Part shown: positions 1-64,000 of the stretch, in pieces
How positions within the stretch are numbered: position 1 is the first letter of the stretch
Layout: each line of letters starts with the position of its first letter
The notes under the pieces: generated by a model
The model's input: only the letters and a program-made list of their open reading frames with translations
Told to the model about the DNA's origin: nothing
Database searches by the model: none
Made by a program: the position numbers and the translations under genes
Source of the DNA: Deltaproteobacteria bacterium
Lineage (GTDB): Bacteria; Desulfobacterota; Syntrophia; Syntrophales; UBA8958
Direction of reading: 5' to 3'
Length of the DNA: 64,000 nt
Assembly (NCBI GenBank): GCA_026388335.1
Contig: JAPLJZ010000268.1
Span: 1,872 to 65,871, forward strand

Positions 1-376
1 TTTCCCCCCGCAATCAATGATATGGCCCGATCAGACTATTCTCGCTTTGAAGGGATTGAACGCTATTCATAAAATAATGATCTGCGCTGGACATTGTGTC
101 CATCTACTTTATCAATAACTTGCCATGACTGACGGTGGTGCACTTAATGAAGGAAAGGTGCAACTACTCCCGTTCAGCGGCGCGTCTGCTGGAACGGGTG
201 GTTGGGCGTCGTAGGGCGCTCGCGAGTATCAGAACTCCACGACGTATAGACTGTTCAAATGCATGACGAATCCGCGCCGTTGATACCAGGCGCCAAGCAC
301 AGCTTGCGTGAGCAGCATGGGTCGGAGATCTCGCGCATCAGGCACTCTTTCGTCAGGTCAGTGGCCCCTCCGATTG

Positions 377-1873
377 CTAGTCTTTCACCAGGTTGCAATC
401 CTCGCCTTTGACTAGGCCTGTTTTTGCAGGAAATCTGCCCGGATCAAAATTGGTTGCACCTATATTTGCGGCATATTGCTTGACCGCTTTTAGTATGGTG
501 GAAAAGTCTTTCTGCGCATCAGTCTTTTGGTTCTGATTATCAGGTCCTTCGAGAGAAGCCAAATAATCATCTCTGGCTTCGAGAAGAACCTTTAATGCAT
601 CTTCCGGCCACCTAGCGATAGTGATTTCCGCACTGACAGGTTTGTCAGCGATCAATCGTAGGGTGCCGTCCGGGTTTCGCTGGTTAATGCCTTTATTGAA
701 ATCAAGCATGGCTTTCAGCTTTTTGCACTGAACCGACTCGGTCGCATTGTAGGACCCGATCACGGAGTCTTTGGCTGCTCTTAGTACAGCCGCTCTTTGG
801 GCGGCGTTCAAGCTGTTCCAGGCGGTCTTATCAATGTGCATCCACGATAACAGGAACGGTTGATGCCAAGAGGGATGATGGGCATATCGCGCGCCTGTCT
901 GGCCGATATTTTGCGAGCAGTTCTCTTTGGTACCGGGCGGAATAGGGAAAGCAAGCACGGGACCGCAATTCAGATTGCCCTTATCGGGGTTACCACGAGG
1001 ATTGGCGGGAGTCGCATCCTTTACTGGAAAGAAATCGACAAGGTCATCAAACGGCGTGACGTATTCGAAGCCTTGAATAGTTGCTCGTTGCATGGGCAAC
1101 AGCACAGACTGGCCCCCTACGGGCGGATAGAACGTGAGGGTCTTGGAGGGAATGACACCTCTTTTCACCAATAGGTCACAGGCACGGTCCACAATATCCT
1201 GCGGCGGAGCCAAATAGCGGATTCTCCAGCCCGAAGTGCAAAGACCGGCCAGGCCGATCCCACTACCCTGGTTTTGACAATCCGTGTCTCCGGCGTTGCA
1301 GTCCGGCTTGCCAATGGGTTGTGGAAAATAACCAGAACCCTGCATGGTGCTTCCCACGACGGGGAAGACGATTTGAGTTCCCCCTCGGTTATCCAGTATC
1401 GTTTGTGCCAATTCGATGCCGTTCCCCCCGAACCCATCCAGTTTCGCATTGTAGAGAAATCCAATCGTCTGCCGGAAATTGATCCCAAAGGGCACCGAAT
1501 TGAAAATAAAGCCCCAGTTGGGATCTGACACGGCCGGCTGCGGTTGGGCATTGGCGTTTGCAAATTGAACTCCGGCCCTGAGGGCGTTCACCGTGCGTTT
1601 GGTGCTCTGGTTTCGCTGGAAGACGACCTTCTGTCCGACGGGTAATGCATCCGGCCCATGTTCATCGGTGTAATCGATAACCTTCTCTATAAATATCCGC
1701 ATGGCTCCGTAACCCGGATTGTTTGGATACGTCGAAGTCCCGTTGCCACACCCTATGGTTGGAGAGCCGCTGTAATCGTTGTATTGAATCGTAACATCTG
1801 CAACCGCAGACTGACCAAACAATGCGACGCAGATGATAACAGCCAATGCTGACACCGTTGTGCCTATTCTCAT
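377..1873 (-). CDS. exported protein; C-terminal part weakly resembles TRAP/DctP-type periplasmic solute-binding proteins
   Basis: 498-aa ORF whose ATG is preceded by GGAGGA. The N-terminus MRIGTTVSALAVIICVALFGQSAVA is a typical signal peptide. The segment IDKTAWNSLNAAQRAAVLRAAKDS recalls DctP-family binding proteins; this family call is from memory only. Confidence 0.55.
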   Translation of the reverse strand: MRIGTTVSALAVIICVALFGQSAVADVTIQYNDYSGSPTIGCGNGTSTYPNNPGYGAMRIFIEKVIDYTDEHGPDALPVGQKVVFQRNQSTKRTVNALRAGVQFANANAQPQPAVSDPNWGFIFNSVPFGINFRQTIGFLYNAKLDGFGGNGIELAQTILDNRGGTQIVFPVVGSTMQGSGYFPQPIGKPDCNAGDTDCQNQGSGIGLAGLCTSGWRIRYLAPPQDIVDRACDLLVKRGVIPSKTLTFYPPVGGQSVLLPMQRATIQGFEYVTPFDDLVDFFPVKDATPANPRGNPDKGNLNCGPVLAFPIPPGTKENCSQNIGQTGARYAHHPSWHQPFLLSWMHIDKTAWNSLNAAQRAAVLRAAKDSVIGSYNATESVQCKKLKAMLDFNKGINQRNPDGTLRLIADKPVSAEITIARWPEDALKVLLEARDDYLASLEGPDNQNQKTDAQKDFSTILKAVKQYAANIGATNFDPGRFPAKTGLVKGEDCNLVKD

Positions 1874-2473
1874 TTTGTCCTCCTTCTGCTTAGAATTAAT
1901 TAGCTAAATAAAAAACCCCGCTCTTTTTAAGAAACGGGGTAAGTTTCAGCCAGTCTATATTTCCCTCCTACATTGTACAATGGATGGGACCGATCCAACT
2001 GTTTATCAAATTTAGGGCATTTGTATCACGATTATCTTTTGAAATCTACGAAAAATAGAAAGAATGCGGCCTATTTCTTTCAGGAAGGAGCGGATCTGCT
2101 CCAAAAGGGAGAAATTGGCTTTCAGATGTATGCGCGCTTTCGAATGGGATTCATTGGCTGGCCAAATTTACCGATGTGAGGACTTGTATTTGTTATTGAT
2201 AAGGGAGGCATTGATAAATTATCAAACATGTCGGGCTCTTGTCCACATAGAATGTTACACAAAGCTGTAACACAGAGAATCACAATGAAAATAATGATTC
2301 GTAACGGTGACTCTGCTATGAATTTTGTTGCGTGTATCGTTAAGGGCAAAGGTGAGGACGCGACCGTCGTCACCAATAGGCACTAATATGATACGCCAAA
2401 ATCCCCATGTGATCCATTACGACATCCTTCGTTAACGTAGAACCTATGTCTATTCAGGCAAACATACAAACGA

Positions 2474-3694
2474 TCACCCCAGCATTTCCAAGAAGGCTTC
2501 TATTCTATTCATAATATTGGCGTCAGAATACACCCTCTCGTCTGTGTGGTCTCCATCCAGAACCAATGACGGCAGATTAAGTTCTTTTTGTATTACCTTC
2601 ACTGCATCCGGTATACCAACGGAAAGGACCCGGCAACTTCGGTTAGAATGAGCAATGATGCCGTCAATGTGATACTCCTTTATATCCACAAGCATCTTCT
2701 CGATTTGGTCATCTAGACTTGAATTGAGCTCGCCTTCTAATGCTTTGCGAGCTAAACTTTCTATCGGTTTAGCGCCATCCATTTTCGTAGTGCCCCATAT
2801 ATATTGGGTGTAGTCGCTTAGGGGAAACACACAACCCCTTTTCTCAAAATATCCAAAGAGCCCCAAATTGAACCAGAAGGGGATGTTTATCCACATGAGG
2901 CGGTGTTTCTCCTCTTCCTTTGTGAATATACCGATTCCGTCAGTTACGCGTTGCTTCGTTTCATCATAAACTGTTTTTATAACATCTACACCTTCCTGTT
3001 TTCCAACAAGGGCTATCAACACAAACAGGGCATTGCTGATATCAGTCAAGTTCACGGGACAGGGCTCCGCTTTCTGGAGATCCAGCAGCTTATGCCAGTA
3101 ATCAACTACCTCCCCGCTCAACGTTACCGCCTGTGACAATTTCTCATGGGTTATCTTGGTTCCCGCGATATCCTCTACCTGAATTATCGCCGCTTCGATC
3201 TCTCTGATGGCGTACGCGAGGTAATAATCAGGCATCGCTTGTGGTTCCATAACCCGTGGTGTGTTTATGTAGATCATGGGTATCTTATAAATTTCATGAA
3301 GCGCGTCCCACCATTTAAAATAGTGGGTGCAGGCAGAGCTTGTCAATAATAGCAAATCCGGCCTTCCCAAACCACCGAAGGGAGGATTCTCTTTAGAATC
3401 GTAAACATAACCTAAATTGTTCCGGCAATAAGAGCATATATCAGGGGCATAGTTGTGGGCCTCAGCGGTTTCACAGTATTTTCTTGACAAATGCTTGACA
3501 GCAGAAACAGCGGCATAGTTCTCCGGGAAGGCAGGCTGAATACCAGCCGCGTAGGCTATCTCTACTAAGGGGTTTGGAGCCATGAGTGCATATCCCATAG
3601 GCCTGTTGGTCTGGATATTATTATAATGACTCTCTATCGCTGCGCTTATTATTTTGTTGAATGCCGGACGTTCCCGCTTTGTCTTCTCTGTCAT
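2474..3694 (-). CDS. 2-hydroxyacyl-CoA dehydratase / benzoyl-CoA reductase B/C-type family subunit
   Basis: 406-aa ORF with a GGGAGG RBS. Cys-rich segments (DICSYCRNNLGY, LLLTSSACTHY) and the overall layout are typical of the HGD-D family. It is translationally coupled to the upstream paralog. Confidence 0.75.
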   Translation of the reverse strand: MTEKTKRERPAFNKIISAAIESHYNNIQTNRPMGYALMAPNPLVEIAYAAGIQPAFPENYAAVSAVKHLSRKYCETAEAHNYAPDICSYCRNNLGYVYDSKENPPFGGLGRPDLLLLTSSACTHYFKWWDALHEIYKIPMIYINTPRVMEPQAMPDYYLAYAIREIEAAIIQVEDIAGTKITHEKLSQAVTLSGEVVDYWHKLLDLQKAEPCPVNLTDISNALFVLIALVGKQEGVDVIKTVYDETKQRVTDGIGIFTKEEEKHRLMWINIPFWFNLGLFGYFEKRGCVFPLSDYTQYIWGTTKMDGAKPIESLARKALEGELNSSLDDQIEKMLVDIKEYHIDGIIAHSNRSCRVLSVGIPDAVKVIQKELNLPSLVLDGDHTDERVYSDANIMNRIEAFLEMLG

Positions 3695-3697
3695 TTT

Positions 3698-4828
3698 TCA
3701 ACCTCCCTTAGCATTCAACATTTCAATAAAGGCTTCCACCCTTGTTCGTAATGGCGCCATGTCAGTCAGATAGTCAGTCTCAATGTGCAGTGTTGGCAGA
3801 TCAAATTTTTCTCTTATCTTTAGATCCAGGTTGGGGTAATCAAACTTCTCCGCTTCGCAGTTCCTGTTGATGGCGAATATGACTCCATGGACGTTGCTTT
3901 CCATAACCATCTCTGAAATATATGTGAATCTGTCAGCGTTCGCGGTATTGAATGAACAGGGAACCATAACATACCTCCTGGCAAGAGCTGTCAGCGGCCC
4001 CTCCATTGTGTCATTCACGGCGGTGAAAACTGATCTGGAACCATTATTGACATCGTCGGCAACAACGCAGGCGCCGCAGTCTTCAATCATCTCCCACAGA
4101 CGGGCATCCGTTACGCAACCACCTGTTACAAGCAGCCGCACCTTCGCCCTGGGACCCTGGGATCGCTTAGAAAGTTCGGCCAAGAGCTGTTCCATCAGTC
4201 CACTATGCTCTTCTTTGTCAAGGATAAAGCTTGACATAACTACCTTTAAGGTTTCCGTACTGGAAATAATGGGTGATTCCGCTTTCTTTAATTCGCAGAC
4301 CTTCCTCAGTAGCCCCCTATTTCTATTATAAACCCTAATTGCATTATGCAAGGAATCCTCAGATATTTCTTTTCCTGTGAACCCCTCAAGGTCATTCTTG
4401 ATCCTGCCAAGTTCCTTAGCAAAGAAATCAATAGCATTCTCACTCCTCTTCCATGGCACATTTATATAATCAATAAACGGATAGGGATTATGGCGTTTCC
4501 ATGTTTGATACAAAAACGTTACCGCTTCACAACTTCTGGGTATGATTGCGCCATCAAAATAGGAATATTTCCCTTTTATCACCTGGTCCCAAACAGCCCG
4601 TACATTAGAGCATAGATATGTTTGTAGGTGGGCATCACCCTCAGTGATAAAATCGTCAATGTACGGAAATAGACGAACAGGGCGAAGCCCGGCTGCATAT
4701 ATCAATTCCTCAGGAACAACAGGATGAAAAATCCCGATCATTTTGCATCCTGTTTCCTCCCGCGTTTTGGATAGGACCATAGATGCGTCCTGAATAACCC
4801 TGGCCATATGCTCAAGAATATTAGACAA
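3698..4828 (-). CDS. 2-hydroxyacyl-CoA dehydratase family subunit (paralog of the downstream gene)
   Basis: 376-aa ORF with a TTG start 9 nt after GGAGG. Segments IGIFHPVVPEELIYAAGLRPVRLF and YLCSNVRAVWD are typical of HGD-D family subunits. Confidence 0.75.
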   Translation of the reverse strand: MSNILEHMARVIQDASMVLSKTREETGCKMIGIFHPVVPEELIYAAGLRPVRLFPYIDDFITEGDAHLQTYLCSNVRAVWDQVIKGKYSYFDGAIIPRSCEAVTFLYQTWKRHNPYPFIDYINVPWKRSENAIDFFAKELGRIKNDLEGFTGKEISEDSLHNAIRVYNRNRGLLRKVCELKKAESPIISSTETLKVVMSSFILDKEEHSGLMEQLLAELSKRSQGPRAKVRLLVTGGCVTDARLWEMIEDCGACVVADDVNNGSRSVFTAVNDTMEGPLTALARRYVMVPCSFNTANADRFTYISEMVMESNVHGVIFAINRNCEAEKFDYPNLDLKIREKFDLPTLHIETDYLTDMAPLRTRVEAFIEMLNAKGG

Positions 4829-5122
4829 ACTTTTTACCTCCGTTGTATCTTACTGTCAGCTTTCAAGTGTCGGATACCCTGCCTGCACCGGGTCTCGCTT
4901 CTTTCGAAATCTTTTCCAAAGATAAAATTTGGTAGATCAAGGCTAACCCTTCTTTTTGTCTTTCAGGATAACAAAAAAGTAAAAATACCCTTGATCTTCG
5001 GAAAAATCAATCTCCGAAATACGAATGTTTCATTCGCAATTCCGCAAAATGAACTAATTTTCCCTTTATCGCTTTGTATTTGAAGAGTATAAAGTTTGGT
5101 TGTATGCCAAGGTTAGGCGTAG

Positions 5123-5617
5123 CTATCCAAGCTGCAGTTCAAATCGCTGCTCGTTGACCTCTGTGCCCCATTGAGATCCCTTCTGTTGTTCGACAAGCCT
5201 AAAGCCAGCCTTTTCGTAGAGATGTCGCGCGGCGTTGAGGCCTTCAAACGTGCAAAGGTAGACCCGTTTGTAGCCCGTGCCGTGACAGAATCCGATGGCG
5301 GTATCTATTAGTTGTCTACCAATGCATTTTCCCCGTAACGCCTCAGACATGATAAACCAGCGCAAATGCACACCAGTGTCTTCGGCATTGAGTCCATCGA
5401 TCGCAATAGAGCCTTCAATGCGCCCTCCCTGCATTGCGATCCAGAAGCCGTCCCGATGTTGATCATATCGCCCAAGGAACTCCGCCAGTTCGGTGGCAAC
5501 TCTTGCCTCAAAAAAAAGGCTGAAATTCCAGTGCCGATGATAGTACGTGCCATGAAGCTGGGTCACCCTCCCAATCGAACCAGGGACGTAGCCCTTGATG
5601 ATCTCGACATCCGTCAT
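5123..5617 (-). CDS. GNAT family N-acetyltransferase
   Basis: Acetyl-CoA-binding motif region RGKCIGRQLIDTAIGFCHGTGYKRVYLCTFEGLNAARHLYEKAGF. The start was moved to MTDVEII because GGAG lies 8 nt upstream of it. Confidence 0.85.
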   Translation of the reverse strand: MTDVEIIKGYVPGSIGRVTQLHGTYYHRHWNFSLFFEARVATELAEFLGRYDQHRDGFWIAMQGGRIEGSIAIDGLNAEDTGVHLRWFIMSEALRGKCIGRQLIDTAIGFCHGTGYKRVYLCTFEGLNAARHLYEKAGFRLVEQQKGSQWGTEVNEQRFELQLG

Positions 5618-5684
5618 AGAACATCTCCACAAGAATGATAATACGTGGTGTAACTTATTTTCATCATTTTCATCATGCGAATGC

Positions 5685-5969
5685 TCACACCAGCTTCCAG
5701 CCTGTGAGGCTGAGTATCTTCAGACCAAACAGGTTTTGAAGGCTGATAGTTAGGGGAAAGGGTGAATGGAAACAGTTCGGGAGGTAAACTTTAACTTGGT
5801 TCACGATGGACATGCTATAATCTCCGGCGTTTTTAGGTATGCCCCGCCCCACGGACGGGCCTAGATTGATACGTCCTCAACAAAGACCTGCACGCCCTGT
5901 AGAGAACAGGTGCAAAGCCCCGCCTTTTGTCAGCAAGTAATCACGAGCGTTATCGGTTATGGTAAGCAT
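5685..5969 (-). CDS. candidate small selenoprotein (C-U motif), 94 codons with in-frame UGA at codon 31
   Basis: ATG at 5969 lies 8 nt after GAAGGAG. Translation: MLTITDNARDYLLTKGGALHLFSTGRAGLC-[TGA 5877-5879]-GRINLGPSVGRGIPKNAGDYSMSIVNQVKVYLPNCFHSPFPLTISLQNLFGLKILSLTGWKLV-stop. The frame stays open for 63 codons after the TGA, and a GC-rich hairpin follows the TGA. Confidence 0.55.
5843..5859 (-). promoter_or_regulatory. candidate SECIS-like hairpin downstream of the in-frame UGA
   Basis: The mRNA reads CCCGUCC-GUG-GGGCGGG, a 7-bp stem including one G-U pair. The apical loop contains GU. The hairpin starts 17 nt after the UGA. Confidence 0.4.
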
Positions 5970-6222
5970 TACGTTATCTCCTTCAATCATCCATTGTCGA
6001 TATTTAGTTAACACGAAGCTGGTTACATTCTACACGAATGATATATTGGCCGTCAAGTATTTGCACTTTTCATTCGGCATTCAATAAAGTGCTTTGGAGA
6101 TCCATTATCAACATTTGTATTTAAGGTGCGTTAGCAGGATAAGGGTTCTCTGAGGCTCGCTATTTTCAGAATGCGATAATCCTAAATCCGATCTTTCGGA
6201 ATCTCTCTATTGAATCTTTTTC

Positions 6223-6259
6223 TTGACAAAAGGCAATGTAACCATATATAGTGGTTACA
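6223..6259 (+). promoter_or_regulatory. sigma-70-like promoter with overlapping palindromic operator upstream of the CGNR gene
   Basis: TTGACA at 6223-6228, an AT-rich -10 (TATATA/ATATAG) 16-17 nt downstream, and a perfect inverted repeat TGTAACCA-N7-TGGTTACA at 6237-6259 covering the -10. Confidence 0.45.
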
Positions 6260-6274
6260 AACGAGGTGACTTAC

Positions 6275-6865
6275 ATGGTTCGCAGAAACTCACATCCCAA
6301 ATACAGTCAGTTTAGATTTGACACCGGTAGTCTGTCGCTTAACTTTGTGGCCACTGTTCGACATCGTGGCGCTCAGCCACGGGATCTTCTGCCGACGCCT
6401 GAAGCCCTAAACGATTGGTCCCAACGCGCTGGTTGTAGCAACCCCGATGTCAGACCATCTTTGCAGGATTATGAAGAAGCACTATCCCTTCGGGAAGCTA
6501 TTTACAGAACCGTTCGCTCTCTCATTTGTAATGAAACGCCGCGTGAAGAAGATATAGCTTGCATCAACGTTAATGCGGCATATTCACTCGCAGTGCCACA
6601 GATCACCACCCCGTTGTGCAGCGTTCATTGGAAAAGCATGCATCCGATCAGGGCCTGTCTTGCCGATATCGCTCGCGATGCCGCCATGGTTATAGGCGAT
6701 GTTGAGCGATATCGCTTGAAAATGTGCGATAATCAGAGCTGCCAGATGTTGTTTGTTGATAATTCTCCTGCGAATCGACGCCGGTGGTGCGCTATGACCA
6801 TTTGTGGCAATCGAGAGAAGATCAAGATGCATCGTCAGAGAAAAAGGGCGTCGGAAATCGGCTAA
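6275..6865 (+). CDS. CGNR zinc-finger domain protein (putative stress-responsive regulator)
   Basis: C-terminal CDNQSCQMLFVDNSPANRRRWCAMTICGNREKIKMHRQR carries the CGNR signature. The ATG at 6275 after GAGGTG is preferred over the GTG at 6251, which lies inside the operator palindrome. Confidence 0.85.
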   Translation: MVRRNSHPKYSQFRFDTGSLSLNFVATVRHRGAQPRDLLPTPEALNDWSQRAGCSNPDVRPSLQDYEEALSLREAIYRTVRSLICNETPREEDIACINVNAAYSLAVPQITTPLCSVHWKSMHPIRACLADIARDAAMVIGDVERYRLKMCDNQSCQMLFVDNSPANRRRWCAMTICGNREKIKMHRQRKRASEIG

Positions 6866-7002
6866 AGCCCACATGATAAAATGGGATAACAATTAGGCAG
6901 TATAACGATGCAGGTCAAAGAAATGATTACAGTAGGAATCCAAAGAAGGAGATGTTGAAAAAATTCCGTTCATAAGGAATTAAATAAAAGAGGAGGTAGT
7001 CT

Positions 7003-7572
7003 ATGGAACTTTCAGAAGTCATCAAAGGAAGACGAAGCGTTCGGCGGTTCAAACCGGAACCAATCCCAAGGGATGTCATAGAAAATATCCTTGAACTCGC
7101 CCAGTGGGCTCCATCAGCCATGAACCAGCAGGACTGGCGATTTATCGTGGTTACAGGAGTAAAAAAGGAAGCCCTTCTGAAGATCACGGCCACAGCTTTT
7201 GATCATTTCAGACCGGTATTGGAAAAGAACTTTCCAGACAAACCAAAGGTTTTAGAGGCATCGAAACGCTTTTTTGAAACATACGGTAATGCCCCTCTAA
7301 TCGTCTTAGCCTATGGAGGACATTTCCCTACCGCCAAAGAAGACCCACACAGTGTTTCTTTGGCTGTTCAGAATCTCCTTCTCGCAGCCCATGATGCAGG
7401 TCTGGGTGCAGTTTGGGCTGATGCCGCTGTGTTCTACAAGGAAAAGGAAATAAATGAGTTGATGGGGATGGAAGGCAGAAAACTTGTGTGCCTGATTCCC
7501 ATCGGCTATCCCGATGAAACGCCTAAAGCTCCTCCCCGACGTGAGGGAAGAATTCAATGGTTTGATTTTTGA
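7003..7572 (+). CDS. nitroreductase family protein
   Basis: The N-terminus IKGRRSVRRFKPEPIPRDVIENILELAQWAPSAMNQQDWRFIVV is a textbook nitroreductase motif. RBS is AGAGGAGG. Confidence 0.9.
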   Translation: MELSEVIKGRRSVRRFKPEPIPRDVIENILELAQWAPSAMNQQDWRFIVVTGVKKEALLKITATAFDHFRPVLEKNFPDKPKVLEASKRFFETYGNAPLIVLAYGGHFPTAKEDPHSVSLAVQNLLLAAHDAGLGAVWADAAVFYKEKEINELMGMEGRKLVCLIPIGYPDETPKAPPRREGRIQWFDF

Positions 7573-7637
7573 TGCTGGGTGTGGATCGTCAGGAAATTGT
7601 TAAAAAAGTCTTCTCAAAAAAGAAGGGAGAATTTTTT

Positions 7638-8327
7638 ATGTCACAAAAACCTGTACTTCAAGACATTCAAGCTTGTGTCTTTGATGCTTATGGAACACTT
7701 TTTGATTTTAATTCCGCTGTGGGGAAATATCGTGATCGTTTAGGCGACAAAGCAGATCAGGTTTCTGCCTTATGGAGAACCAAGCAACTGGAATACACAT
7801 GGCTGTTGAGTTTGATGAAACAGCATAAAGATTTCTGGCAGGTAACACAGGACGCCCTTGATTACTCCCTCGATGCCTTTGGCATCACAGATCGAAACCT
7901 GCGAAATGACCTCATTGGTGCATACCTACAACTGGATTCGTATCCCGACGTCCCCGAAACCCTTCGCACTTTAAAGAGGCATGGTCTTAGGTTGGTCATT
8001 CTGTCCAACGGTTCGCCGACGATGCTCGAAGCAGCGGTGAAAAGCAGCAAGCTTGTAGATGTGATCGAGATAGCCTTGTCCGTTGAGCAGGTTGGTATCT
8101 ACAAGCCTGATCCTCGTGTCTATCGACTTGCAGAAGATTCATTAAAAATCAAAGGAAATAATATTGTCTTTCTGTCTGCTAATGCATGGGACGCTGTTGG
8201 AGCAGCCAATGCCGGATTGCGAGTTGTATGGATAAACCGGTTCGGCCAACGTCGTGAGCGGCTTCCCTCTCAACCAGATGCAGAAATCAAGTCCCTGACA
8301 GAATTACCTGCTCTTCTTGGTTTTTAG
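7638..8327 (+). CDS. haloacid dehalogenase type II (HAD superfamily hydrolase)
   Basis: HAD motif I VFDAYGTLFD, motif ILSNGS, and a C-terminus like L-2-haloacid dehalogenases. The ATG at 7638 is preceded by GGGAGA. Confidence 0.85.
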   Translation: MSQKPVLQDIQACVFDAYGTLFDFNSAVGKYRDRLGDKADQVSALWRTKQLEYTWLLSLMKQHKDFWQVTQDALDYSLDAFGITDRNLRNDLIGAYLQLDSYPDVPETLRTLKRHGLRLVILSNGSPTMLEAAVKSSKLVDVIEIALSVEQVGIYKPDPRVYRLAEDSLKIKGNNIVFLSANAWDAVGAANAGLRVVWINRFGQRRERLPSQPDAEIKSLTELPALLGF

Positions 8328-8710
8328 ATTCTCAGGTGATTGCACGAGATCTGACGTAAATGGTATAAGGCAGCGTTATGATTGTAATTCTATAATCGGT
8401 TTGGCGGCGATCCCGCGCCACATCAAACAACAAACCGGGGGTGTCCACTCCATATGCGGGCAGCCCCCGGTTATCAATTCCGAAAAAACCATGTTCAATA
8501 ATCTGCACGTTTCAGCCCATTTCCCAGATCGTTCAGGAAGCAGTCAAGCAGCGATTCGCGGACGTGATCCATCAGGACAATCTTCCACCAGCGTGGCTCT
8601 GCGTCATGCGTATCGGGGACAAGTAGGTACTTGTCAGCCAGCGAGGGCTGGATATACGCGCTACGAATGGCCACCTGGTTCATTGCCGGGTGCCGGTCTC
8701 AAGAATGCTG

Positions 8711-8983
8711 TCAAGTTGTCTCCAAAGATTGAATCAAGTCAGCTTTGACTCTTTCAAATACGCCGTCCCAATCGTTAATTCGTTCTTGCCTGTAAAGCCT
8801 GGCCGTCGCATACCACGGACTGTTGTCCCTGTCACGCAACCAGCGCCAATCGGGGTTAAGCGGCAATAGTATCCACACGGGCTTGCCCTTAGCGCCGGCA
8901 AGATGTGCTACGCTGGTGTCAACACTGACAACGATATGTTCTTCAATTGTGGTCTCATATGCATACTTTCCTAGTCTCGCATA
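8711..8983 (-). pseudogene. C-terminal remnant of a TPR/glycosyltransferase-family-9-like protein (no start codon)
   Basis: Open frame without a start: ...IEEHIVVSVDTSVAHLAGAKGKPVWILLPLNPDWRWLRDRDNSPWYATARLYRQERINDWDGVFERVKADL. This is the conserved C-terminal block of that family. An in-frame stop sits at 8984-8986. Confidence 0.55.
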
Positions 8984-9031
8984 TCATAAATTATGGGTGA
9001 AGAGAACATCATTGATTTCCCCGGAATTATT

Positions 9032-9060
9032 TTGACATGAGGAGAGAATCTATCTATACT
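9032..9060 (+). promoter_or_regulatory. near-consensus sigma-70 promoter of the vgrG operon
   Basis: TTGACA (9032-9037), a 17-nt spacer, then TATACT (9055-9060). An 8-bp stem 5' UTR hairpin CTGGTCAG...CTGACCAG (9090-9126) follows, just before the RBS AAGGAGGA. Confidence 0.55.
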
Positions 9061-9145
9061 CCCTCCACAAAGAAACGCATGATCACGGACTGGTCAGGGA
9101 AGGGTTACAAACAGTTCTCTGACCAGTCTCCAAAGGAGGACAATA

Positions 9146-11392
9146 ATGAATTACTTTACGGCTAAAAAATTTTCTTTTATTTCAAAGACCCTGCCTCAAG
9201 ACACCTTTGGAGTGATAAGCATGAAAGGTTCGGAGGGGATATCCAAACCCTACGAATTTGAGATCATGCTTGTTTCGGACAATCTCGAAATAGATTTCGA
9301 TGTGATCATGCAAAACACCGCCAAGCTCGTATTCCACCGGGAAACAGGGGCCGATGCGATTTACAACGGCATCATTACCCATTTTGAGCATCTCCATGCG
9401 ATCGGAGAATATGCCTTTTACCGGGCCTATCTTGTCCCCCGCCTCTGGTGGCTGTCCATTACCAAGCATAACCAGATCATCCTCGATAAATCCCTGCCGG
9501 AGTTTGCCCAGATGGTGCTTATCGATGGCGGCCTTACACCGAATGATTTTGAATTTCGCCTCCAGGGCGCCTATGATCCTATTGAATACGTATGCCAGTA
9601 CAATGAAAGTCACCTGAACTTTCTCTCCCGCTGGCTGGAACGGGAGGGCATCTACTATTATTTCGACCAGACGGAAGGTGGCGAAAAGGTGATCTTCACG
9701 GACACACGCCTGGCCCACACCGAACTCGCCGCAGGCAAGGTCCTCACCTATTCACCCCCTTCGGGACTTGAAGCCCTGCGCGCCGCAGAAGTGGTGGCAT
9801 CCTTTCATTGCCGCCGGAGCCTGATGCCGGAAAAGGTGTTTCTGAAGGATTACAACTATCGAAAGCCTTCCCTGGAAATGAGCGGGGAGGCGAATGTGGA
9901 CCCCCAGGGACGGGGAACGGTTTTCTTTTACAACGAACACATCAAAACACCGGAAGAGGGAAAGCGCCTGGCCAAGATCAGGGCCGAAAGCATTCTCTGC
10001 CGCCGGGAATTATATCTTGGCGAAGGGTCGGTTCCGTTCATGCTCCCCGGTTTTACCTTTACCCTCGAAAATCACTACCGGAAAGGGGTCAACCAGAGCT
10101 ACCTGATTACGGATATCGACCATGAAGGCAATCAGACCGGCTATCTGTTGTCAGGTATCAGCGTGGGCGGGGGCAGCGATGAAGAAAATAAAGTCAATTA
10201 CCGCAACTATTTCACCGCCATCCCCGGGTCGGTCCAGTTCCGGCCGGAGGCGAAGGCGGAAAAACCGAAAATTTCCGGCACGATCTCGGGAATGATCGAT
10301 GCGGCGGGGAGCGGTCAATACGCAGAGCTTGATCCCCAGGGCCGGTACAAGATCATCTTTCCCTTCGATCTTTCCGGCCGGACCGGCGGGAAGGCGTCGA
10401 ACTGGGTGCGGATGGCTCAGCCTTATGTCGGCTCCGATCACGGTATGCATTTCCCCCTCCACAAAGGAACGGAGGTGCTCATCACCTTCATCGACGGCGA
10501 TCCCGACCGGCCCATCATTGCCGGAGCGGTGCCGAATCCGGAGACCCCGAGCGTCGTCAGCGGTGACAATCAGTCCATGTCGGTCCTCAATACGGCCGGC
10601 AAAAACAAGATTGCCATCGAGGATCAGGCGGGGAGTGAACGCATCCTCCTCCATTCACCGAATCAGGGCAGCTTCATCCGCATCGGCGCTCCTAACGACC
10701 CACCACCGCCGGATGATTATTCTTCTTCGGGCGGCGACGCCGATGTCGGGTTGAATTTTTCCACAGCCTACCAACTCACGGTTACAGCGGGTACGTCAAA
10801 TGAGGTTATCCTCGGGGAAGAGACGTCGACCATCTTTGGATTGGCTGTAGACACTATTCTTGGTGCGAATTTCGATACCTGCGTTGGAGAAAGGATGATT
10901 ACAAGTGCCATTGCCTCTCAGGAGTTTTCGCCCACAAAGTGGAGCTACAGCGCCACGGATACAGCAATAGAAGGGCTGAAGGACAGGGTTACCGCGGCGG
11001 AAAATACGATAGTTACTGAGGCGGCCAAGGTAGTCGCCACCGATCTCAAGGTCACGACACTGAGAACGGATGTTGATTTTGACAAAACTCATGTGTCGGC
11101 GGTTGTTACTCAAGCCATAGCAGACAAGACCGTAGCCCTTGCCACAATACTGGAGGTGACCGCTTCAGAGGAAAAGGCCATAGCTGCCTCGACCAAGGCG
11201 ATTGCCGCCTCGACCAAGACCCTGGGCGAGCGAATCGATGTAATAGGGCAAGACACCAAGACCGCCGGTGACGAAATAAAAGTCCTTGCTTCCAAATTAC
11301 ATACCTGCGCCGAGGCCACGTACACGATCGCGTCGCAGACGAATGTTCTTGTTGAAGAGAGTACCGTTGCCGCCCTCGTCAGCATTCTTTAA
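9146..11392 (+). CDS. vgrG: type VI secretion system spike protein VgrG (TssI)
   Basis: 748 aa. The N-terminus FSFISKTLPQDTFGVISMKGSEGISKPYEFEIMLVS is the typical VgrG/Rhs-element Vgr start. The gp5-like region NWVRMAQPYVGSDHGMHFPLHKGTEVLITFIDGDPDRPII is present. A C-terminal extension of about 200 aa has no recognisable enzymatic motif. Confidence 0.93.
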   Translation: MNYFTAKKFSFISKTLPQDTFGVISMKGSEGISKPYEFEIMLVSDNLEIDFDVIMQNTAKLVFHRETGADAIYNGIITHFEHLHAIGEYAFYRAYLVPRLWWLSITKHNQIILDKSLPEFAQMVLIDGGLTPNDFEFRLQGAYDPIEYVCQYNESHLNFLSRWLEREGIYYYFDQTEGGEKVIFTDTRLAHTELAAGKVLTYSPPSGLEALRAAEVVASFHCRRSLMPEKVFLKDYNYRKPSLEMSGEANVDPQGRGTVFFYNEHIKTPEEGKRLAKIRAESILCRRELYLGEGSVPFMLPGFTFTLENHYRKGVNQSYLITDIDHEGNQTGYLLSGISVGGGSDEENKVNYRNYFTAIPGSVQFRPEAKAEKPKISGTISGMIDAAGSGQYAELDPQGRYKIIFPFDLSGRTGGKASNWVRMAQPYVGSDHGMHFPLHKGTEVLITFIDGDPDRPIIAGAVPNPETPSVVSGDNQSMSVLNTAGKNKIAIEDQAGSERILLHSPNQGSFIRIGAPNDPPPPDDYSSSGGDADVGLNFSTAYQLTVTAGTSNEVILGEETSTIFGLAVDTILGANFDTCVGERMITSAIASQEFSPTKWSYSATDTAIEGLKDRVTAAENTIVTEAAKVVATDLKVTTLRTDVDFDKTHVSAVVTQAIADKTVALATILEVTASEEKAIAASTKAIAASTKTLGERIDVIGQDTKTAGDEIKVLASKLHTCAEATYTIASQTNVLVEESTVAALVSIL

Positions 11393-11455
11393 GGAGAGGA
11401 CAGGTGATGGCAAGCTTGGTGGGAGGTCGGATAAGCCTCCCTCGGCAAGGAAACG

Positions 11456-14400
11456 ATGAAAGTCTATAAAAAAAACCAGCATTCCCTCTTCGTGAAACCC
11501 TTCGGGGTGCAAGATAAACTCTATCTGGCCCTGACGGTTTTTATCTATTTCGACCTTATGGCCCCCGATGATCCCCTTACAGAACAGGAGTTGTGGAAAA
11601 CGATCCCCGATCAGTTAAAGCCCACTCCCCTCCTTGATGCCGGGATGCCGAAGCCGCGTGGAGAGGTGCTCCTTACGGGGTCTTGTTTTTCCCCCCGGGG
11701 CACAGTCAGAAACGCCTCCACTGTTTCGTTCCGGGTTGGAGAACTTCGCAAGGAAATAGCCGTTTTCGGCGACCGCTGGTGGCAGAAAACCAAGGCCAAC
11801 GTCAACATTATTACCGATCCGGTCCCCTTTTCTGAGCTGCCCCTTACCTGGCAAAATGCCTTCGGGGGAGAGGATTTCCCTGCCAATCCCCTCGGGAAGG
11901 GCATTACCCCCGTGCTTGGTAAAGATGGAGAACTACGGACGCCGCTGCCGAATATCGAATACCGGGACAGGATCATCGGCTCGCCGTCCGATCGGCCTGC
12001 ACCCGCCGGCTTCGACGTCGTCGATATGATGAGGCCGCAGCGGCAGAAAAAGACCGGTACCTACGACGATAAATGGCTAAAGGAGAGGTGGCCCTACTTC
12101 CCCGATGACATGGATTATGAATATTTCAACTGCGCCCCGGCCGATCAGTATATTGATGCTTTCTTCCAGGGCGGTGAGGCGATCGAAATCCTCAACATGC
12201 ACCCCGATATGCAGCTTATCTCATCGCACCTACCTGAGCTGCGCATTCGCTGCTTCGTCACAAAGAAGGAAGCGCCGAAATCGACGGTGGAGGTTTTCCA
12301 GAATGTCACCACCCGTGTGGATACGTTGTGGCTTTTCCCAACGATCCTGCGCGGGGTAGTCATGTACCGGGGCACGACGGAGATATACGATGAAGAATAT
12401 GAAGACGTCCTGAGGATCTTTATTGCCACGGAGCGACTTAAAGATCAGCCCCTTACCCTGGAACATTACCAGGTAGAGCAGAAAAAGGCCATGGACACGA
12501 CCGTTACCGTGGATATGGCGCCCCTCCAGGAGGCGGCAAAGAAGATCGGCAAGATGATGAAACGGGTCAAGAAGATCCCGAAAGACATCGATCATTCCCT
12601 GAAAATGGCCACCGGTCATGCCCCGGTCATGCCCCGAACCCCTGCCGAGACAGCAGCCGTCGGCCAACAGGTCATTGGAGACAACCTCGCACTCCTTGAC
12701 CGGCTGGAGGCCCAGTCCCGGGATCTCCACGGCAAATATGGCCATCTTGCCAAAATCGACCTGACCATGTTCGAACGGATGCGGGGATCCCTGCGGGCGA
12801 CCTCGACCAGGATCGGTGAAAGCCTGACTCATATTGAAGCGGTGACGGCGAAGGTGAGGCAGGACGCAACGACGGCCCTCAAGGCAGGGGCAGCGAAGGT
12901 AAGGATGAACGTCCCCGCCGCCCTCCTCGATAAGGCCGGCTTTGCCCCGGAGGGATTGCTGGACCAACAGAAAAAGATCAACCCCTGGCACGATCGCGGC
13001 TTTCCCCTGGTTGTGCAATGCCGGCGAAACCTTGAGGCCGACCGTGTCGCCCTGAACTCCCTGCATGCCCTCGGCATCGAGAAAGATACGATCAAGCGGG
13101 CCTGGTTGGGCATAAACCCTGGGGAAATAAAAGATTCCCGGGCTATCTGGGGCCTGAAGCCGTCCCCTGATGCGCCAAAAGGCATCGCCCTGAAGGGCGA
13201 TGCGGCGAGCGGCGACGAGCTTGTCATTCCGGCCGGTCTGGTCATGCCCCGTTTCAACGAGGCCGTTTTAAACAGAATTCTGATTCTGCCCGGAAACCAG
13301 CAAGAAGATGGGGGCTGGCAAAAAGACGGAGACCTGGCCGGATGTGAGCTTGTGGACGGTTCCGACAAAACGCCGCTGCTCTTCATTGCCGAGGATAGCG
13401 CCCCTGTCATCGCGGTAACGGATGAGCTTCAGGCCCTCCTCCTGGAACAGGAGATCGGCGACGCCTGTTCGGTTATCGTCCTGGCCCGACCCGATGAGAA
13501 ACCGTCCAAGGATGGCGACGCCCAGATCAAAGGGGCGGAGGCATTCCTGGTCGTCATGCCGGAAAAGGCGGCGCCCGGCGCCAAGGATTGGGAGGCATGG
13601 AAGAAGGCCTATCCCGATTGCCTGCCCTACGCCCTTCCCAAGGGCGCGAATCTCTTCGCCGCCGCAAGAATGGGCGTGGATATCCGGGCCTGGATCATGG
13701 ATGCCTTGCCGAAGGAGTTCAGAAAGAGGCACAAGATCGCCCCCTCACTGCCGGAGCCGGGTAAACATCCCACCGCCGAGGATCTGACCGTGCCGATTCC
13801 CGCCATCGACGTCAAGGCGATTGTTGACAAATCGAGCAAGGAGATTCACGGTTACTTGGATGGGAAGATGGGCGACCTGGTTGCCAAGCAGGGACAGGTC
13901 AAGGCGGAACACCTCGCTCGGGTCGGGGAGGCCCTGAAAAAGGCCGGTCTCAACCCTGATGATGTATTGAAAATCAATTCTAACCCCGAGCCCGTCTCCA
14001 TCGCCGCGGCGGGAGATAGCATGATGGCAAAGCTCGCTCTCGGCGCCGCCGCCCTGAAAAAACAGGGAACCCTTACCCCGGACATTCAACGGAAGTTCAG
14101 CGAAATGTCGGCTGATATCAAGAAGATGAGCCAGGAGGGCCAGGCCCGTTTCGATGCGGGCATGGCAAAACTTGCCGCCGCGAAGGAGACTGCCGCCGCC
14201 GCGAAGGCGAAGACACTGGCCCAGGAGATGCCCCCGGGGGCAAAGGCAACTTTTGCCAAGTTTGGCATGGATACGGACCGCATGGTAAAGAGGACTCGGG
14301 AAGAGGTTATCGCGATGCACGGCCGGGGCGAGAGTCTTGCCTTTGCCAGGCTCGCCGGGGTGGACCTGTCCGGTCTCGACCTGTCCGGCATCGATCTTAA

Positions 14401-15301
14401 TCAGGCCCAATGTCAAAAGACCAATTTTGCCGGTTCCATCCTCGATGGCGCCGACTTTACCCAGGTCATGGCCATGGAGGCGGACTTTACGGGCGCCTCC
14501 TTGCAGAAGTCAAAGCTGGACAAGTGCATGCTCATCAAGGCGAAACTCAAAAAGGCCGACCTGCGGGCGGCCGTAATGAACCAGGCAACCATCAAGGACG
14601 CCGATCTGACCGAGGCCGACCTGTCGGGAAGCACCATCTATATGACGACGATCATGAAGACTTCCCTGGTGAAGGCGAAATTTAACGACGTCAAGGCAAA
14701 TCTGTCCGTCTTCTCCGACGGAGACGCCTCCGATACGGCATTCAAGGGAGCCCGGCTGGAGAGGTGTCTCATCCGCAGACTGACCCTTGACCGGGCAAGC
14801 TTCTCTCAGGCCGCCCTCCCCTCGACCACGTTTATGGAGGTAAGCGGCGAGGGGGTCAGTTTTTACGGGGCGGATATGCACAAAACCCGCATGGGCAATA
14901 ATTCGCGTCTCCCCGGGACCGACCTTCGTAATGTCACCTTTACCCAGGGGTCGCTGCGGGAAACCGATCTTTCCGGGAGCAAATTTACCGGATCATGCCT
15001 CGACGGGGCGCTTATTGAGAAGTGCGACCTCCACGATGCCGACCTCTATGGCGTTTGCGCCAAGACGTGCCGGTTTGCCAAATCAAATCTGGAGGGGGCG
15101 GAGATGCGGCATATCAACCTTTTTTGCGGCTCCCTGAGGAAATCAAGGCTGGTCAACGCCGACTTGCGGGGGGCAAACCTCTATGCCGTCGATTTCTACA
15201 AGGCCGTATTCGGCGCGACACAGATGGATGACGCGAATGTGAAGAAATCGCTCCTCTTCAAGCGCACGGATGCGCTGAGAAGCGAAAAGGGGATTACATG
15301 A
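11456..15301 (+). CDS. DUF2169-domain protein fused to a long central region and C-terminal pentapeptide repeats
   Basis: 1281 aa directly after vgrG. The N-terminal roughly 330 aa resemble the DUF2169 VgrG-adaptor family by position and sequence. The last roughly 320 aa are A(D/N)LxX pentapeptide repeats (for example ADLRAAVMNQATIKDADLTEADLSGS). Confidence 0.8.
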   Translation: MKVYKKNQHSLFVKPFGVQDKLYLALTVFIYFDLMAPDDPLTEQELWKTIPDQLKPTPLLDAGMPKPRGEVLLTGSCFSPRGTVRNASTVSFRVGELRKEIAVFGDRWWQKTKANVNIITDPVPFSELPLTWQNAFGGEDFPANPLGKGITPVLGKDGELRTPLPNIEYRDRIIGSPSDRPAPAGFDVVDMMRPQRQKKTGTYDDKWLKERWPYFPDDMDYEYFNCAPADQYIDAFFQGGEAIEILNMHPDMQLISSHLPELRIRCFVTKKEAPKSTVEVFQNVTTRVDTLWLFPTILRGVVMYRGTTEIYDEEYEDVLRIFIATERLKDQPLTLEHYQVEQKKAMDTTVTVDMAPLQEAAKKIGKMMKRVKKIPKDIDHSLKMATGHAPVMPRTPAETAAVGQQVIGDNLALLDRLEAQSRDLHGKYGHLAKIDLTMFERMRGSLRATSTRIGESLTHIEAVTAKVRQDATTALKAGAAKVRMNVPAALLDKAGFAPEGLLDQQKKINPWHDRGFPLVVQCRRNLEADRVALNSLHALGIEKDTIKRAWLGINPGEIKDSRAIWGLKPSPDAPKGIALKGDAASGDELVIPAGLVMPRFNEAVLNRILILPGNQQEDGGWQKDGDLAGCELVDGSDKTPLLFIAEDSAPVIAVTDELQALLLEQEIGDACSVIVLARPDEKPSKDGDAQIKGAEAFLVVMPEKAAPGAKDWEAWKKAYPDCLPYALPKGANLFAAARMGVDIRAWIMDALPKEFRKRHKIAPSLPEPGKHPTAEDLTVPIPAIDVKAIVDKSSKEIHGYLDGKMGDLVAKQGQVKAEHLARVGEALKKAGLNPDDVLKINSNPEPVSIAAAGDSMMAKLALGAAALKKQGTLTPDIQRKFSEMSADIKKMSQEGQARFDAGMAKLAAAKETAAAAKAKTLAQEMPPGAKATFAKFGMDTDRMVKRTREEVIAMHGRGESLAFARLAGVDLSGLDLSGIDLNQAQCQKTNFAGSILDGADFTQVMAMEADFTGASLQKSKLDKCMLIKAKLKKADLRAAVMNQATIKDADLTEADLSGSTIYMTTIMKTSLVKAKFNDVKANLSVFSDGDASDTAFKGARLERCLIRRLTLDRASFSQAALPSTTFMEVSGEGVSFYGADMHKTRMGNNSRLPGTDLRNVTFTQGSLRETDLSGSKFTGSCLDGALIEKCDLHDADLYGVCAKTCRFAKSNLEGAEMRHINLFCGSLRKSRLVNADLRGANLYAVDFYKAVFGATQMDDANVKKSLLFKRTDALRSEKGIT

Positions 15302-16359
15302 GGGGATCAGAGGTTTTACAGGCCATAGGCGCCAATGAAACGCTGGCAGAAGTAGATCTCTCGGGCATAGATCTCGCCGGGGTCGATCTTACGGGCGGCC
15401 GTTTTGAAGACTGCACGTTCAAAGGCGGTGATCTTTCCGGCGCTAAGATTCTCAAGACGGGCTTCCGGCGATGTGACTTTTCCGGGGTAAGGTTTCACGG
15501 CACCGACCTCACCAAGGCAAATTTCATGAAGATGAACTTTGCCGGGGCCTCCTTTCAAGGGGCGACGCTCCATGAGACCCTCTTTACCCATACGAACCTG
15601 GCGCAGGCCGATTTTTCCGGGTGCTTCGTAAGCTGGACCCTGATGCAACACGCCGATCTGACGGGGGCGAACTTCAAAAATACCCGGTTTGAAAAGGCGC
15701 TCCTCCAACACACAAAACTTATCGGCGCTGATTTTTCCGGGGCCGACCTCCTCAAGGTCATGTTCAACGGCTCCGACCTTACGGATGCCAAATTTAAGGG
15801 CGCCCACTTCAGTAAGATACTCTTCCAGGGATGTAAACTTGCCGGCCAGGATTTCAAGGGCGCCCGTTTCATGCAGGTGAATGCGGCCCAGGCGGACCTG
15901 ACGGGGGCCGATTTTTCCGGCGCGGAGCTTACTTATTCTACGTTTATGGAGGCCGATTTGACCGGCGCCAACCTGACCGGCGTCCGGGCTCAAAACGCCC
16001 TTTTCAAGGGGGCGGTGTTAAAAAAGACCGTGTTTAAAGAGGCCGATCTGTCCCATGCCTTTTTCGGGGAATGTGATGCCGGGGGGGCCGATTTCACGGG
16101 GGCAAAACTCATGAACGGCGTCTTCACCAAAGCGAAATGCCGGGCGGCGGTATTCGTGGATGCCTTTTGCGCCTATGCCGATTTTTCTCACGCCGACCTG
16201 ACGGCGGCCGATTTTTCCGGCGCTAATCTTTACGCGGCAAAGTTACACCGCATTATCGAAGACCATACCAAATGGGACAGGGCAAACAAGCTGCTCGTAA
16301 AGGGGACGGATGAAGAAACGGCAGAGGCTGAAGACTGGGCTCCGCCGGTGGAAAAGTGA
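15298..16359 (+). CDS. pentapeptide repeat-containing protein
   Basis: 353 aa with an ATGA start/stop overlap with the upstream gene. It consists almost entirely of pentapeptide repeats (ADFSGADLLKVMFNGSDLTDAKFKGAHF...). Confidence 0.9.
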   Translation: MRGSEVLQAIGANETLAEVDLSGIDLAGVDLTGGRFEDCTFKGGDLSGAKILKTGFRRCDFSGVRFHGTDLTKANFMKMNFAGASFQGATLHETLFTHTNLAQADFSGCFVSWTLMQHADLTGANFKNTRFEKALLQHTKLIGADFSGADLLKVMFNGSDLTDAKFKGAHFSKILFQGCKLAGQDFKGARFMQVNAAQADLTGADFSGAELTYSTFMEADLTGANLTGVRAQNALFKGAVLKKTVFKEADLSHAFFGECDAGGADFTGAKLMNGVFTKAKCRAAVFVDAFCAYADFSHADLTAADFSGANLYAAKLHRIIEDHTKWDRANKLLVKGTDEETAEAEDWAPPVEK

Positions 16360-16394
16360 AAATAAATAAGTGAGCCATATACGGAGGAAAAACC

Positions 16395-17024
16395 ATGCAA
16401 AGGCTGTTGAAAAAAAAGGAGTATCCCCAGCCGTATCTTGAGTACGGTATGGTAGTGGAAGAGGGGGATCTGTTGAGAGTGGAGACTGCGCTGGGCAGTT
16501 ACCCGGCCCTGAAGGCGGCAAGTTGTCTCGTGAGGCCGAAGCAGGGAGATTCCGTCCTTACTGTTTTCGATGCAGACGGAAACTGTTTTATTCTCTCCGT
16601 GCTTATGCAGAATCAGGCGGCAGGGCAGATCAATGAGATCGTTCTGGAGGGGGATGCGAGTCTTCACATCCACAATGGGGGACTTACGATCTCGGCTGAT
16701 GATGAGGTGTCGGTCGTGTCGGACAGGCTTTCCCTGGCAGCCAGGACCGGAAATGCCGCCTTCGAGGAATGTTCATTCTTGGGGGAGTCCTTTTTTGCTG
16801 AGTTTGGAAGCATCAAGACGGTGGCCGGGAAAGTGGAAAATATCTTCCAGCAGCTTACGGAAAAGCTCATCGATGCTTTCAGATTTGTGAAGGATCACGA
16901 GGAAATACAGACCGGATCGACGCGCTATCTTGTCGATACAAACCTTACCATGCATTCCAAAAATGCCATGCATGTCGCCGAGGAAATCGTCACGATCAAC
17001 GCCGGGCAGGTACATCTCGGATAA
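16395..17024 (+). CDS. DUF3540-like protein of the vgrG/DUF2169/pentapeptide module
   Basis: 209 aa. It sits in the conserved position between the pentapeptide-repeat gene and the PAAR-like gene. The family call rests on synteny and size, from memory. Confidence 0.6.
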   Translation: MQRLLKKKEYPQPYLEYGMVVEEGDLLRVETALGSYPALKAASCLVRPKQGDSVLTVFDADGNCFILSVLMQNQAAGQINEIVLEGDASLHIHNGGLTISADDEVSVVSDRLSLAARTGNAAFEECSFLGESFFAEFGSIKTVAGKVENIFQQLTEKLIDAFRFVKDHEEIQTGSTRYLVDTNLTMHSKNAMHVAEEIVTINAGQVHLG

Positions 17025-17113
17025 AAACTCATACCCGCGATTTCGGGTACAATGAAGAATGAAAATAAGCACATAGTTGGAACAGTTTTTATGTAGAAGC
17101 TAAGGAGGTTGTT

Positions 17114-17518
17114 ATGTTCATGCTATCCCAGGGCGCGGGAATGAATATGGGTTTCCCCGATGTATGCATTACCCCCGTGGGTCCCATCCCGACCCCCATC
17201 CCTTACCCGGACATCAATATGTCGGCGACGACGGCCCCGGCAGCGTATAATATCCTTGTGGACTGCATGCCCTCGATCAATCAGCTTTCCATGGGGCTGG
17301 TAAGCTTCGGCGACTGTACCGGCGTCATGGGCGGAGTCGTTTCCCATCTGATGGACGGGCAGACGGAATATCTGATGGGGTGTGTGACCATATTTGTTGA
17401 CGGTGCTCCGGCACAGCGACTGACGAGTGTTACCGGCCAGAACAGCCTGGTCATGCTCCCCAACACGCCGGGCATGTGCGCCTGTCCCAGTCAGGTCACG
17501 GTGCTGACCCTCGGGTGA
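17114..17518 (+). CDS. PAAR-like (DUF4150) spike-tip protein without toxin extension
   Basis: 134 aa. GFPDVCITPVGPIPTPIPYPDI and VTIFVDGAPAQRLTSVTGQN match the DUF4150/PAAR-like fold signature. RBS is AAGGAGG. Confidence 0.8.
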   Translation: MFMLSQGAGMNMGFPDVCITPVGPIPTPIPYPDINMSATTAPAAYNILVDCMPSINQLSMGLVSFGDCTGVMGGVVSHLMDGQTEYLMGCVTIFVDGAPAQRLTSVTGQNSLVMLPNTPGMCACPSQVTVLTLG

Positions 17519-17555
17519 CGCTCCTCCCCGCCTTTGGCAAAATAAATGACCCCTT

Positions 17556-17680
17556 ATTCCGGTTCTAAATCAAAGCGCTATCTTCGTTGGCATCGTCATC
17601 GGCTCCTCGACGTATGAAAAATACGCCTGCGTCGCCTCTTCCTCACCGTCTTGATATCATCTTTGATTTAGAACCGGAAT
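17556..17680. terminator. 20-bp perfect inverted repeat (85-nt spacer) between convergent genes
   Basis: ATTCCGGTTCTAAATCAAAG (17556-17575) pairs with CTTTGATTTAGAACCGGAAT (17661-17680). A smaller inner hairpin CGTAT-GAAAA-ATACG is present. The right arm abuts the autotransporter stop codon. Confidence 0.45.
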
Positions 17681-20137
17681 TTAGAATTGAAAGCGGAGGC
17701 CGAGGGTGATGCTCTGGGCGCTGTAAGCGCTCTGACCAAGCTGGGCCTCGTAATTGAGGTAAGCCAGGACGAGATCTGTCCAGTGGATGTTGAGCCCCGC
17801 TCCTACACTAAAGAAGTTCCGCTCCGGGGCGACACTCTCAATGGTAAAGGCCGAACTTCCCTGGGCAAGAGAGGCGATTGTCGACGGATTCACATTCCCG
17901 AACTCGTGTCGGTAAAACCCCCATAGACGAGGCACTATCCTAAGTTTGTCTTTCGTCCAATTCCATGCCCCTTTGATCCCCGCGCTCCCCTGATACGATT
18001 CTGTCGTCTGACGATCCACCTGAAGATTCAGGGAGTCTGCCCCCGACTCGGTGTAACCGTTTACACCCATCCAGAGATACTGAAACGTGAGGGCCGGACC
18101 GATAGTCCAGGAACCAAAGCTGAAATCATAACCCGTTCCCCCATAACCCGTTGCCTGCCCCCCGGAAGGACTCGCTGTCGCTGTACGGTCAATACCCGGA
18201 AAAACGATCCGCCGGTTATTGTTAAAATTATTCCAACCGTAGCTTGCCTGGCCGTCAAGGTAAAAAGACTTCCGGAAATAGGTTCCATAGAACCCTAAGG
18301 TATAACCATCCAGTTTAACAGTGCTTCCGGCGTCGTTGATCCATGATTTGGCCGTATTCATCCCGAACAGCGCCCCGCCGACAAAATTTTCCGAAAAGCG
18401 GTAGTCCGTCCCCAGGGTGAGGCCGCCGTTCCTGAAATCGTAGCCCCGCTGCCCCGCCGTATCCTTCTGGTCCCCCAGGACAAGATTACCTCTTACGAAA
18501 AAACCCCAGTTGGGGTCAAGTGCCACGGGGATCATCCCCTGGAGATCATCGCTGTTGCTGGCCAGGAGAAAGGGCTGCCGGGGACTGTTAGCGTAAAGTA
18601 AGCCCAGGTTTTCCAATCCCTGAAAACTGAACCCCTGCACCCCCGCGCGCAAATCCCCAAGACGGGAGGTGACATTGCCGGCCTGAAACGAGGCTACCCC
18701 GGAAGTCATGTTGGTGTGAGCCACGTCGGCGATAGGAGATAACTGGTCATAGGCGGCGGCCACCTGCGCGTTGGTTGTCAGGGCGTCTATCTTACTCATG
18801 ACTGTATTCAAATCCCCGCTTGCTGAATTGGCCAGAGGATTGAGCATTTGAGCTACAGCAAGCTGATTTCCCGTTAATGAGGAAACCATATCACTGGAAG
18901 TAAAATCGCTCTCTGCCATCAGATAGACCTCATTAGCTCGGTCATACTGGGGTTTCAAAAATAACGTCGGGGTAATCTTGTTACCAATGATATTGGCGAA
19001 TTTCCCAGAAACACCCGCGGCGGAAAGAATCGTTCCGAACACTGTCTTGTTGGCAGGAACCGCACTCCCCTGCCATAAAGTCTCCAACGTCCCGTCAATG
19101 TTTGCGCTACCGCCTACATTGAGCAAATCGTTGCTTGTCGGAGACGCCACCTTTACCTGGAGCTTTCCGGTGTTATTCTGTGAATAACTGCTGCTGCCGC
19201 TGATAGTTAAAGTACCTATCGAGCTGCTGGAGCTGCCCGGCGAAACAATGCCGGAATTGATGAGCTTCCCTCCGATCGAGCCGGCACCGCCGAGGCTGCC
19301 ATTGATTCCCACGGTCACATTGCCGGTTCCCGTGCCGCTTCCCGATGTGTTGTTCACCAAAAGCAGTCCTGCGTTCACCGTCGTCCCGCCGCCGTAAGTA
19401 TTGGCGCCCTTAATCGTGATTGTCCCGGTTCCTGTTTTTGTGAATGATCCGCTTCCCGAAATATTGCCGGACAATGTTGAGACGTAACCATTTGCATCAA
19501 ATGTCCCGCCGCCCGCATTGAGGGTCACGTTCCTGGCCGATGTCACGTCCGCCGCCAGTTGCAGGGTTCCTCCATCAAAGATTAGCCCGCCAGACAAGGC
19601 CCCCAGGCTGGCGTCCTGCGTGATATTAACGACGCCGCCATTGAAGAACGTGCCGCCGGTGTACGAAGTGGGGCCGCGTAAGGTCAGTGTTCCCGATCCG
19701 GCTTTATAGAGACCGCCGGAACCGTTGATGGTTCCGTTGTTGGTCAGGGTGTTGTCTCCGGCATCGAACCAGAGGTTTCCCGAAATAGTGCCGGAATTGA
19801 CGAGGCCATTCCCGGTGCCCATAAACTTTGCCGCGTAGGAATCCGTTCCGGACGCGCCGAGTGTGCCGTTATTGGTCAGGGTGTTATTATCGCCCTGCGC
19901 TAAAAATGCGATGCTGTTTGTTCCGGAAACAGTGATCGTACCCTGGTTGTCCACCGTGTTTCCGGTGTTGACGCGTATTCCCCACAGGCCTGTCGAGTCT
20001 CCGGTGATGCTTCCGGTTGCGGTGTTTGTTATCGTATTGTTGTCGTAGACGTGGATGCCGTTTCCGCCGGACAGCGGGCTGATGCTGCTGGAATTGGTGA
20101 TGATGTTGTTGTTGACGGCATCGATACCGGTAAACAC
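17681..20137 (-). CDS. autotransporter beta-barrel plus repeat-rich passenger; C-terminal part of a frameshifted gene
   Basis: 818 aa with no signal peptide and a GTG pseudo-start. It has autotransporter-associated repeats (GSGTLTLRG, GTGTITIKGANTYGGGTTV) and a barrel ending LGLRFQF. The reading frame continues upstream without a start, into the 20143-21279 ORF region. Confidence 0.8.
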   Translation of the reverse strand: MFTGIDAVNNNIITNSSSISPLSGGNGIHVYDNNTITNTATGSITGDSTGLWGIRVNTGNTVDNQGTITVSGTNSIAFLAQGDNNTLTNNGTLGASGTDSYAAKFMGTGNGLVNSGTISGNLWFDAGDNTLTNNGTINGSGGLYKAGSGTLTLRGPTSYTGGTFFNGGVVNITQDASLGALSGGLIFDGGTLQLAADVTSARNVTLNAGGGTFDANGYVSTLSGNISGSGSFTKTGTGTITIKGANTYGGGTTVNAGLLLVNNTSGSGTGTGNVTVGINGSLGGAGSIGGKLINSGIVSPGSSSSSIGTLTISGSSSYSQNNTGKLQVKVASPTSNDLLNVGGSANIDGTLETLWQGSAVPANKTVFGTILSAAGVSGKFANIIGNKITPTLFLKPQYDRANEVYLMAESDFTSSDMVSSLTGNQLAVAQMLNPLANSASGDLNTVMSKIDALTTNAQVAAAYDQLSPIADVAHTNMTSGVASFQAGNVTSRLGDLRAGVQGFSFQGLENLGLLYANSPRQPFLLASNSDDLQGMIPVALDPNWGFFVRGNLVLGDQKDTAGQRGYDFRNGGLTLGTDYRFSENFVGGALFGMNTAKSWINDAGSTVKLDGYTLGFYGTYFRKSFYLDGQASYGWNNFNNNRRIVFPGIDRTATASPSGGQATGYGGTGYDFSFGSWTIGPALTFQYLWMGVNGYTESGADSLNLQVDRQTTESYQGSAGIKGAWNWTKDKLRIVPRLWGFYRHEFGNVNPSTIASLAQGSSAFTIESVAPERNFFSVGAGLNIHWTDLVLAYLNYEAQLGQSAYSAQSITLGLRFQF

Positions 20138-20142
20138 ATTGC

Positions 20143-21279
20143 TTATGTTTGCGCTGTTGCTGATCGTATTGTAGCTGGCGGCCAGGATGCCTGTAGGCTG
20201 ATTATCCGCGCCGGGTCCGGGTTGATGGCGATTGTGTTGTTGATGGTGGTGTTGCTCACGCCGCTGTTGTCGAAGAAATTGAAAATGTCGATGGATGAAT
20301 TGGCCTGGTCGAACACACTGACCTTGATTTCTCTACCGTTGACGGTCGTAACGGCATAGTTGTATTTTAGCGCGTAGACATCGCTCGGATAGACCGGGTG
20401 CAAGTCGCACGATTCACCGCTTTCACACCCCAGAGGGGCACCGCCAGACCCGGCCAGCACCTCATAAGTGCCGTCGTGTAAGGTTCGGTAATACAGGTGC
20501 TCATGTCCGGCAAACAGGATCGAGGCATTTGTATTTGTGGCAGTGCCTGAGGTGGTTATCGTCTGCCAAGTATTCTTCATATTCTCATTCGCCGTAGGAT
20601 CCGTGGGAGAGTATGCCGGGATGTGGGTAAATACAAATGAATGGGCTGCCTTGCTGTTTGCCAGCAGACCTTGCATCCAAGTTTGCTGTGTCGCATCGAT
20701 GCCATAAACCGGCGCAGTACCGTCTGCAATGGCAAGATAGCTGTCGGCAATTATAAACTGTGAATTGCCAAAATTAAATGAAAAGGCCAACTTGTTATAA
20801 GAAGCGCCAGGACCGTTCTGTGTCCAACTGCCGTTAAAAAGGCCCTGAAATTCTATTTGCCTCGACAGTGCTTGATCGTCAAGATGAGGAGCATGGTTCA
20901 TTGTGTAGAGTTCGTGGTTGCCCACGGCGTAAGCTGACGGAATGCCTGCGGCATCCAGGCGATTTGTAAACAGGGCTTTGAAATCGTTCAGATTGGCCGT
21001 GCCGCCCCGGTAGGCGGCATCACCGCCGAAGATCACCACTTTGGGGGCGGGGGTCAAGGCGAGGATGCTGTCCACAATTGGGGTGAGAACAGTCCAGTTG
21101 GTGAGATCGTTGTTGGCATCGCCTCGGGTGTCTGCCACCCAAACGAAACTCTGCGATTGGTCGGCATGTGCGGGAATAACCCCGCCGATGACCGCAAAAA
21201 CAAGCAAGAATGTCCCGAGAAGAAACGCTGGGATCGCACATCTGCTTCTGATTGACGTCATTTGTGAAATCTGGGACAA
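20143..21279 (-). CDS. calcineurin-like metallophosphoesterase with signal peptide; N-terminal part of the frameshifted autotransporter
   Basis: 378 aa with signal peptide AIPAFLLGTFLLVFAVIGGVIPAHA. Phosphoesterase motifs are FGGDAAY, GNHELY, FTHIP and GHEHLYYR. The last roughly 20 codons look out of frame. Confidence 0.8.
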   Translation of the reverse strand: MSQISQMTSIRSRCAIPAFLLGTFLLVFAVIGGVIPAHADQSQSFVWVADTRGDANNDLTNWTVLTPIVDSILALTPAPKVVIFGGDAAYRGGTANLNDFKALFTNRLDAAGIPSAYAVGNHELYTMNHAPHLDDQALSRQIEFQGLFNGSWTQNGPGASYNKLAFSFNFGNSQFIIADSYLAIADGTAPVYGIDATQQTWMQGLLANSKAAHSFVFTHIPAYSPTDPTANENMKNTWQTITTSGTATNTNASILFAGHEHLYYRTLHDGTYEVLAGSGGAPLGCESGESCDLHPVYPSDVYALKYNYAVTTVNGREIKVSVFDQANSSIDIFNFFDNSGVSNTTINNTIAINPDPARIISLQASWPPATIRSATAQT

Positions 21280-21340
21280 AACATATGGGACACAGAAAAA
21301 AACTGTCGGGTCAGATATTTAATCCTTATAATTGCCCCTG

Positions 21341-22312
21341 TCATCTGGCGGGCATGGCAACGCGGAAACCATAAATTGAGGTCCTGCTGGATGGATAACC
21401 CCAGTCTCGGTTTGCTGCCCGGGTAGTTGCCGGTATGCTGATCCAGGAACCGCCGCGCAGTACACGCGTTGTGCCGACAGGCGGCCCCTGAGGGTCGTTG
21501 CGAGGACTGCTGCCATAATAGTGATCCTCATACCAGTCTTGGCACCACTCCCAGACGTTTCCGCTCATATCGTAGAAACCCAGACCGTTAGGCAGCTTTT
21601 TACCGACGGCCTGGGTTTTATCTTTGGCATTATCGCCCAGCCAGGCATACTTGGGCAGGGACGAAAGATCGTTCGTCCCCGCCCATTTCTCATTTTTCCC
21701 GCCGCTCCGGGCGGCAAACTCCCATTGCGCTTCCGTGGGCAGTCGGAAAGTCCGTCCTGTTTTTTGGGACAACCACTCCGTGAACGCTGCCGCGTCATGC
21801 CAGGATATGCCGACAACCGGATGATCGTCCGCCGTCAAGGCATCTCCCAGGAGGGCATAATGCTCGCTGATACCCGTATAGGCACTTTCGTTGCCTTCAT
21901 TTTCCTCCCATTCCGGTAGGTGACTCCCCGTCTCGAGGGTGAATCGCCGGTATTCCCGGTTGGTGACCTCATACTTTCCCAAATAGAAATCGCTCACGCA
22001 CACTTCGTGAACCGGTTCCTCATATATCGCCGGAGCAAAATCTTCCAAGTAAATCTGATGGTCGGAAAGCAACTTGTCCTCTCTGCTCTTAAAGGTATTC
22101 CCCATCCGATAGCAGCCGCCCTTAACGAAGATGAATTCCATCTCTGTGTTGGTTTCGGTAAAAACATCCCCCCTGGTCACGGGAAGGGTCTTCCCCTTTC
22201 CCTTCCCCCGATCTGCTTGATTATTTCTCCCCTCATCCCCCATGGCGACGCTTCCCATCATATTGAAAACCAGGATTATAAGGAGATAAAAAGATAGAAT
22301 GAGTCGTTGCAT
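21341..22312 (-). CDS. exported FGE-sulfatase (SUMF1/formylglycine-generating-enzyme-like) domain protein
   Basis: Segments PVVGISWHDAAAFTEWLSQKTGRTFRLPTEAQWEFAARSG, SGNVWEWCQDWY and RVLRGGSW are typical. The start was set at MQRLILSFYLLIILVF (signal-like); the longer ORF reaches 22366. Confidence 0.85.
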   Translation of the reverse strand: MQRLILSFYLLIILVFNMMGSVAMGDEGRNNQADRGKGKGKTLPVTRGDVFTETNTEMEFIFVKGGCYRMGNTFKSREDKLLSDHQIYLEDFAPAIYEEPVHEVCVSDFYLGKYEVTNREYRRFTLETGSHLPEWEENEGNESAYTGISEHYALLGDALTADDHPVVGISWHDAAAFTEWLSQKTGRTFRLPTEAQWEFAARSGGKNEKWAGTNDLSSLPKYAWLGDNAKDKTQAVGKKLPNGLGFYDMSGNVWEWCQDWYEDHYYGSSPRNDPQGPPVGTTRVLRGGSWISIPATTRAANRDWGYPSSRTSIYGFRVAMPAR

Positions 22313-22460
22313 AATCTTCACCCAGATGCGCCCGGGAGGGCATGTCGTCCAGTCATTCTGAAACATGAAAACCTAAAAGAAGTCGGTTTATTAATCAATC
22401 ATTCCATATATTTAATAAAAATAAGCGACCCACAGGAAAAGATTATATTTGTTGCTATTC

Positions 22461-23276
22461 TTATCTTTTAAGATGATAAACCGCTGTGGCTTCTGTCCAG
22501 TCCGTCAGATCAATCTGGTTCAACCTCCTGACAAGGTCGCTGATCATTCCGGTTGACTTTGCATCATAGACCTGGAAAATCCCTTCTCTAAACCCGATGG
22601 AAAGCAGCCATTCCTTCTTCCGGGTGGCGATGATCTTGATTTTTTCTTCAGCAGATCTTTCTTTGTAGTTCGGCAGGAACATGGCTTTCAGATGAATAGG
22701 GCTATCCGCGGGAGGGAATTGGTATGCCATTCCTGCTCTGGTAAAATTGTCTGTCATATTTGCATTGGGGAGAAGGAGGGTTACGGAACCGTCTGCCGCA
22801 ATGGAGAAGATATAGACGTAGGAGTCTGCGCTTACTTGGTAGAAGATATTAACTTCTTCGCCTTCTTTCAGATCTGTTTTTGAGAGTGACAACTTTGTGG
22901 AGAGACCTTCTCCCTTTTCAGGATAAACCGGCATAACAAGGGCGTTGAGTTTAACCCTGTAAAGATTTCTGTCCTTCTCATCCCATTCCTCTTTGACAAT
23001 ATTAACCTTCTCTATCTTTCCTCTGACAGCGGCATAGATCAGGTCTTCGGCAATCTGGTAATTGGAAACCAAGGTGTGAGATTTGATGAATACGCCGACT
23101 GCCTTTTCTACTGCCTTCTTCTGTGCATCAATCTTTGCCCTCTCTTTAACCTCTTTCTGGGTTTCAATCTCCCCCAATAATGCCTCGCCCATCGACTCGA
23201 CCCAGACCGGTTTCTCCGCGGCAAGACAGACAAGAGGAAGAATCAGAAATATGCATATCACGAGAATCTTTTTCAT
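22461..23276 (-). CDS. exported DUF4384-domain protein with LPP20/FlgT-like N-terminal region
   Basis: Signal peptide MKKILVICIFLILPLVCLAAE. The C-terminal half, EGEEVNIFYQVSADSYVYIFSIAADGSVTLLLPN, matches the DUF4384 pattern from memory. Confidence 0.65.
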   Translation of the reverse strand: MKKILVICIFLILPLVCLAAEKPVWVESMGEALLGEIETQKEVKERAKIDAQKKAVEKAVGVFIKSHTLVSNYQIAEDLIYAAVRGKIEKVNIVKEEWDEKDRNLYRVKLNALVMPVYPEKGEGLSTKLSLSKTDLKEGEEVNIFYQVSADSYVYIFSIAADGSVTLLLPNANMTDNFTRAGMAYQFPPADSPIHLKAMFLPNYKERSAEEKIKIIATRKKEWLLSIGFREGIFQVYDAKSTGMISDLVRRLNQIDLTDWTEATAVYHLKR

Positions 23277-24020
23277 AAACGATCCCTAATTCTTTTTCGC
23301 CCCAATCAACTGCGGTGTCTGCTCGTTGTTGAATTGTTTACGTGCTATGCGTTCCACCTGGGGTTTCAGGTAGCTGAATAGGTCGCTGATCGCAATGGAA
23401 CCATCCTTCTTTACAACATCCTCATTCTTGATTCCTTTGAGCATAAAGTAGGTGAAAAGTCCGTGCCCCTTTTCATCATAGGTTGAGCTTATCTGCTCAC
23501 CAGATGAGGCGGACAGAACCGTCATATTCTTTGACAAAACAATGTTGCTCTGGAGATTCATAACAAGAGGTCGGGCACCTTTCGCTAGAACCGACCTGCC
23601 GCCCGCACCGGAGAAACAGGAATCAAGGGCAACAACGATTTCTTTTGCCGGGAGTTTGCCGAGAGCATCGTACATTCTTTTCAATGAATAGCCTGTCTCG
23701 GCGATAAAAGACGGATCGCCGTCGTAGGGCACAAGGTAAGCCCCGCCGGTCTTGGGATCAGGCGCTCCATGGCCGGAATAATAGATAAAAACTGTGCTAT
23801 CCTTTTCCACATTATTATGCAGCCATTTTTCAAAGTATTTTACCAGATCAACGTTCGTCGCACGATCATTCAGGAGAGTTACGACATTCTCTTCCGGATA
23901 ACCCATAACCTTTGTCAGATATTCCGTGAACGTCTTTGCATCAGCAGTAGCGAAGTCTGCCTTGGGAAGTTTCTGGCGATACTGCTCAATGCCGATCACG
24001 ATGGCATAGGCGTTTTTATT
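23272..24020. repeat. direct repeat copy 1 (caspase-domain coding segment plus 14 nt of 3' flank)
   Basis: Pairs with 24778-25526. The 3' roughly 190 nt are almost identical, including the TAAACGATCC flank, and identity decays toward the 5' end. Boundaries are approximate. Confidence 0.8.
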
Positions 24021-24737
24021 GGGTTTTGCTTTTATCGCCGGAAGTTCGTCAATGTCTGATTTGACGGTAGATTTTTCAGAGGCATAGACTGGCATCTCCT
24101 TCTGATCCCTGACGGCTGCTGTGCTGGATATGCCGGTTTTGGACTTGCTGAATTCAGCCAACTTTACAGAACTGCTGAGTGCATACTCCAGTCGAACTCT
24201 GGCTTCCGCATCAGCCCGTTCGGTAGCTTTCCTAAAGCTGTCGGGGCCTGCGAATGTTCCAACAGGCTGGTTGCTTTGACCTTTAATAGTATCGATTGGT
24301 TGCTTATCTGGTGTTAAAAATATCGCCCGCTTATCGGATTTCGCACTATCTCCAATACCAGCAGTCCAATCTAATACAGCTACCAAGTTGGCGTTGATTG
24401 CAGAGACATCCTCAAATTTATCTATCCTGATTACATCCTTGAAATTCTTTCGATAGACATCAATGTCCTTTTCGAGCATTTTCTCGAGCTCCTCAGATGT
24501 TTTCCAAGACCTACCCTGTCGACCATCTTCTATGGTACTTTTGGTATTTCCCGAGATAAGAACAGCAAGTACGAGATTGGGATAGGCGGGAGACGCAGAT
24601 TGGAAATTAATACCAGCAAGTGGATCGCGGTATTCTTCAGACATAGGGCTTGGTACTGCACACCCTGTCATCGCCATAATCGCAGACATAATAAAGATCA
24701 CACTGATCAAAGAAATTGAATCACCCTTAATATTCAT
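23286..24737 (-). CDS. caspase-family (peptidase C14) lipoprotein
   Basis: Lipobox AMTGC. The caspase core has the His motif FIYYSGHGAP and the Cys motif VALDSCFSGAGG. The N-terminal roughly 200 aa have no recognisable domain. Confidence 0.88.
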   Translation of the reverse strand: MNIKGDSISLISVIFIMSAIMAMTGCAVPSPMSEEYRDPLAGINFQSASPAYPNLVLAVLISGNTKSTIEDGRQGRSWKTSEELEKMLEKDIDVYRKNFKDVIRIDKFEDVSAINANLVAVLDWTAGIGDSAKSDKRAIFLTPDKQPIDTIKGQSNQPVGTFAGPDSFRKATERADAEARVRLEYALSSSVKLAEFSKSKTGISSTAAVRDQKEMPVYASEKSTVKSDIDELPAIKAKPNKNAYAIVIGIEQYRQKLPKADFATADAKTFTEYLTKVMGYPEENVVTLLNDRATNVDLVKYFEKWLHNNVEKDSTVFIYYSGHGAPDPKTGGAYLVPYDGDPSFIAETGYSLKRMYDALGKLPAKEIVVALDSCFSGAGGRSVLAKGARPLVMNLQSNIVLSKNMTVLSASSGEQISSTYDEKGHGLFTYFMLKGIKNEDVVKKDGSIAISDLFSYLKPQVERIARKQFNNEQTPQLIGAKKN

Positions 24738-24777
24738 AACGTCTTCTACCTCAATTGTAAAAAATCATGTTGCCTTT

Positions 24778-25526
24778 TTCGTAAACGATCCCTAATTCTT
24801 TTTCGCCCCAATCAACTGCGGTGTCTGCTCGTTGTTGTACTGTTTTCTGGCAATGCGTTCCACCTGGGGTTTCAGGTAGCTGAATAGGTCGCTGATCGCA
24901 ATGGAACCATCCTTCTTTACAACATCCTCATTCTTGATTCCTTTGAGCATAAAGTAGGTAAAGAGCCCGTGTCCTTTTTCATCATAGGTTGAGCTTATCT
25001 GCTCGCCCGATGAGGCAGACATGACCGTGATGTTTTTGGGCATAGCCATGTTACTTTGGAGATTCATCACAAGCGGTCGTGCACCCTTCGCAAGAACACT
25101 TCTTCCCCCTGCACCGGAGAAGCAAGAGTCCAGGGCAACGATAATTTCTTTAGCTGGTAGTTTCCCGAGGGCGACATAGAGCTTCTTCAAAGGATACCCT
25201 GTCTGTGCGATGAATGAAGGATCTCCATCGTAGGGAACAAGATAGGCATCACCGTTCTTGGGGTTGGGGGCGCCGTGACCGGAATAATAGATGAAAATAG
25301 AGCTATCCTTTTCAGCATGGTTGACAAGCCACTGTTCAAAATATTTCTCAAAGTCACTCTTGGTCGCATATTCATTGGTCAAAGTGACAATATTCTCTTC
25401 CGGATAACCCATGACCTTGGAAAGATATTCGCTCACCAGTTTTGCGTCGCTTACAGCAAAATCGGCTTTGGGCAATTTCTGACGATACTTCTCGATTCCG
25501 ATCACGATGGCGTAGGCATTCTTTTT
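24778..25526. repeat. direct repeat copy 2 (caspase-domain coding segment plus 3' flank)
   Basis: See copy 1. The last 70 codons of both genes encode the same peptide (GHGLFTYFMLKGIKNEDVVKKDGSIAISDLFSYLKPQVERIARKQ...). Confidence 0.8.
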
Positions 25527-26984
25527 CAGGGTCGCTGACTTGCGGGGAAGATCATCAACGTCCTGTTTGGCGGCCTGAAATAGCATCGGCGATGCGTCGG
25601 AAGTCGGAGTCGGCGCCCCCATACTTTTCTGCGCCGCCATAACTATATACTTGAACTTATCACTTGCCTTCGTGACGCCGCCGGTTTTTGCCGTATTTAT
25701 TGCCGTCTCCGCAACGCGTAGCGGGCTGTCTTGTCCCTCTGTTTCGTCGCTTTCCACATCAGGAAAAATGCCGTTGCCCTGGATTACTTTGCCCGAAGGC
25801 AGATAATACTTTGCAGTAGTCAGCCTGAGAGCCGATCCGTCGCTGAGAGGAAGTATCGTTTGGACGTTTCCCTTTCCGAAGGTATGCTTGCCCAGCAATA
25901 GCGCTCTGCTCTGATCCTGGAGAGCACCCGCTACTATCTCTGCACCGCTGGCCGTGCCTTCGTTGACAAGTACTATGATCGGATAGAGCGGCTGTGTGCC
26001 GATAGTCTTACCTTCAAACTTATTCTCCGATCCCGCGCCTCTGCCGCGAATTGTCACGATGGTGTTGGCCCCGACAAACTTGCCGGCCACGTCCGTCGCA
26101 ACGGATAATAATCCGCCTGGGTTATTGCGCAGGTCAAGAACCAAACCTTTGAATTTCGAAGACCTTGAACCGAGCTTATTAAGGGCATTTTCCACGTCCC
26201 GAGCGGCATTCTCCTGGAAGGAAGAAATCCTCAAATATCCGATTCCCTCCTGTAGCTCTCTGAATTTAACGCTCTTTACTGAAATAATAGCCCTGACTAA
26301 AGTAAACTCCCGGGGCTGCTCAAAACCGTTGCGCATTATTGCGAGAGTCACCTTTGAGTCTTTCGGCCCCCTCAACTTTTTCACGGCTTCTGTAACGGTG
26401 ATACCCTGTGTAGAGATGCCGTCTATTCTGGTGATTTGATCTCTCGCCTTTATTCCCGCCAGATAAGCGGGTGTATCTTCAATCGGCGATACTACGGTCA
26501 GAATGCCTTTAGCGGCGTTAATTTCCAATCCCACGCCGCCGAAGCTCCCACGCGTATCGACTTGCATTTCTTTGTACATTTCCGGAGTTAGGAAACCGCT
26601 GTGCGGGTCCAACGCTGCGAGCATACCGGTGATGGCGGCATATTCCCATTTCCGAGGGTCAGAAGGGGCTGACTTTGACCAGATCAGATATCGATCGGCC
26701 ACCAGGTTTTCAGCCTTTTTTGCGTCAATGCCGATGGCGCTGTAATCTATACTAATTTTAGCAAAACTTCTATTATTGGCATTAAGCAATTCCTCCATGC
26801 CATTGACAGCCGATGAAGCCAGATAAGAAGGGTCGGGCTGCTCAACATAGTTTTCCATTATTTTAGAAAATGCATCACGGAAGACGACTGGCGATTCTTC
26901 GGCAAATGCCGACAAATGCCATCCTGCAAGCAGCGTGACTATGAGCAGGGCACCCATCATTTTTCCTGCCTGCAATCCCCTCAT
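24792..26984 (-). CDS. S41 C-terminal-processing peptidase (PDZ-containing) fused to a C-terminal caspase (C14) domain
   Basis: Start at MRGLQAGKMMGALLIV after GAAGGAG, with a signal peptide. S41 motifs are present: a PDZ region (GILTVVSPIEDTPAYLAGIKARDQITRIDG), LVLDLRNNPGG, the Ser motif NEGTASGAEI and the Lys motif TFGKGNVQT. A caspase core follows (YYSGHGAP, ALDSCFSGAGG). Confidence 0.88.
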   Translation of the reverse strand: MRGLQAGKMMGALLIVTLLAGWHLSAFAEESPVVFRDAFSKIMENYVEQPDPSYLASSAVNGMEELLNANNRSFAKISIDYSAIGIDAKKAENLVADRYLIWSKSAPSDPRKWEYAAITGMLAALDPHSGFLTPEMYKEMQVDTRGSFGGVGLEINAAKGILTVVSPIEDTPAYLAGIKARDQITRIDGISTQGITVTEAVKKLRGPKDSKVTLAIMRNGFEQPREFTLVRAIISVKSVKFRELQEGIGYLRISSFQENAARDVENALNKLGSRSSKFKGLVLDLRNNPGGLLSVATDVAGKFVGANTIVTIRGRGAGSENKFEGKTIGTQPLYPIIVLVNEGTASGAEIVAGALQDQSRALLLGKHTFGKGNVQTILPLSDGSALRLTTAKYYLPSGKVIQGNGIFPDVESDETEGQDSPLRVAETAINTAKTGGVTKASDKFKYIVMAAQKSMGAPTPTSDASPMLFQAAKQDVDDLPRKSATLKKNAYAIVIGIEKYRQKLPKADFAVSDAKLVSEYLSKVMGYPEENIVTLTNEYATKSDFEKYFEQWLVNHAEKDSSIFIYYSGHGAPNPKNGDAYLVPYDGDPSFIAQTGYPLKKLYVALGKLPAKEIIVALDSCFSGAGGRSVLAKGARPLVMNLQSNMAMPKNITVMSASSGEQISSTYDEKGHGLFTYFMLKGIKNEDVVKKDGSIAISDLFSYLKPQVERIARKQYNNEQTPQLIGAKKN

Positions 26985-27055
26985 AGATACTCCTTCGAAT
27001 CTCTGCTTCGCGCAGCCTGTGTGCGACCCGCGCAGGAAGTCTCGCATTGCGGAGG

Positions 27056-27097
27056 CACCGCTAAGGCACTTCGGTTCACAGAAGTGCCTTAGCGGTG
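27056..27097. other. 17-bp perfect hairpin upstream of the S41-caspase gene
   Basis: CACCGCTAAGGCACTTC-ggttcaca-GAAGTGCCTTAGCGGTG, followed on the + strand by an AT-rich stretch. Its function is unknown. Confidence 0.5.
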
Positions 27098-27523
27098 TAT
27101 AATATAATGTAATAATAAACGATATCTAGTTTCGTGTGTGGGAAACTTTTATTAATAAAGAGTAACCTTCCCATCATCAACATTGTTGATTGCTCCTTGT
27201 TTGAGTGCCGACGAGACAAAACGGGAATTTCTCTGTTTGATATCCATAACAACTCCAGTTGTTTGCGATAAGATTCGGATGTCAACGGTATTCGCCGAAA
27301 CAAGCGGCGCTTCTTGGCTGCTGCTTCCGACCAACCTCAGCTCATGACCATGACTTTTGTCTGGCTGGGAGCGCAATTGAGCCCGATATTTAATTGATAT
27401 TGCTTTTGACGGGTCGAAGTATAGGGGGGTTATTCTCGTTCGTCAAGGATATTTTGCGTCGAAAAACAGGGGCATGCGATGCGGTATGGGGAACATCCAA
27501 TAGCCTTCAGCCTTAGTTAGCAG

Positions 27524-27566
27524 CCTGGAGTCAGGCCTAAAATAAAATTAAAGACCTGGCTCCAGG
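27524..27566 (-). terminator. hairpin downstream of orphan hcp
   Basis: CCTGGAGTCAGG (27524-27535) pairs with CCTGGCTCCAGG (27555-27566) at 11 of 12 positions, with an AU-rich loop. There is no clear U-tract. Confidence 0.35.
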
Positions 27567-27578
27567 GAGAGTCGTTTA

Positions 27579-28064
27579 TTAAGCTTTCGGCGCCTTCCAG
27601 TTGTCTTCCGCCTCAATTCCGTCCGGCGTGTACGTCCAGACTACATCCTCATAGGTGAAGGCGATTTCCTGCATGTGCTTGAAGGGCTTATTCTCCTCCA
27701 GGAAGGTGTAGGGGAAAAATTCCCGGGAGTTTACAATGATCGCTTCCTTCAGCTTAATCGTGAAGTATTTTTCCTCCTGCCCTTTTTCACTGATCCGGAA
27801 GAAGGTGATCTCTGCATCGAGATGTTCACCGGAGCAGCAGGCCTGGAAGAGCTTGGGGGTGTGCTTGCCCATGTTAGTGATGAGCTTCAGGGGCAGATGG
27901 ATGCGCTGGCCCGTGGGCAAACCCGTATGGGTGTCCTTGGGAATTTCCACTGCATGGTCCATCTGATAGCAGATAATCAGATTTTCCCGGCCCTGCTGGG
28001 TGCAGTCTCCCTGAATTTCTCCCTGATTCTTGCCCGTTACCTTCATGTAAATTGTCATTGCCAT
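27579..28064 (-). CDS. hcp: type VI secretion tube protein Hcp (TssD), orphan copy
   Basis: 161 aa, MAMTIYMKVTGKNQGEIQGDC...HTGLPTGQRIHLPL, typical of the Hcp1 family. It differs at 12 positions from the copy at 39219-39704 by manual alignment. Confidence 0.93.
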   Translation of the reverse strand: MAMTIYMKVTGKNQGEIQGDCTQQGRENLIICYQMDHAVEIPKDTHTGLPTGQRIHLPLKLITNMGKHTPKLFQACCSGEHLDAEITFFRISEKGQEEKYFTIKLKEAIIVNSREFFPYTFLEENKPFKHMQEIAFTYEDVVWTYTPDGIEAEDNWKAPKA

Positions 28065-28115
28065 GGTTCATTTCCTCCTTCTTTCTTTTATTGTGTCTGT
28101 TTTAATTCCTATAGC

Positions 28116-28131
28116 AGCATATCCCGTGCCA
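28116..28131 (-). promoter_or_regulatory. sigma-54 (-24/-12) promoter of orphan hcp
   Basis: The - strand reads TGGCACGGGATATGCT, with GG and GC at the canonical spacing (consensus TGGCACG-N4-TTGC). It lies about 50 nt upstream of the hcp start. Confidence 0.7.
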
Positions 28132-28253
28132 TGAGGCAATATGCAAACATTTAAGGTAGTTGCAAAAACGCCTGCTTTGGTTGTACCCAAACATGCAAAC
28201 TTTGTGGGCAGTGGTGCCAACAATGGAGGTAGTACAAGCCGGACATAGCAAGT

Positions 28254-29489
28254 TCATTCGGTGGTAATGCCGTATCGTTTCATTTTCTTACGTAGGCCTT
28301 CCCGGCTCATCCCCATATGCCTTGCCGCTGCGGACCGGTTGCCATTTGTCGCGGCAATGGTTTCCAGAATGAGACGGCATTCCGTTTCTTTCAGCGACGG
28401 GGCATGCTCAGCGGCCATATCGGCAACCGGGGTCTCCCGCACATGATTGCGCAGATCTTCCGGAGTAATGGTGTCCGTGGCTGCCAAGGCAACAGCCCGT
28501 TCCACCTCATTTTCAAGTTCCCTGATATTCCCAGGCCAGGAATAGGCAGCCAACTTTTTCAGGGTCTCCTTCGCAAAGTGCATCGGCGGACGGCCAAGAC
28601 GTTTTACCGATTGTTCAAGAAAATAATTAAGCAGGAGCGGGATATCATCCGGTCGCTCCCGCAGCGGAGGTAAATGGAAGTGAACAACATTCAGGCGGTA
28701 AAAGAGGTCTTCGCGGAATGCTTTTGCTGTTACAGCCTTCCAGATGTCCGTGTTCGTGGCGGCGATGATGCGAACATCTACAGGGATGGATTTTCTTCCG
28801 CCGACATGCTCCAGGACCCTTTCCTGAATCACGCGCAGGATTCTGGCCTGCGCAGCGGGCGGCATGTCCCCGATTTCGTCAAAGAACAGAGTGCCGCCGT
28901 TGGCCTGTTCGATCTTGCCGATACGCTTTTCCACCCCTGTTGCCACGCCTTTTTCCACGCCAAACATCTCGGATTCGAAGATGCTCTCGGGTATCGCGGA
29001 ACAGTTCAGCGCAACAAAAGGCCCGTTACAACGGCTGCTGTTATAGTGTATGGTTTTAGCGACCAATTCCTTACCGGTTCCCGTTTCGCCCGTAATCAGT
29101 ATGTTTACGAGGCTATCGGCAATTTTTTGTACTTTGTCAAGAAGTGTCAGCAGAATGGGACTTTTACCGATGATGCGCACGGGACTGAAGTGTTGGCGGA
29201 TCGTTTGCCGTAAATTGACATTTTCATGGGAAAGGTGATCTTTCGCTGCCAGCAGTTTCTTTTCCGTTTCTTTCAAATCATCAATGACGCATTCGAGATG
29301 GTATTGCCTGGATTCGACCTGAACCATCATCATCCCGAAGGCCTCAGCCAGTTTTATGACAAGCGCGGGATAGACGCCCTCCTTGGTAAGTTCGAAAAGG
29401 ACATTCTCATTCCCGTATTTGCCGATGGAGATCTCCTGGCAGAGTCCGATGAGATACTGCAGCAATTTATCCGATTGATTCTTTTGCAT
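28254..29489 (-). CDS. sigma-54-dependent Fis-family transcriptional activator (bEBP) with atypical GAFTGA loop
   Basis: AAA+ core with Walker A GETGTGKE, LFFDEIGDM and RIIAATN, plus a C-terminal HTH (AAARHMGMSREGLRKKMKRYGI). The roughly 100-aa N-terminal region has no REC, GAF or PAS signature. The sigma-54 contact loop reads GVATGV instead of GAFTGA. Confidence 0.88.
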   Translation of the reverse strand: MQKNQSDKLLQYLIGLCQEISIGKYGNENVLFELTKEGVYPALVIKLAEAFGMMMVQVESRQYHLECVIDDLKETEKKLLAAKDHLSHENVNLRQTIRQHFSPVRIIGKSPILLTLLDKVQKIADSLVNILITGETGTGKELVAKTIHYNSSRCNGPFVALNCSAIPESIFESEMFGVEKGVATGVEKRIGKIEQANGGTLFFDEIGDMPPAAQARILRVIQERVLEHVGGRKSIPVDVRIIAATNTDIWKAVTAKAFREDLFYRLNVVHFHLPPLRERPDDIPLLLNYFLEQSVKRLGRPPMHFAKETLKKLAAYSWPGNIRELENEVERAVALAATDTITPEDLRNHVRETPVADMAAEHAPSLKETECRLILETIAATNGNRSAAARHMGMSREGLRKKMKRYGITTE

Positions 29490-29598
29490 GGGTTACTCCC
29501 TATAACTCTCACTCCCTACCGGCGATATTTATTTCATGATGGGAAGGCCTGGTTTTGTCGGAGCTCCGACATAACCTCCGACTCTCCCGGGTAAAGTT

Positions 29599-31236
29599 TC
29601 ATTTACGGGCGAAGCTTTCATGCATCTTCATGGCCACGGGCGGACCGGCCATTTTGTCCATAATAACCTCGATGTAAACGCCGGCATTGCACATCTCGGC
29701 CTTATTCATCGCCTCTTCAAGCTCGGCATTGGTGGTTACCTTTGCCGTAAACCAGTTTGTACAACCCAAGGCCTCGGGCAGTTTTGCATAGTTCCACTGT
29801 GCAAGATCGTTGTAATAGGTCATGGGCTCCCGGCAGAGCAGTCGTTCAATAAGGTAGCCGTCGTTGTTGAGACAGAAGATAACGGGCTTCAGTCCGAAAC
29901 GGCCAAACTGGCTGACTTCCTGGGCTGTAAGCTGGTGAGCACCCTCACCGGTGATGAGTATGGTCCGGCGCTCAGGAGCAGCCAGCGCCGCACCGAAGGC
30001 TGCCGGCGTAGCCCAACCTATGGAAGCCCATAAGGCCTGGTTATGAAAGACTGCACCTTTCGGCATCATTGCGCACTCGAGACCCATCGAGGTTGTTCCT
30101 GTCTCGGCAATAACAATGTCGTCAGGCTTGAAAAACCTCTCCCAGCGAGGGTAAAGGTATTCCGGTGTGATTCTGTCACTATATTTTCCTTCGGGCTCTG
30201 AAAGCCCATGGGTTTTCGGCGCGTTGATGCTCTTTTTCCCTATTTTTTTGACCAGCGCGTCAATAAGATCTTTCATTTCCACTCCGGGGTAGACCGCGTG
30301 GCCAACGCGTACGGAGTGGTGCCCCACTGCAATCATCTTGGCCTTTTCTATGACGGCAGTATAGGCCACGGTATTGAGATCGCTCCAGAGAGCACCCAGA
30401 TTCAGCACACAGTCGCAGTTTTCTATAAACTGCCGGATCTCCGGGTTAATATCGCGGCCAATGTACATACCCATAAACTGGGAATGTGTTTCGTCGAGTG
30501 CTGTTTTATCCATGGTCATGGTGGCAAAGGGGAGGCCTGTAGCCTCGATGAGTGCCTGTGCTTCAGCCCTCAGGTCCAGACGGCAGATGAGGTAACCGGC
30601 CAGAATAACGGCTATTTGCGCTATTTCGAGTTTCTCTATTATGGCGTTGACCGCAGCGTCAAGTGTGTCGGGAACACTCGAGGGAAGAGTTGCTGGGGGA
30701 AGCGCTGTACCGAGAACGGTCATCCTTGCATAGTCGTCCGGTATGGCCAAATAAACGGGACGTCGGTGTGTGAGGGCTGCATTGACGACGCGCTCCATCT
30801 CAGTGACGGCGTTCTCCGGCGTGAGGATGGCACTTGCGCAGACCGCCGGCTCCGTCATCTTCGCAAAGAGATCAAACTGACCGGTGCCAAGGGTGTGGTG
30901 TACAATCCTACGTTCTTGCTGCGTCCTTGTATTGGGCATACCGACTATATGAAAGATTGGCAGGTGTTCAGTAAAAGAACCTGCAATACCGCATAAGGCT
31001 GAAAGCTCACCGACACCGAAAGTTGTAGACAGGGCCGAGAAGCCCCTGATCCGTGCATAGCCATCAGCGGCATACGCTGCATTCAGCTCATTGCAGCAAC
31101 CGATCCAGCGCATCTCATTGTCGTTACAGACTGCATCGTTTACTGCAAAGGCGTAATCGCCAGGAACACCGAATACGTCTTTAATGCCGAGTATTTTCAA
31201 GCGTCCAAGAACATGCTCTATTACAGTTTCTGCCAT
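29599..31236 (-). CDS. thiamine-diphosphate-dependent alpha-keto-acid decarboxylase (indolepyruvate/phenylpyruvate/pyruvate decarboxylase family)
   Basis: 545 aa. VFGVPGDYAFAVNDAV...WIGCCNELNAAYAADGYARIRG...TTFGVGELSALCGIAGSFTEHLPIFHIVG...HHTLGTGQF closely follows the IpdC/PDC pattern. Confidence 0.85.
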   Translation of the reverse strand: MAETVIEHVLGRLKILGIKDVFGVPGDYAFAVNDAVCNDNEMRWIGCCNELNAAYAADGYARIRGFSALSTTFGVGELSALCGIAGSFTEHLPIFHIVGMPNTRTQQERRIVHHTLGTGQFDLFAKMTEPAVCASAILTPENAVTEMERVVNAALTHRRPVYLAIPDDYARMTVLGTALPPATLPSSVPDTLDAAVNAIIEKLEIAQIAVILAGYLICRLDLRAEAQALIEATGLPFATMTMDKTALDETHSQFMGMYIGRDINPEIRQFIENCDCVLNLGALWSDLNTVAYTAVIEKAKMIAVGHHSVRVGHAVYPGVEMKDLIDALVKKIGKKSINAPKTHGLSEPEGKYSDRITPEYLYPRWERFFKPDDIVIAETGTTSMGLECAMMPKGAVFHNQALWASIGWATPAAFGAALAAPERRTILITGEGAHQLTAQEVSQFGRFGLKPVIFCLNNDGYLIERLLCREPMTYYNDLAQWNYAKLPEALGCTNWFTAKVTTNAELEEAMNKAEMCNAGVYIEVIMDKMAGPPVAMKMHESFARK

Positions 31237-31247
31237 GTGATCTCCTC

Positions 31248-32135
31248 TTACTGGTTTTTTATTGGCCGTTGAAAGATGTTTTCCCGTTCGCGGATTTTCG
31301 GTGCGCCAATAAAATCAAAGTATTCCGTGAAAGTAAGCATCTGATCCCATATGCCTTCACTTGTTCCGGTTTCCTTCAGGCATTTCGCCCACTTTTGCAG
31401 TGCCTTCACGGTAGCATATAGAGAGGCGCAAGGATATGTAACCACATTATAACCAATTTTCTCCAATTCACCGGCGGTTAAAAAAGGTGATTCGCCTCCT
31501 TCTATCATGTTTGCCATAACAGGGACGCCAACTTCTTTCATGATCTTATTGACTTTAATCATATCTTCTTTCGTATTGAGTGCTTCGATGAAAACCATGT
31601 CTGCGCCTTCGGAGGCGTACATGCGGGCACGATTTATTGCATCATCGACGCCATACACAGCGACTGCGTCTGTTCGCGCCATGATTACAAAATCAGGATC
31701 TTTACGCGCCCACAATGCCGCTCGCAGCTTGGGTAGATATTCTTCGGTTGAGACGACGCTTTTCCCTGCCATATGACCACATCGTTTAGGATAAGTCTGG
31801 TCTTCAATGAATAGCCCGGCGGCTCCCGCTTGCTCACAATCTTGAACAGCCCGGATGGTATTATTCACATCTCCAAAGCCAGTGTCAATATCGACAAAAA
31901 CCGGAATATCCACCGCGTTGCAAATATGACGATAATTGTTAATCATTTCAGTCGCTGTGGCCAATCCAATGTCGGGGAAGCCCAAAACACTGCCTGCCGT
32001 ACCGTAACCGGCTGCAGAAATAGCTTGGAATCCGGCCTGTTCTAAAACCTTGGCTGCTAGAGCATCGTGGCAGCAAGGTAACTGTAAAATCTCAGGTGCG
32101 TTAATCAACTGCCGAAAGTAAGTGGTTTTTTTCAT
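31248..32135 (-). CDS. isocitrate lyase/PEP mutase superfamily lyase (2-methylisocitrate-lyase/oxaloacetate-decarboxylase-like)
   Basis: 295 aa. DIDTGFGD and IEDQTYPKRCGH are present; the KRCGH catalytic loop is of the lyase type, not the mutase type. Confidence 0.8.
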   Translation of the reverse strand: MKKTTYFRQLINAPEILQLPCCHDALAAKVLEQAGFQAISAAGYGTAGSVLGFPDIGLATATEMINNYRHICNAVDIPVFVDIDTGFGDVNNTIRAVQDCEQAGAAGLFIEDQTYPKRCGHMAGKSVVSTEEYLPKLRAALWARKDPDFVIMARTDAVAVYGVDDAINRARMYASEGADMVFIEALNTKEDMIKVNKIMKEVGVPVMANMIEGGESPFLTAGELEKIGYNVVTYPCASLYATVKALQKWAKCLKETGTSEGIWDQMLTFTEYFDFIGAPKIRERENIFQRPIKNQ

Positions 32136-32405
32136 TTTCTTTCTCCTCTTGTTCTGGTTATTTATTCCCGGTTAAAATCCTGTGCAGGAAAGGGGTTTTC
32201 AATTGTTTCAGGAAATATTGCTGACCATATAATAGGTCGTGCAAAAAACAAGGGTTAATCCCTTACGTCGCGCACACGATGTCCATGCGATCATGCCACT
32301 TTGTCACACTAATCAACTGCGTCCCCCATCCATTCGGATAACTTGCGCTAAGGGTCATAGATCGGAATCGTGATCCGCTTCACGATGGTCTTAAATTATG
32401 CTTTG

Positions 32406-32978
32406 TTACTCGGCCTGTGCTTTGCGACGGCGTCTGAGATATTCCGGATACCAGATGCTGATGAACATGGCCGAGACCATGAGGCTGTATGTGATTGTCT
32501 CGTATCCCCAGGCGGGCATGGCGGGTTGGATGCTCCGTTGCCAGGCCAGGGACGCGTTGATGGTGAACACCGCGCCCCATATTGCGGTCATGAAGTAGTT
32601 CGTACGCAGGAATACTGGGTTGTTCCACAGGGACTGGTCCGTGTGCTCACGGGCGTACTCCAGGGTAAAAGGACGCTTCATGGCCATGCCCACCCAGGTG
32701 CCAACGGCCAGGGCGCCGTTGGCCAGCGCACCCATGTAGTGCACGGCCCACATGTTGTTCAGAAGAATAACAGCCACAATGGCATAGGTAAAGAACAATA
32801 TGCCCACCCACATGATGACGCCCCGGTGCAGCCGGGTAATGGCCATGACCACGGTCAGGACTGCGGCCCCGATGATGCCCAGCTTGAGCCGGAACATGGA
32901 GTTCTGGGCGATAATCAAAAAGAATAACCAAGGCGCGAAACTCAATAGCATTTTTAAGAACGATTTCAAGATGGTCAT
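32406..32978 (-). CDS. hypothetical multi-pass membrane protein
   Basis: 190 aa with about 5 hydrophobic segments (FAPWLFFLIIA, IIGAAVLTVVMAI, IMWVGILFFTYAIVAVILL...). The opposite-strand ORF is low-complexity His/Gly/Pro. Confidence 0.6.
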   Translation of the reverse strand: MTILKSFLKMLLSFAPWLFFLIIAQNSMFRLKLGIIGAAVLTVVMAITRLHRGVIMWVGILFFTYAIVAVILLNNMWAVHYMGALANGALAVGTWVGMAMKRPFTLEYAREHTDQSLWNNPVFLRTNYFMTAIWGAVFTINASLAWQRSIQPAMPAWGYETITYSLMVSAMFISIWYPEYLRRRRKAQAE

Positions 32979-33137
32979 GGGTGTTTCTCCCTTAAGGCGT
33001 TAGCCGTCGATGCGGCGGTCATGCACGAAAGGCCAGCCTCAGCGCACGGTCTCTTCCGTTGCCGATTGGTTTCCTAACAATGCCACTATATTTCAACCAT
33101 GTATCCGTTGGATTAAGAGTATTGGCGACACCTCGTT

Positions 33138-35840
33138 TCATTTTCGTGCGAGCTTTTTGCTCGGCGACGGCCTCTTCAATATTTGGTCTGTCCCGGCGTT
33201 GTTGCTGAAATCAAAGGAAAACGTTCCCTCGGCGTCTATATCCAGATGCACACGGGAGGGCATGCCCCCTTCGCTCATGTGGGTGAGGATCGTCTGGGAC
33301 AGCCGGGGGAGGACGTTGCCGTTCAGGATGTACTCGATGTTCCGTGCCCCTGTTTCCACTTCGGTGCAACGGGCGGTGATGGCATCTACCACTGCCGGGG
33401 CGTAGGTCATGGCCATCTTATTGTTTTCCATGAGGCTTTTCTGAACCTTCTTCAGTTTCAGCTCGACGATGAGGTGCATGGCCTCGGCGTTGAGGCTGTA
33501 GAAGGGGATGACGTTCATACGGGCCAGGAGGGCCGGTTTGAAATGAGACGAAAGAATAGGCCGGACGGCCCCGGCGACAACGTCCGCTGCCGGCGCTTCG
33601 GGTCCGGCGGTCATCTCCTGGATCACGTCCGAAGCGAGATTGCTGGTCAGGATCATGATCGTGTTGCGGAAGTTGATCTCCTTGCCCTCGCCGTCGTTGG
33701 CGATACCCTTGTCGAAGATCTGGTAGAACAGGTTCATGACATCGATATGGGCCTTTTCCGATTCGTCCAGCAGGACGACGGAGTAGGGCCGCTGCCGGAC
33801 GGCTTCGGTCAGCATGCCGCCCTCGCCGTAACCGACGTAGCCGGGGGGAGAGCCGATGAGGCGGCTTACCGTATGGCTTTCCTGAAACTCGCTCATGTTG
33901 ATCGTCACGACGTTCTTTTCGCTGCCAAAGAGCATGTCCGCCAGGGCGAGGCCGGTTTCCGTCTTTCCCGTTCCGCTGGGGCCGGCAAAGAGGAACACGC
34001 CGATGGGCTGAGTCGGGCTTTTGATGCCTGACTTGGCTGCCCGAATGACTTCCGCCAGGGCTCCCATGGCGGCGTCCTGACCCTTGATCCGCTCCTTGAG
34101 GCGATCTTCCAGGTGGATAATGGTTTCCGCTTCATCCTTGAGCATCTTCCCCAGGGGGATGCCCGTCCAGTCGGAAACGACTTGGGCGACGGCGTCGGGG
34201 TCCACCTCAATCTGGATCAGCGGTTCATCTCCCTGGAGATCCTTCAGCGCCTGAGCGGCCGCATCCAACTGTTTTATAAGATCTTCCTTTTTATCTTGCT
34301 CTTCTTTTTCCGGCCCTTCCGTCGTCAGGGCGTTGAGCTGTTCCCGGATGGTGACAACCTGATGAGCGGCTTCCTTCTCCTTCATCCACCGTTCCTGAAG
34401 CTGATCAGCCTCATCATGGACGGCCTTGCGCTTGTCCACGACGCCTTGGTACTTTTCCTCGTCGATTTTGGCGCCGTTGGCCCGGTCACGGTCCATCGCC
34501 TTGAGTTCGCGGTCATAGGCCTGTACGGCCCGCTCCTTGGCCTCCAGTAAGGCGGGTTTGCCGGTCAGGTTGACCTTGACCCGGGCGCAGCTTGTATCCA
34601 TCAGGTCGATGGCCTTGTCGGGGAGGAAGCGCCCGGTTATATAACGATTGGAAAATTCGGCGGCAGCCACGACGGCGTCGTCCCGGACGATTACCTTATG
34701 GGCCTTTTCATAACTGGCCTTGAGTCCCCGGAGCATGAGAATCGTTGTCTCCACATCGGGCTCGTCCAGCTTGACGAGCTGGAAACGCCGGGCCAGGGCC
34801 GGATCTTTTTCGAAGTATTTTTTGTATTCGCTCCACGTAGTGGCGGCGATTGTCCGCAATTCCCCCCGCGCCAGCGCCGGCTTCAGCAAGTTTGCCGCAT
34901 CTCCGCCTCCCGCAGCGGCGCCGGCGCCGATCAGGGTATGGGCCTCATCGATGAAAAGGATTATCGGTTTTTCCGAGGACTTGATCTCATTGATGACCCC
35001 TTTGAGACGGTTTTCGAATTCCCCCTTCATGCCCGCGCCGGCTTCGAGAGCCCCCATGTCCAGCCCCAAAAGGGTTACGCCCTTGAGCATGTCCGGGACG
35101 TCATTTTCTACGATTCGCAGGGCCATGCCTTCGACGACCGCTGTTTTACCGACGCCGGGTTCCCCGACACAGATGGGGTTGTTTTTGCGCCGCCGGGCCA
35201 GGATGTCGATCATCTGGCGGATCTCGTTGTCCCGGCCGAAGACCGGATCGATATCTCCCTCGGCAGCCCGCTGGGTAAAGTCCATGCAGAAACGGCTGGT
35301 GAATGACCCGTCCCCTCTGATCGCGGCCGGTTCCCCCGGCGCCGATTCCTTGGCCCCCTTTTCCGTTTCCGTGGAGGATCCGGTCAAGGTCCAGAATTCC
35401 TTGCTCAAGGCCTCCCGGCCAATACCTTTGAGCAGGTCCGCATACCTTCCCGTTGCATACAGGGTGGGCTTGGCCAGGAACGCCAGGAGTATGGCCCCCG
35501 AACGAATTTTCCTGTCCCCAAGGTCGATAGAGGAAATCAGCCAGGCGTCCTGAATCAGGTCGAGAAGGTGAGGGGAGAAGACCGGCTTGGCGGCATTGCC
35601 CGTCTTGTAATCCTCCAGAGATTGTTCCAGCGCCTTCTGGAGCCTTCCTACCTCCAGACCGAATTTCGGGAGGATCAGCGGCCAATCGGACCGGGGTTCC
35701 TCCAGTAATTTCGTGATGAAATGTTCGACGGTAATTTCATAATGGGTTCTTGAGACGCACAACCCCGCCGCGTTCTGCAAGGCGTTTGTGCAAAAGGCAT
35801 TCATGTGGAGCAACAAAGACTTAATATCGACAGCAATCAT
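33138..35840 (-). CDS. tssH: type VI secretion ATPase ClpV (TssH)
   Basis: 900 aa with two AAA+ modules (GEPGVGKTAVVEG, GPSGTGKTETGLALA) and a ClpB-like N-domain. Confidence 0.93.
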   Translation of the reverse strand: MIAVDIKSLLLHMNAFCTNALQNAAGLCVSRTHYEITVEHFITKLLEEPRSDWPLILPKFGLEVGRLQKALEQSLEDYKTGNAAKPVFSPHLLDLIQDAWLISSIDLGDRKIRSGAILLAFLAKPTLYATGRYADLLKGIGREALSKEFWTLTGSSTETEKGAKESAPGEPAAIRGDGSFTSRFCMDFTQRAAEGDIDPVFGRDNEIRQMIDILARRRKNNPICVGEPGVGKTAVVEGMALRIVENDVPDMLKGVTLLGLDMGALEAGAGMKGEFENRLKGVINEIKSSEKPIILFIDEAHTLIGAGAAAGGGDAANLLKPALARGELRTIAATTWSEYKKYFEKDPALARRFQLVKLDEPDVETTILMLRGLKASYEKAHKVIVRDDAVVAAAEFSNRYITGRFLPDKAIDLMDTSCARVKVNLTGKPALLEAKERAVQAYDRELKAMDRDRANGAKIDEEKYQGVVDKRKAVHDEADQLQERWMKEKEAAHQVVTIREQLNALTTEGPEKEEQDKKEDLIKQLDAAAQALKDLQGDEPLIQIEVDPDAVAQVVSDWTGIPLGKMLKDEAETIIHLEDRLKERIKGQDAAMGALAEVIRAAKSGIKSPTQPIGVFLFAGPSGTGKTETGLALADMLFGSEKNVVTINMSEFQESHTVSRLIGSPPGYVGYGEGGMLTEAVRQRPYSVVLLDESEKAHIDVMNLFYQIFDKGIANDGEGKEINFRNTIMILTSNLASDVIQEMTAGPEAPAADVVAGAVRPILSSHFKPALLARMNVIPFYSLNAEAMHLIVELKLKKVQKSLMENNKMAMTYAPAVVDAITARCTEVETGARNIEYILNGNVLPRLSQTILTHMSEGGMPSRVHLDIDAEGTFSFDFSNNAGTDQILKRPSPSKKLARK

Positions 35841-35873
35841 GGTTCATCCTCCCATATTTAGTTTGATTTTGTT

Positions 35874-35931
35874 GGGGTCAGACTTACTCATTGAAATTTA
35901 ACGTCAAATGTCAATAAGTAAGTCTGACCCC
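35874..35931. repeat. 15-bp perfect inverted repeat between tssG and clpV
   Basis: GGGGTCAGACTTACT (35874-35888) pairs with AGTAAGTCTGACCCC (35917-35931). The loop is 28 nt and AT-rich. Confidence 0.6.
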
Positions 35932-35939
35932 GTTATTGT

Positions 35940-36953
35940 TTAATTCCGGCCTGATCCCGGAAAGATGACGCAACGTTCCATGGGAATGGCCCCTTCCGAA
36001 AAGATCCAGGTATTACATCCCAGCATGGCCTGGGAACTGATGACAGTCGTAGTTAAATCCTGTGGTTTCAAGGTCACTTCCACGTCCCAGGTGAGGGGTT
36101 GGTCAAGATAGAAGCGGATCAACTGCCCTAACTTCTGAAGGTCCGGTTGGCCGGGAAGGTAACGATTAAATGTTTCCCTATTCACTGGTCCGATGTGAAC
36201 TCGGAAGTTTCCCGCCCGGTCGGCAATCCCTTCTCCGAGATAGGCGTCCTCTCCCAGAATATTTCCGGACACTCCCAGAAACAGGCGTTGATCTTTCGGG
36301 ATATTCGCGATGCGCTCCATGCATTGGGTAATATGAATTGCCGGTTCGGAGAGTCCGTCGGCCAGGAGGGCCTTCAAGCCCCCCGCCGATCTGGGGAACT
36401 GGGTCGCCAGGCCGATGTATCTCAACATTCCGTAAGGATTTTCTGCGCTTTCCCTTAACGCCTCTCCGCCCAGACCAGCGAGGCAGTAGAGCCTCTGCAG
36501 GATATCTTTGTCGGGATTCTCGGCGATATTAAAGAAAAGATGATAGTGTTTCCAGATGCCAAAATACAGGGAATAGAGTCGGGAGTTGAAAATATCATAA
36601 AAATCGCGGCTGATGGACCGGTCTTGACCGAGCTCCTGTAGCAGGTCTTCCGTATAGAAGGTCGGCAGGGGCGAGGAGGACCCATAGAGGCCAAGGAATG
36701 CCGCCGTGACCATGAAACTGCCCGGGGGGGTGGATTTTTTTATTTTTGTAATGTCCGATCCCGGAAAGGCGAGGGAAAGTTCCGGACGAACGCGGATTTT
36801 TTTGACAAGCTCATTGATATCAATGTCTGTGCTTGACTCCCGGCGTAGATGCAGCAGCAGAAACCGGAAGGCTTGGATGAATGAAAATCGGCGCCCCTCA
36901 CGGAGAAGTCTTTCTGTCAACTGAGCAGTCGGTCTCCCATTCTCGTCGGCCAT
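35940..36953 (-). CDS. tssG: type VI secretion baseplate subunit TssG
   Basis: 337 aa. The N-terminal RRFSFIQAFRFLL motif is present, and the gene overlaps the tssF stop as usual. Confidence 0.88.
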   Translation of the reverse strand: MADENGRPTAQLTERLLREGRRFSFIQAFRFLLLHLRRESSTDIDINELVKKIRVRPELSLAFPGSDITKIKKSTPPGSFMVTAAFLGLYGSSSPLPTFYTEDLLQELGQDRSISRDFYDIFNSRLYSLYFGIWKHYHLFFNIAENPDKDILQRLYCLAGLGGEALRESAENPYGMLRYIGLATQFPRSAGGLKALLADGLSEPAIHITQCMERIANIPKDQRLFLGVSGNILGEDAYLGEGIADRAGNFRVHIGPVNRETFNRYLPGQPDLQKLGQLIRFYLDQPLTWDVEVTLKPQDLTTTVISSQAMLGCNTWIFSEGAIPMERCVIFPGSGRN

Positions 36954-38650
36954 ACAAATGTTTCTCCGGTTAGGCTCTCTTTCAGCTTAAAAGAGAGAAA
37001 GGTGTTCATGCTGCTGTAGACGCCAAAGAAGAGATCCAGGATACATCCGAAGAGGTACAGATCGCCGAGGCCGGCAAAATAATCCTGTCGGGCGGTCATC
37101 TCTATTTGCTGTCCTCGAATGACCATGCCGTGGATAAGTCGGTCCGTCGGGGTGACGCTGAATTCCAGGATGCCGTCGATTCTTTTCATGTTGGCGGTAA
37201 TCTTGGCTTTATCACGGGATTCAGGAAACACATATAGCCTGAGGAGCTCTTTGAGATTGTCAATATTGGCAAGGGATAGATAGTTCAAAGATAGATGAGA
37301 TAAAAAGCGCCATGTCGCGTTTTCTCCCAGGGGTGGATCGATGGGCGGCGTCGGTGGCAAGACATTCCGGAACGTCAGCAGTTCCGGTGAATCTGATGTC
37401 TGCACGCATATATCGCCGACTTGGAGACGTTCGGGAAGTGTGCCGTTGGTACAGGTCAAACTGATGGACAGTGTTTCTCCTACGAGTTCGGCGCCATCCC
37501 GAGGATACGAGAAAGACAGGTAAATTTCCGGGGCGTCGGTGATCGGAGAACGTGCGTGGTTGACCTGATAAACCGATTGCTGCTGGTCCGTTGATTGAAA
37601 CAGTTCCAGAGGTCGATATTCCTTTTTCGCGACGCTCCCCTGCTCGTAGCCGATGACCTTGTCCACGCTGAAGACTTGATAATGATTCGGATTTTGTGCG
37701 GCCGGCCGGACACGGATTCTTTCCAGGCGGTGATCAAACAGGAATGGATCGGCGTCATGCTTGAACAGATTGATCACCGGCGTCCCGTTCAGAATGAACA
37801 GGTCGGTGGTCACCTTGGAAGGCGCCAGGGGGGAGGGCTTGAGTTCGAAGAAAATCTCAAATTGTTTGCCTTTCCCGCGGTCACGCCACTTTTCCCATCC
37901 CCGGAGTTCAAAGAAAGCAAATTTTCGTTGTAGGATGAAGTATTCCTGTAGCAGGCGGTATCCGGCAAAGGAACGAACAGGAAAAGTCAACAGGGCGTTG
38001 TCCATGTCGAAACCGATCGGCTTCAGGTCTGAAGGGGGGAGGATGCAGTCCTCGCCGCCGCTTGTCGGTCTGATGACAATCCGCTGAAGATAATGGCTCA
38101 GCAGGGTGAAGATGTCCGTGGCCTGCGTAGCGCTTCCTCCCATGAAGAAACCGAGGCGTTGGGGTTGCCAGCGGGACAGGTCCGGACCCGTCAGTTCCAG
38201 AACGAGACGGACCTGTGATGCCCGTGCAGTAGGTTGTTGCAGCTCCGCCGTTACCAGGCGCAGGGGATGGACGTCGATATCAAAGCAGGTCTGGAAGAGA
38301 CAGGGCGTTCCATCGACAGGCACCGAAGCCAGGGAGGTGCCTCTTTTTACGGTGACGGTTTCCGGGAGATTCGGTTTTGGAGAGAAGACCACCACGGATG
38401 TTGAGGGAATTGGTCTGATATAATGGGGAAATGTGACCTCCGTGAGGCTATGGATGATTTCCGGGAAGTCATCGTGCAACTTTTGACGGAGGAGCCCCGT
38501 AAGAAAGGCAACCCCCTCGAGGAGCCTCTCGGCGTCCGGGTCTGACGTGGGACCACTGAGCATGGGGGCCGTCGCCGGGTGCGCCTTGGAAAACTCAACG
38601 GCCAACTGTCTCAGATTCTGTAGTTCCTGCTCGTAGTATTTATTAAACAT
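36917..38650 (-). CDS. tssF: type VI secretion baseplate subunit TssF
   Basis: 577 aa beginning MFNKYYEQELQNLRQLAVEFSKAHPATAPML, the typical TssF N-terminus. Confidence 0.9.
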   Translation of the reverse strand: MFNKYYEQELQNLRQLAVEFSKAHPATAPMLSGPTSDPDAERLLEGVAFLTGLLRQKLHDDFPEIIHSLTEVTFPHYIRPIPSTSVVVFSPKPNLPETVTVKRGTSLASVPVDGTPCLFQTCFDIDVHPLRLVTAELQQPTARASQVRLVLELTGPDLSRWQPQRLGFFMGGSATQATDIFTLLSHYLQRIVIRPTSGGEDCILPPSDLKPIGFDMDNALLTFPVRSFAGYRLLQEYFILQRKFAFFELRGWEKWRDRGKGKQFEIFFELKPSPLAPSKVTTDLFILNGTPVINLFKHDADPFLFDHRLERIRVRPAAQNPNHYQVFSVDKVIGYEQGSVAKKEYRPLELFQSTDQQQSVYQVNHARSPITDAPEIYLSFSYPRDGAELVGETLSISLTCTNGTLPERLQVGDICVQTSDSPELLTFRNVLPPTPPIDPPLGENATWRFLSHLSLNYLSLANIDNLKELLRLYVFPESRDKAKITANMKRIDGILEFSVTPTDRLIHGMVIRGQQIEMTARQDYFAGLGDLYLFGCILDLFFGVYSSMNTFLSFKLKESLTGETFVWPTRMGDRLLS

Positions 38651-38665
38651 TCATATAATTTATAA

Positions 38666-39085
38666 TCATTTTTCCAAGTGCACCATGCCTTCGGCAGTAA
38701 CGACAGTTTCGAAGATTACGGGAGTTGTTTTATCGCGATCCGCCATCATGGCTCCTTCGAGTCTGAATCGCATCGTCGATGTCTCTCCGGTCTTAGGTTC
38801 AAAGTGAACGTCGACCCGTATGAGTCGGGGTTCGTACTTCTGAATCACGGCCTTGATCATATGTTCGAGTTCGCTTGCCGAGGCGTTAAGATTTTCCCCC
38901 GCAAAGTTTGTCATATCGGGCATCCCATAATCATCCGCGATCGGGACGCTTCCCTGACGGGTATTCATCATCTTCTGCAAGTGGCGCAGCACGGACTCAA
39001 GGCCCAGGGAGATATCCCGGGGGCCTCGTTCCCCAGGATTCACCTCCAAATGACGGATTCGCTCCAATAATGTTTCTTCGTACAT
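38666..39085 (-). CDS. tssE: type VI secretion baseplate subunit TssE (gp25-like)
   Basis: 139 aa with an LLERI... N-terminus and GPW/gp25-like size. It lies between hcp and tssF. Confidence 0.85.
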   Translation of the reverse strand: MYEETLLERIRHLEVNPGERGPRDISLGLESVLRHLQKMMNTRQGSVPIADDYGMPDMTNFAGENLNASASELEHMIKAVIQKYEPRLIRVDVHFEPKTGETSTMRFRLEGAMMADRDKTTPVIFETVVTAEGMVHLEK

Positions 39086-39162
39086 AGAATGTGGCCGATT
39101 AAGAGTTGAGAGCTAAGATTCTGCTGATTTCGGTTCTAAGCTCTTCGCTCGTTGGTTGGCTA

Positions 39163-39206
39163 CCCGGTTTCAGGTCTTGGAGAAGTATTCAAGACCTGAA
39201 ACCGGG
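39163..39206 (-). terminator. 17-bp perfect hairpin directly downstream of operonic hcp (possible attenuator)
   Basis: CCCGGTTTCAGGTCTTG-10 nt-CAAGACCTGAAACCGGG. It lies between hcp and tssE. Confidence 0.55.
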
Positions 39207-39218
39207 GATGGTTGGTTA

Positions 39219-39704
39219 TTAAGCTTTCGGCGCTTTCCAGTTGTCTTCCGCCTCGATGCCGTCCGGCGTGTACGTCCAGATGATATCCTCATAGGTGAAG
39301 GCGATTTCCTGCATGTGCTTGAAGGGTTTGTTCTCCTCCAGGAAGGTGTAGGGGAAGAATTCCCGGGAGTTTACAATTATCGCTTCCTTCAGTTTAATGG
39401 TAAAGTATTTTTCCTCCTGCCCTTTTTCGCTGATCCGGAAGAAGGTGATCTCCACATCGGCATGTTCACCGGAGCAGCAAGCCTGGAAGAGCCCTGGTGT
39501 TTGTTTGCCCATGTGGGTGATGACCTTCAGGGGCAGATGGATGCGCTGGCCTGTGGGCAGACCCGTATGGGTGTCCTTGGGGATTTCCACTGCGTGATCC
39601 ATTTGATAGCAGAGAATCAGTCCTTCCCGGCCCTGCTGGTTGCAGTCACCCTTAATTTCGCCCTGATTCTTGCCCGTTACCTTCATGTAAATCGTCATTG
39701 CCAT
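39219..39704 (-). CDS. hcp: type VI secretion tube protein Hcp (TssD), operonic copy
   Basis: 161 aa, paralog of 27579-28064. The shared sequence includes the RBS region and the first nucleotides after the stop. Confidence 0.93.
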   Translation of the reverse strand: MAMTIYMKVTGKNQGEIKGDCNQQGREGLILCYQMDHAVEIPKDTHTGLPTGQRIHLPLKVITHMGKQTPGLFQACCSGEHADVEITFFRISEKGQEEKYFTIKLKEAIIVNSREFFPYTFLEENKPFKHMQEIAFTYEDIIWTYTPDGIEAEDNWKAPKA

Positions 39705-39741
39705 GGTTCATTTCCTCCTTCTTTTAGTTTTGTGTTAAGGG

Positions 39742-41229
39742 TTATTTTTTGTCCAGTTTACCCGACAAGGACAATGTAAACGACGCTCCCATGTACTTGA
39801 AATGGGGCTGTACTGTAAGATTCACACGGTACCAGCCGGGATCGCCTTCCACATCCGAAACGGTTACCTGAGCCTTTCTCAAGGGACGGCGGCTCCTGAC
39901 GCCCGGAGAGACGCTGTCCTGATCAGCGACATACTGACGGATCCAGTTGTTGAGTTCCGTCTCCAGATCGCCCCTTTCCTTCCAGGTCCCGATGTTTTCC
40001 CGCTGAATGACCTTCAGATAATGGGCGAGGCGGCCAATTACAAAAGTATAGGGCAGTTGGGTGCCAAGCTTGTAATTAGTCTCTGCCTGTTTGCCTTCCG
40101 GTGTATTGGGGAAGACCTTAGCCTTCTGGACGGAGTTTGCCGAGAAGAAGGCGGCGTTATCGCTTCCCTTCCGCATCGTCAGGGCGATGAAACCCTCTTC
40201 CGCCAATTCATATTCCCGGCGTTCCGATACGAGGATCTCCGTGGGTATTTTTGTCTGAAGCTCGCCCATGGCCTCATACTGGTAGATAGGCAGATCTTCG
40301 ACGGCGCCTCCCCCCGTGGGGCCGATGATATTGGCGCACCATCGGTATTGGGCAAAGCTGTCGCTGACCCGTGATGCGAAGGCAAAGGATGCATTTCCCC
40401 AGAGAAAGTCGCTGTTGCCTCCGGAAACATTCTCCTTGAAGTTGAAGTTTTTGACCGGCTTCGTATCGGGACCGTAGGGAACACGGAGCAGGAAATGGGG
40501 CAGGGTAAGGGCCACATTCCGCGAGTCCTCACTTTCCCGGAAGGACTGCCACTTGATATATTGGGGCATCTCAAAAATGGACTTGAGATCCTTGAGGTTG
40601 GGAAGGCCGGAAAAGTCCGTCAAGCCGAAAAATTCCGGGCCCGCCGCGCCTATAAACGGGGCATGGGACATGGTCGCCACGGCGGAGACGTGCTGGAGGA
40701 GGCGGATGTCCTGTGCTCCGGGACCGAATTCGTAATTGCTGACCATCATCCCGTAGGGCTTACCTCCGAACTGACCGTATTCACTTGTATAGGCGATCTT
40801 GTACAGACCTGATTTGGTGACCTCCGGGGCGTCTTCAAAGTCGTCTAAGAGGTCCTGTTTGCTCACGTTCATCATTTCTATTTTGATATTTTCCCGGAAA
40901 TCAGTCTTGTCCACGAGGAATCTGAGGGATCGCCAGGCGGCTTCCAGCTTCTGGAACTGCTCATTATGGAGGATGACATCCATCTGTGTGCTTAGTCTCT
41001 GATCCAGGTTGGCAATCATTTCATCAACCAGACCCTGGGTGACCCGCTCCACCATTTTGCCGGGTTTGAGGAGTTCATCGATGAACGCCTGGAGGCCCTG
41101 TTTTGTGGCCGTATAACCTTCGTCCGATGGTTTTAGGCGCGTCGCCTGCACGATTTCATCGAGGAGTGATCCCCCCGCTTCGACCGCCTGAGCCGACGCT
41201 TCCTGTACCTTTTTTTCTTCTGCTGCCAT
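39742..41229 (-). CDS. tssC: type VI secretion sheath large subunit TssC
   Basis: 495 aa with typical TssC/VipB length and segments (LLDEIV..., FLLRVPYGP, GDPGWYR). Confidence 0.92.
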   Translation of the reverse strand: MAAEEKKVQEASAQAVEAGGSLLDEIVQATRLKPSDEGYTATKQGLQAFIDELLKPGKMVERVTQGLVDEMIANLDQRLSTQMDVILHNEQFQKLEAAWRSLRFLVDKTDFRENIKIEMMNVSKQDLLDDFEDAPEVTKSGLYKIAYTSEYGQFGGKPYGMMVSNYEFGPGAQDIRLLQHVSAVATMSHAPFIGAAGPEFFGLTDFSGLPNLKDLKSIFEMPQYIKWQSFRESEDSRNVALTLPHFLLRVPYGPDTKPVKNFNFKENVSGGNSDFLWGNASFAFASRVSDSFAQYRWCANIIGPTGGGAVEDLPIYQYEAMGELQTKIPTEILVSERREYELAEEGFIALTMRKGSDNAAFFSANSVQKAKVFPNTPEGKQAETNYKLGTQLPYTFVIGRLAHYLKVIQRENIGTWKERGDLETELNNWIRQYVADQDSVSPGVRSRRPLRKAQVTVSDVEGDPGWYRVNLTVQPHFKYMGASFTLSLSGKLDKK

Positions 41230-41248
41230 GTTTATGTGCCTCCTCTCC

Positions 41249-41734
41249 TTACGATTCGATATTTAGCTCTTTCAAGAGTCGCCCCCTGGTCCCTTCATCC
41301 TTGATCATATCCTGGATTTTCTTTCTGAATTCCGGAACATTGCCGAGGGGTCCCTTGAGGGCCTTGAGGGCCTCACGCAGTTCGATGAGCTGTTTGAGTT
41401 CCGGCACCTTCTGGATAATCGCATCCGGGTCGAAATCTTTCATTGTCTTGAAGTCCAGATTCACCGTCATTTGGGCGTCCGGATCCGCTGACAGCTTGTT
41501 GGGCGCCACTGCCTCCATCTTGACATTTGATGCCGACAGGACGTCATCAAAATTATCCTTGTCGATACTTACCGGTTTCCGGTCTTCAACAGTCCGATCA
41601 TCCTTGGCGCCGGTGAAGTCTCCCATAACGAGGAACTTCAAGGGCAGTTCGACCTCCTCTTTTGCGTCACCGGTGGCGGGCCTGTAAACGATATTGACCC
41701 GTTCTTTTGGAGCAACAGAAGCTTCCTTTGCCAT
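41249..41734 (-). CDS. tssB: type VI secretion sheath small subunit TssB
   Basis: Begins MAKEASVAPKERVNIVYRPATGDAKEEVELPLKFLVMGDF, the typical TssB/VipA start. The ATG at 41734 follows GGAGG; the longer ORF reaches 41749. Confidence 0.92.
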   Translation of the reverse strand: MAKEASVAPKERVNIVYRPATGDAKEEVELPLKFLVMGDFTGAKDDRTVEDRKPVSIDKDNFDDVLSASNVKMEAVAPNKLSADPDAQMTVNLDFKTMKDFDPDAIIQKVPELKQLIELREALKALKGPLGNVPEFRKKIQDMIKDEGTRGRLLKELNIES

Positions 41735-41827
41735 TTTCCTTACCTCCATGACTTTATTAAAGTTATCGTTTTAAACCTTAGCATCTTTTGTTCTGTGGCT
41801 CTTAACTTTTTTATTTCTTGAGAGCAC

Positions 41828-41843
41828 GGCAAAAGACATACCA
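41828..41843 (-). promoter_or_regulatory. sigma-54 (-24/-12) promoter upstream of tssB
   Basis: The - strand reads TGGTATGTCTTTTGCC, with GG and GC at canonical spacing and a TTTGC -12 element. Confidence 0.6.
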
Positions 41844-41868
41844 ACTACTATATGCTTAAAATTACGCT

Positions 41869-41892
41869 AAATATCAACATAAATATCAACAT
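41869..41892. repeat. perfect tandem 12-mer (AAATATCAACAT x2) just upstream of the tssB sigma-54 promoter
   Basis: Read directly from the sequence. It lies 26-50 nt upstream of the -24 element. Confidence 0.7.
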
Positions 41893-41964
41893 TGACGCCG
41901 ACAGGCGCCGTCCATCGTATGGGCAATCCTCCCCACCCTTCTTTCCTCACCCCCTTGCGAATCT

Positions 41965-43506
41965 TCAAACAAATTCCATGGCTCTTACAGGATCCAGGGT
42001 CGTAATCCGGTTCAGTACTGTTTCCTGCAGGGACTCGTCGCTTTGCCCCGCCTGCAAACGCAATCCCGTCAGCACTGTGGACATGGCTGCTACTGCCAGC
42101 TCGGGTTCCCATTGCTCCATTCGGTAGATGTCCAGAGTTTGAAGCAGTTCCTTCAAATGTGGCGCCGCAAGGCGGGGTTGCTTGACCTGCAGGAGGAGAC
42201 GGCAAAGCCCGAACTGCCAGATGAAACGCTCCCTTGCCGAGTGAGCGTGGTTGAGTTTGTCCGTGAAGGCCCCCAGCGCGGCTGGCAGCTTATTGTCCCG
42301 ACTTGCTTTTTCGGCTTCTTGAACCTGTTTTTCCACAATCTGGCGAATATCCGTCTCGCCTACCGTAGCGGCGCCTCCCCCTGAGGACATCTGGCTGTTG
42401 AGGCGATTGATCCAGATCCGGGTTTCTTCATTGGCAAATGGCGTTCCGTTATCGAAGGCCAGTCTCTCCATGCCCGGCAGCCGTTTGAGATACTGACAGG
42501 TTTCCGCCGCAACTGCCTCGCTGCCATCCTGACGTCCCAATTGATCGAGGGCTTCGGTGACGTACCGACTCAGGTCAAGCCAAAACAGAAACTGGCGCAC
42601 CCTTGATTCGGCCGCATCCAGAAGGTCCCGCCAACTGTGGGACTGGTAAAGATTCTCCAAGGCGCTGATAATCTGCCCATCCGGCGCCGGAATGAGGGTT
42701 TTCCCTGCTGTCGCCGGGGGCAGGGCAGTTACTGTCGTCCAGGCGGCAATACGGTTCAGCCGGAAGGAGAGCATGTTCAGAGGGTCTTGCTGGGTCAGGA
42801 GCGTCGCCGCTCTGCCGAGGATCTCAAAACCTTGATTTAGCAGCTTATCCGTATCCGTCTCGGCCGGATCGAAGGCGACGGGTCTTGCCGACTGAGCCGG
42901 GACGTTGGATTCTTTGGGAATCCCGGGCGCCTGCGGCGGTAACGTCGCTTCCGGCGCGGGAGTTTCTTCTATCGTTTCTACTAACCCGGCAATCGCGTTG
43001 ATCATCGGCAATAATAGCGGCGCCTCTTCCATGTTTTCGGCTAAAAAGGCATCGATCGCGTTTATGTCCTCCAGAAAACCGTCACGCTCCTGTTTCGGCC
43101 ACTTCTGCGTCGTCAGGTCTCTCAAGTCGGTGCTGATTTTTTCCTGCCACCATTCTATGGCATTTTTCCTTCCCCGCATCCGTTTCTTGACGGGATACAG
43201 GTCTTCCCAGAAGGCTTCCAGGGATTCCCTCAGAATGTGCACACTGTTGGCGAAGCCCCGGAGTCCCGCCGTTTTCAGCAGGGCGACGGAGAAGTAGGAC
43301 AGAACGAGGAGATCCTTGGATTTATTCGTCAGGATGTCCTCCGACAGTTGGAGAACACGGTTCCAATCCATCGTCCCGGAGAGGGTCGGCGAGGACATCT
43401 TTTCTATTTCCTTCGACAGGGCTTCAAAGTTCGGATCGTTCCGTACATCCTGCCCTGCCGGGCTGCCTTCTGAAATCGGTGCTTTGCCGAGGTCGCGTCT
43501 TGCCAT
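41965..43506 (-). CDS. tssA: type VI secretion protein TssA (ImpA N-terminal domain)
   Basis: 513 aa. The N-terminus LGKAPISEGSPAGQDVRNDPNFEALSKEIEK is the ImpA_N signature. Confidence 0.88.
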   Translation of the reverse strand: MARRDLGKAPISEGSPAGQDVRNDPNFEALSKEIEKMSSPTLSGTMDWNRVLQLSEDILTNKSKDLLVLSYFSVALLKTAGLRGFANSVHILRESLEAFWEDLYPVKKRMRGRKNAIEWWQEKISTDLRDLTTQKWPKQERDGFLEDINAIDAFLAENMEEAPLLLPMINAIAGLVETIEETPAPEATLPPQAPGIPKESNVPAQSARPVAFDPAETDTDKLLNQGFEILGRAATLLTQQDPLNMLSFRLNRIAAWTTVTALPPATAGKTLIPAPDGQIISALENLYQSHSWRDLLDAAESRVRQFLFWLDLSRYVTEALDQLGRQDGSEAVAAETCQYLKRLPGMERLAFDNGTPFANEETRIWINRLNSQMSSGGGAATVGETDIRQIVEKQVQEAEKASRDNKLPAALGAFTDKLNHAHSARERFIWQFGLCRLLLQVKQPRLAAPHLKELLQTLDIYRMEQWEPELAVAAMSTVLTGLRLQAGQSDESLQETVLNRITTLDPVRAMEFV

Positions 43507-43508
43507 TG

Positions 43509-46500
43509 TCAGTTTGCCTCACATTTCACAATATCCAGGGGGACAGCGGAAGGGATTTTTTTCAAGAGCTGAATTACTGGTTTAGCGCCGCTGATCTTGT
43601 AGGAAACCTTGATTGAAGTAACGCCAAGGCTGGTTAGGCGCACCTTCAGCTCTGGAAAATCATCGGCGCTGAAGGTTTTGGATCCACTCTTGAAATCGGA
43701 CAGAAACTGGGCAAAGCCCATATGGCCGGGGTAGGTTTTTGTCAAAGTCATGCCGGGGAATGAAATCTGTAGGGTAGTGTCGGCGCATTTGTCGGGTGTC
43801 CAGCGTAAGGTCGCCTTCTGAGGGTAATTAAAATTCTTCAGGACCACTTGCGCGTCTGTGCATTGGAGGGTCAGGACATTGGCATAGGGATCGATGCCGG
43901 CATCGTCATTGACTTCAATGGGCAGGGTTTCCATCTGGACAAGATACTCCGGCTGAGCGATAACCACCCCTTCCGCCCCGGCGCTAAGAAAGGCAAGGAA
44001 ATCCTGATTAAAAGGAACGGATTTCTCAACGCCCGCTTTGATAGACGCCTTCCGAGAAATATAGCCCGACGTGGATTTGGTGATAAAGGAGTTTGCCTGC
44101 CCCCCGACAAATTTCCAAACCAGTCCATTGGTCTTGTCAAATAGGAGCGCCGGAAGCTTGTCTTTCGGCGCCCCCTGAATGCCGCCGATAACCTGGCTCT
44201 CCCATTGTTGTTTCAGATAGCAGGAAGTCTGACGAATACAGTAATCAATCAGATAGCCGATGGGGCCGATCAGGATATCCCAGGACTCGGTCGTATCGCC
44301 CTTTATCGACAAAGTGCCCTTAAGTTTCAAATAGTTGCTGTATGCCAGGTAGATCGCCGCATTGCTCTCCTTGGCGTCAGCGGGAAGGGTAAAGAAATCA
44401 GCGGCCATGCGATACCCCACTTCCTGGGATGTGGCGGCGGGCCCGATTTTGTCAAGAGAGATCACATAATCCTGCCACACCTTCAGGGCATCCATGCGCT
44501 TTTTCATGGTGTCCACTTTTTTCCGGTCCATATCTGAGCGTATCTCCTGGGATAGTTGTTCCTTCTTACCGGAAAGCTTATCGAGAAGGGATCCCGATGT
44601 TTTCTGGACTTCACTTTTGGCTAATTTCTGGATTTCATTCAGTTCGACAACGATGGCCATCCAGGGGGGCAGCTGATCGGCGCCAATCCAGGCGGACTCC
44701 TCGGCAATCCTCTGGATGAGTCGGAAATAAGGGCTATGATCGGTGGTCATAAGGGTGGCCATCGTCCGCTGGCTGGCCATCGTCTGGAGTCCATCTTCCC
44801 CTTCCGGGAAATGGCGGACGAAAAAGGTCCAGGCGTTGTTAAACTGTTGCTGATACCAGTTCCAGAAATCGGTTTTTCTTTTTGCAAAGGTGGCTTTATC
44901 TGCCGTAGCCGCTTCAATGGTTCCAATAAAGGTTTCGATATTTTTGCGCCCCTGGCTGGTGTAGGCCCCGGAGACGACAACATTGGTGTCGAAGCCGGTG
45001 CTCTCCGGTTCTCCCCACAAGTCCTTCAATTGTACCGGTGAGGCGTTGGGGATCCATTTTTTGACCAGCCATTTCATGTCGGGAACCCTTTTTTGCAGCG
45101 AGGCGAGGGCGGTCTGGTAAATCTCCAGATTTGTTTCCGCCGTTCTCTTATACTTGCCCCATTTCATATAGGCATAGTAGTTGTCACTGAAAATGGCGGC
45201 GATGTCCGGTGAGGTCTTGGGGTAAATCATGGCAACAAGGTCGGCGGAGCTTTTCCGGAAGACGTCGCTCTGGTTGACCTTGCCGCTTTTAAGATATTCC
45301 CTCAGGACATTGATCCGGGCGACGACATAACTGAAATAATCGGCCAGATCATCCTCCGAGGTGTCATGTTTGACATCCTCCAGGCGTTTCATGAGGTTCC
45401 TGTCGAAGCTGTCCATGTAGAGCTTGAAGATCTGAACATACTTGGCCTTAAACGCCTTTTCTAGGTCGAGGCTTTCATCGAGGCCGAGACGGGGGATGAT
45501 CCAGTAGCGGTTGGCCTTTTCCAGATCGAGTATCTGCAGCCTCAACCTTTCGATAGTGAGCAGGTCCGCTGTTGCATCCTGACCGAAAACGGCCTGCTGC
45601 TGTTTGAAATCCGCATGGAATTTATCGATTGTTATGCGATTGTGGATAAAAGACATGGTCAAAAATCCACATAGGGAAAGACAGATCAAAAGCCAGGCCA
45701 AAAGGCCGGTGTTAGCGGTCAGACGACGCCAGCGGATGAATTCGAGAATGGGGCTGAAGAGGGTGCGGTCACCCGGCAGAATGTTCCGGAAGAGGTCTTT
45801 GAGAAAAAGATCTCTTCCTACTTCCGCACTTTGGGAAACCAAGGCCGGTTGTCCCATATAATCAAAAAGTTCTGAAGTCGGCTGGCTGTCCTGTCTGGCG
45901 CTGGAAAAGTAAAGACCTCGTAAAGGCGGCGTCTCTTGGTAGGGATTCTCTTCAAATACGGACCTTACGAACACTTCCAGCCCCGGGCGGAGCCCTTCAA
46001 ATTCACCAGGAAAAACAAGGGCGGCCGGTCCCGGTGCGCATGCCTGGTGGGTCATCATCAGGCGCAGCTCCCGCAGACGAACCGTCATATCCGCCCAGGC
46101 TTGGGCGAGAACCTCGTGCCAGTAAGGGTTGAACTTGCGGTTCATGTACCCCATCGCCTGGGATGAATCCCCTTCGGGAAAACAATTGAAGAACTCGACA
46201 AAACCATAGACCATGTCCATTTTGGTTACAAGGATGTAAACGGGAAACTTCGCCCCCGTAACGCGCATGAGCTGGTCGATACGTTTGCGGATACTCTGAC
46301 CGTCCAGGCGCAGCTTATCGCTTCCTCCCGCAAGCAGGGTATCGGCGGCAATCGTAACGACAGCGCCGTTAAGGGGTTCCTTCCGCCGGTACTGGGAGAG
46401 CAGGGTAAGGAACCTTTCCCACTCCTCCCGGTCTCGTCCCTCTTCGATGGGGATGGTATAGCGTCCGGCGGAATCGAGAATGATGGCTTCCTCGAAAAAC

Positions 46501-46982
46501 CACCAGTCGCAGTTGCGGGTTGCCGTAATTCCGGCCGTCCTGGCGATGTCGGTAAGGGGTGAGCTTAGCCGGGCGCTTTTGATTGCCGAGGTCTTTCCCG
46601 CCCCCGATTCGCCGATAACGAGATACCAGGGCAGGGCGTAGAGAGGATTGCCTTTCTTGCGCAAATAGGAATCCCTGAGGAGTTCCACGGATTCCTTCCA
46701 CTTCTCCTGAAGTTCCTGGAGCTGCTGCCTTTCATGGGTGGGGAGCCCCTTAATGGCGCTCTCGTCTAATTCCACGACCCGGCGAACGAATTTTCTCTCC
46801 CGTCGCCGTAACAGGTATCTTTTTAGAAAAACAGCGGCAACGACAAGGCCGACAATGCCAGCAAAGATCGTGGCCCCCGTCCACCAGGGCCAGCCCTTTT
46901 TCATGGTGATCCAGTACAGGAACCCCGCCAGAATAAGGAGCAGGATGATAATGGCTGATATTTTTAGGATTTTCTTCAGCAT
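43509..46982 (-). CDS. tssM: type VI secretion membrane subunit TssM (IcmF)
   Basis: 1157 aa with N-terminal TM segments and Walker A VIGESGAGKTSAIKSA. The size and position after tssL are typical. Confidence 0.92.
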   Translation of the reverse strand: MLKKILKISAIIILLLILAGFLYWITMKKGWPWWTGATIFAGIVGLVVAAVFLKRYLLRRRERKFVRRVVELDESAIKGLPTHERQQLQELQEKWKESVELLRDSYLRKKGNPLYALPWYLVIGESGAGKTSAIKSARLSSPLTDIARTAGITATRNCDWWFFEEAIILDSAGRYTIPIEEGRDREEWERFLTLLSQYRRKEPLNGAVVTIAADTLLAGGSDKLRLDGQSIRKRIDQLMRVTGAKFPVYILVTKMDMVYGFVEFFNCFPEGDSSQAMGYMNRKFNPYWHEVLAQAWADMTVRLRELRLMMTHQACAPGPAALVFPGEFEGLRPGLEVFVRSVFEENPYQETPPLRGLYFSSARQDSQPTSELFDYMGQPALVSQSAEVGRDLFLKDLFRNILPGDRTLFSPILEFIRWRRLTANTGLLAWLLICLSLCGFLTMSFIHNRITIDKFHADFKQQQAVFGQDATADLLTIERLRLQILDLEKANRYWIIPRLGLDESLDLEKAFKAKYVQIFKLYMDSFDRNLMKRLEDVKHDTSEDDLADYFSYVVARINVLREYLKSGKVNQSDVFRKSSADLVAMIYPKTSPDIAAIFSDNYYAYMKWGKYKRTAETNLEIYQTALASLQKRVPDMKWLVKKWIPNASPVQLKDLWGEPESTGFDTNVVVSGAYTSQGRKNIETFIGTIEAATADKATFAKRKTDFWNWYQQQFNNAWTFFVRHFPEGEDGLQTMASQRTMATLMTTDHSPYFRLIQRIAEESAWIGADQLPPWMAIVVELNEIQKLAKSEVQKTSGSLLDKLSGKKEQLSQEIRSDMDRKKVDTMKKRMDALKVWQDYVISLDKIGPAATSQEVGYRMAADFFTLPADAKESNAAIYLAYSNYLKLKGTLSIKGDTTESWDILIGPIGYLIDYCIRQTSCYLKQQWESQVIGGIQGAPKDKLPALLFDKTNGLVWKFVGGQANSFITKSTSGYISRKASIKAGVEKSVPFNQDFLAFLSAGAEGVVIAQPEYLVQMETLPIEVNDDAGIDPYANVLTLQCTDAQVVLKNFNYPQKATLRWTPDKCADTTLQISFPGMTLTKTYPGHMGFAQFLSDFKSGSKTFSADDFPELKVRLTSLGVTSIKVSYKISGAKPVIQLLKKIPSAVPLDIVKCEAN

Positions 46983-46984
46983 GA

Positions 46985-47653
46985 TCAGAATCCCGCTCCG
47001 AAATAGGACTGGTTTATGCTCAAAAGCAATGCCTTGTAAACGGAAAACAAGGCAATCACCCCGAGTAACGAGATGGCTACTATGATAAGACCGTAAAGAG
47101 AAAGACCTCGTTGCCAGCGTTTGCGCTTGACCTCACCGGTCGTGCCGCTGTATGCATCGGGGAAGAGTTTTTCCGTAACACCCATATCCAGGTTGTCTTT
47201 GACCAGGAGCAGGTTGGCCTTCTGGATTTCCACGAGTCTCTTGTCATCTTCGGGCAGAAAATACCGTCCCTTGAATCCCAGGGCAAGGCAGTAGGCGTAA
47301 ACTTCCCTGATTGCTGTGGCCTCCGGGTCCAATTCCGCCAAACGGGTAAAAAATTCCTCCCCGGCATTCATGGTTTGGAAGTGAAGCCGTTGTAGTTGGT
47401 CTTCCTGCCATCTGCCTCGTTCGGGCCATTCCGAACAGAGGATGGTTTCGTCAATCCACGCACAGACTGCAAACAGAGCCGTTTGCCACTCGTCTTCATT
47501 AAAACCGGCATCCTGACAGCACTGTCTGGCCTGCTGAAGAAGATCATCAAAACGCCGGCGGGTTTCCTCGTAAGGGGATGGATTGTTCATCCGTCCCTGA
47601 CAGATGTAAGTGGTATAGGCCATTAGTCCCATGAAGCAGTCGCTCAGTTGCAT
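46985..47653 (-). CDS. tssL: type VI secretion membrane subunit TssL (DotU family)
   Basis: 222 aa with a single C-terminal TM segment (LSLYGLIIVAISLLGVIALF). It lies between tssK and tssM. Confidence 0.85.
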   Translation of the reverse strand: MQLSDCFMGLMAYTTYICQGRMNNPSPYEETRRRFDDLLQQARQCCQDAGFNEDEWQTALFAVCAWIDETILCSEWPERGRWQEDQLQRLHFQTMNAGEEFFTRLAELDPEATAIREVYAYCLALGFKGRYFLPEDDKRLVEIQKANLLLVKDNLDMGVTEKLFPDAYSGTTGEVKRKRWQRGLSLYGLIIVAISLLGVIALFSVYKALLLSINQSYFGAGF

Positions 47654-47709
47654 TGTTTTACCTGCCAGTTACCCATAAAAGGTCATCATTCCCCGCTTAC
47701 GTGGCTGCG

Positions 47710-49119
47710 TTACTTTTTGATTACGATGATTTCCGCCAGCGTATCTTCTGGAGCATGGCTCCAATAAAGACAAATGTTCTGTTGTTTCTGTATTTCCGAC
47801 CACTCCGTATTGCTGCGGTCAAGCCTGAAATAGGTGGAATCGGGACGGCGCGGCAACCCTGGAGGAAGGACGGTAATTTGATCCAGGGGCATTCCCGGCA
47901 GCGCCCGCTTGATGAGGACAGGAAGACGTTCGGCGCTGCTGATCTTGACCATATGCTGGATGGTTTGTTCCCATTCCTCGTTATTTACACTGCTTCTCAG
48001 CATGAGATAGAAGAGATTACGATTGTCGAAGGTTTCTACCGGGATTAATGCCCGGAAGTAGTCTCCCTCGCGGATCAGATGAATGACATTTTCGGCGCCG
48101 ATCATAATGCCGTTGAGGAGTTCATCGATGAGGGTCTTTGCCTCCTGGAAACAGGAACCGAGCTGATCGTGCCGGTAGGCGGGCAGGAGTTCCGTCCCGT
48201 CTTTCAATCGACCCAGGGCGTCGATGCGGTCGGTAAATGCGCTCAATTCCCCGACCAGAGAGCGGAGGATGCCATAGACCGTCCAAGGGTGGATATGAGG
48301 GTTTCCCGTGGTATGGTGGTGCAGCAAGGGTACATAACGGATCAAGGCCCGCAGGGCGAGCAGGAAGACCATATAATTTGATTCATCGGAATCCTGGGCC
48401 GCCTGTGCGGTCTGGTTGAATTTGGGATGCTTATATTCCTCCAGGACGCTACAGCGTAGCGTAACTTCCTCCCGGATGCCCTTGACCAATCCTGCGAGGA
48501 TATCCGAGCAGGCGATACCGAGTACGGGGGGGATGTATGCCGGCGAGAGGATGATTTCATTGCCGTTGAATTCCAGTTGGGCCACGGGGAGTAACTCATA
48601 ATCTCCGGCGCCTTCGACTTCATTTTCCCAGAAAATTCGCAGGGTATGGTTCAGAAATTTGATCTGGGCGCTTGGGCCGCTCTGATGAAGATCTTTGATT
48701 TCCTCCGGGTCGGCGGAGGAGGCAAAGCGGGTGGCGACGGCAGACCAATCATCAGGATTTTTTAAGACAGTCACATTTCCCCCCCGGGGATCCCATTTAC
48801 GCAAACCGAGGTAGATATTAAAGGGCTTATCCATTTCTATCCAGGTTCCCTTGAAGGAACGAGGTTGTACCTCGCCCGTGCCGGGGAAAACTATCCAGGT
48901 TCCGTCCCGGAAGAGAATCTGCATTTCCAGAATCTCAAACATCTGATTCTTCAGAGATTCTTCCTGGATGCGCAACCGACCAAATCCCCAGAAATAAGGC
49001 TGCAGATAATTCTGAAGCGGATAGAGACGGTACTGATCGTGGAGATCTTGCCACTGGAAATGCTGAGGCTGGAGAAAAAGCCCCTGGTACCAGAAGATCG
49101 GCCTTATCGGGTCTGTCAT
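47710..49119 (-). CDS. tssK: type VI secretion baseplate subunit TssK
   Basis: 469 aa. The N-terminus PIFWYQGLFLQPQHFQWQD is the TssK signature. Confidence 0.9.
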   Translation of the reverse strand: MTDPIRPIFWYQGLFLQPQHFQWQDLHDQYRLYPLQNYLQPYFWGFGRLRIQEESLKNQMFEILEMQILFRDGTWIVFPGTGEVQPRSFKGTWIEMDKPFNIYLGLRKWDPRGGNVTVLKNPDDWSAVATRFASSADPEEIKDLHQSGPSAQIKFLNHTLRIFWENEVEGAGDYELLPVAQLEFNGNEIILSPAYIPPVLGIACSDILAGLVKGIREEVTLRCSVLEEYKHPKFNQTAQAAQDSDESNYMVFLLALRALIRYVPLLHHHTTGNPHIHPWTVYGILRSLVGELSAFTDRIDALGRLKDGTELLPAYRHDQLGSCFQEAKTLIDELLNGIMIGAENVIHLIREGDYFRALIPVETFDNRNLFYLMLRSSVNNEEWEQTIQHMVKISSAERLPVLIKRALPGMPLDQITVLPPGLPRRPDSTYFRLDRSNTEWSEIQKQQNICLYWSHAPEDTLAEIIVIKK

Positions 49120-49736
49120 TTTACAATAACCTCGTGAATAGAATTGGGTCCCAAAAACAGATTGAGGGATATTGGCTCAATCCAGGATACGGTGGACCTG
49201 AAACCATATATGCCTCGCTTGTCTGTGCTTGCGGGAATATCAAAGGTCCGGTTGACCTGTCCGGGTTGCAGGTTGTAATATCCCGCAACCACGGCGATGG
49301 TCTGGGTATTTTCATAACGGTCGAGGGTGAGTGTCTTTTCTTCTCCCGGCTCAATAAAGGCCTGATCAACACCGGTTATGCTGTTATCAAATTTTTCCGC
49401 CTGGAGGAGCTTGCTCAAACCGTCCGCCGTCTTTATCTGCTGATTAAAGGCGTTAAGGCCGCTTAACTGGTAGATGACAAGTAAAATAGTGTGAGACTTG
49501 TTTTCATAGTAGTTTAAATTAGCCGCCGCTGTGTAATGAATCTGGATGTCCTTTGGCCCGAAAACACGATTTGGAACGATGCCTGCGGTAACCGGACTGG
49601 GCCCGGGCTCCAGTGAAGCCATCGGGGTCTGGCTTGACGATGCCTGAGAGGACGTCTGCGTTGCCGGCTTTGAAGAGCAGGAACATAGGCATATCAACAT
49701 AATAATTAATAAGGCGCCACGATAAGTCATAAACAA
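49116..49736 (-). CDS. tssJ: type VI secretion lipoprotein TssJ
   Basis: 206 aa with lipobox LICLCSC followed by a Ser/Thr-rich linker. The TssJ-like core includes LLVIYQLSGLNAFN. Confidence 0.8.
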   Translation of the reverse strand: MFMTYRGALLIIMLICLCSCSSKPATQTSSQASSSQTPMASLEPGPSPVTAGIVPNRVFGPKDIQIHYTAAANLNYYENKSHTILLVIYQLSGLNAFNQQIKTADGLSKLLQAEKFDNSITGVDQAFIEPGEEKTLTLDRYENTQTIAVVAGYYNLQPGQVNRTFDIPASTDKRGIYGFRSTVSWIEPISLNLFLGPNSIHEVIVK

Positions 49737-49779
49737 AGCTGTTCAGTTTTGCAAAGTCGATTTTCTTTCATATCGTGTC

Positions 49780-49808
49780 ACACTAATGAGATTGACGTTC
49801 TCTGTCAA
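49780..49808 (-). promoter_or_regulatory. possible sigma-70 promoter of tssJ operon
   Basis: The - strand reads TTGACA-17 nt-TAGTGT. The -10 is weak, and no sigma-54 element was found here. Confidence 0.3.
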
Positions 49809-49848
49809 TGGATATGTTTCAGGAAACGAAAATTTTTCCCTTCAAAAA

Positions 49849-50175
49849 TCAAGTTTCCGGGGGCAGCAACCCTGCCATCCAGTCCAGGTATTCCCGACTT
49901 CCTGTCTTGATGGGGAGGGCGATAATCTCCGGGGTTTCGTATGAATGGACCGACTTGATGGACCTTTCAACCTGCCCGAAGAGATCGGCCCTGGTCTTGA
50001 TGAGGCACTGCCATTCTTCGGCCGTTTCTATCTGCCCCTTCCAGGAATACGTGCTGGTTATGGGGCCGACGATCTGGGCGCAGGCGACCAGGCCTCCTTC
50101 GATAAGTACCCTGGCGATCCTTTCGGCCTCTGCCTTTTTTTCAGTGGTCGTGATGATCTGGAGATATTCTGCCAT
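49849..50175 (-). CDS. cutA: divalent-cation tolerance protein CutA
   Basis: MAEYLQIITTTEKKAEAERIARVLIEGGLVACAQI...SVHSYETPEIIALPI is the typical CutA1 sequence. The start was set at MAEYLQ. Confidence 0.88.
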   Translation of the reverse strand: MAEYLQIITTTEKKAEAERIARVLIEGGLVACAQIVGPITSTYSWKGQIETAEEWQCLIKTRADLFGQVERSIKSVHSYETPEIIALPIKTGSREYLDWMAGLLPPET

Positions 50176-50986
50176 GCATGCTCCCTTTGGTAAGTTCATA
50201 CATCATAATGGCCGCGGCCTGGGGAAGGCTCAGTGATTCGGCGCGACCTGCACCTGGTATATGCCATTGTTCGTCGATTATTTCAAGGAACTCGTTGGGG
50301 ACGCCATGGGATTCGCTTCCCAGAAGCAGGGCGGTTCTTTCCTTCTGCCGGTGCGGGGAAACGCCGTGACGCACATCGCTGCCGATCAGTAGATGGGTTG
50401 AACGGATGAAAGGAAGGATTTCAAGGAAATTGAGGTTATCAAAAATCTCCAGATGGAAAATGCTGCCCATGGAGGTCCGTACGACCTTGGGATGGGTCCA
50501 GTCCACCGCGCCTGTGCTCAGGAACACCATGGCAAAACCGAACCAGTGGGCCGTCCTCATGATCGCTCCCAGGTTGTTGGGGTTGTTGATGCCATCGACA
50601 AGCAGGACATGTCCGGGCGCCTCTTGCAGCCGCGCCTGCCAATTTCCGGGAGTCGGCATTTTTACGACGGCCATAACGCCTTCCGGCGCCTGGTCCTGGC
50701 TGAGTTTCCCCCACTCCTTTTCTGAGAGGATATACCTTGGGACCATGCTACTACTTTCAACCGTTCCGGCGCGGGGTTCAAGAAACTGCGAATAGATGTC
50801 CTCTTTCCCTGCCATTACGAGGAGGGCCTCGATTCGCCAATGGATTTTCCACAGCTCTTCGAGGACCTTGCGCCCCTCGGCTAGGAAAAGCCCTTCCCGT
50901 CGACGATATTTGCTCATGGCCAATTTCTGCCAGCGCCCCAGCTCGGTTTTAGATGGTTTGTCGAGGAGTTGTTGAACGATCGTCAT
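50141..50986 (-). CDS. TrmH/SpoU-family RNA 2'-O-methyltransferase
   Basis: SpoU motifs are present: LVDGINNPNNLGAIMRTAHWFGF, LLGSESHGV and IPGAGRAESLSLPQAAAIMMYEL. Confidence 0.85.
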   Translation of the reverse strand: MTIVQQLLDKPSKTELGRWQKLAMSKYRRREGLFLAEGRKVLEELWKIHWRIEALLVMAGKEDIYSQFLEPRAGTVESSSMVPRYILSEKEWGKLSQDQAPEGVMAVVKMPTPGNWQARLQEAPGHVLLVDGINNPNNLGAIMRTAHWFGFAMVFLSTGAVDWTHPKVVRTSMGSIFHLEIFDNLNFLEILPFIRSTHLLIGSDVRHGVSPHRQKERTALLLGSESHGVPNEFLEIIDEQWHIPGAGRAESLSLPQAAAIMMYELTKGSMHGRISPDHHDH

Positions 50987-50997
50987 AATTTCCGGCG

Positions 50998-51345
50998 CTA
51001 TTCTTTGATCATTACCAGCATCATCTTAAAGGCTTTGACCGCCTGGAGGGCGTGGGGTTCATGAGCGGGCATGATGATGAATTCCCCTGCCTGCAGCCGG
51101 TATGTTTTCTTGGATATCTTGATTTCCACCTCCCCGTCCAGGATGTAAACCAGGGCGTCAAAGGGGGCCGTATGCTCGCTCAACCCCTGGCCGGTATCGA
51201 AGGCAAAAACGGTAACTGTGCCGGTAGTTTTCTTGATGATCTCCCTGCTCACGATGGACCCCGGTTGATAGGTCGCGATGCTGTTGAGGATAAGGGCTTT
51301 GGATTTCAGACTGTCTGTTTTTGTTGTTGTTGTTTCGTCGGCCAT
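50998..51345 (-). CDS. cupin domain protein
   Basis: 115 aa. GQGLSEHTAPFDALVYILDGEVEI...GEFIIMPAHEPHAL matches the cupin motifs. Confidence 0.8.
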   Translation of the reverse strand: MADETTTTKTDSLKSKALILNSIATYQPGSIVSREIIKKTTGTVTVFAFDTGQGLSEHTAPFDALVYILDGEVEIKISKKTYRLQAGEFIIMPAHEPHALQAVKAFKMMLVMIKE

Positions 51346-51398
51346 GATGTCCTCCTTAAAGGGATCCAGTATCTAAAAAATGAACGGTTTTTACGGCG

Positions 51399-52346
51399 TT
51401 ACTGTTTTTCCTCCTCTGGGTTGACGACCATCTCTACCTTGTGGGGGCGGAGGATGGAGGCGATTATGGCGATCGCCAGGGTTCCGGCGATGAACCCCAG
51501 GGACCAGCCGATGGGGATGGGAAGGATATCCGTAAGGAGCATCTTGACACCGACGAACATCAGAATGACCACCAGCCCGTGACGGATGTAGTGGAATATG
51601 CTCATCAGTCCGGCCAGGGCGAAGAAGAGCGAGCGGAGTCCCATGAGGGCAAAGACATTGGAGGTGTAGACAATGAACGGATCGGTGGTCACGGCCAGGA
51701 TGGCGGGAATGGAATCGAGGGCGAACATCAGGTCCGTCGGGCCAATGACCAGGATAACGGCAAGCAGCGGCGTGGCGTGACGGATGCCGTCAATATGAAG
51801 AAAGAAATTTCCGTTTCCGTAATCGGTGGTTACGGGCATCATCTTATGGAGGAGGCGCAGGATGGGATTCTTCTCCGGGTGGATCTCCTCATCACCTCCT
51901 TTGGCCATCTTGAGGGACGTATAGATGAGAAAGACACCGAAGACGTAAATCAGCCAGTGGAACTTGGTGACGAGGACGACACCGGCAGCGATAAAAATGC
52001 CCCGCATTACCAGTGCCCCCATGATCCCCCAGAAAAGGGCCGTATGCTGATGTACGGGGGGTACGGAAAAATAGGTGAAAATCATCAGAAAAACGAAGAG
52101 ATTATCGACACTGAGGGAATATTCGAGGAGATAGCCGGTCAGGTATTCGAGGGCCTTGGTCTGGCCTTTGAAGAAGTAGATGCCGATGCCGAAGACCAGG
52201 GCGATACTGATCCAGAAGCCCGTCCACTTCAGAGAATCCTTGATGTCGATCTCTTTGGCCTTCTTGTGGCCGACGACCAGATCCAGGGTTATCATCGCGA
52301 TGAAGAGAACAGCGAAGGCGATCCATCCGATAACTTCTGTGGACAT
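51399..52346 (-). CDS. TerC-family integral membrane protein
   Basis: 315 aa and multi-TM. LEYSLSVDNLFVF and FALDSIPAILAVT are TerC signatures. Confidence 0.88.
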   Translation of the reverse strand: MSTEVIGWIAFAVLFIAMITLDLVVGHKKAKEIDIKDSLKWTGFWISIALVFGIGIYFFKGQTKALEYLTGYLLEYSLSVDNLFVFLMIFTYFSVPPVHQHTALFWGIMGALVMRGIFIAAGVVLVTKFHWLIYVFGVFLIYTSLKMAKGGDEEIHPEKNPILRLLHKMMPVTTDYGNGNFFLHIDGIRHATPLLAVILVIGPTDLMFALDSIPAILAVTTDPFIVYTSNVFALMGLRSLFFALAGLMSIFHYIRHGLVVILMFVGVKMLLTDILPIPIGWSLGFIAGTLAIAIIASILRPHKVEMVVNPEEEKQ

Positions 52347-52426
52347 TCAATTTTCTCCTTTATGGTTTTCTCAATAATGTCTGGGCGGCGAGGTGGATAT
52401 TATTCATTATTGTGGCAAAACCCATA

Positions 52427-53260
52427 CTATGTTTTCTTTTTCCTGTAAAGAAAGACCCCGGCGCCGCAGGAGATCATGATGAAGCACAGGATTTGACCCA
52501 TCGTCAGGAGGCCGAAGAAATATCCCAACTGTACATCCGGTTGCCGGTAAAATTCGATGAAAAACCGGACCAGGCCATAGCCGATAAAATAGAGAGCGAG
52601 GAGAAATCCGTCGAAGGGGGTTTTCTTTCTTACGGCCCACAGAACGATAAACAGGACAATCCCTTCAAAGAAGGCCTCATAGAGCTGAGAAGGGTGACGG
52701 AGCAGCTGTTCCGGATCGTGAGGGAATACCATGCCCCAGGGGACGGTGGTTGCTCGTCCGTAGAGTTCTCCGTTGATGAAGTTGCCGATGCGACCGAAGG
52801 TGTAGCCCAGCGGGATGGCCGGGCAGAAGAGATCCGCCATGCGCCAGAAATTTATCTGATGGCCTCTGCAGAACATGGTGGTAGCGGCTATGGCGCCGAT
52901 CGCCCCGCCGTGAAAAGACATACCGCTGATGCCCACAAAACGGATGCCGTCGGAAAAATCGAAAGGCAGCAGGATCTCCCAGGGACGGTGAAAATAGTAA
53001 TCGAAGTTGTAAAACAAGACATAGCCCAGCCTGCCTCCCAGGATCAGTCCGATAATCAGCCAGATAATCAGGTCCTGGATAGTTTCCGACGTATAGTTAT
53101 ACTTTTCATCCCTGATCCGGTACATAACGAGAAAGTAAGTCAGGGCGAAGGCGACCAGGTACATGAGGCTGTAGTAGCGGACCTGGAAGGCGCCAAATTC
53201 GAGCAAATTCGGGTTGATCTGCCCGGGAAGGTATCGCCAGACAGCAATCAGGGCATCCAT
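52427..53260 (-). CDS. lgt: prolipoprotein diacylglyceryl transferase
   Basis: From MDALIAVWRYLPGQINP; includes YYSLMYLVAFALTY, HGGAIG and GRIGNFINGELYGR. The longer ORF upstream overlaps trxB and is Arg-rich nonsense. Confidence 0.9.
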   Translation of the reverse strand: MDALIAVWRYLPGQINPNLLEFGAFQVRYYSLMYLVAFALTYFLVMYRIRDEKYNYTSETIQDLIIWLIIGLILGGRLGYVLFYNFDYYFHRPWEILLPFDFSDGIRFVGISGMSFHGGAIGAIAATTMFCRGHQINFWRMADLFCPAIPLGYTFGRIGNFINGELYGRATTVPWGMVFPHDPEQLLRHPSQLYEAFFEGIVLFIVLWAVRKKTPFDGFLLALYFIGYGLVRFFIEFYRQPDVQLGYFFGLLTMGQILCFIMISCGAGVFLYRKKKT

Positions 53261-53262
53261 AA

Positions 53263-54225
53263 TTAGTATGCCTCTCCCTTGAGGTCCTCGACGTACAACT
53301 GGGCGGTGTAGGCGGCTGTTGCCCCATCGCCGCAGGCCGTAATGACCTGGCGGAGGGATTTGTGGATGCAGTCTCCGCAGGCGAAGATCCCCGGGGTTGA
53401 GGTTTTCATGTCCCGATCGACGATGATGGCACCGTCCTTCTCGAGGGCAACCAGGTCTTTGACAAGGGTTGTCTGGGGAATCAGACCCACGAAGATGAAG
53501 ACGCCGGCGGCGGGAATCTTCCGGGTTGCGCCGGTGACTACATCCTTTATTCTTATCCACTCTACTCCGCCCCCGCCGCCGATTTCTTCCGCCACGGCAT
53601 TCCAGGCCATCTCGATTTTAGGATTGGCAAAGGCCCGTTCCTGGAGGATACCTGTGGCCCGCAAGCGGTTGCGCCGGTGGACAATGGTTACCTTGGTCGC
53701 AAAATGGGTCAGAAAAATGGCTTCCTGTACCGCCGTATTGCCGCCGCCTACGACCGCCACTTCCCGTTTCCGGTAAAAGGGGCCGTCACAGGTAGCGCAA
53801 TAAGAGACGCCCCGTCCGGCAAATGCCTCCTCTCCGGGAATGCCAAGCTGACGCCAGTAGGCGCCGGTGGCCATGACCAGAGAAAGGGTTTCGCATGTCC
53901 GGCTGTCCGTCAGGACTCTCCAGGCCTTCTTTTCTCCATGATTAATAGTCTCCAGGGTCTGGACGTCGGCGGTGATGCATTCCAGGCCAAAGGCGACTGC
54001 CTGTTTCCGGAAGCTTTCCACAAGCTCAAAACCGTTGATACCCGCAGGGATGCCGGGATAATTTTCGATGAGATCGGTAACGGTGATTTGACTAACCGTC
54101 GAGGCCCCGGAGATGAGCAAGGCCTTCAGGCCGGCGCGGGCGGCATAAAGGCCGGCGGTATAGCCCGCCGGTCCTCCCCCGATGATCACGATATCATAAA
54201 GGGCTGATTCCGTTGATGGATTCAT
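53263..54225 (-). CDS. trxB: thioredoxin-disulfide reductase
   Basis: Contains IIGGGPAGYTAGLYAAR, the redox-active CATCDG, and GGGNTAVQEA. Confidence 0.93.
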   Translation of the reverse strand: MNPSTESALYDIVIIGGGPAGYTAGLYAARAGLKALLISGASTVSQITVTDLIENYPGIPAGINGFELVESFRKQAVAFGLECITADVQTLETINHGEKKAWRVLTDSRTCETLSLVMATGAYWRQLGIPGEEAFAGRGVSYCATCDGPFYRKREVAVVGGGNTAVQEAIFLTHFATKVTIVHRRNRLRATGILQERAFANPKIEMAWNAVAEEIGGGGGVEWIRIKDVVTGATRKIPAAGVFIFVGLIPQTTLVKDLVALEKDGAIIVDRDMKTSTPGIFACGDCIHKSLRQVITACGDGATAAYTAQLYVEDLKGEAY

Positions 54226-54251
54226 GAGCTCAGGAATTCCTCCTTAGTGTA

Positions 54252-54280
54252 TTGGGGACAGATTTGAAATCTGTCCCCAA
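54252..54280. repeat. perfect 14-1-14 palindrome upstream of trxB
   Basis: TTGGGGACAGATTT-G-AAATCTGTCCCCAA, 27-55 nt upstream of the trxB start. CCTTAG occurs on both sides of it. Confidence 0.6.
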
Positions 54281-54555
54281 CCTTAGAATTCAATTATATC
54301 AATATTTCATAGAATAAATCGGGAAGCGTGTCAAAAGAATATAATAAAATCCACGCCGGGACCAGGTCCCAATGGAATATGTCTCATCTCCTTTCCCTTC
54401 GCGATAACAGGAGGAGGAATATTTATGAACGAAAAAAAGAATGAAATTCAAGTGAATTAAACTTGAAAAGATGAAGTATTTCATTTATAAGCAAAAGCCA
54501 TGATGACTGGTTTGGGTATTGCCAGGAATAAAAAAATGACAGGAGGAAGACAGGC

Positions 54556-54918
54556 ATGGCAAAGGCAAAAAAGGGTGATCCGTTAAGCTGTGAATTATGT
54601 GGTCTGGTTGTGGTTGTCGATGATGTGGGGATAGGGATGGCAGAATTGATTTGCTGTAAGAAACCTATGGCAAGAGGCAAGGGCGCTGCTGAAAAGGCAA
54701 AAAAGAAAGCTGCCCTCAAAGCCCCCAAGGCGGAAGCGATCAAAAAAGACGTGAAGACGGCGGTCAAGGCCGTGCCGGTGAAAGCCAAGGCCATAGCAAA
54801 AAAAGTGGTGAAACCGGTGATTGCCAAAGCACCCGCCAAGAAGGCCGCCGCGCCGGCCAAGGCTGCGGTAAAGAAGCCGGCGGCGCCGAAGAAGAAGGAA
54901 ACGAAAACCAAAAAATAA
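54556..54918 (+). CDS. desulforedoxin-type Cys4 domain fused to a Lys/Ala/Pro-rich histone-H1-like tail
   Basis: RBS is AGGAGGAAG. The N-terminus GDPLSCELCGLVVVVDDVGIGMAELICCKKPM shows the C-x2-C...CC pattern of desulforedoxin. It is followed by about 80 aa of AKKAAAPAKAAVKKPAAPKKK-type repeats. Confidence 0.7.
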   Translation: MAKAKKGDPLSCELCGLVVVVDDVGIGMAELICCKKPMARGKGAAEKAKKKAALKAPKAEAIKKDVKTAVKAVPVKAKAIAKKVVKPVIAKAPAKKAAAPAKAAVKKPAAPKKKETKTKK

Positions 54919-54942
54919 TCTGGGGAAAATTTTCCTATCTCG

Positions 54943-54984
54943 GACACGGGCCGACACCGGTAAGGTACCGACCCGTGTCTTTAA
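54943..54984 (+). terminator. putative rho-independent terminator
   Basis: GACACGGG...CCCGTGTC stem followed by TTTAAT. It lies between convergent genes. Confidence 0.4.
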
Positions 54985-55000
54985 TCAGAAGTCGACTATC

Positions 55001-56692
55001 CTATTTTACCGTCAGACCCGCGATTCGATAATTGAACTCGTAACTGAGGGCGCCGCTCCAGTCACTATCAAAGACGCCCTTGTAGCGTGTTCCATACACC
55101 GGACCGACCGGTTTCCCATAGGTGTAAAACCAGTTGACGATGGGACTGCCCGTAAAGCCCAGGGCGATCCAGTAAGACCCGGGCATGAGGTCGAGCTTTT
55201 CTTTGGCAAAGTCGAAATCTACCCAGCGGTACCCCGGCTTCATGGAGATTTGATCGACGCCGATCATCCCGCTGGTGGCCATGATGGCCCCCGGCTTTCC
55301 CTTGTCGTCCTTGAAGATTTCGACCCAGAGCATGCCATCGCCGCCGAAATTGTGCAGTGCGAGGCCGACCTTGGCGAGCTTCACCGGTTTTTTCAGGACA
55401 AAGACCTGGGCGTACTGGGTTCGCTGGGTGGTTACATACTCCGCCGTTTCCACCAGAAAGTTGTTCTGCATCTCAAACTGACCGGCGCCTTCGGATTTCA
55501 CCGATCTCGGGAAAGCGAAATCGACATCCTCGGGATAGTCGAGATTTCCGTAGAGGAAGGGGACCTTATACCTCAGCTTGCCAGGATCTTTGGGCGGAGG
55601 CGGAGGTGGGGGCGGGGGTATGATGGCGATCTGCTGGAACTGGGCCTTGACCTGCGGGGTCAGTAGCAGGTTTTTCGGTCCGTAGGATTCCCGATCCCCT
55701 TTGATCTTGACCTGATCGGCGGCAAAGCTGGCGTTGATGACTTCCTGAAGGGCGGGTTTTCTGGCTTCCTGAAGCTGCGACCAGCGCATCAACCCGTCGT
55801 TTTTTGTTTCGTTGTTGTCTGCGCCCACTTCGAGGCGAATGAAGCGATTGGAAACGAACAGCACGGAGTTCTGGGGATCGAAGGGGACCCAGCCAAGATC
55901 GGGAAACCAGACCTCGATCCAGGAGTGGCGCCCCTGGCCCATCTTGAACGTCAGGACCCCTTTCTGCCAGGCGATATTATAGGGCTCGTTCAGGGTCACC
56001 CCGACAACAATACGGGCCGGAATTCCCACGGAGCGCAGGAGGGCGGCACTAAGATGGGAGTAATTCTGGCAGTTGCCTTTCCCCGATTCCAGTGAATAAA
56101 AGGCGTCGTAACGGACCGGGGGGGTTACGTAGCGGACGTTGTCCACCACCCAGGATACAATCCGCTGTACCGCATCGTATTCTGTCTTCACCCCGCTGGT
56201 CAGTTCGGCGGCAAGCTTTCTGATCCTGGGCTCGTTTGCCTGGACCTGTTCGGTGCTCTCCAGATAATCTGCAAATTCCGCGCCGGGGTCCTTCACCGGG
56301 AAGGGAGCGCCGGTTGAAAGGGTCGTGAGATGGGTCCTGCTCTTGGCCTGGCATGAGAGGCTAACATCCACGGTGTTCGGAACCCTTGTCCAACTCGCCG
56401 TGATCACCATATTGCCGTGTTTGTCCTTCTTCTCTTCACGGTCCTGGGGTTCGGGATTGAATGCTACTTTAAAATCCTTAATATCCTGGCTGTAAGTCGG
56501 GGATGTGAAGCTCTGGGGAACGACAAAGCTAAGGACGATTTTTTTGACCCCCGGATTAGCCGTGACCTGTTCCCGGAGTTCGTAGCGGATTGCCGAGTCC
56601 ATGTCTCCTTTCAAGGTATAATTTTCCCCGGAAAGGGGACAGGTCCACAGGAGGATCAGAACCATGATTGCGGGAGCGATACATTTTCTCAT
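55001..56692 (-). CDS. exported transglutaminase-like domain protein
   Basis: Has a signal peptide and a transglutaminase core (GKGNCQNYSHLSAALLRSVGIPARIV, HSWIEVWFPDLGWVPFDPQ). A run of 10 Pro is encoded around 55590-55620. Confidence 0.85.
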   Translation of the reverse strand: MRKCIAPAIMVLILLWTCPLSGENYTLKGDMDSAIRYELREQVTANPGVKKIVLSFVVPQSFTSPTYSQDIKDFKVAFNPEPQDREEKKDKHGNMVITASWTRVPNTVDVSLSCQAKSRTHLTTLSTGAPFPVKDPGAEFADYLESTEQVQANEPRIRKLAAELTSGVKTEYDAVQRIVSWVVDNVRYVTPPVRYDAFYSLESGKGNCQNYSHLSAALLRSVGIPARIVVGVTLNEPYNIAWQKGVLTFKMGQGRHSWIEVWFPDLGWVPFDPQNSVLFVSNRFIRLEVGADNNETKNDGLMRWSQLQEARKPALQEVINASFAADQVKIKGDRESYGPKNLLLTPQVKAQFQQIAIIPPPPPPPPPKDPGKLRYKVPFLYGNLDYPEDVDFAFPRSVKSEGAGQFEMQNNFLVETAEYVTTQRTQYAQVFVLKKPVKLAKVGLALHNFGGDGMLWVEIFKDDKGKPGAIMATSGMIGVDQISMKPGYRWVDFDFAKEKLDLMPGSYWIALGFTGSPIVNWFYTYGKPVGPVYGTRYKGVFDSDWSGALSYEFNYRIAGLTVK

Positions 56693-56784
56693 CGTGCTTC
56701 TCCTTGCTGGGGGTTATTCTCTTGACGGGGACATTGTAACAAAATATAGGGGAAAGAAAAAGATTTTTTCGTGAGGGGGAAACG

Positions 56785-58353
56785 ATGAAAATCAGCCGTG
56801 TTGAGGAAATGCGCTGGATGGATCGCCATGCCACGGAATCCTTACGAATACCCGCCGGGATTCTTATGGAGAATGCCGGTCAGGGGGCCGCTGCCGTGCT
56901 CTCCGGGGAGCGGGGACTGAACGGGAAGAGGTATGTCATTTTGTGCGGTATCGGAAACAACGGGGGCGACGGATTCGTTGTGGCCAGGAAAATTCTTTCC
57001 AACGGGGGAACCCCGAGGATTTATATCCTGGGTGATCCCGGCCGCTTCCAGGGGGCGGCCAAGACCAATCTTGATATGTTGTCCGTTCTGCCGTTGGAGG
57101 TCAATCATCTGGAAGCGGTCACCGACCTGGGGCGGGTTATTCGGCATGCCGACGGGGTGGTGGACGCCGTCTTTGGAACGGGACTCGACCGGGAGGTCCA
57201 GGGACTGCACCGGGAAGTGATCGAACTGGTCAATCAGGGACGCAAATGGGTCCTCAGTCTCGATATCCCCTCCGGGGTCAACGGCGATACGGGAGAAATT
57301 ATGGGCGCCGCCATCCAGGCAGACTGTACAGTGACCTTCGGCCTTCCCAAGATAGGGAATATCCTTTATCCCGGTCATGAAAAATGCGGCAAACTCTATG
57401 TGACCCACATCTCTTTCCCCCCGGTTATGTACAATCATGAACGCCTGAAAATCCAGACCAACGATTATCTGTCCCTTCCCGTCCGGGGTCGGGACGTTCA
57501 TAAGGGGAGCATGGGGGATGTCCTGTTTGTGGCCGGCGCGGCGACTTATCCGGGGGCCCCCTATTTTTCCGCCATGTCCTTCCTGAAAGCCGGAGGGGGA
57601 TACGCCCGGCTCGCTGCCCCCGGCTCAGTGGTCCCAATCATCGCCCGAAAGGGAAGCGAGATCGTGTTTGTCCCGCTCCGGGAAACGAAGGCCGGGGCGA
57701 TGTCGGCGGACAATTTTAACGCCCTCGTGGAACTGTCGGCAAAGGTTGATATGGTGGTCATCGGACCTGGCCTGTCATTGGACCCCCAGGCGCAGGAGCT
57801 CGTCCGGAAGCTGGTCCCCGTGATCAGAAAGCCGGTTTTGATTGACGGCGACGGGATCACGGCGGTGGCCGGGGACCCCGCGCTCATTAAGGGACGCTCA
57901 TTCCCAACCGTACTGACGCCCCATGCCGGAGAAATGGCAAGAATCACCGGTCAACCGGCGGCGGAGATCCAGTGTCGCCGGATTGACATTTTGCAGGCTG
58001 CCTGTGCCTCCTGGGGGGCTTTTATAGTTCTCAAAGGCGCCCATTCTCTGATTGGCTGTCCCGACGGACAGGTTTTTATTAATATGACCGGTAACCCCGG
58101 GATGGCGACTGCCGGTTCCGGGGATGTCCTTACCGGCGCCATCGCGGCGATGGCCGGTATGGGCATGCCCTGGACGGAAGCAATCAGAAAAGGTGTCTAT
58201 CTACATGGACGGGCCGGCGATCTGGCCGCCCGCCAGCAGGGTGAAGACGGAATTACGGCCCAGGATATTCTTGACTATCTGCCCCTGGCCCTCAAAGAGG
58301 ACCGTCTTTCCGGAGGGAGGGGCCTAAAAGATAAAATTGAAATTTGTCCTTGA
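56785..58353 (+). CDS. nnr: bifunctional NAD(P)H-hydrate epimerase / ADP-dependent dehydratase
   Basis: YjeF N-domain (ILCGIGNNGGDGFVVAR) plus the C-terminal carbohydrate-kinase-like domain (GNPGMATAGSGDVLTG). Confidence 0.9.
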   Translation: MKISRVEEMRWMDRHATESLRIPAGILMENAGQGAAAVLSGERGLNGKRYVILCGIGNNGGDGFVVARKILSNGGTPRIYILGDPGRFQGAAKTNLDMLSVLPLEVNHLEAVTDLGRVIRHADGVVDAVFGTGLDREVQGLHREVIELVNQGRKWVLSLDIPSGVNGDTGEIMGAAIQADCTVTFGLPKIGNILYPGHEKCGKLYVTHISFPPVMYNHERLKIQTNDYLSLPVRGRDVHKGSMGDVLFVAGAATYPGAPYFSAMSFLKAGGGYARLAAPGSVVPIIARKGSEIVFVPLRETKAGAMSADNFNALVELSAKVDMVVIGPGLSLDPQAQELVRKLVPVIRKPVLIDGDGITAVAGDPALIKGRSFPTVLTPHAGEMARITGQPAAEIQCRRIDILQAACASWGAFIVLKGAHSLIGCPDGQVFINMTGNPGMATAGSGDVLTGAIAAMAGMGMPWTEAIRKGVYLHGRAGDLAARQQGEDGITAQDILDYLPLALKEDRLSGGRGLKDKIEICP

Positions 58354-58454
58354 AGGTTCGCAAGGATTTTGTTAGACCCCCCATACCAAATTGGAAACGA
58401 TTGTAAAAAAAAGAGCAAAGGTTTTTGGTCATATGATCAACCACAGTAATTAGC

Positions 58455-59849
58455 ATGGATATTAAAAGGACCTGTCCTTCTTTTGTTCTTATACTTCTTT
58501 GCATCGGCATCGCCTTTTCCTTTTTTCCGTTGCGGCCGGCGCTGGCGGCCTCTGTCCCCGAAGCGCTTTTGAGGCTGTCGTCGGGATATGCCGTTTTCAT
58601 CGATAAGCACCTGCAGCGGGTTTATGTACTTCAGAACAGGGGAGGCAACGTCGTCATGGTCTTCGATGCCCCCTGTTCCACGGGGAAGGCTCCCGGCGAG
58701 AAAATGGAACAGAAAGACGCCAAGACTCCCCGGGGGATCTTTTTTGCCACCAAATTCGAACAGATGCGTAAGCCGCACCCGGCTTATGGAACCATGGTCT
58801 TTCACCTGGATTATCCCAATCTGCTGGACAAACGGATGGGGAAAAACGGCAGCAATATCTGGATTCATGGAACAAATAAATCCCTCCAGCCCTTTCAATC
58901 CAATGGCTGTGTGGTTATGAAGAACAAAGACATAGAAGCCCTGTCGCGATACATCTATTTGGGGAAGACCCCCGTGATTATCGAAGAATCGATCAAGTGG
59001 ATTCCCATAGAACGACCTTCAAAGGACAGGGAAGAGCTGGAGCGTGTCATGATGTGGTGGTCCAAGGCCATTCTGGATGGGGATCAGAATATCCTGAACC
59101 GCCTGTACTATCCCGAATCGCCCTCGGCGAGTTCACCGCGGAAGGTCATTGTTCAAAAAACAAGAAATCTCAAGGACGCGAGCGGTCATTTTGATTTCAG
59201 ACCGCAGGATATCACCATCTGCCGCCTCGATGATAAAGCAGTCATGCTTTTCGACCAGGTTCTCTCCGTTCAGAACGCCGATTCCTTTCAGGGCAGTTAT
59301 GTGCGGCTCTTTTTGGAAAAAATCGATAATCGCTGGCTGATTGTGGACAATGGCGCCCCCCAGAGGCGATCCCGGGAGGAGTCGGTTGCGGCAGCGACGC
59401 CTGCGGGTAAGAAACAGGCCCCGGCGACCGGTCCCCGGGAGGCGTCAACGGCTGCTGCCCCAAAGGAAACCGCCAAAACCGCTCCCTCGAAAGCTAAGCC
59501 TGCTGAGGTAGTGAAGGATCAGGATATCCGGCTGTTGGTCGAAAACTGGGCAAAGAGCTGGACATCTGGAAATATGGAAGCTTACCGGGCTTGCTACGCC
59601 CCCTCTTTCCGAAACCGGGGCATGGACCTGTCGCGCTGGGTTACTTATAAGAAAGATCTCCGCAAAACGAGCAAGAACATCAGCGTCAAGATAGATAATC
59701 TCAAAACGTCCTCGGAAGGTCAGAAGGCCACCGCCACCTTCACCCAGAAATACAGCGCCTCCAACATTAAATCCAGCCGTGCGAAGCGGCTGGAATTGGT
59801 CAAAATCGATGGGGAATGGAAGATTATCCGTGAGAGTATGGCCCACTAA
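58455..59849 (+). CDS. L,D-transpeptidase (YkuD) family protein with NTF2-like C-terminal domain
   Basis: Has a signal peptide. The YkuD catalytic region is IWIHGTNKSLQPFQSNGCVVMKN. The C-terminal segment ENWAKSWTSGNMEAYRACYAPSF is SnoaL/NTF2-like. Confidence 0.8.
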   Translation: MDIKRTCPSFVLILLCIGIAFSFFPLRPALAASVPEALLRLSSGYAVFIDKHLQRVYVLQNRGGNVVMVFDAPCSTGKAPGEKMEQKDAKTPRGIFFATKFEQMRKPHPAYGTMVFHLDYPNLLDKRMGKNGSNIWIHGTNKSLQPFQSNGCVVMKNKDIEALSRYIYLGKTPVIIEESIKWIPIERPSKDREELERVMMWWSKAILDGDQNILNRLYYPESPSASSPRKVIVQKTRNLKDASGHFDFRPQDITICRLDDKAVMLFDQVLSVQNADSFQGSYVRLFLEKIDNRWLIVDNGAPQRRSREESVAAATPAGKKQAPATGPREASTAAAPKETAKTAPSKAKPAEVVKDQDIRLLVENWAKSWTSGNMEAYRACYAPSFRNRGMDLSRWVTYKKDLRKTSKNISVKIDNLKTSSEGQKATATFTQKYSASNIKSSRAKRLELVKIDGEWKIIRESMAH

Positions 59850-61581
59850 AACCCCCTGTTGCCTTTCCCTTGCTTTTCTCTTGCTGTTTATTTTTCCCCC
59901 TGCCTCATGGGGCAAGAGTTCGGTGGAGAGACATTTTGCCGGAACCGATCATGAATTGACCGTGTACCGGGTTCAGGGGAAGGCCCCTGGGAAAACCATC
60001 CTGATCATCGGCGGCATTCAGGGGGATGAGCCGGGGGGGTTCCTGTCCGCCGATCTGTATGCCGACATGAGTCTGAAGCAGGGTAATCTCATCGTCGTTC
60101 CCCGGGCGAACTGGTACTCCATTATCCTGAACCGGCGGGAGGTAAACGGAGACATGAACCGGAAGTTTGCCGATTCAAAAAGTACGAGTTACGAAGATCA
60201 GATCGTCGGTATTCTGAAAAAGCTCATCGCCCAGAGCGACTGCCTCCTCAACCTCCATGACGGATCCGGTTTCTATTCGGAAAAATGGCGGAGTTTCATG
60301 CGGAACCCCGGGCGGTTCGGGCAGTCGATCATTGCCGATACGGATCAGTACCGGCAAGTCAAGACCGGGGATGTGGTCAGTCTGGAGGGCATGGCGAAAC
60401 GGGCCATCCGGGAGATAAACACCCATGTAGCGAACCCGGAGCATCATTTCCACTTCAACAATCACCGCACCGCTTCCCAGGCAACCCGCCATCCTGAACA
60501 GCGGCGATCGGCTACCTACTATGCCCTTTTTACCTGCGGCATCCCCGCCTTTGGGATTGAAACGAGCAAATCCCTGCCCCTGGAAACAAGGATTTACCAT
60601 CACAATCTCGGGGTGAATGCCTTTATGAATATTTTTGATATCAAGCCTGAAGTCCCGGGCCTTAATCTGCCCATGCCCGCCATGAAATATCTCGTGGTCA
60701 AGGTCAACGATCAGCTTCCCGTGGTCCTGTCCAACCAGGACCAGCTAACCGTCCGTTCCGGGGACGTCATCAAGATAGACCACATCGAGGCGAATTATCA
60801 ACGCGGTCTGAGCGCCGATATCGAGGGTTATGGAAAGATCAACGATCTTCATAACCCGGTGGTGATTGGACGGGCGACCCAGATAACGGTCCGGAAGGAC
60901 AATTATGTCTGCGGGCGAGTGCCGATCCGTATTGCAGCAACTGATTCGCCGGGCAGACAAGCCGCGGCAGACAAGCCCCAGATTACCTTTTTCCGTCTCA
61001 AGGTCAACGGTGAGGAGAAATTTCTTCCCAATGGCGCCCATCTTGACATCATCCGGGGGGATACCATCGAATTGATCGATGTAGGGGCCACTACCGGAGC
61101 GAGCACCGATATTGCGATGAATTTCAAAGGGTTTATCGGTAACGTGAAGAATAATAAGGGCGAGGACCGAGGATACATTATCCGGACTGATCGGGACCTG
61201 ATCAAGCGATTTTCCATTGCCGCCAACGGGCAGCGTTACCAGATTGTGGCCGAAAGAAAGGACCAGATCCTTGGTCAGATGTTTGTGGATCTTCGCGACC
61301 CGGTCCTGGAATATGTCGTCCTGCAGATCGGTGACGGGGAGAAGAGGTGTCTCTATCCAGGTGAGAAGATCACCTACCGGCCCGGTCAGGCGCTGAAACT
61401 TATCGATATCAAAACGAATGTTTCCAAAAACAATAATGTCACCGCTATCCTCAAGGGACAGGGGACCAACTCCGCAGTCGCCCGGGCAGGGGTTATGTCA
61501 TTAAAAAAACAGGGGGTTTATAAGGTAACCTTTTGGAGAAATCAGACGCCTTTAGGCGATGTCAGTATCCAGGGTCTTTAA
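59809..61581 (+). CDS. M14/succinylglutamate-desuccinylase-like metallopeptidase family protein (exported)
   Basis: ILIIGGIQGDEPGGFLSADLY...NLIVVPRANW...NGDMNRKF is typical of the family. The start is uncertain (ATG 59779, ATG 59809 or GTG 59830). A signal-like segment CCLSLAFLLLFIFPPASWG is present. Confidence 0.7.
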   Translation: MGNGRLSVRVWPTKTPCCLSLAFLLLFIFPPASWGKSSVERHFAGTDHELTVYRVQGKAPGKTILIIGGIQGDEPGGFLSADLYADMSLKQGNLIVVPRANWYSIILNRREVNGDMNRKFADSKSTSYEDQIVGILKKLIAQSDCLLNLHDGSGFYSEKWRSFMRNPGRFGQSIIADTDQYRQVKTGDVVSLEGMAKRAIREINTHVANPEHHFHFNNHRTASQATRHPEQRRSATYYALFTCGIPAFGIETSKSLPLETRIYHHNLGVNAFMNIFDIKPEVPGLNLPMPAMKYLVVKVNDQLPVVLSNQDQLTVRSGDVIKIDHIEANYQRGLSADIEGYGKINDLHNPVVIGRATQITVRKDNYVCGRVPIRIAATDSPGRQAAADKPQITFFRLKVNGEEKFLPNGAHLDIIRGDTIELIDVGATTGASTDIAMNFKGFIGNVKNNKGEDRGYIIRTDRDLIKRFSIAANGQRYQIVAERKDQILGQMFVDLRDPVLEYVVLQIGDGEKRCLYPGEKITYRPGQALKLIDIKTNVSKNNNVTAILKGQGTNSAVARAGVMSLKKQGVYKVTFWRNQTPLGDVSIQGL

Positions 61582-61590
61582 AGGATCAGT

Positions 61591-62568
61591 TCAGATTTTC
61601 CTTCCCACGACATAATCCGCCAGGGTCAGGAGGTCCTGAAGGGGCGCCTGGTCCGAAAAGATCGCAAGTTCCCTTTTACCGTCATCGATATAGGCACGGG
61701 CCATGTTCATGGCATAATCAATGCCGTCATCCCGGCGAATGAGCTCAAAAACAGCAAGGAGGGAGGTTTCATTCCTAGCCGGGTCGGTAACAACCGCCCT
61801 GATGCGCTGTCTTTCTTCCTCCGAACAGCGGCTGAGGGTCCGGATCAGGGGGAGCGTCATCTTACCTTCATCGAGATCCTTCCCGATGACCTTGCCGAAT
61901 TCCTCCTCCTTGGCCGTGTAGTCCAGGGCATCATCGACGATCTGAAAGGCAAAACCCAGATTGAGGCCGAACCGGCCCAGGGCGGCGACTTTTTCTTCCG
62001 GGGCGTCGGCCAGTAAAGCGCCTACGGCACAGGCCGCAGAAATCAGATGGGAGGTCTTCTTTTCAATAATTGCCAGGTACTCCTTTTCCGAGATCTCCGG
62101 ATCACCGCGCTTGACGAGCTGAAACACCTCGCCTTCAGCCATGAGGTTGGTTGCCCTGGCGAGGACCTTGATGATCTCTAGGTTCCCATATTTGGCCATG
62201 AGTTGGAAGGCTTCGGAATAGAGGAAATCGCCAACCAGGACGCTGGCGGCGTTCCCCCAGACGTGATTGGCCGCTGTTCTGCCCCGGCGCATGTCGGCGT
62301 TGTCGATCACATCGTCGTGGAGCAGGGTTGCGGTGTGAATGAATTCGATCACGGCGGCCAGGGGATGACGCCTCTCTCCCTCATACCCGCAGAGGGAAGC
62401 GGAGGCCATGAGGAGGAGAGGACGGAATCGCTTTCCGCCGCTGCCGATGAGATGCTGGCTGACCTGGGGGATCAGGCTGACGTCGGAACGAAGGGCAGCG
62501 GCCATATAGCCTTCCGCCTTCTGGAGGTCCGCCTGATACCTGTTAAAAACGTCTTGAATATTCATCAT
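61591..62568 (-). CDS. polyprenyl diphosphate synthase (IspB-like)
   Basis: Two Asp-rich motifs, LLHDDVIDNADMRRG and FQIVDDALD. Confidence 0.9.
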   Translation of the reverse strand: MMNIQDVFNRYQADLQKAEGYMAAALRSDVSLIPQVSQHLIGSGGKRFRPLLLMASASLCGYEGERRHPLAAVIEFIHTATLLHDDVIDNADMRRGRTAANHVWGNAASVLVGDFLYSEAFQLMAKYGNLEIIKVLARATNLMAEGEVFQLVKRGDPEISEKEYLAIIEKKTSHLISAACAVGALLADAPEEKVAALGRFGLNLGFAFQIVDDALDYTAKEEEFGKVIGKDLDEGKMTLPLIRTLSRCSEEERQRIRAVVTDPARNETSLLAVFELIRRDDGIDYAMNMARAYIDDGKRELAIFSDQAPLQDLLTLADYVVGRKI

Positions 62569-62604
62569 TCACAACTTTAAATTTGGCGCTGTATATGGCA
62601 CCCC

Positions 62605-63954
62605 TCAGGGAATGTCAATCGTTTCGGCAAAGAGATCATATTCATCGGCAGCCCGAATGCGGACGGGGATGATCTGGCCGGGCTTGAGTCGTTTTCCCCG
62701 GACGTAAGTCACGCCGTCGATTTCCGGGGCCTGGCGGGAGTTCCGTCCGAGGAATGGATAATCGGGCCGGTCGCTCTTCCCTTCGATGAGGACCTCGTCA
62801 AGGGAACCGACTTTCTGTTGCAGGATCGCGTAGGAAATGGCCGCCTGTTCCTCCATGAGCGCGTCCCGGCGCCGATTTTTCTCCGCCTCGGAAATGCGGG
62901 AGGGCAGGGTTGCCGCCGCCGTTCCCTCTTCCCGGGAGTAGGTAAATACCCCCAGATGATCAAAGCGCATCTCCCTGACAAAATCCATGAGGCGGTCAAA
63001 CTTCCTCCCGGTCTCGCCGGGAAAGCCGACGATGAGGGAAGTACGGATAGCTATCCCCGGTCCCGAAGCACGGACCATCCGGATGACTTCCCGCAGGTCC
63101 TGACTGTCGCCATGCCGATGCATGGCCTTAAGAATGTCATCGTCAATGTGCTGGATGGGCATGTCCAGGTAGGAACAGATTTTCTTTTCCCCCTCCAGGC
63201 GCCGAATCAACTCCGGGGTGATCTTGGTGGGATAGGCATACAGCAGGCGTATCCAGGCGATGCCATCCACAGCGGCAAGTTCCGACAGGAGGCGGGTCAG
63301 CCGGGGCCGGCCCCGCAGATCACTGCCGTATGCCGTCGTATCCTGGGCGATAACGATGAGTTCTTTTACTCCCTGTCCGGCAAGGGTCCGGGCTTCGGCA
63401 AGAATGTCCGCGGGAGGCCTGCTCCTGGCCCGGCCCCGGATGTCGGGAATGATGCAGTAGGCGCAGCGATTGCCGCAGCCTTCGGCGATCTTGAGATAGG
63501 CGCTGTAGGCAGGGGTCATGAGTAGGCGGGAATGTCCTGCCTGCATCAGGAAAGTCGGTTTGCCGACTTTCACCCTGTGGCCGATACTTGCCGCTGATTC
63601 CAATCTGGCAAGATGATCAGCGATATCAGGAACTTCCGCCGTGCCGAGGAAAAGATCCACTTCGGGGAGGGTCGGCGCAAGATCAAGGCCGTAACGCTGG
63701 GGAAGACAACCCGTAGCGACGAGATATGCACAGGCCCCCGTGCGCTTGTATTGGGCCATGAGGAGAATGGCTTCAATCGCCTCCTCCTTGGCCGGGAGAA
63801 TAAAGGCGCAGGTGTTGATGATCAGTATATGGGCCTCTTGGGGAGACTTGGTGATGCTGTAACCCCGGGAGGTCAGGATGGCCGCCATGACTTCGGAGTC
63901 CACAAGATTTTTGGGGCAGCCAAGGCTGAGGATGTGGAATTTCTTCTTTTTCAT
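62605..63954 (-). CDS. rimO: ribosomal protein S12 methylthiotransferase
   Basis: Begins MKKKKFHILSLGCPKNLVDSEVM (UPF0004 domain), with the radical-SAM motif CGNRCAYC and a C-terminal TRAM domain. The start was set at the internal Met with the Lys run. Confidence 0.9.
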   Translation of the reverse strand: MKKKKFHILSLGCPKNLVDSEVMAAILTSRGYSITKSPQEAHILIINTCAFILPAKEEAIEAILLMAQYKRTGACAYLVATGCLPQRYGLDLAPTLPEVDLFLGTAEVPDIADHLARLESAASIGHRVKVGKPTFLMQAGHSRLLMTPAYSAYLKIAEGCGNRCAYCIIPDIRGRARSRPPADILAEARTLAGQGVKELIVIAQDTTAYGSDLRGRPRLTRLLSELAAVDGIAWIRLLYAYPTKITPELIRRLEGEKKICSYLDMPIQHIDDDILKAMHRHGDSQDLREVIRMVRASGPGIAIRTSLIVGFPGETGRKFDRLMDFVREMRFDHLGVFTYSREEGTAAATLPSRISEAEKNRRRDALMEEQAAISYAILQQKVGSLDEVLIEGKSDRPDYPFLGRNSRQAPEIDGVTYVRGKRLKPGQIIPVRIRAADEYDLFAETIDIP

Positions 63955-64000
63955 GGATGGGTTTTCATAATGGTTATCTGAGCCTTGATGACTTAGCAAA

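What the first reader, a model, noticed from the sequence alone, without database searches (positions are those of the whole stretch)
5685..5969. Unannotated small gene with in-frame UGA after Cys (C-U motif) and downstream hairpin: candidate selenoprotein
The ORF track shows nothing here, but the - strand has several supporting features:
- a strong RBS (GAAGGAG) 8 nt before the ATG at 5969;
- 30 sense codons ending ...GRAGLC;
- a TGA at 5877-5879, after which the same frame stays open for 63 more codons (GRINLGPSVGRGIPKNAGDY...) to a TGA at 5685-5687;
- a GC-rich hairpin, CCCGUCC-GUG-GGGCGGG, starting 17 nt after the internal UGA, with GU in the apical loop at roughly the distance expected for a bacterial SECIS.

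A Cys-Sec redox pair in a roughly 94-aa protein is typical of small thiol/selenol oxidoreductase-like selenoproteins of anaerobes. I recall a family annotated as a CC/Se-motif (seleno)protein with a similar layout, but I cannot verify that here.
Basis: partly seen in the sequence, partly recalled or inferred. Interest (0 to 1): 0.68.

Follow-up and report, generated by a model that had tools for sequence, protein, structure and literature searches.

The report
Small unannotated Cys-Sec selenoprotein gene

Summary
On the minus strand there is an RBS, an ATG at 5969, 30 codons ending in Cys, a TGA at 5879-5877, 63 more codons, and a stop at 5687-5685.

The read-through product matches NCBIfam NF041239 (CC/Se motif family (seleno)protein) at 63.3 bits against a cut-off of 40, and the match spans both sides of the UGA. 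I examined 40 UGA-forms in MAGs and metagenomes, and all have Cys-TGA at this codon. Fourteen of 16 full-length representatives have Cys-Cys there.

Purifying selection is equally strong before the UGA (dN/dS 0.28) and after it (0.23). The hairpin 24 nt after the UGA meets all four published bacterial SECIS criteria. It shows compensatory changes and suppressed synonymous variation, and four Cys-forms lack it.

A metatranscriptome contig runs across the UGA. TGA is the normal stop in this genome, so a UGA-sense genetic code is excluded.

An AlphaFold model of a Cys-form homolog resembles IscA/SufA. The Cys-Sec pair sits where those proteins have their first cluster ligand, and the C-terminal CxC is absent.

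Not tested: the selA/B/C/D genes (none in the window) and selenium incorporation.

Verdict: a new, mis-called member of a known family. Interest is low to moderate.

The parts
6027..6056 (-). Sigma-70-like promoter, TTGACG - 18 nt - TAGAAT
   Evidence: Consensus scan gives 10 of 12 matches. RNA contig coverage ends at 6004, downstream of it. This is a pattern match only and has not been shown to function.
5978..5984 (-). Ribosome-binding site GAAGGAG, 8 nt before the ATG
   Evidence: Read directly from the sequence.
5880..5969 (-). Codons 1-30 (MLTITDNARDYLLTKGGALHLFSTGRAGLC), ending in Cys30
   Evidence: Translation. Matches NF041239 profile positions 3 onward. dN/dS is 0.28 among six close UGA-forms.
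5877..5879 (-). In-frame UGA, codon 31, the proposed selenocysteine codon
   Evidence: All 40 UGA-forms examined have TGA at this codon directly after Cys. It aligns with the second Cys of a CC pair in 14 of 16 full-length representatives and in four Cys-form genes read at the DNA level.
5688..5876 (-). Codons 32-94 (GRINLGPSVGRG...LTGWKLV)
   Evidence: dN/dS is 0.23. Codons 32, 33 and 36, which lie upstream of the alternative GTG start, keep their amino acid with free third-position change. Matches the NF041239 profile to position 91 of 91.
5685..5687 (-). True stop codon, TGA
   Evidence: TGA is also the stop of 20 of 44 long ORFs in the window.
5841..5860 (-). SECIS-like hairpin. In the window's minimum-energy fold it is a 7-bp stem (5859-5843) with loop GUG (5852-5850). 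In the family consensus it is a 4-bp lower stem, a 1-nt 3' bulge, a 3-4-bp upper stem and the loop C-GUG-N.
   Evidence: Local fold is -14.7 kcal/mol. RNAalifold predicts the same helix on 28 unique sequences. Cells paired are 88% against 25-58% when the partners are slid, with compensatory changes at two pairs. Loop G and U are invariant in 28 of 28. The hairpin is not formed in four Cys-forms.
5753..6004 (-). Stretch covered by metatranscriptome contigs
   Evidence: Run X13: an exact contig at 5840-5933 spans the UGA and the hairpin, an exact contig covers 5753-5869, and a variant-strain contig covers 5840-6004. The neighbouring genes have no coverage. Contigs carry no strand information, so the strand is inferred from the gene.

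Best explanation
Window 5969-5685 (minus strand) is one gene for a 94-residue selenoprotein of the CC/Se motif family (NCBIfam NF041239, Pfam PF28096).

Inferred decoding step: as the ribosome reaches UGA31, a SelB-type elongation factor carrying Sec-tRNA(Sec) binds the stem-loop whose apical GU lies 24-26 nt downstream and inserts selenocysteine in place of termination. This is established knowledge of bacterial Sec decoding applied to this gene.

Inferred protein properties: the product is a single small beta-rich domain with an IscA/SufA-like fold. The adjacent Cys30-Sec31 pair sits at the tip of a beta-hairpin, at the place where A-type Fe-S carriers hold their first cluster-ligand cysteine. 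The carrier's C-terminal Cys-x-Cys is absent.

Most likely working part: the vicinal thiol/selenol pair. It could cycle through a selenenylsulfide, as the adjacent Cys-Sec of high-Mr thioredoxin reductase does. It could instead ligate a soft metal or an Fe-S centre, probably across a dimer because one chain offers only two ligands.

Shown here: the gene structure, family membership, Sec/Cys alignment, selection on both halves, an RNA structure conserved specifically in the UGA-forms, and transcription across the UGA. Inferred: Sec insertion itself, the fold of the window protein (the model is of a 50%-identical Cys-form), and the chemistry.

The confidence given (0.88) is for the gene being a single Sec-encoding member of this family. 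The IscA-like scaffold and the chemistry of the dyad are less certain, at roughly 0.5-0.6.
For: Family:
- NF041239 at 63.3 bits (cut-off 40), E 1.6e-17, protein residues 2-91 on profile positions 3-91 of 91.
- All 27 representatives found by exhaustive HMMER hit only this model.

Sec/Cys pairing:
- Five genomic relatives were found. Four Syntrophales-type MAGs have C-TGA, and Dendrosporobacter has CC.
- Five divergent representatives that gene callers truncated to 55-60 aa all have a homologous N-terminus followed by C-TGA.
- A metagenome scan whose pattern allowed any TGN at codon 31 returned 29 family members, all with TGA.
- 14 of 16 full-length representatives have CC at the aligned position.

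Translation past the UGA:
- dN/dS is 0.28 upstream and 0.23 downstream, with dS up to 1.5.
- Third positions vary freely in codons 32, 33 and 36.

SECIS:
- All four published criteria are met: loop 3-9 nt, upper stem at least 4 bp, G then U at the start of the loop, spacing 16-37 nt, and MFE no higher than -7.5 kcal/mol (criteria quoted from PMC13188914).
- The window values are a 3-nt loop GUG, a 7-bp stem, 24-nt spacing and -14.7 kcal/mol.
- RNAalifold finds the same helix independently.
- Covariation occurs at pairs 27-37 (GC 19, AU 4, CG 1) and 28-36 (UA 17, UG 9, CG 1, AU 1). No shuffle out of 500 reaches the observed score.
- Entropy at four-fold third positions is 0.54 bit in hairpin codons against 1.45 bit elsewhere, p = 0.0013.
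- Four Cys-forms keep only 3-5 of 7 pairs and vary the Val codon.

Expression: metatranscriptome contigs cover only this gene and cross the UGA.

Genetic code: TGA terminates 20 of 44 long ORFs in the window.

Lineage: the closest relatives are Syntrophales-type MAGs, and Syntrophus aciditrophicus was credited with 19 selenoproteins (PMC1794560).

Fold:
- AlphaFold model of the collinear CC-form P0011, pLDDT 88.6.
- The only meaningful Foldseek hits are IscA 1r94 (E 2e-3), SufA 2d2a (TM 0.64, probability 1.0) and DsrR 2k4z (TM 0.61).
- hhalign places Cys30 on IscA Cys35.
Against: - No selA, selB, selC or selD gene, and no second selenoprotein gene, is visible in the 64-kb window or in any fetched locus. 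Sec-decoding capacity in this organism is therefore assumed from lineage, not shown.
- The hairpin lies inside a well-conserved peptide (GPSV-R/G-x-G), so part of its conservation is due to the protein. Four of 28 sequences break pair 27-37.
- Only four Cys-form genes were available as the RNA control.
- The IscA link rests on a predicted structure of a homolog, with marginal Foldseek E-values. hhalign gives only 5.6% probability. No HMM link to PF01521, TIGR00049 or TIGR01911 was found.
- Gene neighbourhood is not conserved across the family, so it offers no functional anchor.
- Logan RNA contigs carry no strand and can contain DNA.
Confidence: 0.88

Rival explanations
1. The UGA is a true stop and the locus holds two independent small genes: a 30-aa peptide and a 55-aa protein that starts at GTG 5852. 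This is how gene callers read it.
For: Public gene calls give a 30-aa ORF on contigs identical to the window and 55-60-aa ORFs on relatives.
Against: Codons 32-39, which lie between the UGA and the GTG, keep their amino acids while their third positions vary freely. No Shine-Dalgarno sequence precedes GTG 5852. That GTG is the invariant loop of the hairpin. Cys-form homologs are single uninterrupted 92-97-aa proteins, and the curated family HMM spans both parts.
Confidence: 0.03
2. The gene is a pseudogene of a CC-family gene, inactivated by a TGY-to-TGA nonsense mutation.
For: A single base change separates a Cys codon from TGA. A few metagenomic copies do carry frameshifts (L019, L033, L037, L039).
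Against: The TGA is present in all 40 UGA-forms examined, from diverged lineages that are 40-88% identical. Purifying selection downstream is as strong as upstream. An RNA structure is maintained specifically next to the TGA. The locus is transcribed while its neighbours give no signal.
Confidence: 0.02
3. UGA31 is read through without selenocysteine. This could happen through a UGA-sense genetic code (Trp or Gly), through near-cognate suppression, or by insertion of Cys from a mis-charged tRNA(Sec) when selenium is scarce.
For: The Sec machinery was not seen in the window. Cys insertion at Sec codons under selenium limitation is known in other systems (my own knowledge, not tested here).
Against: TGA is the commonest ordinary stop in this window, at 20 of 44 long ORFs, and it also ends this gene. 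That excludes a reassigned code. The aligned residue in homologs is Cys, the usual counterpart of Sec, and not Trp or Gly. A hairpin that fits the SECIS model is kept only in the UGA-forms.
Confidence: 0.04

Closest known systems
CC/Se motif family (seleno)protein: NCBIfam NF041239 'Moor_selen_rel', Pfam PF28096 CC_Se_fam. [quoted passage not shown]
   Same: Full-length HMM match above the curated cut-off. About 94 aa. Vicinal Cys-Sec/Cys at residues 30-31. C-terminal GWK[LI][IV].
   Different: Nothing structural differs, so it is a member. This copy is not called in public gene predictions. In my text extraction of the review table the motif next to NF041239 reads 'CxxU', whereas all 40 UGA-forms I read have adjacent C-U.
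A-type Fe-S carriers IscA/SufA (HesB/IscA fold; PDB 1r94, 1s98, 2d2a) and the Cys-less IscA-like DsrR (2k4z)
   Same: Predicted fold of a family member (SufA 2d2a_A TM 0.64, DsrR 0.61, IscA 0.44-0.47). N-terminal strand plus helix 'M-x-I-T-[IL]-[ST]-D-x-A'. Cys30 aligns with the carriers' first ligand, Cys35.
   Different: No C-terminal Cys-x-Cys pair and no detectable HMM similarity. The family has a second chalcogen residue directly next to the first one instead.
HesB-like selenoprotein (TIGR01911; motif UxGP per PMC13188914)
   Same: A small selenoprotein named for its relation to HesB/IscA, found in the same kinds of anaerobes.
   Different: The window protein does not hit TIGR01911 even at E <= 1. 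The motif here is C-U-G-R and not U-x-G-P.
Vicinal Cys-Sec redox centre of high-Mr thioredoxin reductase (Gly-Cys-Sec-Gly; Cys-Cys in the insect enzyme). From my own knowledge, not tested here.
   Same: Adjacent Cys-Sec followed by Gly, with natural Cys-Cys variants. This suggests selenenylsulfide chemistry.
   Different: Unrelated fold and position. In TrxR the motif sits on a flexible C-terminal tail, whereas here it sits at an internal beta-hairpin tip.
Other 'CU' dipeptide selenoproteins listed in PMC13188914: MerB-like SaoL (NF040728), KCU-star/DUF466 (NF033934), and the Csac_0668 2Fe-2S-binding family
   Same: A Cys-Sec dipeptide, and truncation at the UGA in databases.
   Different: No sequence relationship detected.

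Membership tests
CC/Se motif family (NF041239 / PF28096) | Whole-protein HMM score above the curated cut-off (40 bits), with near full-length coverage | tested here: met
   63.3 bits, E 1.6e-17, residues 2-91 on profile positions 3-91 of 91. Sec was entered as Cys for the scan.
CC/Se motif family (NF041239 / PF28096) | Adjacent Cys-Cys or Cys-Sec at the conserved position | tested here: met
   Cys30-UGA31 aligns with CC in 14 of 16 full-length representatives and with C-TGA in every UGA-form examined.
Bacterial selenoprotein gene | In-frame UGA aligned with Cys in homologs, with coding conservation continuing downstream | tested here: met
   dN/dS is 0.23 after the UGA.
Bacterial selenoprotein gene | bSECIS as defined in PMC13188914 Fig. 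2: 3-9-nt apical loop, 4-16-bp upper stem, G in the first two loop positions, 16-37 nt from the UGA, MFE <= -7.5 kcal/mol | tested here: met
   Loop GUG, 7-bp stem, 24-nt spacing, -14.7 kcal/mol. Covariation and suppression of synonymous variation support it. Four Cys-forms lack it.
Bacterial selenoprotein gene | selA, selB, selC (tRNA-Sec) and selD present in the same genome | not testable with these tools
   None in the 64-kb window or in the fetched loci. The rest of the genome is not available. Lineage evidence only.
Bacterial selenoprotein gene | Selenium demonstrably incorporated at the UGA position | not testable with these tools
   Needs 75Se labelling or mass spectrometry.
A-type Fe-S carrier (IscA/SufA/HesB, PF01521) | HesB/IscA fold | tested here: inconclusive
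   For a model of homolog P0011 (pLDDT 88.6), the only Foldseek hits with TM above 0.4 are IscA, SufA and DsrR, at E 2e-3 to 4. hhalign probability is only 5.6%.
A-type Fe-S carrier (IscA/SufA/HesB, PF01521) | Three conserved cluster-ligand cysteines: Cys35, and Cys99-x-Cys101 at the C-terminus | tested here: not met
   Only the first position is occupied (Cys30). The C-terminus is GWKLV and has no Cys.
A-type Fe-S carrier (IscA/SufA/HesB, PF01521) | Sequence-profile match to the family | tested here: not met
   No Pfam hit at E <= 1. No PDB hit at E <= 10 with the family profile.
HesB-like selenoprotein (TIGR01911) | HMM match | tested here: not met
   Only NF041239 is reported at E <= 1 and at E <= 10 for 27 members.

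The most novel reading that the evidence does not exclude
The CC/Se family may be a previously unrecognised branch of the IscA/SufA fold. In this reading the C-terminal CxC ligands were lost, and a vicinal Cys-Sec (or Cys-Cys) pair at the Cys35-equivalent hairpin took over. The protein would then act as a dimeric selenium-containing metal or Fe-S chaperone or sulfur/selenium relay, and not as a thiol oxidoreductase. Subclade-specific placement next to NiFe-hydrogenase maturation genes (HycI, HupH), or directly downstream of the CstA transporter, hints at such accessory roles.
Probability: 0.2. Interest if true: 0.55.

Novelty: new member of a known kind. Interest (0 to 1): 0.3.

Why it matters
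For annotation, the gene is missed or cut in two by standard gene callers, which give 30-aa and 55-aa fragments. This case shows the same truncation across dozens of freshwater, peat and sediment contigs. Counts of this family and of selenoproteomes in Syntrophales-type anaerobes are therefore too low.

For biology, the family has no studied function. Three results here give an experimenter concrete starting points:
- a SECIS supported by covariation;
- dominance of the Sec form in environmental data;
- a predicted IscA/SufA-like fold with the Cys-Sec pair at the carrier's first ligand site.

None of this overturns current understanding.

Tried and rejected
- The word-index homolog search with the U-to-C product found only one 55-aa fragment. 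It was too insensitive for this short, divergent family.
I worked around this with the exact 63 post-UGA codons and with a collinear Cys-form as the first row of the alignment.
- A whole-segment fold z-score gave +0.29, which is uninformative.
- The scan for other in-frame-TGA genes in the window produced only off-frame noise and gene junctions, with no second selenoprotein.
- ARAGORN found no tRNA-Sec in the window or in 27 loci.
- A search for the NiFeSe hydrogenase motif in the loci found none.
A scan with a tighter alignment used only a CC pattern and found nothing. It was replaced by a degenerate DNA pattern.
- Rfam gave no hit at E <= 1.
- The family profile found nothing against PDB sequences.
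- Conserved-operon idea: synteny with the window is limited to a GNAT gene in one MAG. Neighbours differ by subclade.
- Literature: the Haft preprint and the two papers the review cites for this family do not name it in their main text.
- Rejected readings: two separate genes, a pseudogene, and an alternative genetic code (see the rival explanations).

Full report
**Observation**

- GAAGGAG lies at 5984-5978, followed by eight bases and the ATG at 5969.
- Thirty codons follow (MLTITDNARDYLLTKGGALHLFSTGRAGLC).
- TGA lies at 5879-5877.
- The same frame then stays open for 63 codons to the TGA at 5687-5685.
- The stem-loop CCCGUCC-GUG-GGGCGGG starts 17 nt after the internal TGA.

A mechanical ORF list shows only a 45-aa and a 55-aa fragment here. 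Gene callers on public contigs identical to this region call only the 30-aa piece that ends at the UGA.

**Family**

With Sec entered as Cys, the 94-aa product hits a single NCBIfam model, NF041239 'CC/Se motif family (seleno)protein'. The score is 63.3 bits against a curated cut-off of 40. The match covers residues 2-91 on profile positions 3-91 of 91, so it spans both sides of the UGA. My Pfam copy has no hit, but the precomputed label on relatives is PF28096 CC_Se_fam.

**Homologs and the Sec/Cys test**

A scan of one genome per species found five relatives.
- Four come from Syntrophales-type MAGs and are 78-88% identical. All carry ...GLC-TGA-GR[IV]NLGPSV....
- The Dendrosporobacter copy is 44% identical and has Cys-Cys at the same place.

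A metagenomic relative, L001, has the same layout as the four MAG copies.

An exhaustive HMMER search with the exact 63 post-UGA codons found only 27 cluster representatives among 1.84 billion proteins. They fall into two length classes.
- About 94 aa. In these, my query starts at residue 32. Of the 16 in this class, 14 have CC aligned with Cys30-UGA31.
- About 55 aa. I could fetch DNA for five of these, and each has a homologous N-terminus, a Cys, and an in-frame TGA just upstream of the called start.

A metagenome scan with a degenerate DNA pattern allowed any TGN at codon 31 and left all third positions free. It returned 29 loci. All are family members and all have TGA.

**Is the part after the UGA translated?**

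Among six close UGA-forms, pooled Nei-Gojobori dN/dS is 0.28 for codons 1-30 and 0.23 for codons 32-92. Pairwise dS reaches 1.5 while dN stays near 0.1. Codons 32 (Gly), 33 (Arg) and 36 (Leu) lie before the alternative GTG start at 5852. They keep their amino acid while all or most third-position bases occur. This rules out a separate 55-aa gene and a pseudogene.

TGA is the ordinary stop of 20 of 44 long ORFs in the window, and it also ends this gene. A UGA-sense genetic code is therefore excluded.

**The hairpin**

The review PMC13188914 (Fig. 2 legend) gives the bacterial SECIS criteria. The window element compares as follows:

| Criterion | Required | Window element |
|---|---|---|
| Apical loop | 3-9 nt | 3 nt (GUG) |
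| Upper stem | 4-16 bp | 7 bp |
| G in the first two loop positions, usually followed by G or U | yes | G then U |
| Spacing from the UGA to the loop | 16-37 nt | 24 nt |
| MFE | <= -7.5 kcal/mol | -14.7 kcal/mol |

Only 0.49% of the 2,261 TGA triplets in the window have as stable a fold at the same offset.

On 28 unique post-UGA segments (alignment A5), RNAalifold predicts the same helix independently. In the family consensus the helix has a 4-bp lower stem, a one-base 3' bulge, a 3-4-bp upper stem and a loop C-G-U-G-N. G and U are invariant in the loop.

The pair count gives the following.
- 88% of cells are paired, against 25-58% when the partners are slid by 1-3 columns.
- Pair 27-37 occurs as GC (19), AU (4) and CG (1), with four breaks.
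- Pair 28-36 occurs as UA (17), UG (9), CG (1) and AU (1), with no break.
- No shuffle out of 500 reaches the observed covariation score.

Because the hairpin lies inside the conserved peptide GPSV(R/G)xG, I separated RNA constraint from protein constraint in two ways.
- Third positions of four-fold-degenerate codons carry 0.54 bit of entropy in hairpin codons 37-43 and 1.45 bit elsewhere (Mann-Whitney p = 0.0013). The one variable hairpin position is the one that covaries.
- Four Cys-form genes encode almost the same peptide. They keep only 3-5 of the 7 pairs, use GTC, GTT, GTC and GTG for the loop valine, and do not fold the hairpin.

Rfam has no match here.

**Expression**

A sigma-70-like promoter (TTGACG, 18 nt, TAGAAT) lies at 6056-6027 on the minus strand.

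The stretch occurs in freshwater and lake metagenomes. In one lake metatranscriptome, assembled contigs cover only 5753-6004. That is this gene and not its neighbours. One exact contig (5840-5933) crosses the UGA and the hairpin. A third contig differs at 15 positions. The eight listed are mostly synonymous changes or match residues seen in the homologs, so I take it to be a second strain. These contigs carry no strand information and could in principle include DNA. The restriction of coverage to the gene argues for RNA.

**What could not be shown**

The window and all fetched loci contain no tRNA-Sec, no recognisable sel gene among the ORFs I named, and no second convincing in-frame-TGA gene. 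Sec-decoding capacity is therefore inferred from the coherent UGA, SECIS and selection signal, and from lineage. The nearest relatives are Syntrophales-type, and Syntrophus aciditrophicus was credited with 19 selenoproteins (PMC1794560).

**Protein and mechanism**

I modelled P0011, a 94-aa CC-form that is 50% identical and collinear with the window protein, using a 27-row family alignment. The model has mean pLDDT 88.6.
- The topology is a short strand, one helix (residues 6-14) and eight further strands.
- Residues 30-31 sit between strands 26-29 and 32-35, at a hairpin tip.

Against the PDB, the only matches with TM above 0.4 are IscA (1r94, E 2e-3; 1s98), SufA (2d2a, TM 0.64, probability 1.0) and the IscA-like DsrR (2k4z, TM 0.61). 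Every other hit has a TM-score of 0.26 or less.

Sequence methods do not see this link.
- The family profile finds nothing in PDB sequences.
- The 27 members hit only NF041239.
- A profile-profile comparison with PDB-verified IscA, SufA and Aq_1857 sequences gives only 5.6% probability. The alignment is collinear from residue 1, though, and it puts Cys30 on IscA Cys35.

The carriers' C-terminal Cys-x-Cys is absent. The family ends in GWK[LI][IV], and it has no other conserved Cys or His.

I therefore treat 'works on an IscA-like scaffold through a vicinal Cys-Sec pair' as the best mechanistic reading, and I do not file the protein as an A-type carrier. Selenenylsulfide redox cycling and metal or Fe-S ligation across a dimer both remain open.

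**Context**

In the window the gene is followed by a GNAT acetyltransferase gene (5126-5632) and then a pair of genes like 2-hydroxyacyl-CoA dehydratase or benzoyl-CoA reductase (2477-4828). Divergently upstream lie a CGNR zinc-finger gene, a nitroreductase gene and a haloacid dehalogenase gene.

Only one MAG shares the GNAT neighbour. Across about 45 family loci, neighbours are subclade-specific.
- CstA lies directly upstream in 13 loci.
- HycI and HupH lie upstream in 7 loci.
- DUF1540 and chorismate mutase lie downstream in several loci.
- DUF2284 lies upstream in two loci.

No family-wide partner emerges.

**Prior knowledge and verdict**

[quoted passage not shown] That review is the only paper in the searchable library that names it. 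I found no functional study.

The gene is a new, mis-called member of a known selenoprotein family.

Noticed in passing
Loci L011, L017, L020, L024, L025, L031, L033, L035, L036, L037, L040, L043, L044: In one subclade the CC/Se gene lies about 100 nt downstream of a CstA transporter gene (PF02554, 655 bits) on the same strand. It is often followed by a fusion of cNMP-binding, acetate kinase and PTAC domains. As I recall, E. coli cstA and btsT are followed by small DUF466 genes, and the review lists DUF466 as a 'KCU-star' CU selenoprotein family. If so, two unrelated small Cys-Sec proteins sit behind CstA-type transporters.
   Followed up: partly
Loci L018, L022, L023, L027, L041, L042, L045: In another subclade the gene follows a HycI-type hydrogenase maturation protease gene and a HupH_C gene, and it precedes a family-2 glycosyltransferase gene. 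This hints at a link to NiFe-hydrogenase maturation.
   Followed up: partly
L012/L013 1767-2413; L016 1713-2075; the P0004 locus: A third subclade has DUF1540 and type-1 chorismate mutase (CM_1) genes directly downstream, with MqnC/CofH-like radical SAM genes nearby.
   Followed up: no
L007 860-952 (identical to window 5880-5972), and the 55-60-aa proteins P0001, P0003-P0005, P0009, P0021, P0024: Public gene predictions systematically split this family at the UGA. They give a 30-aa fragment, a 55-aa fragment starting at the GTG in the SECIS loop, or both.
   Followed up: yes
PMC13188914, Table 1: In the extracted table text the motif printed next to NF041239 is 'CxxU', but all 40 UGA-forms I read have adjacent Cys-Sec ('CU'). 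This is either a slip in the table or a column shift in the text extraction.
   Followed up: no
P0002 and P0017 (alignment A2): Two full-length representatives lack the second Cys. P0002 has Cys-Leu and P0017 has a gap with no CC. Some members have therefore lost the dyad.
   Followed up: no
L019, L033, L037, L039: Four metagenomic copies have frameshifts downstream of the UGA. These are either assembly errors or decayed copies.
   Followed up: no
Window 9146-17515 and 27582-49736: The window carries a type VI secretion system. Named genes are VgrG (9146-11389), ClpV/TssH (33141-35840), TssF, TssC, TssM and TssK. Two Hcp/TssD copies have nearly identical N-termini (27582-28064 and 39222-39704). 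A 1,281-aa pentapeptide-repeat protein (11456-15298) follows VgrG and may be an effector.
   Followed up: partly
Window 2477-4828 (minus strand): A pair of genes resembles 2-hydroxyacyl-CoA dehydratase, benzoyl-CoA reductase or the double-cubane reductase family. Both score well below every equivalog cut-off, and I named no activator ATPase gene nearby.
   Followed up: no
Window 5840-6004, run X13: A metatranscriptome contig differs from the window at 15 of 165 positions. The changes are synonymous or match residues seen in homologs (I34V, H20Y, L19V, N7K, T3A). A second strain is therefore expressing the same gene in the same lake sample.
   Followed up: partly
Window 53266-54225 (minus strand): A thioredoxin-disulfide reductase gene (TIGR01292, 366 bits) lies in the window. 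It is the only other dedicated thiol-redox gene I named there, it is 47 kb from the finding, and it shows no in-frame TGA.
   Followed up: no

What the first reader, a model, noticed from the sequence alone, without database searches (positions are those of the whole stretch)
21341..27097. Exported caspase / S41-caspase / DUF4384 / FGE-type four-gene cluster wedged inside the T6SS locus
Four consecutive - strand genes all carry signal peptides or lipoboxes:
- an FGE-sulfatase-type domain protein;
- a DUF4384 protein;
- a caspase (C14) lipoprotein;
- an S41-PDZ peptidase fused to a second caspase domain.

Both caspase domains keep the His (YYSGHG) and Cys (DSCFSG) motifs. The S41 module keeps its Ser (GTASGAE) and Lys (GKG) motifs. 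Three predicted active proteases are therefore sent to the envelope together with two putative recognition/binding modules.

FGE-sulfatase and DUF4384 domains are known from comparative genomics to travel with prokaryotic caspases, but to my knowledge no function has been assigned to such a set.

The cluster sits between the vgrG operon and the orphan hcp with its sigma-54 activator. By eye it is more AT-rich than the flanking T6SS genes. Strong hairpins bracket the wider non-T6SS block at 17556-17680 and 27056-27097.

Hypothesis: it is either a periplasmic proteolytic cascade acting as an envelope-breach/conflict (suicide or counter-attack) module, or a processing machine linked to the T6SS.
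Basis: partly seen in the sequence, partly recalled or inferred. Interest (0 to 1): 0.78.

Follow-up and report, generated by a model that had tools for sequence, protein, structure and literature searches.

The report
Exported caspase array with DUF4384 partner
Three of the four genes are a local copy of a widespread but undescribed bacterial operon that sends caspase-like proteases with interchangeable front ends, plus one shared partner protein, to the cell envelope; its place inside a type VI secretion locus and beside the FGE-type gene appears to be incidental.

Summary
In detail: four exported proteins with the stated domains, and intact His/Cys (both caspases) and Ser/Lys (S41) catalytic motifs.

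Across 86 related loci (1.17 Mb) the recurrent unit is one to several tandem genes for exported, mostly lipoprotein, proteases. Each has a variable N-terminal part (ankyrin most often; also S41-PDZ, TPR, DUF2846, thioredoxin-like, CARDB, a PelC-like domain) and a near-constant C14 caspase module. The array is typically followed within about 10 nt by a 271-aa exported DUF4384 gene.

An FGE-type gene occurs in 1 of the 86 loci; T6SS genes occur in none. The window's FGE-type protein lacks both FGE catalytic cysteines and is most similar to TvpA. It has host-like GC3. In a close relative it sits next to ClpV with no caspase genes between them.

The caspase module is 78–87% identical across phyla while synonymous sites are saturated, so it is under strong purifying selection. 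No close relative was found on phage or plasmid sequences.

Most likely this is an envelope protease system in which the DUF4384 protein is a shared partner of the constant catalytic module. Its function has not been tested. It is a new variant of a known kind, of moderate interest.

The parts
24792..26984 (-). S41-PDZ-caspase fusion gene (730 aa from M22; the mechanical ORF runs to 27047). The CtpA-like S41-PDZ part is about 25533-26984 and the constant caspase module is 24792-25532.
   Evidence: Pfam and NCBIfam. 730-aa homologues. CtpA 7rpq at 2.6e-88 with the Ser/Lys dyad aligned. Type I signal peptide by inspection.
23286..24737 (-). Lipoprotein-caspase gene (483 aa): lipobox Cys26, a PelC/HpaA-like N-domain (about residues 50-200), a linker carrying the SDIDELP motif, and the constant caspase module (23286-24026).
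   Evidence: Pfam. Family alignment A2. AF2 model with pLDDT 71; Foldseek hits MALT1 3v4o at 8e-11 and PelC 5t11_G at 9e-5.
22461..23276 (-). Exported 271-aa DUF4384 protein, 9 nt downstream of the caspase gene. It is the conserved partner of the caspase array.
   Evidence: Pfam 5.4e-19. 798 homologues; the 120 best are all 260-283 aa. 32 of 90 caspase arrays are followed directly by this gene. Reciprocal test.
23286..23480 (-). Gene-conversion tract shared with 24792-24986. The last ~64 codons of the two caspase modules are 95-96% identical in DNA, whereas the first ~140 codons of the modules are saturated at synonymous sites.
   Evidence: Sliding Nei-Gojobori analysis: pS 0.15-0.21 in the tract against 0.68-0.85 over the first ~140 codons.
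27418..27446 (-). Sigma-70-like promoter candidate (TTGACG-17-TATACT) between hcp and the caspase operon.
   Evidence: Consensus scan only. The sigma-54-like site at 28116-28131 lies upstream of hcp, not of this operon.
27058..27097 (-). Perfect 17-bp hairpin in the 5' leader, about 75 nt upstream of the true start codon. It has no T-run and is local to this genome.
   Evidence: Not conserved in orthologous loci. No Rfam match.
21341..22312 (-). Neighbour, NOT part of the conserved unit: an exported, non-catalytic FGE/C-type-lectin-fold (TvpA-like) protein.

Best explanation
Window 22461-26984 is a three-gene operon: S41-PDZ-caspase, lipoprotein-caspase and DUF4384 protein. It belongs to a conserved, multi-phylum operon type that I could not find described in the searchable literature.

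Shown:
- Genomes of Thermodesulfobacteriota (Syntrophales, Smithella), Nitrospirota, Nitrospinota, Elusimicrobiota and some Pseudomonadota carry several genes for exported, mostly lipid-anchored proteins.
- Each of these joins a variable N-terminal part to a near-constant C14 caspase module with an intact His-Cys dyad.
- The genes often stand in tandem arrays. At least one array per genome examined is followed, with translational-coupling distances, by a 271-aa exported DUF4384 gene.

Inferred mechanism:
- The caspase modules are envelope-resident endopeptidases. They probably cut after Arg/Lys, because an Asp sits two residues before the catalytic Cys, as I recall for meta- and paracaspases.
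- The variable part selects the substrate, partner or location.
- The single DUF4384 protein binds the constant module of all paralogues, either as a shared regulator (inhibitor or activator) or as a scaffold. Having to fit one partner would explain the extreme purifying selection and the gene conversion among paralogues.
- In the S41 fusion, a CtpA-like tail-specific protease is tethered to the same module. A caspase cut could then create the free C-terminus that the PDZ-gated S41 domain degrades.

The role is more likely envelope protein processing or turnover than inter-microbial conflict.

The FGE-type gene, the Metallophos/autotransporter gene and the T6SS genes are neighbours only. The operon lies in a 10.8-kb variable segment that is absent from the corresponding site in a close relative.
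For: Composition of the unit:
- Of 101 caspase arrays in 86 loci, 90 have enough downstream sequence to judge, and 32 of these are followed directly by a same-strand DUF4384 gene. Gaps run from -20 to 107 nt, with modes at -4 and 9; the window's gap is 9.
- All-against-all clustering of neighbouring ORFs finds no other family in more than 11 loci.
- Starting instead from DUF4384 homologues, 2 of 3 loci have an adjacent caspase gene.
- The same chromosome or assembly carries several caspase loci and one or two DUF4384 genes, e.g. OY760142.1 (L042, L063, L068) and CAXXVL (L039, L046, L083).

Export: 119 of 130 paralogues score as having a signal peptide by my heuristic, 89 of them with a lipobox.

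Variable N-terminal parts: 60 of 114 are ankyrin; others are DUF2846, PDZ, TPR, thioredoxin-like and CARDB. The window's lipoprotein has a PelC-like N-domain.

Active site: GHG in 119 of 126 paralogues, D[S/A]CFSG in 122 of 126, and SG.GG[R/K]S in 115 of 126.

Selection: amino-acid identity is 78-87% across phyla, with pS 0.68-0.85 and pN 0.08-0.13. A 3' conversion tract links the two window paralogues.

Not mobile: no relative on viral contigs, and the best plasmid hit is 36% identical.

S41 part: closest solved relative is CtpA, with the dyad intact.

Exclusion of FGE and the T6SS.
Against: - No biochemical or genetic data exist for any member.
- The DUF4384-caspase interaction is inferred from gene order only. 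I could not run a complex prediction.
- 58 of the 90 arrays have no adjacent DUF4384 gene, and one DUF4384 locus has no caspase within 7 kb, so the partnership is not obligatory in cis.
- The DUF4384 model is of low confidence (pLDDT 59) and found no structural homologue.
- Arg/Lys specificity rests on a remembered feature of meta- and paracaspases and was not tested here.
- Eight of the nine distinct loci fetched through S41-caspase homologues lack DUF4384 nearby. The fusion may therefore work without it, or with a copy encoded elsewhere in the genome.
- All related genomes are metagenome-assembled, so copy numbers are minimum estimates.
- Distant FGE-caspase-DUF4384 co-localisation does exist (L088), so a loose functional theme that includes FGE-type binders cannot be excluded.
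Confidence: 0.5

Rival explanations
1. One reading: all four genes form one periplasmic proteolytic cascade (S41 activates the caspase zymogens; FGE and DUF4384 are recognition modules) that acts as an envelope-breach, suicide or counter-attack conflict module.
For: - All four proteins are exported and co-directional, and three catalytic sites are intact.
- PADLOC has a generic 'caspase' model that matches.
- Caspase-like proteases act in known defence systems (established knowledge).
- A distant locus, L088, combines FGE-type proteins, TPR-caspases, a DUF4384 protein, HipA and a reverse transcriptase.
Against: - FGE is absent from 85 of 86 caspase loci.
- S41 is present only in the loci fetched through it, plus L077.
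- There is no recurrent sensor, NTPase or toxin neighbour.
- Selection is strongly purifying rather than diversifying.
- No relative is found on phages or plasmids.
- GC3 and the L087 breakpoints separate FGE from the other three genes.
Confidence: 0.12
2. The cluster is a T6SS accessory: a processing or maturation machine for T6SS components or effectors, or an immunity-like function against incoming effectors.
For: It lies physically between the vgrG-PAAR operon and hcp, the sigma-54 activator and ClpV.
Against: - No Hcp, VgrG, TssC, TssF, TssM or PAAR relative occurs in 86 caspase loci (1.17 Mb), and no T6SS Pfam family appears in the gene tables of the 3 DUF4384 loci.
- hcp has its own sigma-54-like promoter. 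The caspase operon appears to be a separate transcription unit.
- A close relative has the ClpV-FGE junction without these genes.
- The same gap holds other unrelated cargo: a PEP mutase / TPP decarboxylase pair and an autotransporter.
Confidence: 0.03
3. The FGE-type protein is a genuine, if facultative, partner. It would be a TvpA-like ligand-binding sensor that recruits targets to, or triggers, the neighbouring caspases, as in FGE-caspase fusion proteins.
For: - FGE-sulfatase is among the domains most often fused to prokaryotic caspase homologues (33 sequences; PMC3501461). Cyanobacterial DGR variable proteins carry orthocaspase-like domains at their N-termini (PMC7517822).
- L088 shows FGE-type genes interleaved with TPR-caspases and a DUF4384 protein.
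- 4 of 80 loci fetched through FGE homologues carry some caspase.
- In the window it is co-directional, about 150 nt downstream of DUF4384.
Against: - For this caspase subfamily the association is 1 locus in 86.
- The base composition differs.
- In the relative L087 the orthologue has no caspase or DUF4384 gene upstream of it, although that contig ends 78 nt after the gene.
- There is no DGR template repeat in the window.
Confidence: 0.15
4. The constant caspase module is not primarily a degradative protease. It would be either a transpeptidase or sortase-like enzyme (as in clan CD relatives such as PorU or the GPI transamidase), or a docking module that assembles diverse N-terminal parts onto a DUF4384 scaffold at the outer membrane.
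For: - Conservation is extreme over the whole module, not only the active site.
- The anchor domains look like those of ring-forming lipoproteins. The lipo-caspase N-domain resembles PelC, and the DUF4384 protein's N-domain gives weak FlgT_N matches in 6 of 26 members, best E 1e-4.
- The N-terminal parts include enzymes (S41, thioredoxin-like) that need no second protease.
Against: - The dyad is retained in about 95% of paralogues, so catalysis is under selection.
- No acceptor-substrate signal or sorting motif was identified.
- The structural similarity to ring-formers is weak.
Confidence: 0.12

Closest known systems
Bacterial orthocaspases / metacaspase-like C14 peptidases (e.g. Microcystis MaOC1; Geobacter GSU0716, PDB 3bij)
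   Same: - Peptidase_C14 fold with a His-Cys dyad.
- Asp two residues before the catalytic Cys.
- A basic residue in the loop after the Cys, the region where I recall orthocaspases autoprocess.
- Accessory protein-interaction domains (TPR, ankyrin-like).
- Foldseek matches MALT1, metacaspases and 3bij at E 1e-8 to 1e-10.
   Different: - Sec- or lipoprotein-exported.
- The caspase module is C-terminal and is kept at 75-90% identity across phyla, behind N-terminal parts that have been swapped.
- Tandem arrays coupled to a dedicated DUF4384 gene.
- None of this is described in the surveys I read (PMC3501461, PMC7475262).
CtpA-LbcA and Prc-NlpI: S41 tail-specific proteases that work with TPR lipoprotein adaptors
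   Same: The S41-PDZ part is closest to CtpA (7rpq, 2.6e-88) with the Ser/Lys dyad intact. These are envelope proteases whose targeting is supplied by repeat-containing lipoproteins (from my own knowledge of these systems).
   Different: Here the S41-PDZ unit is fused to a caspase module. This fusion is rare: 18 clusters, the window's own included, among the 120 best of a 5.8-billion-protein search. No TPR adaptor gene is adjacent.
TvpA (Treponema denticola variable protein, 2y3c) and other non-catalytic FGE/C-type-lectin-fold binders (PvdO, PorK/GldK)
   Same: TvpA is the best solved match of the window's FGE-type protein (4.9e-32). The catalytic Cys pair of true FGEs is absent. The protein is exported.
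   Different: No reverse transcriptase or template repeat is present in the window, so there is no evidence that it is diversified here.
Protease-plus-cognate-inhibitor operons (staphopain-staphostatin) and Craspase Csx29-Csx30
   Same: A cysteine-protease gene is followed by a tightly coupled small beta-rich protein gene. [quoted passage not shown]
   Different: This is an analogy only: there is no sequence or structural match. Here both partners are exported, and one DUF4384 gene apparently serves several protease paralogues.

Membership tests
Peptidase C14 (caspase / metacaspase / orthocaspase) | Pfam PF00656 match above the gathering score | tested here: met
   53.9 and 57.8 bits against a cut-off of 21.4.
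Peptidase C14 (caspase / metacaspase / orthocaspase) | Catalytic His and Cys in their conserved motifs | tested here: met
   YYSGHG and DSCFSG are present in both window proteins. His is invariant and Cys is present in 18 of 19 family members. Of 126 paralogues, 119 and 122 keep the two motifs.
Peptidase C14 (caspase / metacaspase / orthocaspase) | Caspase-hemoglobinase fold | tested here: met
   The AF2 model matches MALT1 3v4o (E 8e-11, TM-score to target 0.69), metacaspase 7qp1 and GSU0716 3bij.
Peptidase C14 (caspase / metacaspase / orthocaspase) | Peptidase activity and P1 specificity | not testable with these tools
   Asp at Cys-2 and a conserved R/K in SG.GG[R/K]S suggest Arg/Lys specificity. 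This is inference only.
S41 C-terminal processing peptidase (Ctp/Prc) | S41 domain with PDZ, above curated cut-offs | tested here: met
   PF03572 at 175 bits against 24. TIGR00225 at 310 bits against 218.6.
S41 C-terminal processing peptidase (Ctp/Prc) | Ser/Lys catalytic dyad | tested here: met
   The Ser of GTASGAE aligns with the residue mutated between 7rpq and 7rqh. The Lys of FGKG is conserved.
Formylglycine-generating enzyme (true FGE/SUMF1) | FGE-sulfatase domain | tested here: met
   PF03781 at 1.5e-57.
Formylglycine-generating enzyme (true FGE/SUMF1) | Pair of catalytic cysteines near the C-terminus | tested here: not met
   In the alignment to FGEs 6muj and 2q17, 'GGSYLCHDSYCNRYR' corresponds to 'GGSWISIPA---TTRAANR', which has no Cys. 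All NCBIfam equivalogs fall far below their cut-offs. It is therefore not an FGE enzyme.
DGR variable protein (TvpA type) | Reverse transcriptase nearby, plus a template repeat matching the variable region | tested here: not met
   No repeat of the gene's 3' 360 nt occurs anywhere in the window. I did not scan the window for a reverse-transcriptase domain.
T6SS effector / accessory module | Conserved genomic linkage to T6SS genes | tested here: not met
   No T6SS marker in any of 86 caspase loci, and no T6SS Pfam family in the gene tables of 3 DUF4384 loci.
T6SS effector / accessory module | T6SS delivery features (PAAR, MIX or Rhs domains, adaptor genes; no Sec signal) | tested here: not met
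   Pfam shows none of these domains. All four proteins carry Sec or lipoprotein signals.
Known anti-phage defence systems with caspase-like proteases (PADLOC; EACC1-associated caspases) | Match to the models that define a system, and presence of its partner genes | tested here: not met
   PADLOC gives only the generic 'caspase' model PDLC02987 and nothing for the other genes. NF047832 scores 87.5 and 78.7 bits against a cut-off of 140. No recurrent sensor or NTPase neighbour was found.
Lipoprotein-caspase array + DUF4384 operon (defined here) | Exported protein with a variable N-terminal part and the constant caspase module (>=74% identity), followed by a ~271-aa DUF4384 gene at a coupling distance | tested here: met
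   The window has two caspase genes whose modules are 85% identical to each other, then the DUF4384 gene after 9 nt. The same layout occurs in 32 arrays from other loci.

The most novel reading that the evidence does not exclude
The lipoprotein-caspase arrays and their DUF4384 partner would be a previously unrecognised, phylum-spanning envelope machine. It would consist of a constant caspase catalytic cassette, conserved to a degree unusual for an exported protein, that is plugged onto interchangeable targeting or enzymatic N-terminal parts and governed by one shared DUF4384 subunit. That would amount to a modular periplasmic 'caspase toolkit' with a housekeeping role in Nitrospirota, Syntrophales and their relatives.
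Probability: 0.45. Interest if true: 0.7.

Novelty: new variant of a known kind. Interest (0 to 1): 0.55.

Why it matters
Prokaryotic caspase homologues are usually discussed as cytoplasmic cell-death or defence effectors. This case is different. The subfamily is exported and lipid-anchored, present in several copies per genome, and under very strong purifying selection across at least five phyla. It also has a dedicated DUF4384 partner.

If the model is right, three things follow:
- DUF4384 gets a first testable functional context, as a partner or regulator of caspase-type proteases. That is consistent with its appearance among the C-terminal domains of Csx30, the Craspase substrate.
- There would be a natural example of 'one catalytic cassette, many targeting parts' in the bacterial envelope.
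- The S41-caspase fusion points to a two-protease processing route.

For annotation, the result warns against reading function from position inside a T6SS locus, and against calling FGE-sulfatase-domain proteins enzymes when the catalytic cysteines are missing.

Tried and rejected
- Recent tandem duplication of the caspase gene: rejected. Synonymous sites are saturated over the first ~140 codons of the module, and only the last ~64 codons are homogenised.
- Recent horizontal transfer as the cause of the cross-phylum identity: rejected. pS is 0.68-0.85 between phyla, and there is no close relative on phages or plasmids.
- A DGR acting on the FGE-type gene: no template repeat in the window.
- The sigma-54 activator controlling the caspase operon: the only good sigma-54-like site (28116-28131) lies upstream of hcp. 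Activator genes occur near caspase arrays in only 4-11 of 86 loci.
- The hairpins as ends of a mobile element: they are unrelated in sequence and single-copy, and the window has no tRNA gene.
- A known RNA element in the 530-nt leader: no Rfam match, and the leader is not conserved.
- The fold of the DUF4384 domain: the AF2 model was too poor (pLDDT 59) and Foldseek returned only noise. A PDB profile search gave only non-significant 'Lipoprotein' hits.
- Other recurrent neighbours (a 164-aa nucleotidyltransferase, PALP, IGPS, GAF-HD): these reflect synteny among relatives or occasional toxin-antitoxin-like genes, not system parts.
- Literature: only 7 papers mention DUF4384, none reports a function, and none describes this operon.

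Full report
**1. The observation.**
The four - strand ORFs are present at the stated coordinates, and the domain calls are correct: FGE-sulfatase 1.5e-57, DUF4384 5.4e-19, Peptidase_C14 2.6e-14, and Peptidase_S41 9.5e-52 with PDZ and Peptidase_C14 1.7e-15. NCBIfam places the S41 part in TIGR00225 above its cut-off.

Two start codons should be moved. The S41-caspase gene starts at M22 (26984), behind a GAAGGAG site; the window's own database entry and its homologues are 730 aa. The FGE-type gene probably starts at M19 (22312).

With these starts all four proteins begin with export signals. Three are type I signal peptides. The fourth is a lipobox (AMTG-C26) that is invariant in the lipo-caspase family.

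The catalytic motifs are intact. His323 and Cys374 are conserved. The S41 Ser is identified by comparing the CtpA structures 7rpq and 7rqh, and the FGKG Lys is kept.

The flanks are a T6SS locus. Both hairpins are real and much more stable than shuffled sequence. However, they are unrelated to each other, single-copy in the window, match no Rfam family, and the first is not conserved in orthologous loci.

**2. The recurrent unit.**
The S41-caspase fusion is rare: 18 clusters, the window's own included, among the 120 best hits of a 5.8-billion-protein search. The named ones are Syntrophales, so the window probably comes from that order. In the nine distinct loci fetched through its homologues the fusion stands alone, except in L003, where a 271-aa DUF4384 gene follows 9 nt downstream. 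None of these loci has T6SS genes, an FGE gene or a second caspase.

The C-terminal caspase module, by contrast, is extremely common and extremely conserved. More than 100 clusters are 75-93% identical over about 250 aa while having different N-terminal parts. A scan of one genome per species found 115 relatives. The 76 loci kept (74-87% identity) come from Thermodesulfobacteriota, Nitrospirota, Nitrospinota, Elusimicrobiota and Pseudomonadota, often with several loci per genome.

I called ORFs in all 86 loci (1.17 Mb) and searched them with the window's proteins:

| Window protein | Loci with a relative (of 86) |
|---|---|
| Caspase module | 86 |
| DUF4384 protein | 36-38 (34 with a full-length 270-280 aa gene, 58-92% identical) |
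| S41 part | 11 (the 10 fetched through it, plus L077) |
| FGE-type protein | 1 (about 5 kb from the nearest caspase gene; same result with a profile HMM built from 79 FGE-type sequences) |
| Hcp, VgrG, TssC, TssF, TssM, PAAR, Metallophos, autotransporter | 0 |

Of 90 caspase arrays with enough downstream sequence, 32 are followed directly by a same-strand DUF4384 gene. The gaps run from -20 to 107 nt, with modes at -4 and 9; the window's gap is 9 nt. No other family recurs in more than 11 loci, and the recurrent ones are housekeeping or toxin-antitoxin-like genes.

The reciprocal test started from DUF4384 homologues and gave caspase-DUF4384-caspase, DUF4384-caspase, and one solitary DUF4384 gene. 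The conserved unit is therefore [variable N-terminal part + constant caspase module], one to several copies, plus the DUF4384 gene. The window carries a two-caspase version.

**3. Anatomy of the family.**
By a simple heuristic, 119 of 130 paralogues have a signal peptide and 89 have a lipobox. No Asp at position +2 was noticed in the N-terminal sequences listed. By the E. coli sorting rule this suggests outer-membrane anchoring, which is an inference.

The N-terminal parts are ankyrin repeats in 60 of 114 cases. Other cases carry DUF2846, PDZ, TPR, thioredoxin-like or CARDB domains, and the rest match no Pfam family at this threshold. The window's lipoprotein belongs to a sub-family whose N-domain is modelled as a PelC/HpaA-like alpha/beta lipoprotein domain (Foldseek 5t11_G, E 9e-5).

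A short motif, SD[V/I]D[E/D]LP, precedes the caspase module in most paralogues, whatever the N-terminal part.

The active site is retained almost everywhere: GHG in 119 of 126 and D[S/A]CFSG in 122 of 126. It is followed by a conserved SG.GG[R/K]S loop. The Asp two residues before the Cys, together with the Arg/Lys interchange in that loop, is what I would expect of an Arg/Lys-directed, autoprocessing orthocaspase. This rests on my knowledge of meta- and paracaspases and was not tested here.

The DUF4384 protein is of constant length and exported. Its N-terminal beta-alpha-beta-beta domain is confidently modelled and gives weak FlgT_N matches (6 of 26 members, best E 1e-4). Its DUF4384 domain is poorly modelled.

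**4. Evolution.**
The two window caspase modules are 85% identical in protein but are not a recent duplication. Over the first ~140 codons pS is 0.68-0.85, which is saturated. The last ~64 codons are 95-96% identical in DNA, which marks a gene-conversion tract.

Between phyla the module keeps 78-87% amino-acid identity, with pS 0.68-0.85 and pN 0.08-0.13. This indicates long-term strong purifying selection, not recent transfer. No close relative occurs on viral contigs or plasmids.

**5. Why the FGE-type gene and the T6SS are only neighbours.**
- The FGE-type protein's best solved relative is TvpA (4.9e-32). In alignments to true FGEs the catalytic Cys pair is missing, so it is a binding module rather than an enzyme.
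- Its GC3 (0.61) matches the T6SS and other host genes (0.60-0.74). The three operon genes have GC3 of 0.48-0.54.
- Its only close orthologue is L087 (79% amino-acid identity). That contig aligns to the window at ClpV's 3' end (33730-33114, 88% DNA identity) and again exactly at the FGE-type gene (22320-21332, 85%). A single PAS-GGDEF gene lies between them in L087.
- It follows that the window's 10.8 kb between those points is a variable segment. It holds an unannotated ORF (about 32370-32978), a PEP-mutase family gene, a TPP decarboxylase, the sigma-54 activator, hcp, both caspases and DUF4384.
- hcp has its own sigma-54-like promoter (28116-28131). A sigma-70-like candidate (27446-27418) precedes the caspase operon.

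At a greater evolutionary distance, FGE-type proteins do co-occur with caspases. L088 carries three FGE-type genes, a reverse transcriptase, two TPR-caspases, a DUF4384 protein and HipA. This agrees with published domain-fusion surveys (PMC3501461, PMC7517822). A loose thematic link therefore remains possible, and I rate it at about 0.15.

**6. Mechanism (inferred).**
I propose an envelope protease system. The constant caspase module is the catalytic unit, the N-terminal part supplies targeting or a second activity, and the single DUF4384 protein is a shared partner of all paralogues, acting as regulator or scaffold. This would explain three observations:
- one DUF4384 gene serves several caspase genes;
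- the caspase module is held almost constant by selection and by gene conversion;
- the gene pair is translationally coupled.

The S41 fusion tethers a CtpA-like, PDZ-gated tail-specific protease to the module. That suggests an endo-cut followed by C-terminal degradation.

My confidence that the unit is composed as described is about 0.85. My confidence in the mechanistic model is about 0.4. Overall I give 0.5.

**7. Comparison with known systems, and novelty.**
The proteins are bona fide members of families C14 and S41. The FGE-type protein is a member of the fold family but not of the enzyme family. The cluster fails the tests for a T6SS accessory, a DGR target and a known defence system (see the membership table).

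I found no description of exported lipoprotein-caspase arrays with a DUF4384 partner, or of S41-caspase fusions, in the searchable literature. I therefore rate it a new variant of a known kind and of moderate interest.

Noticed in passing
window 17681-21279 (junction about 20137-20200): The Metallophos ORF has a signal peptide. The autotransporter ORF has none, and its frame is open upstream without a start codon. They are 5 nt apart in different frames and look like one ~1200-aa phosphoesterase-passenger autotransporter split by a frameshift. This could be a pseudogene, an assembly error or recoding.
   Followed up: partly
window 27579-28064 and 39219-39704; 28116-28131: There are two hcp copies, 92.5% identical in protein. 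The 'orphan' copy has a near-consensus sigma-54 promoter-like site (TGGCACGGGATATGCT) about 50 nt upstream, and the sigma-54 activator gene lies next to it.
   Followed up: partly
window 29599-32135: A PEP-mutase/isocitrate-lyase family gene (GC 46%) and a TPP-dependent decarboxylase sit inside the T6SS locus. This is a phosphonate-biosynthesis-like pair and part of the same 10.8-kb variable segment.
   Followed up: no
window 22320-33114 versus L087 622-2671: Relative to a closely related metagenome contig, 10.8 kb of the window is replaced by one PAS-GGDEF gene. The breakpoints are sharp, at the end of ClpV and at the start of the FGE-type gene.
   Followed up: yes
window 17557-17679: A perfect 20-bp inverted repeat with an 85-nt spacer lies between the converging PAAR-like and autotransporter genes. 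It is single-copy in the window and matches no Rfam family. It may be a bidirectional terminator or the remnant of a small element.
   Followed up: partly
L088 103-13273: A distant analogue cluster: DUF4384 protein, solute-binding protein, FGE-type, TPR-caspase, HipA, FGE-type, reverse transcriptase (RVT_1), FGE-type, TPR-caspase. It looks like a DGR diversifying FGE/C-type-lectin-fold binders next to caspases.
   Followed up: partly
L075 1811-13128; L077 7074-15770: Nitrospirota arrays of five or six caspase paralogues mix the highly conserved module (74-77% identical to the window's) with much more divergent ones (32-62%). In L077 the array begins with an S41-caspase fusion.
   Followed up: no
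P0137 (alignment A2); A few paralogues have lost a catalytic residue (Cys->Ser in P0137; GGG, GAG or GKG in place of GHG in 4 of 126). These are possible pseudo-proteases within the arrays.
   Followed up: no
window 11456-17518: The vgrG operon carries DUF2169 fused to long pentapeptide repeats (1281 aa), a second pentapeptide-repeat protein, DUF3540 and a Tox-PAAR-like protein. I did not look for an effector domain on the PAAR-like protein.
   Followed up: no

What the first reader, a model, noticed from the sequence alone, without database searches (positions are those of the whole stretch)
24792..26984. Two-protease fusion: S41 (Ser/Lys) C-terminal processing peptidase joined to a C14 (His/Cys) caspase domain
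One 730-aa exported polypeptide carries a complete Tsp/CtpA-like module (PDZ, LRNNPGG, GTASGAE, GKG). After a linker of about 60 aa it carries a complete caspase core.

Such an architecture suggests built-in zymogen control: C-terminal processing by S41 would act on the very end that carries the caspase. I do not know this architecture as a characterised one.
Basis: partly seen in the sequence, partly recalled or inferred. Interest (0 to 1): 0.65.

Follow-up and report, generated by a model that had tools for sequence, protein, structure and literature searches.

The report
Periplasmic serine-protease/caspase fusion protein
A real, conserved but rare bacterial gene encodes one exported protein carrying a CtpA-type tail-processing serine protease and a caspase-like cysteine protease; it has not been studied, and it belongs to a large, undescribed family of periplasmic caspase homologues.

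Summary
Window 24792-26984 (minus strand) is one uninterrupted 730-codon gene with a strong ribosome-binding site. It encodes a Sec signal peptide, a complete CtpA-type module, a disordered linker of about 35 residues, and a complete caspase-fold domain. The CtpA-type module has N-terminal helices, a PDZ domain, an S41 core with Ser346/Lys371/Gln375, and two C-terminal helices. The caspase domain has His570/Cys621.

It is not an assembly artefact. Single contigs from three independent studies span the junction without a mismatch. The same architecture occurs in 17 clusters at 90% identity and in at least 12 more distant cluster representatives (Syntrophales, Nitrospinota, Elusimicrobiota). All four catalytic residues are kept.

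It is rare: about a dozen of 1.84 billion representatives. No paper on it turned up.

The caspase head belongs to a large, highly conserved periplasmic family. Its N-terminal modules vary (ankyrin, TPR+PDZ, Skp, cytochrome c7). Its genes often lie in tandem and are followed by a DUF4384 gene. Four loci, including this window, read S41-caspase, then usually a second caspase gene, then DUF4384.

I favour a coupled model: the caspase cuts after Arg/Lys and the Ctp head degrades from the new C-terminus. This is inferred, not shown.

The parts
24792..26984 (-). Whole gene: 730-aa S41-C14 fusion protein plus TAG stop
   Evidence: Uninterrupted ORF. SD GAAGGAG lies 7 nt before the ATG at 26984. Most homologues are 730 aa long. 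Contigs from 3 studies span the junction.
26901..26984 (-). Sec signal peptide, residues 1-28, with AFA|EE cleavage motif
   Evidence: Read from the sequence: basic n-region, hydrophobic core, AxA motif. Conserved in P0001-P0008. P0009 and P0012 instead carry a lipoprotein-type signal ending in Cys.
26616..26888 (-). N-terminal helical region of the Ctp module, residues 33-123
   Evidence: Helices H33-45, H52-69, H88-105 and H110-123 in the AF2 model, pLDDT mostly above 90. Weak CtpB_N-like Pfam hit. Ctp proteases dimerise through this region (PMC12749690).
26319..26540 (-). PDZ domain, residues 149-222. The carboxylate-binding loop GSFGGVG starts just before it at residue 146
   Evidence: Pfam PDZ, PDZ_2 and PDZ_6. 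G146, F148, G150 and G152 are invariant in 17 fusions and in the 14 distant ones.
25752..26243 (-). Peptidase S41 core, residues 248-411. Ser346 at 25947-25949, Lys371 at 25872-25874, Gln375 at 25860-25862
   Evidence: Pfam E 9.5e-52. Best solved relative is P. aeruginosa CtpA 7RPQ, E 7e-88. Two CtpA entries, 7RPQ and 7RQH, differ (Ser versus Ala) exactly at the column aligned with Ser346. K371 and Q375 are invariant; S346 is invariant in A1 and nearly invariant in A3.
25623..25727 (-). Two C-terminal helices of the Ctp module, residues 420-454
   Evidence: AF2 helices H420-434 and H442-454. PaCtpA and HpCtpA trimerise their dimers through a C-terminal helix (PMC12749690).
25518..25622 (-). 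Disordered linker, residues 455-489, ending in the family motif D-V-D-D-L-P
   Evidence: Coil throughout, pLDDT below 50 for residues 461-473, and whole-model pTM only 0.58 although each half folds well. Other fusions have CARDB or Glucodextran_B beta-sandwich domains inserted here.
24813..25514 (-). Caspase-fold (C14) domain, residues 491-724. His570 at 25275-25277, Cys621 at 25122-25124. Predicted S1 Asp513 at 25446-25448 and Asp619 at 25128-25130
   Evidence: Pfam E 1.7e-15. AF2 pLDDT 84, pTM 0.87. Foldseek hits: MALT1 3V4O E 1e-12 with TM 0.68/0.73, GSU0716 3BIJ, metacaspases and caspases. YSGHG aligns with the YSGHG motif of Yca1. H570 and C621 are invariant.
25065..25121 (-). Conserved but disordered loop just after the catalytic Cys (FSGAGGRSVLAKGARPLVM, residues 622-640): candidate activation or autoprocessing loop
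   Evidence: pLDDT below 50 in both models, yet R628 and K633 are nearly invariant and R158, which is residue 636 of the full protein, is nearly invariant in the domain alignment. Its position matches the intersubunit linker of caspases (PMC5756287). The role is inferred.
23286..24737 (-). Tandem paralogue: 483-aa predicted lipoprotein with the same C-terminal caspase domain
   Evidence: Pfam C14. Caspase domain 83% identical to the fusion's. Signal sequence ends in ...AMTGC. A 3' gene-conversion tract is shared with the fusion.
22461..23276 (-). 271-aa exported DUF4384 protein, 9 nt downstream of the paralogue
   Evidence: Pfam DUF4384, E 5e-19. A homologue follows a caspase gene within 12-140 nt on the same strand in most of the 33 of 65 caspase loci that have one. 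The same order is seen in L089, L120 and L122.
21341..22366 (-). 341-aa exported FGE-sulfatase-fold protein. Loosely associated; membership of the unit is uncertain
   Evidence: Pfam FGE-sulfatase, E 1.5e-57. Found in only 2 of 65 caspase loci. FGE-sulfatase is a known fusion partner of prokaryotic caspase homologues (PMC3501461).

Best explanation
The gene encodes a Sec-exported, periplasmic protein with two proteolytic heads.

Head 1 is a complete CtpA-type C-terminal processing protease. It has oligomerisation helices, a PDZ gate and a Ser346/Lys371/Gln375 site. Enzymes of this type need a free substrate C-terminus.

Head 2 hangs on a flexible linker of about 35 residues. It is a complete caspase-fold His570/Cys621 endopeptidase. 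The two Asp residues that line the acidic S1 pocket of metacaspases and paracaspases are conserved, so cleavage after Arg/Lys is predicted.

Proposed mechanism (inferred): the caspase head makes internal cuts in envelope protein substrates. The new C-termini are captured by the tethered PDZ domain and then trimmed or degraded by the S41 site. The fusion would thus couple an endopeptidase to an enzyme that depends on a free C-terminus. If the Ctp part oligomerises as CtpA does, it would also hold several caspase heads close together, the condition under which caspases and paracaspases are known to become active.

The protein is one member of a wider, undescribed periplasmic system. That system consists of one to six genes of the form 'variable N-terminal module + near-constant caspase domain', typically followed by a DUF4384 gene. 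Here the order is S41-caspase, lipoprotein-caspase, DUF4384.

Shown:
- The architecture, the export signal and the conservation of both active sites.
- Rarity, recurrence across phyla, and the operon pattern.

Inferred:
- P1 specificity and oligomerisation.
- Hand-off of substrate between the two heads.
- The identity of the substrates.
For: - **Architecture and active sites:**
- **Both halves fold confidently, with no fixed mutual orientation:** pLDDT 84.7, pTM 0.58, linker pLDDT below 50. The caspase domain alone gives pTM 0.87. Its fold matches MALT1, bacterial GSU0716, metacaspases and caspases.
- **Real DNA:**
- **Recurrence:**
  - 17 clusters at 90% identity.
  - 12 further representatives at 50% identity with S41 followed by C14, confirmed by Pfam.
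  - Named sources: Nitrospinota, Elusimicrobiota, Syntrophales.
  - Different linker inserts (CARDB, Glucodextran_B).
  - The fusions are polyphyletic among unfused S41 and C14 sequences in NJ trees. This suggests repeated fusion or domain replacement, hence selection for physical linkage.
- **PDZ carboxylate-binding loop is invariant**, so C-terminus recognition is probably retained.
- **Asp513 aligns with the Asp of metacaspase 'CINDA'**, and Asp619 lies two residues before the Cys. All characterised non-caspase C14 enzymes cleave after Arg/Lys through an acidic pocket (PMC5756287).
- **The family is periplasmic:** fusion partners include Skp/OmpH, cytochrome c7, PDZ, TPR+PDZ and lipoprotein signals.
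- **Operon pattern:**
- **Precedent for two-protease relays that involve a Ctp enzyme:** Prc with RseP in cell-surface signalling (abstract of PMC10392083, seen), and SpoIVB with CtpB (my own knowledge).
Against: - No biochemical data exist for any member.
- No substrate is known, and nothing computed here shows that the two heads act on the same substrate.
- In 5 of the 9 distinct loci examined the fusion stands alone among unrelated genes, so the operon partners are not obligatory.
- The third acidic S1 residue known from MALT1 has no conserved counterpart here, so P1 specificity is only a prediction.
- One partner, cytochrome c7, is not an obvious substrate-recruiting module. This weakens the reading that every N-terminal module is a recognition module.
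- The NJ trees carry no support values, and the unfused sequences were sampled around this one query.
Confidence: 0.35

Rival explanations
1. Docking model. The near-constant caspase domain serves mainly as a shared dimerisation and assembly module. It would pair the S41-carrying protein with the paralogous caspase proteins encoded next to it (ankyrin-, lipoprotein- or TPR-caspases), and perhaps with the DUF4384 protein. The Ctp protease would thereby be recruited into a multi-caspase periplasmic complex.
For: - The caspase domain is far more conserved than its partners: 75-88% identity across hundreds of clusters with different N-terminal modules.
- Tandem arrays occur in 34 of 65 loci.
- In this window the last ~215 nt of the two otherwise old paralogues have been homogenised: 94-96% identity against 73%, third-position identity 86% against 46%, with a 107-nt identical run.
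- This tract encodes the C-terminal helices and last strand. In caspases and MALT1 that region forms the dimer interface (my knowledge).
- The caspase parts of P0001-P0008 interleave with unfused caspases, while their S41 parts form a clean clade.
Against: - His, Cys and both S1 Asp are invariant, so catalysis is under selection and assembly alone cannot be the whole story.
- Five fusion loci have no second caspase gene nearby.
- No prediction of a complex was possible with the tools available.
- This rival is compatible with the best explanation rather than exclusive of it.
Confidence: 0.2
2. Polyprotein model. The caspase head, or the S41 head, cuts the linker soon after export and releases two independent enzymes. 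The fusion would then only ensure co-export and equal dosage.
For: - The linker is long, disordered and exposed.
- It carries basic residues just before the caspase domain (LPRKSATLKKN).
- Autoprocessing after Arg/Lys is usual in metacaspases and orthocaspases (PMC5756287).
Against: - The basic residues in the linker are not conserved among the fusion groups. For example, P0009-P0012 have IPDFKASLQPN.
- The D-x-D-x-L-P motif and the basic stretch before the domain also occur in unfused family members (consensus). They belong to the caspase cassette and are not a fusion-specific cleavage site.
- Repeated independent fusion with different linkers is more easily explained by a benefit of tethering.
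Confidence: 0.15
3. The S41 head processes the extreme C-terminus of its own caspase domain, or of a neighbour's, as a zymogen switch.
For: - Ctp enzymes do act on C-terminal tails.
- The caspase C-terminus is free and lies on the same molecule.
- The paralogue encoded next door ends in the identical tail, so action in trans is conceivable.
Against: - The tail follows caspase lineage, not fusion status.
- Unfused relatives are far more numerous and lack an S41 domain.
- The tails are charged (…GAKKN, …GLRK), unlike the non-polar tails that Tsp/Ctp PDZ domains prefer (my knowledge).
- The conserved, disordered candidate activation element lies in the loop after Cys621, not at the C-terminus.
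Confidence: 0.1
4. Artefact: two adjacent genes joined by an assembly or frameshift error.
For: The window comes from a metagenome. A repeat of about 215 nt shared with the downstream paralogue breaks short-read unitigs at 24782-25130.
Against: - The repeat lies downstream of the junction.
- Single contigs in three studies cover 25101-27200 with 0 mismatches.
- 29 or more independent protein clusters from NCBI, ENA, JGI and Logan show the same continuous architecture.
- Two further genomes carry it in six-frame ORF reading.
Confidence: 0.01

Closest known systems
CtpA of Pseudomonas aeruginosa (PDB 7RPQ, 8SXE) and other bacterial C-terminal processing proteases (H. pylori CtpA, B. subtilis CtpB 4C2C, E. 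coli Prc 5WQL)
   Same: - Signal peptide, N-terminal helices, PDZ domain, S41 core with the Ser/Lys/Gln site, and C-terminal helices.
- E 7e-88 to 7RPQ over residues 107-413.
- Passes the TIGR00225 cut-off.
   Different: - After the C-terminal helices it carries a linker and a 240-aa caspase domain that no characterised Ctp has.
- It scores below the cut-offs of every named Ctp subfamily (CtpA/B/C/Z, MXAN_5808).
- No TPR adaptor such as LbcA or NlpI is encoded next to it.
Orthocaspases and type I metacaspases (MaOC1 of Microcystis; yeast Yca1 4F6O) and the MALT1 paracaspase (3V4O)
   Same: - Caspase-haemoglobinase fold.
- His/Cys dyad in the SGHG and DSC motifs.
- Asp residues at the positions that line the acidic S1 pocket.
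- A disordered loop after the Cys, where these enzymes are processed or rearranged (PMC5756287).
   Different: - It is exported to the periplasm, whereas those enzymes are cytosolic.
- The caspase domain is at the C-terminus with accessory modules N-terminal to it. Orthocaspase accessory domains are commonly C-terminal (PMC5756287).
- Sequence identity to solved structures is only 14-20%.
- It scores below the NCBIfam 'caspase_w_EACC1' cut-off: 79 against 140 bits.
GSU0716 of Geobacter sulfurreducens (PDB 3BIJ), a structural-genomics caspase-like protein
   Same: It is the closest solved bacterial fold match (E 2e-11, TM 0.67/0.64), and it comes from the same broad group of anaerobic 'deltaproteobacteria'.
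   Different: It is single-domain and has no published function that I know of. Identity is only 17-19%.
Two-protease relays that involve a Ctp enzyme (SpoIVB then CtpB on SpoIVFA in B. subtilis; Prc with RseP on anti-sigma factors, PMC10392083)
   Same: An endoproteolytic step combined with a PDZ-gated Ctp step on extracytoplasmic substrates. This is the logic proposed here.
   Different: There the enzymes are separate proteins and the partner is a serine or metalloprotease. Here the partner is a caspase-fold cysteine protease on the same chain. The analogy is functional only and was not tested.

Membership tests
Peptidase family S41 / C-terminal processing peptidases (TIGR00225 prc) | Score above the curated family cut-offs | tested here: met
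   Pfam PF03572 scores 175 bits against a cut-off of 24. TIGR00225 scores 310 bits against 218.6.
Peptidase family S41 / C-terminal processing peptidases (TIGR00225 prc) | Catalytic Ser/Lys dyad (plus Gln) in the GxxSxxE and FGKG motifs | tested here: met
   S346, K371 and Q375 are present. S346 aligns with the position that differs (Ser versus Ala) between two CtpA entries, 7RPQ and 7RQH. K371 and Q375 are invariant in both fusion alignments; S346 is invariant in A1 and present in at least 90% of A3.
Peptidase family S41 / C-terminal processing peptidases (TIGR00225 prc) | PDZ domain inserted before the protease core, with a carboxylate-binding loop | tested here: met
   PDZ, PDZ_2 and PDZ_6 at residues 149-222. 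The GSFGGVG loop has G146, F148, G150 and G152 invariant.
Peptidase family S41 / C-terminal processing peptidases (TIGR00225 prc) | Proteolysis that depends on a free substrate C-terminus | not testable with these tools
   Needs an enzyme assay.
Named Ctp subfamilies (CtpA, CtpB, CtpC, CtpZ, MXAN_5808 long form) | Score above the NCBIfam exception or equivalog cut-off | tested here: not met
   Scores of 244-369 bits against cut-offs of 525-665. It is not a member of any named subfamily.
Peptidase family C14 (caspase, metacaspase, orthocaspase) | Score above the Pfam gathering cut-off, and a caspase-haemoglobinase fold | tested here: met
   PF00656 scores 57.8 bits against 21.4. AF2 pTM is 0.87. 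The top 50 Foldseek hits are all MALT1, bacterial GSU0716, metacaspases or caspases, with E down to 1e-12.
Peptidase family C14 (caspase, metacaspase, orthocaspase) | His/Cys catalytic dyad | tested here: met
   H570 (YSGHG, aligned with the YSGHG of Yca1) and C621 (DSCFSG). Both are invariant in all alignments.
Peptidase family C14 (caspase, metacaspase, orthocaspase) | Acidic S1 pocket and cleavage after Arg/Lys (the non-caspase branch) | tested here: inconclusive
   D513 aligns with the metacaspase Asp, and D619 lies two residues before the Cys. A third acidic residue is not conserved. No activity data exist.
Orthocaspase sensu Klemencic & Funk (prokaryotic, p20 only, no p10) | Lacks a p10-like region; accessory domains usually C-terminal | tested here: not met
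   The model aligns over about 250 columns with whole caspase domains (TM 0.73 normalised to the 234-residue 3V4O chain), so it contains the p10-equivalent strands and helices. Its accessory modules are N-terminal.
EACC1-associated caspases (NF047832) and PADLOC defence caspases | Score above the cut-off, and defence-system partners nearby | tested here: not met
   NF047832 scores 79 bits against 140. PADLOC gives only the generic 'caspase' model, and none of the four neighbours scanned matched a PADLOC model. All proteins of the cluster carry export signals.

The most novel reading that the evidence does not exclude
The fusion may be the visible tip of an undescribed periplasmic caspase system in anaerobic Thermodesulfobacteriota, Nitrospirota, Nitrospinota and Elusimicrobiota. 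Arrays of caspase-fold proteases with interchangeable N-terminal sensor or recruitment modules (Ctp protease, ankyrin, TPR-PDZ, Skp, cytochrome c7) would assemble through their near-identical caspase domains. Together with a DUF4384 partner they would run a regulated proteolytic cascade in the cell envelope, a bacterial extracytoplasmic counterpart of initiator/executioner caspase logic. The S41-caspase would be the member that links endoproteolysis to C-terminal degradation.
Probability: 0.15. Interest if true: 0.8.

Novelty: new variant of a known kind. Interest (0 to 1): 0.5.

Why it matters
Both halves belong to well-known protease families, but no enzyme combining them has been studied. 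Caspase homologues in bacteria are usually discussed as cytosolic cell-death or defence effectors.

This protein and its several thousand relatives are built for the periplasm. Their partners are typical of envelope protein handling: PDZ, Skp, TPR and a Ctp protease.

If the two heads cooperate, the protein would be a compact natural example of an endopeptidase wired to a C-terminus-dependent degrader. It would also give a handle on what periplasmic caspases do. The recurrence of the fusion across phyla, with different linkers, is the kind of signal that points to a functional partnership between S41 and this caspase family. That partnership could then be tested where the two are encoded separately.

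Tried and rejected
- **GTDB genome scan with the fusion alignment.** The five long matches were not fusions; they were tandem caspase genes (L009, L014, L047) or tandem S41 genes (L026, L031).
- **A conserved neighbourhood as a clue to function.** Rejected as a general rule. Five loci place the fusion among unrelated housekeeping genes. Only the caspase/DUF4384 pattern recurs.
- **T6SS cargo or immunity role, suggested by the window's T6SS context.** Set aside, because all four proteins carry Sec or lipoprotein signals and the orthologous fusions examined lie outside T6SS loci.
- **Anti-phage defence system.** PADLOC gave only a generic caspase hit with no partners.
- **Expression.** Lake metatranscriptomes from the same samples gave nothing. 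One groundwater metatranscriptome has low-depth contigs at roughly 95-97% identity over 26315-26628 only. This is weak evidence that a close homologue is transcribed and says nothing about the junction.
- **Sigma-54 promoter for the fusion.** None found. The only good match (28116-28131) sits upstream of hcp.
- **Biopython NJ tree.** It timed out. I replaced it with a numpy NJ on Kimura distances without bootstrap.
- **A caveat on the caspase-domain search.** It did not list P0001-P0008 or the window's own paralogue, which should have been top hits. Counts from that word-indexed search are therefore lower bounds.
Full report
**1. What is in the sequence**

On the minus strand an uninterrupted ORF runs from 27047 to 24792. 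The ATG at 26984 has a GAAGGAG Shine-Dalgarno 7 nt upstream, and most homologues are 730 aa long.

- Pfam finds PDZ, Peptidase_S41 (E 9.5e-52) and Peptidase_C14 (E 1.7e-15) in that order.
- NCBIfam places the N-terminal part in TIGR00225 'C-terminal processing peptidase', above its cut-off. It falls below the cut-off of every named Ctp subfamily.
- The N-terminus (MRGLQAGKMMGALLIVTLLAGWHLSAFA|EE) is a standard Sec signal.
- All quoted motifs are present at S346, K371, H570 and C621.

**2. Is it real?**

- The junction stretch is held at 100% of sampled words by ten metagenome runs from three studies.
- In three of those runs, one from each study, a single assembled contig covers 25101-27200 with no mismatch. 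That interval runs from the S41 part through the linker to the catalytic Cys.
- Short-read unitigs do break at 24782-25130. There the gene shares a near-identical tract with the next gene, and the shared piece has double depth. This lies downstream of the junction and cannot create the fusion.
- Independently, 17 clusters at 90% identity from NCBI, ENA, JGI and Logan have the same architecture, at 100-44% identity.
- An exhaustive HMMER pass over 1.84 billion cluster representatives gives at least 12 more distant ones, confirmed by Pfam.
- Two further genomes show it in plain six-frame reading.
- The artefact explanation is excluded.

**3. Anatomy**

The S41 part is most like P. aeruginosa CtpA (7RPQ, E 7e-88).

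- Two CtpA entries, 7RPQ and 7RQH, differ (Ser versus Ala) exactly at the column aligned with Ser346.
- Lys371 and Gln375 (FGKGNVQ) are invariant. So is the glycine-rich carboxylate-binding loop of the PDZ domain, both in the 17 close fusions and in the 14 distant ones. Ser346 is invariant in the close set and nearly invariant in the distant one.

The AlphaFold model of the whole protein has mean pLDDT 84.7 but pTM only 0.58.

- It shows two well-folded blocks with no defined mutual orientation.
- After the S41 core come two confident helices (420-434 and 442-454). These correspond to the C-terminal helices through which CtpA-type enzymes oligomerise (PMC12749690).
- Then follow about 35 residues of coil, with pLDDT below 50 at residues 461-473.
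- The 'linker of about 60 aa' is thus half Ctp module and half true tether.

The caspase domain modelled alone has pLDDT 84 and pTM 0.87.

- It matches MALT1 (E 1e-12, TM 0.68/0.73), Geobacter GSU0716, metacaspases and caspases.
- His570 aligns with the YSGHG His of Yca1. Cys621 sits in DSCFSG.
- Asp513 aligns with the Asp of the metacaspase CINDA motif, and Asp619 lies two residues before the Cys. To my knowledge these are the positions of the acidic S1 residues in TbMCA2 and MALT1.
- All characterised non-caspase C14 enzymes cut after Arg/Lys (PMC5756287). Arg/Lys specificity is therefore a prediction, not a result.
- The loop just after the Cys (GAGGRSVLAKGARPLVM) is disordered in both models yet almost invariant. 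It occupies the place of the caspase intersubunit linker and is the best candidate for an activation or autoprocessing element.

**4. How common and how old**

- About a dozen of 1.84 billion 50%-identity representatives carry the fusion, against 17,160 single-domain hits at E ≤ 1e-30.
- Named sources are Syntrophales, Nitrospinota and Elusimicrobiota. L120 and L122 add a further 'delta proteobacterium' and a Nitrospirae genome.
- Public names are generic: 'S41 family peptidase', 'caspase family protein', 'carboxyl-terminal processing protease'.
- A pattern scan of 185,579 species-representative genomes for this particular junction found one, a Syntrophaceae MAG.
- Some fusions have CARDB or Glucodextran_B beta-sandwich domains inserted in the linker.
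- One protein (P0356) has the reverse order, and its caspase domain has lost the Cys (LEAGFSG).

In NJ trees (no support values):

- The S41 parts of P0001-P0008 form a clean clade. Their caspase parts interleave with 125 unfused caspases.
- The fusions as a whole are scattered among unfused sequences in both trees.
- Together with the directly visible gene-conversion tract (section 5), this indicates repeated fusion and/or replacement of the caspase cassette. That in turn implies selection for keeping the two activities on one chain.

Text searches found no paper on the architecture. The text of the 2012 census of prokaryotic caspase homologues mentions neither PDZ nor an S41 peptidase.

**5. 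The family and the operon**

The caspase head belongs to a large family: 2,948 scored relatives, the top 120 at 74-88% identity. In it the caspase domain is always C-terminal and the N-terminal module varies.

- Ankyrin repeats are the commonest module.
- Others are TPR+PDZ, PDZ alone, Skp/OmpH, cytochrome c7, DUF2846, or an unassigned lipoprotein domain.
- Skp, cytochrome c7 and the lipoprotein signals fix the family in the periplasm.

In 65 caspase loci from species-representative genomes:

- 34 have two to six tandem caspase genes.
- 33 have a DUF4384 gene. In most of these it lies 12-140 nt downstream of a caspase gene on the same strand.

The window fits this pattern: S41-caspase (24792-26984), lipoprotein-caspase (23286-24737), DUF4384 (22461-23276), then an FGE-sulfatase-fold protein. 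All carry export signals.

The same head-of-operon position of an S41-caspase is seen in three other loci:

- L089/L005: fusion, then DUF4384.
- L120: fusion, Ank-caspase, DUF4384.
- L122: fusion, Ank-caspase, DUF4384, Ank-caspase, and more caspase genes.

Five other fusion loci stand alone.

Within the window the two caspase-coding regions are old paralogues: 73% DNA identity, with 46% at third codon positions. Their last ~215 nt, however, are 94-96% identical (86% at third positions), with a 107-nt identical run. This is a recent gene-conversion tract. It covers the C-terminal helices and the last strand.

**6. Mechanism**

Shown:

- An exported protein with two intact, conserved active sites.
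- A flexible tether between them.
- A conserved PDZ peptide-binding loop.
- Recurrence of the fusion.

Inferred:

- The caspase head cuts envelope proteins after Arg/Lys.
- The Ctp head can only engage a free C-terminus, so it captures the new ends and trims or degrades them.
- Oligomerisation of the Ctp part would cluster the caspase heads, which is how caspases and MALT1 are activated.

I give this coupled-protease model 0.35. The rivals are:

- A docking role of the caspase domain in a multi-caspase complex: 0.2. It is compatible with the main model and is supported by the extreme conservation and the conversion tract.
- A polyprotein that falls apart after export: 0.15.

- The C-terminal tail is shared with unfused relatives and varies among fusions.
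- The tails are charged.
- The unfused relatives listed work without an S41 domain.

**7. Comparison and verdict**

The protein is a member of S41 (Ctp) and of C14 by every sequence and fold criterion I could test. It is not a member of any named Ctp subfamily, of the EACC1-associated caspases, or of orthocaspases in the strict 'p20 only' sense. It is not a recognisable defence system.

It is a new variant of known kinds: an uncharacterised, rare but recurrent architecture. The more interesting object is the periplasmic caspase family and its caspase-array/DUF4384 operons, of which this fusion is one member. Interest 0.5.

Noticed in passing
window 23286-23500 and 24792-25006: Gene-conversion tract between the fusion and the downstream caspase paralogue. 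The last ~215 nt are 94-96% identical (third codon positions 86%), with a 107-nt identical run at 24853-24959. The rest of the caspase-coding DNA is 73% identical (third positions 46%). Short-read unitigs break here and show double depth.
   Followed up: yes
window 9146-17024 and 27579-49736: The caspase cluster sits inside a type VI secretion locus. On one side are VgrG, DUF2169+pentapeptide, pentapeptide and DUF3540. On the other are Hcp, a sigma-54 activator, ClpV, TssG, TssF, TssC, TssA, TssM, TssL, TssK and TssJ. Orthologous fusions in other genomes are not in T6SS loci, so the link is probably incidental.
   Followed up: partly
window 28116-28131 (minus strand): Sigma-54-type promoter match TGGCACGGGATATGCT (1 mismatch) about 50 nt upstream of hcp (27579-28064), next to the sigma-54 activator gene (28254-29489). 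The total number of matches in the window is no higher than chance; only the position is suggestive.
   Followed up: no
window 29599-32135 (minus strand): A PEP mutase and a TPP-dependent decarboxylase lie side by side, the usual first two steps of phosphonate biosynthesis. They are lodged between the sigma-54 activator and clpV of the T6SS locus.
   Followed up: no
window 27059-27094 (minus strand): Perfect 14-bp hairpin (CGCTAAGGCACTTC-tgtgaacc-GAAGTGCCTTAGCG) 75 nt upstream of the fusion's start codon, with no T-run after it. Its role is unknown.
   Followed up: no
window 17681-21279 (minus strand): Downstream of the FGE-sulfatase gene, on the same strand, lie an exported calcineurin-like metallophosphatase (378 aa) and an 818-aa autotransporter with PATR repeats. 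I did not determine whether they belong to the caspase cluster.
   Followed up: no
P0356 (841 aa; not in the window): A fusion in the reverse order: caspase-like domain, SH3, PDZ, S41. The caspase Cys is replaced (LEAGFSG), so this is a pseudo-caspase joined to an intact Ctp.
   Followed up: partly
P0134, P0172, P0222, P0247, P0315, P0336: The same near-identical caspase domain is fused to Skp/OmpH, cytochrome c7, PDZ alone, TPR+PDZ, and Ank+TPR+PDZ. PDZ-caspase and Skp-caspase proteins do not seem to have been described either.
   Followed up: partly
L122 3912-16198; L009 6082-10197: Large caspase arrays. The Nitrospirae locus L122 has four caspase genes plus DUF4384, flanked by lipoproteins with CsgG/LpoB-like motifs (judged by eye). 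The Syntrophales-like locus L009 has three caspase genes plus DUF4384, with an FGE-sulfatase fragment nearby.
   Followed up: partly
tool behaviour: The word-indexed search with the caspase domain did not return P0001-P0008 or the window's own 483-aa paralogue, although these should be among the best hits. Family counts from that search are lower bounds.
   Followed up: no
window 377-1873 (minus strand): A 498-aa ORF with no Pfam match at E ≤ 1e-5, next to two HGD-D (2-hydroxyglutaryl-CoA dehydratase D-component) genes.
   Followed up: no
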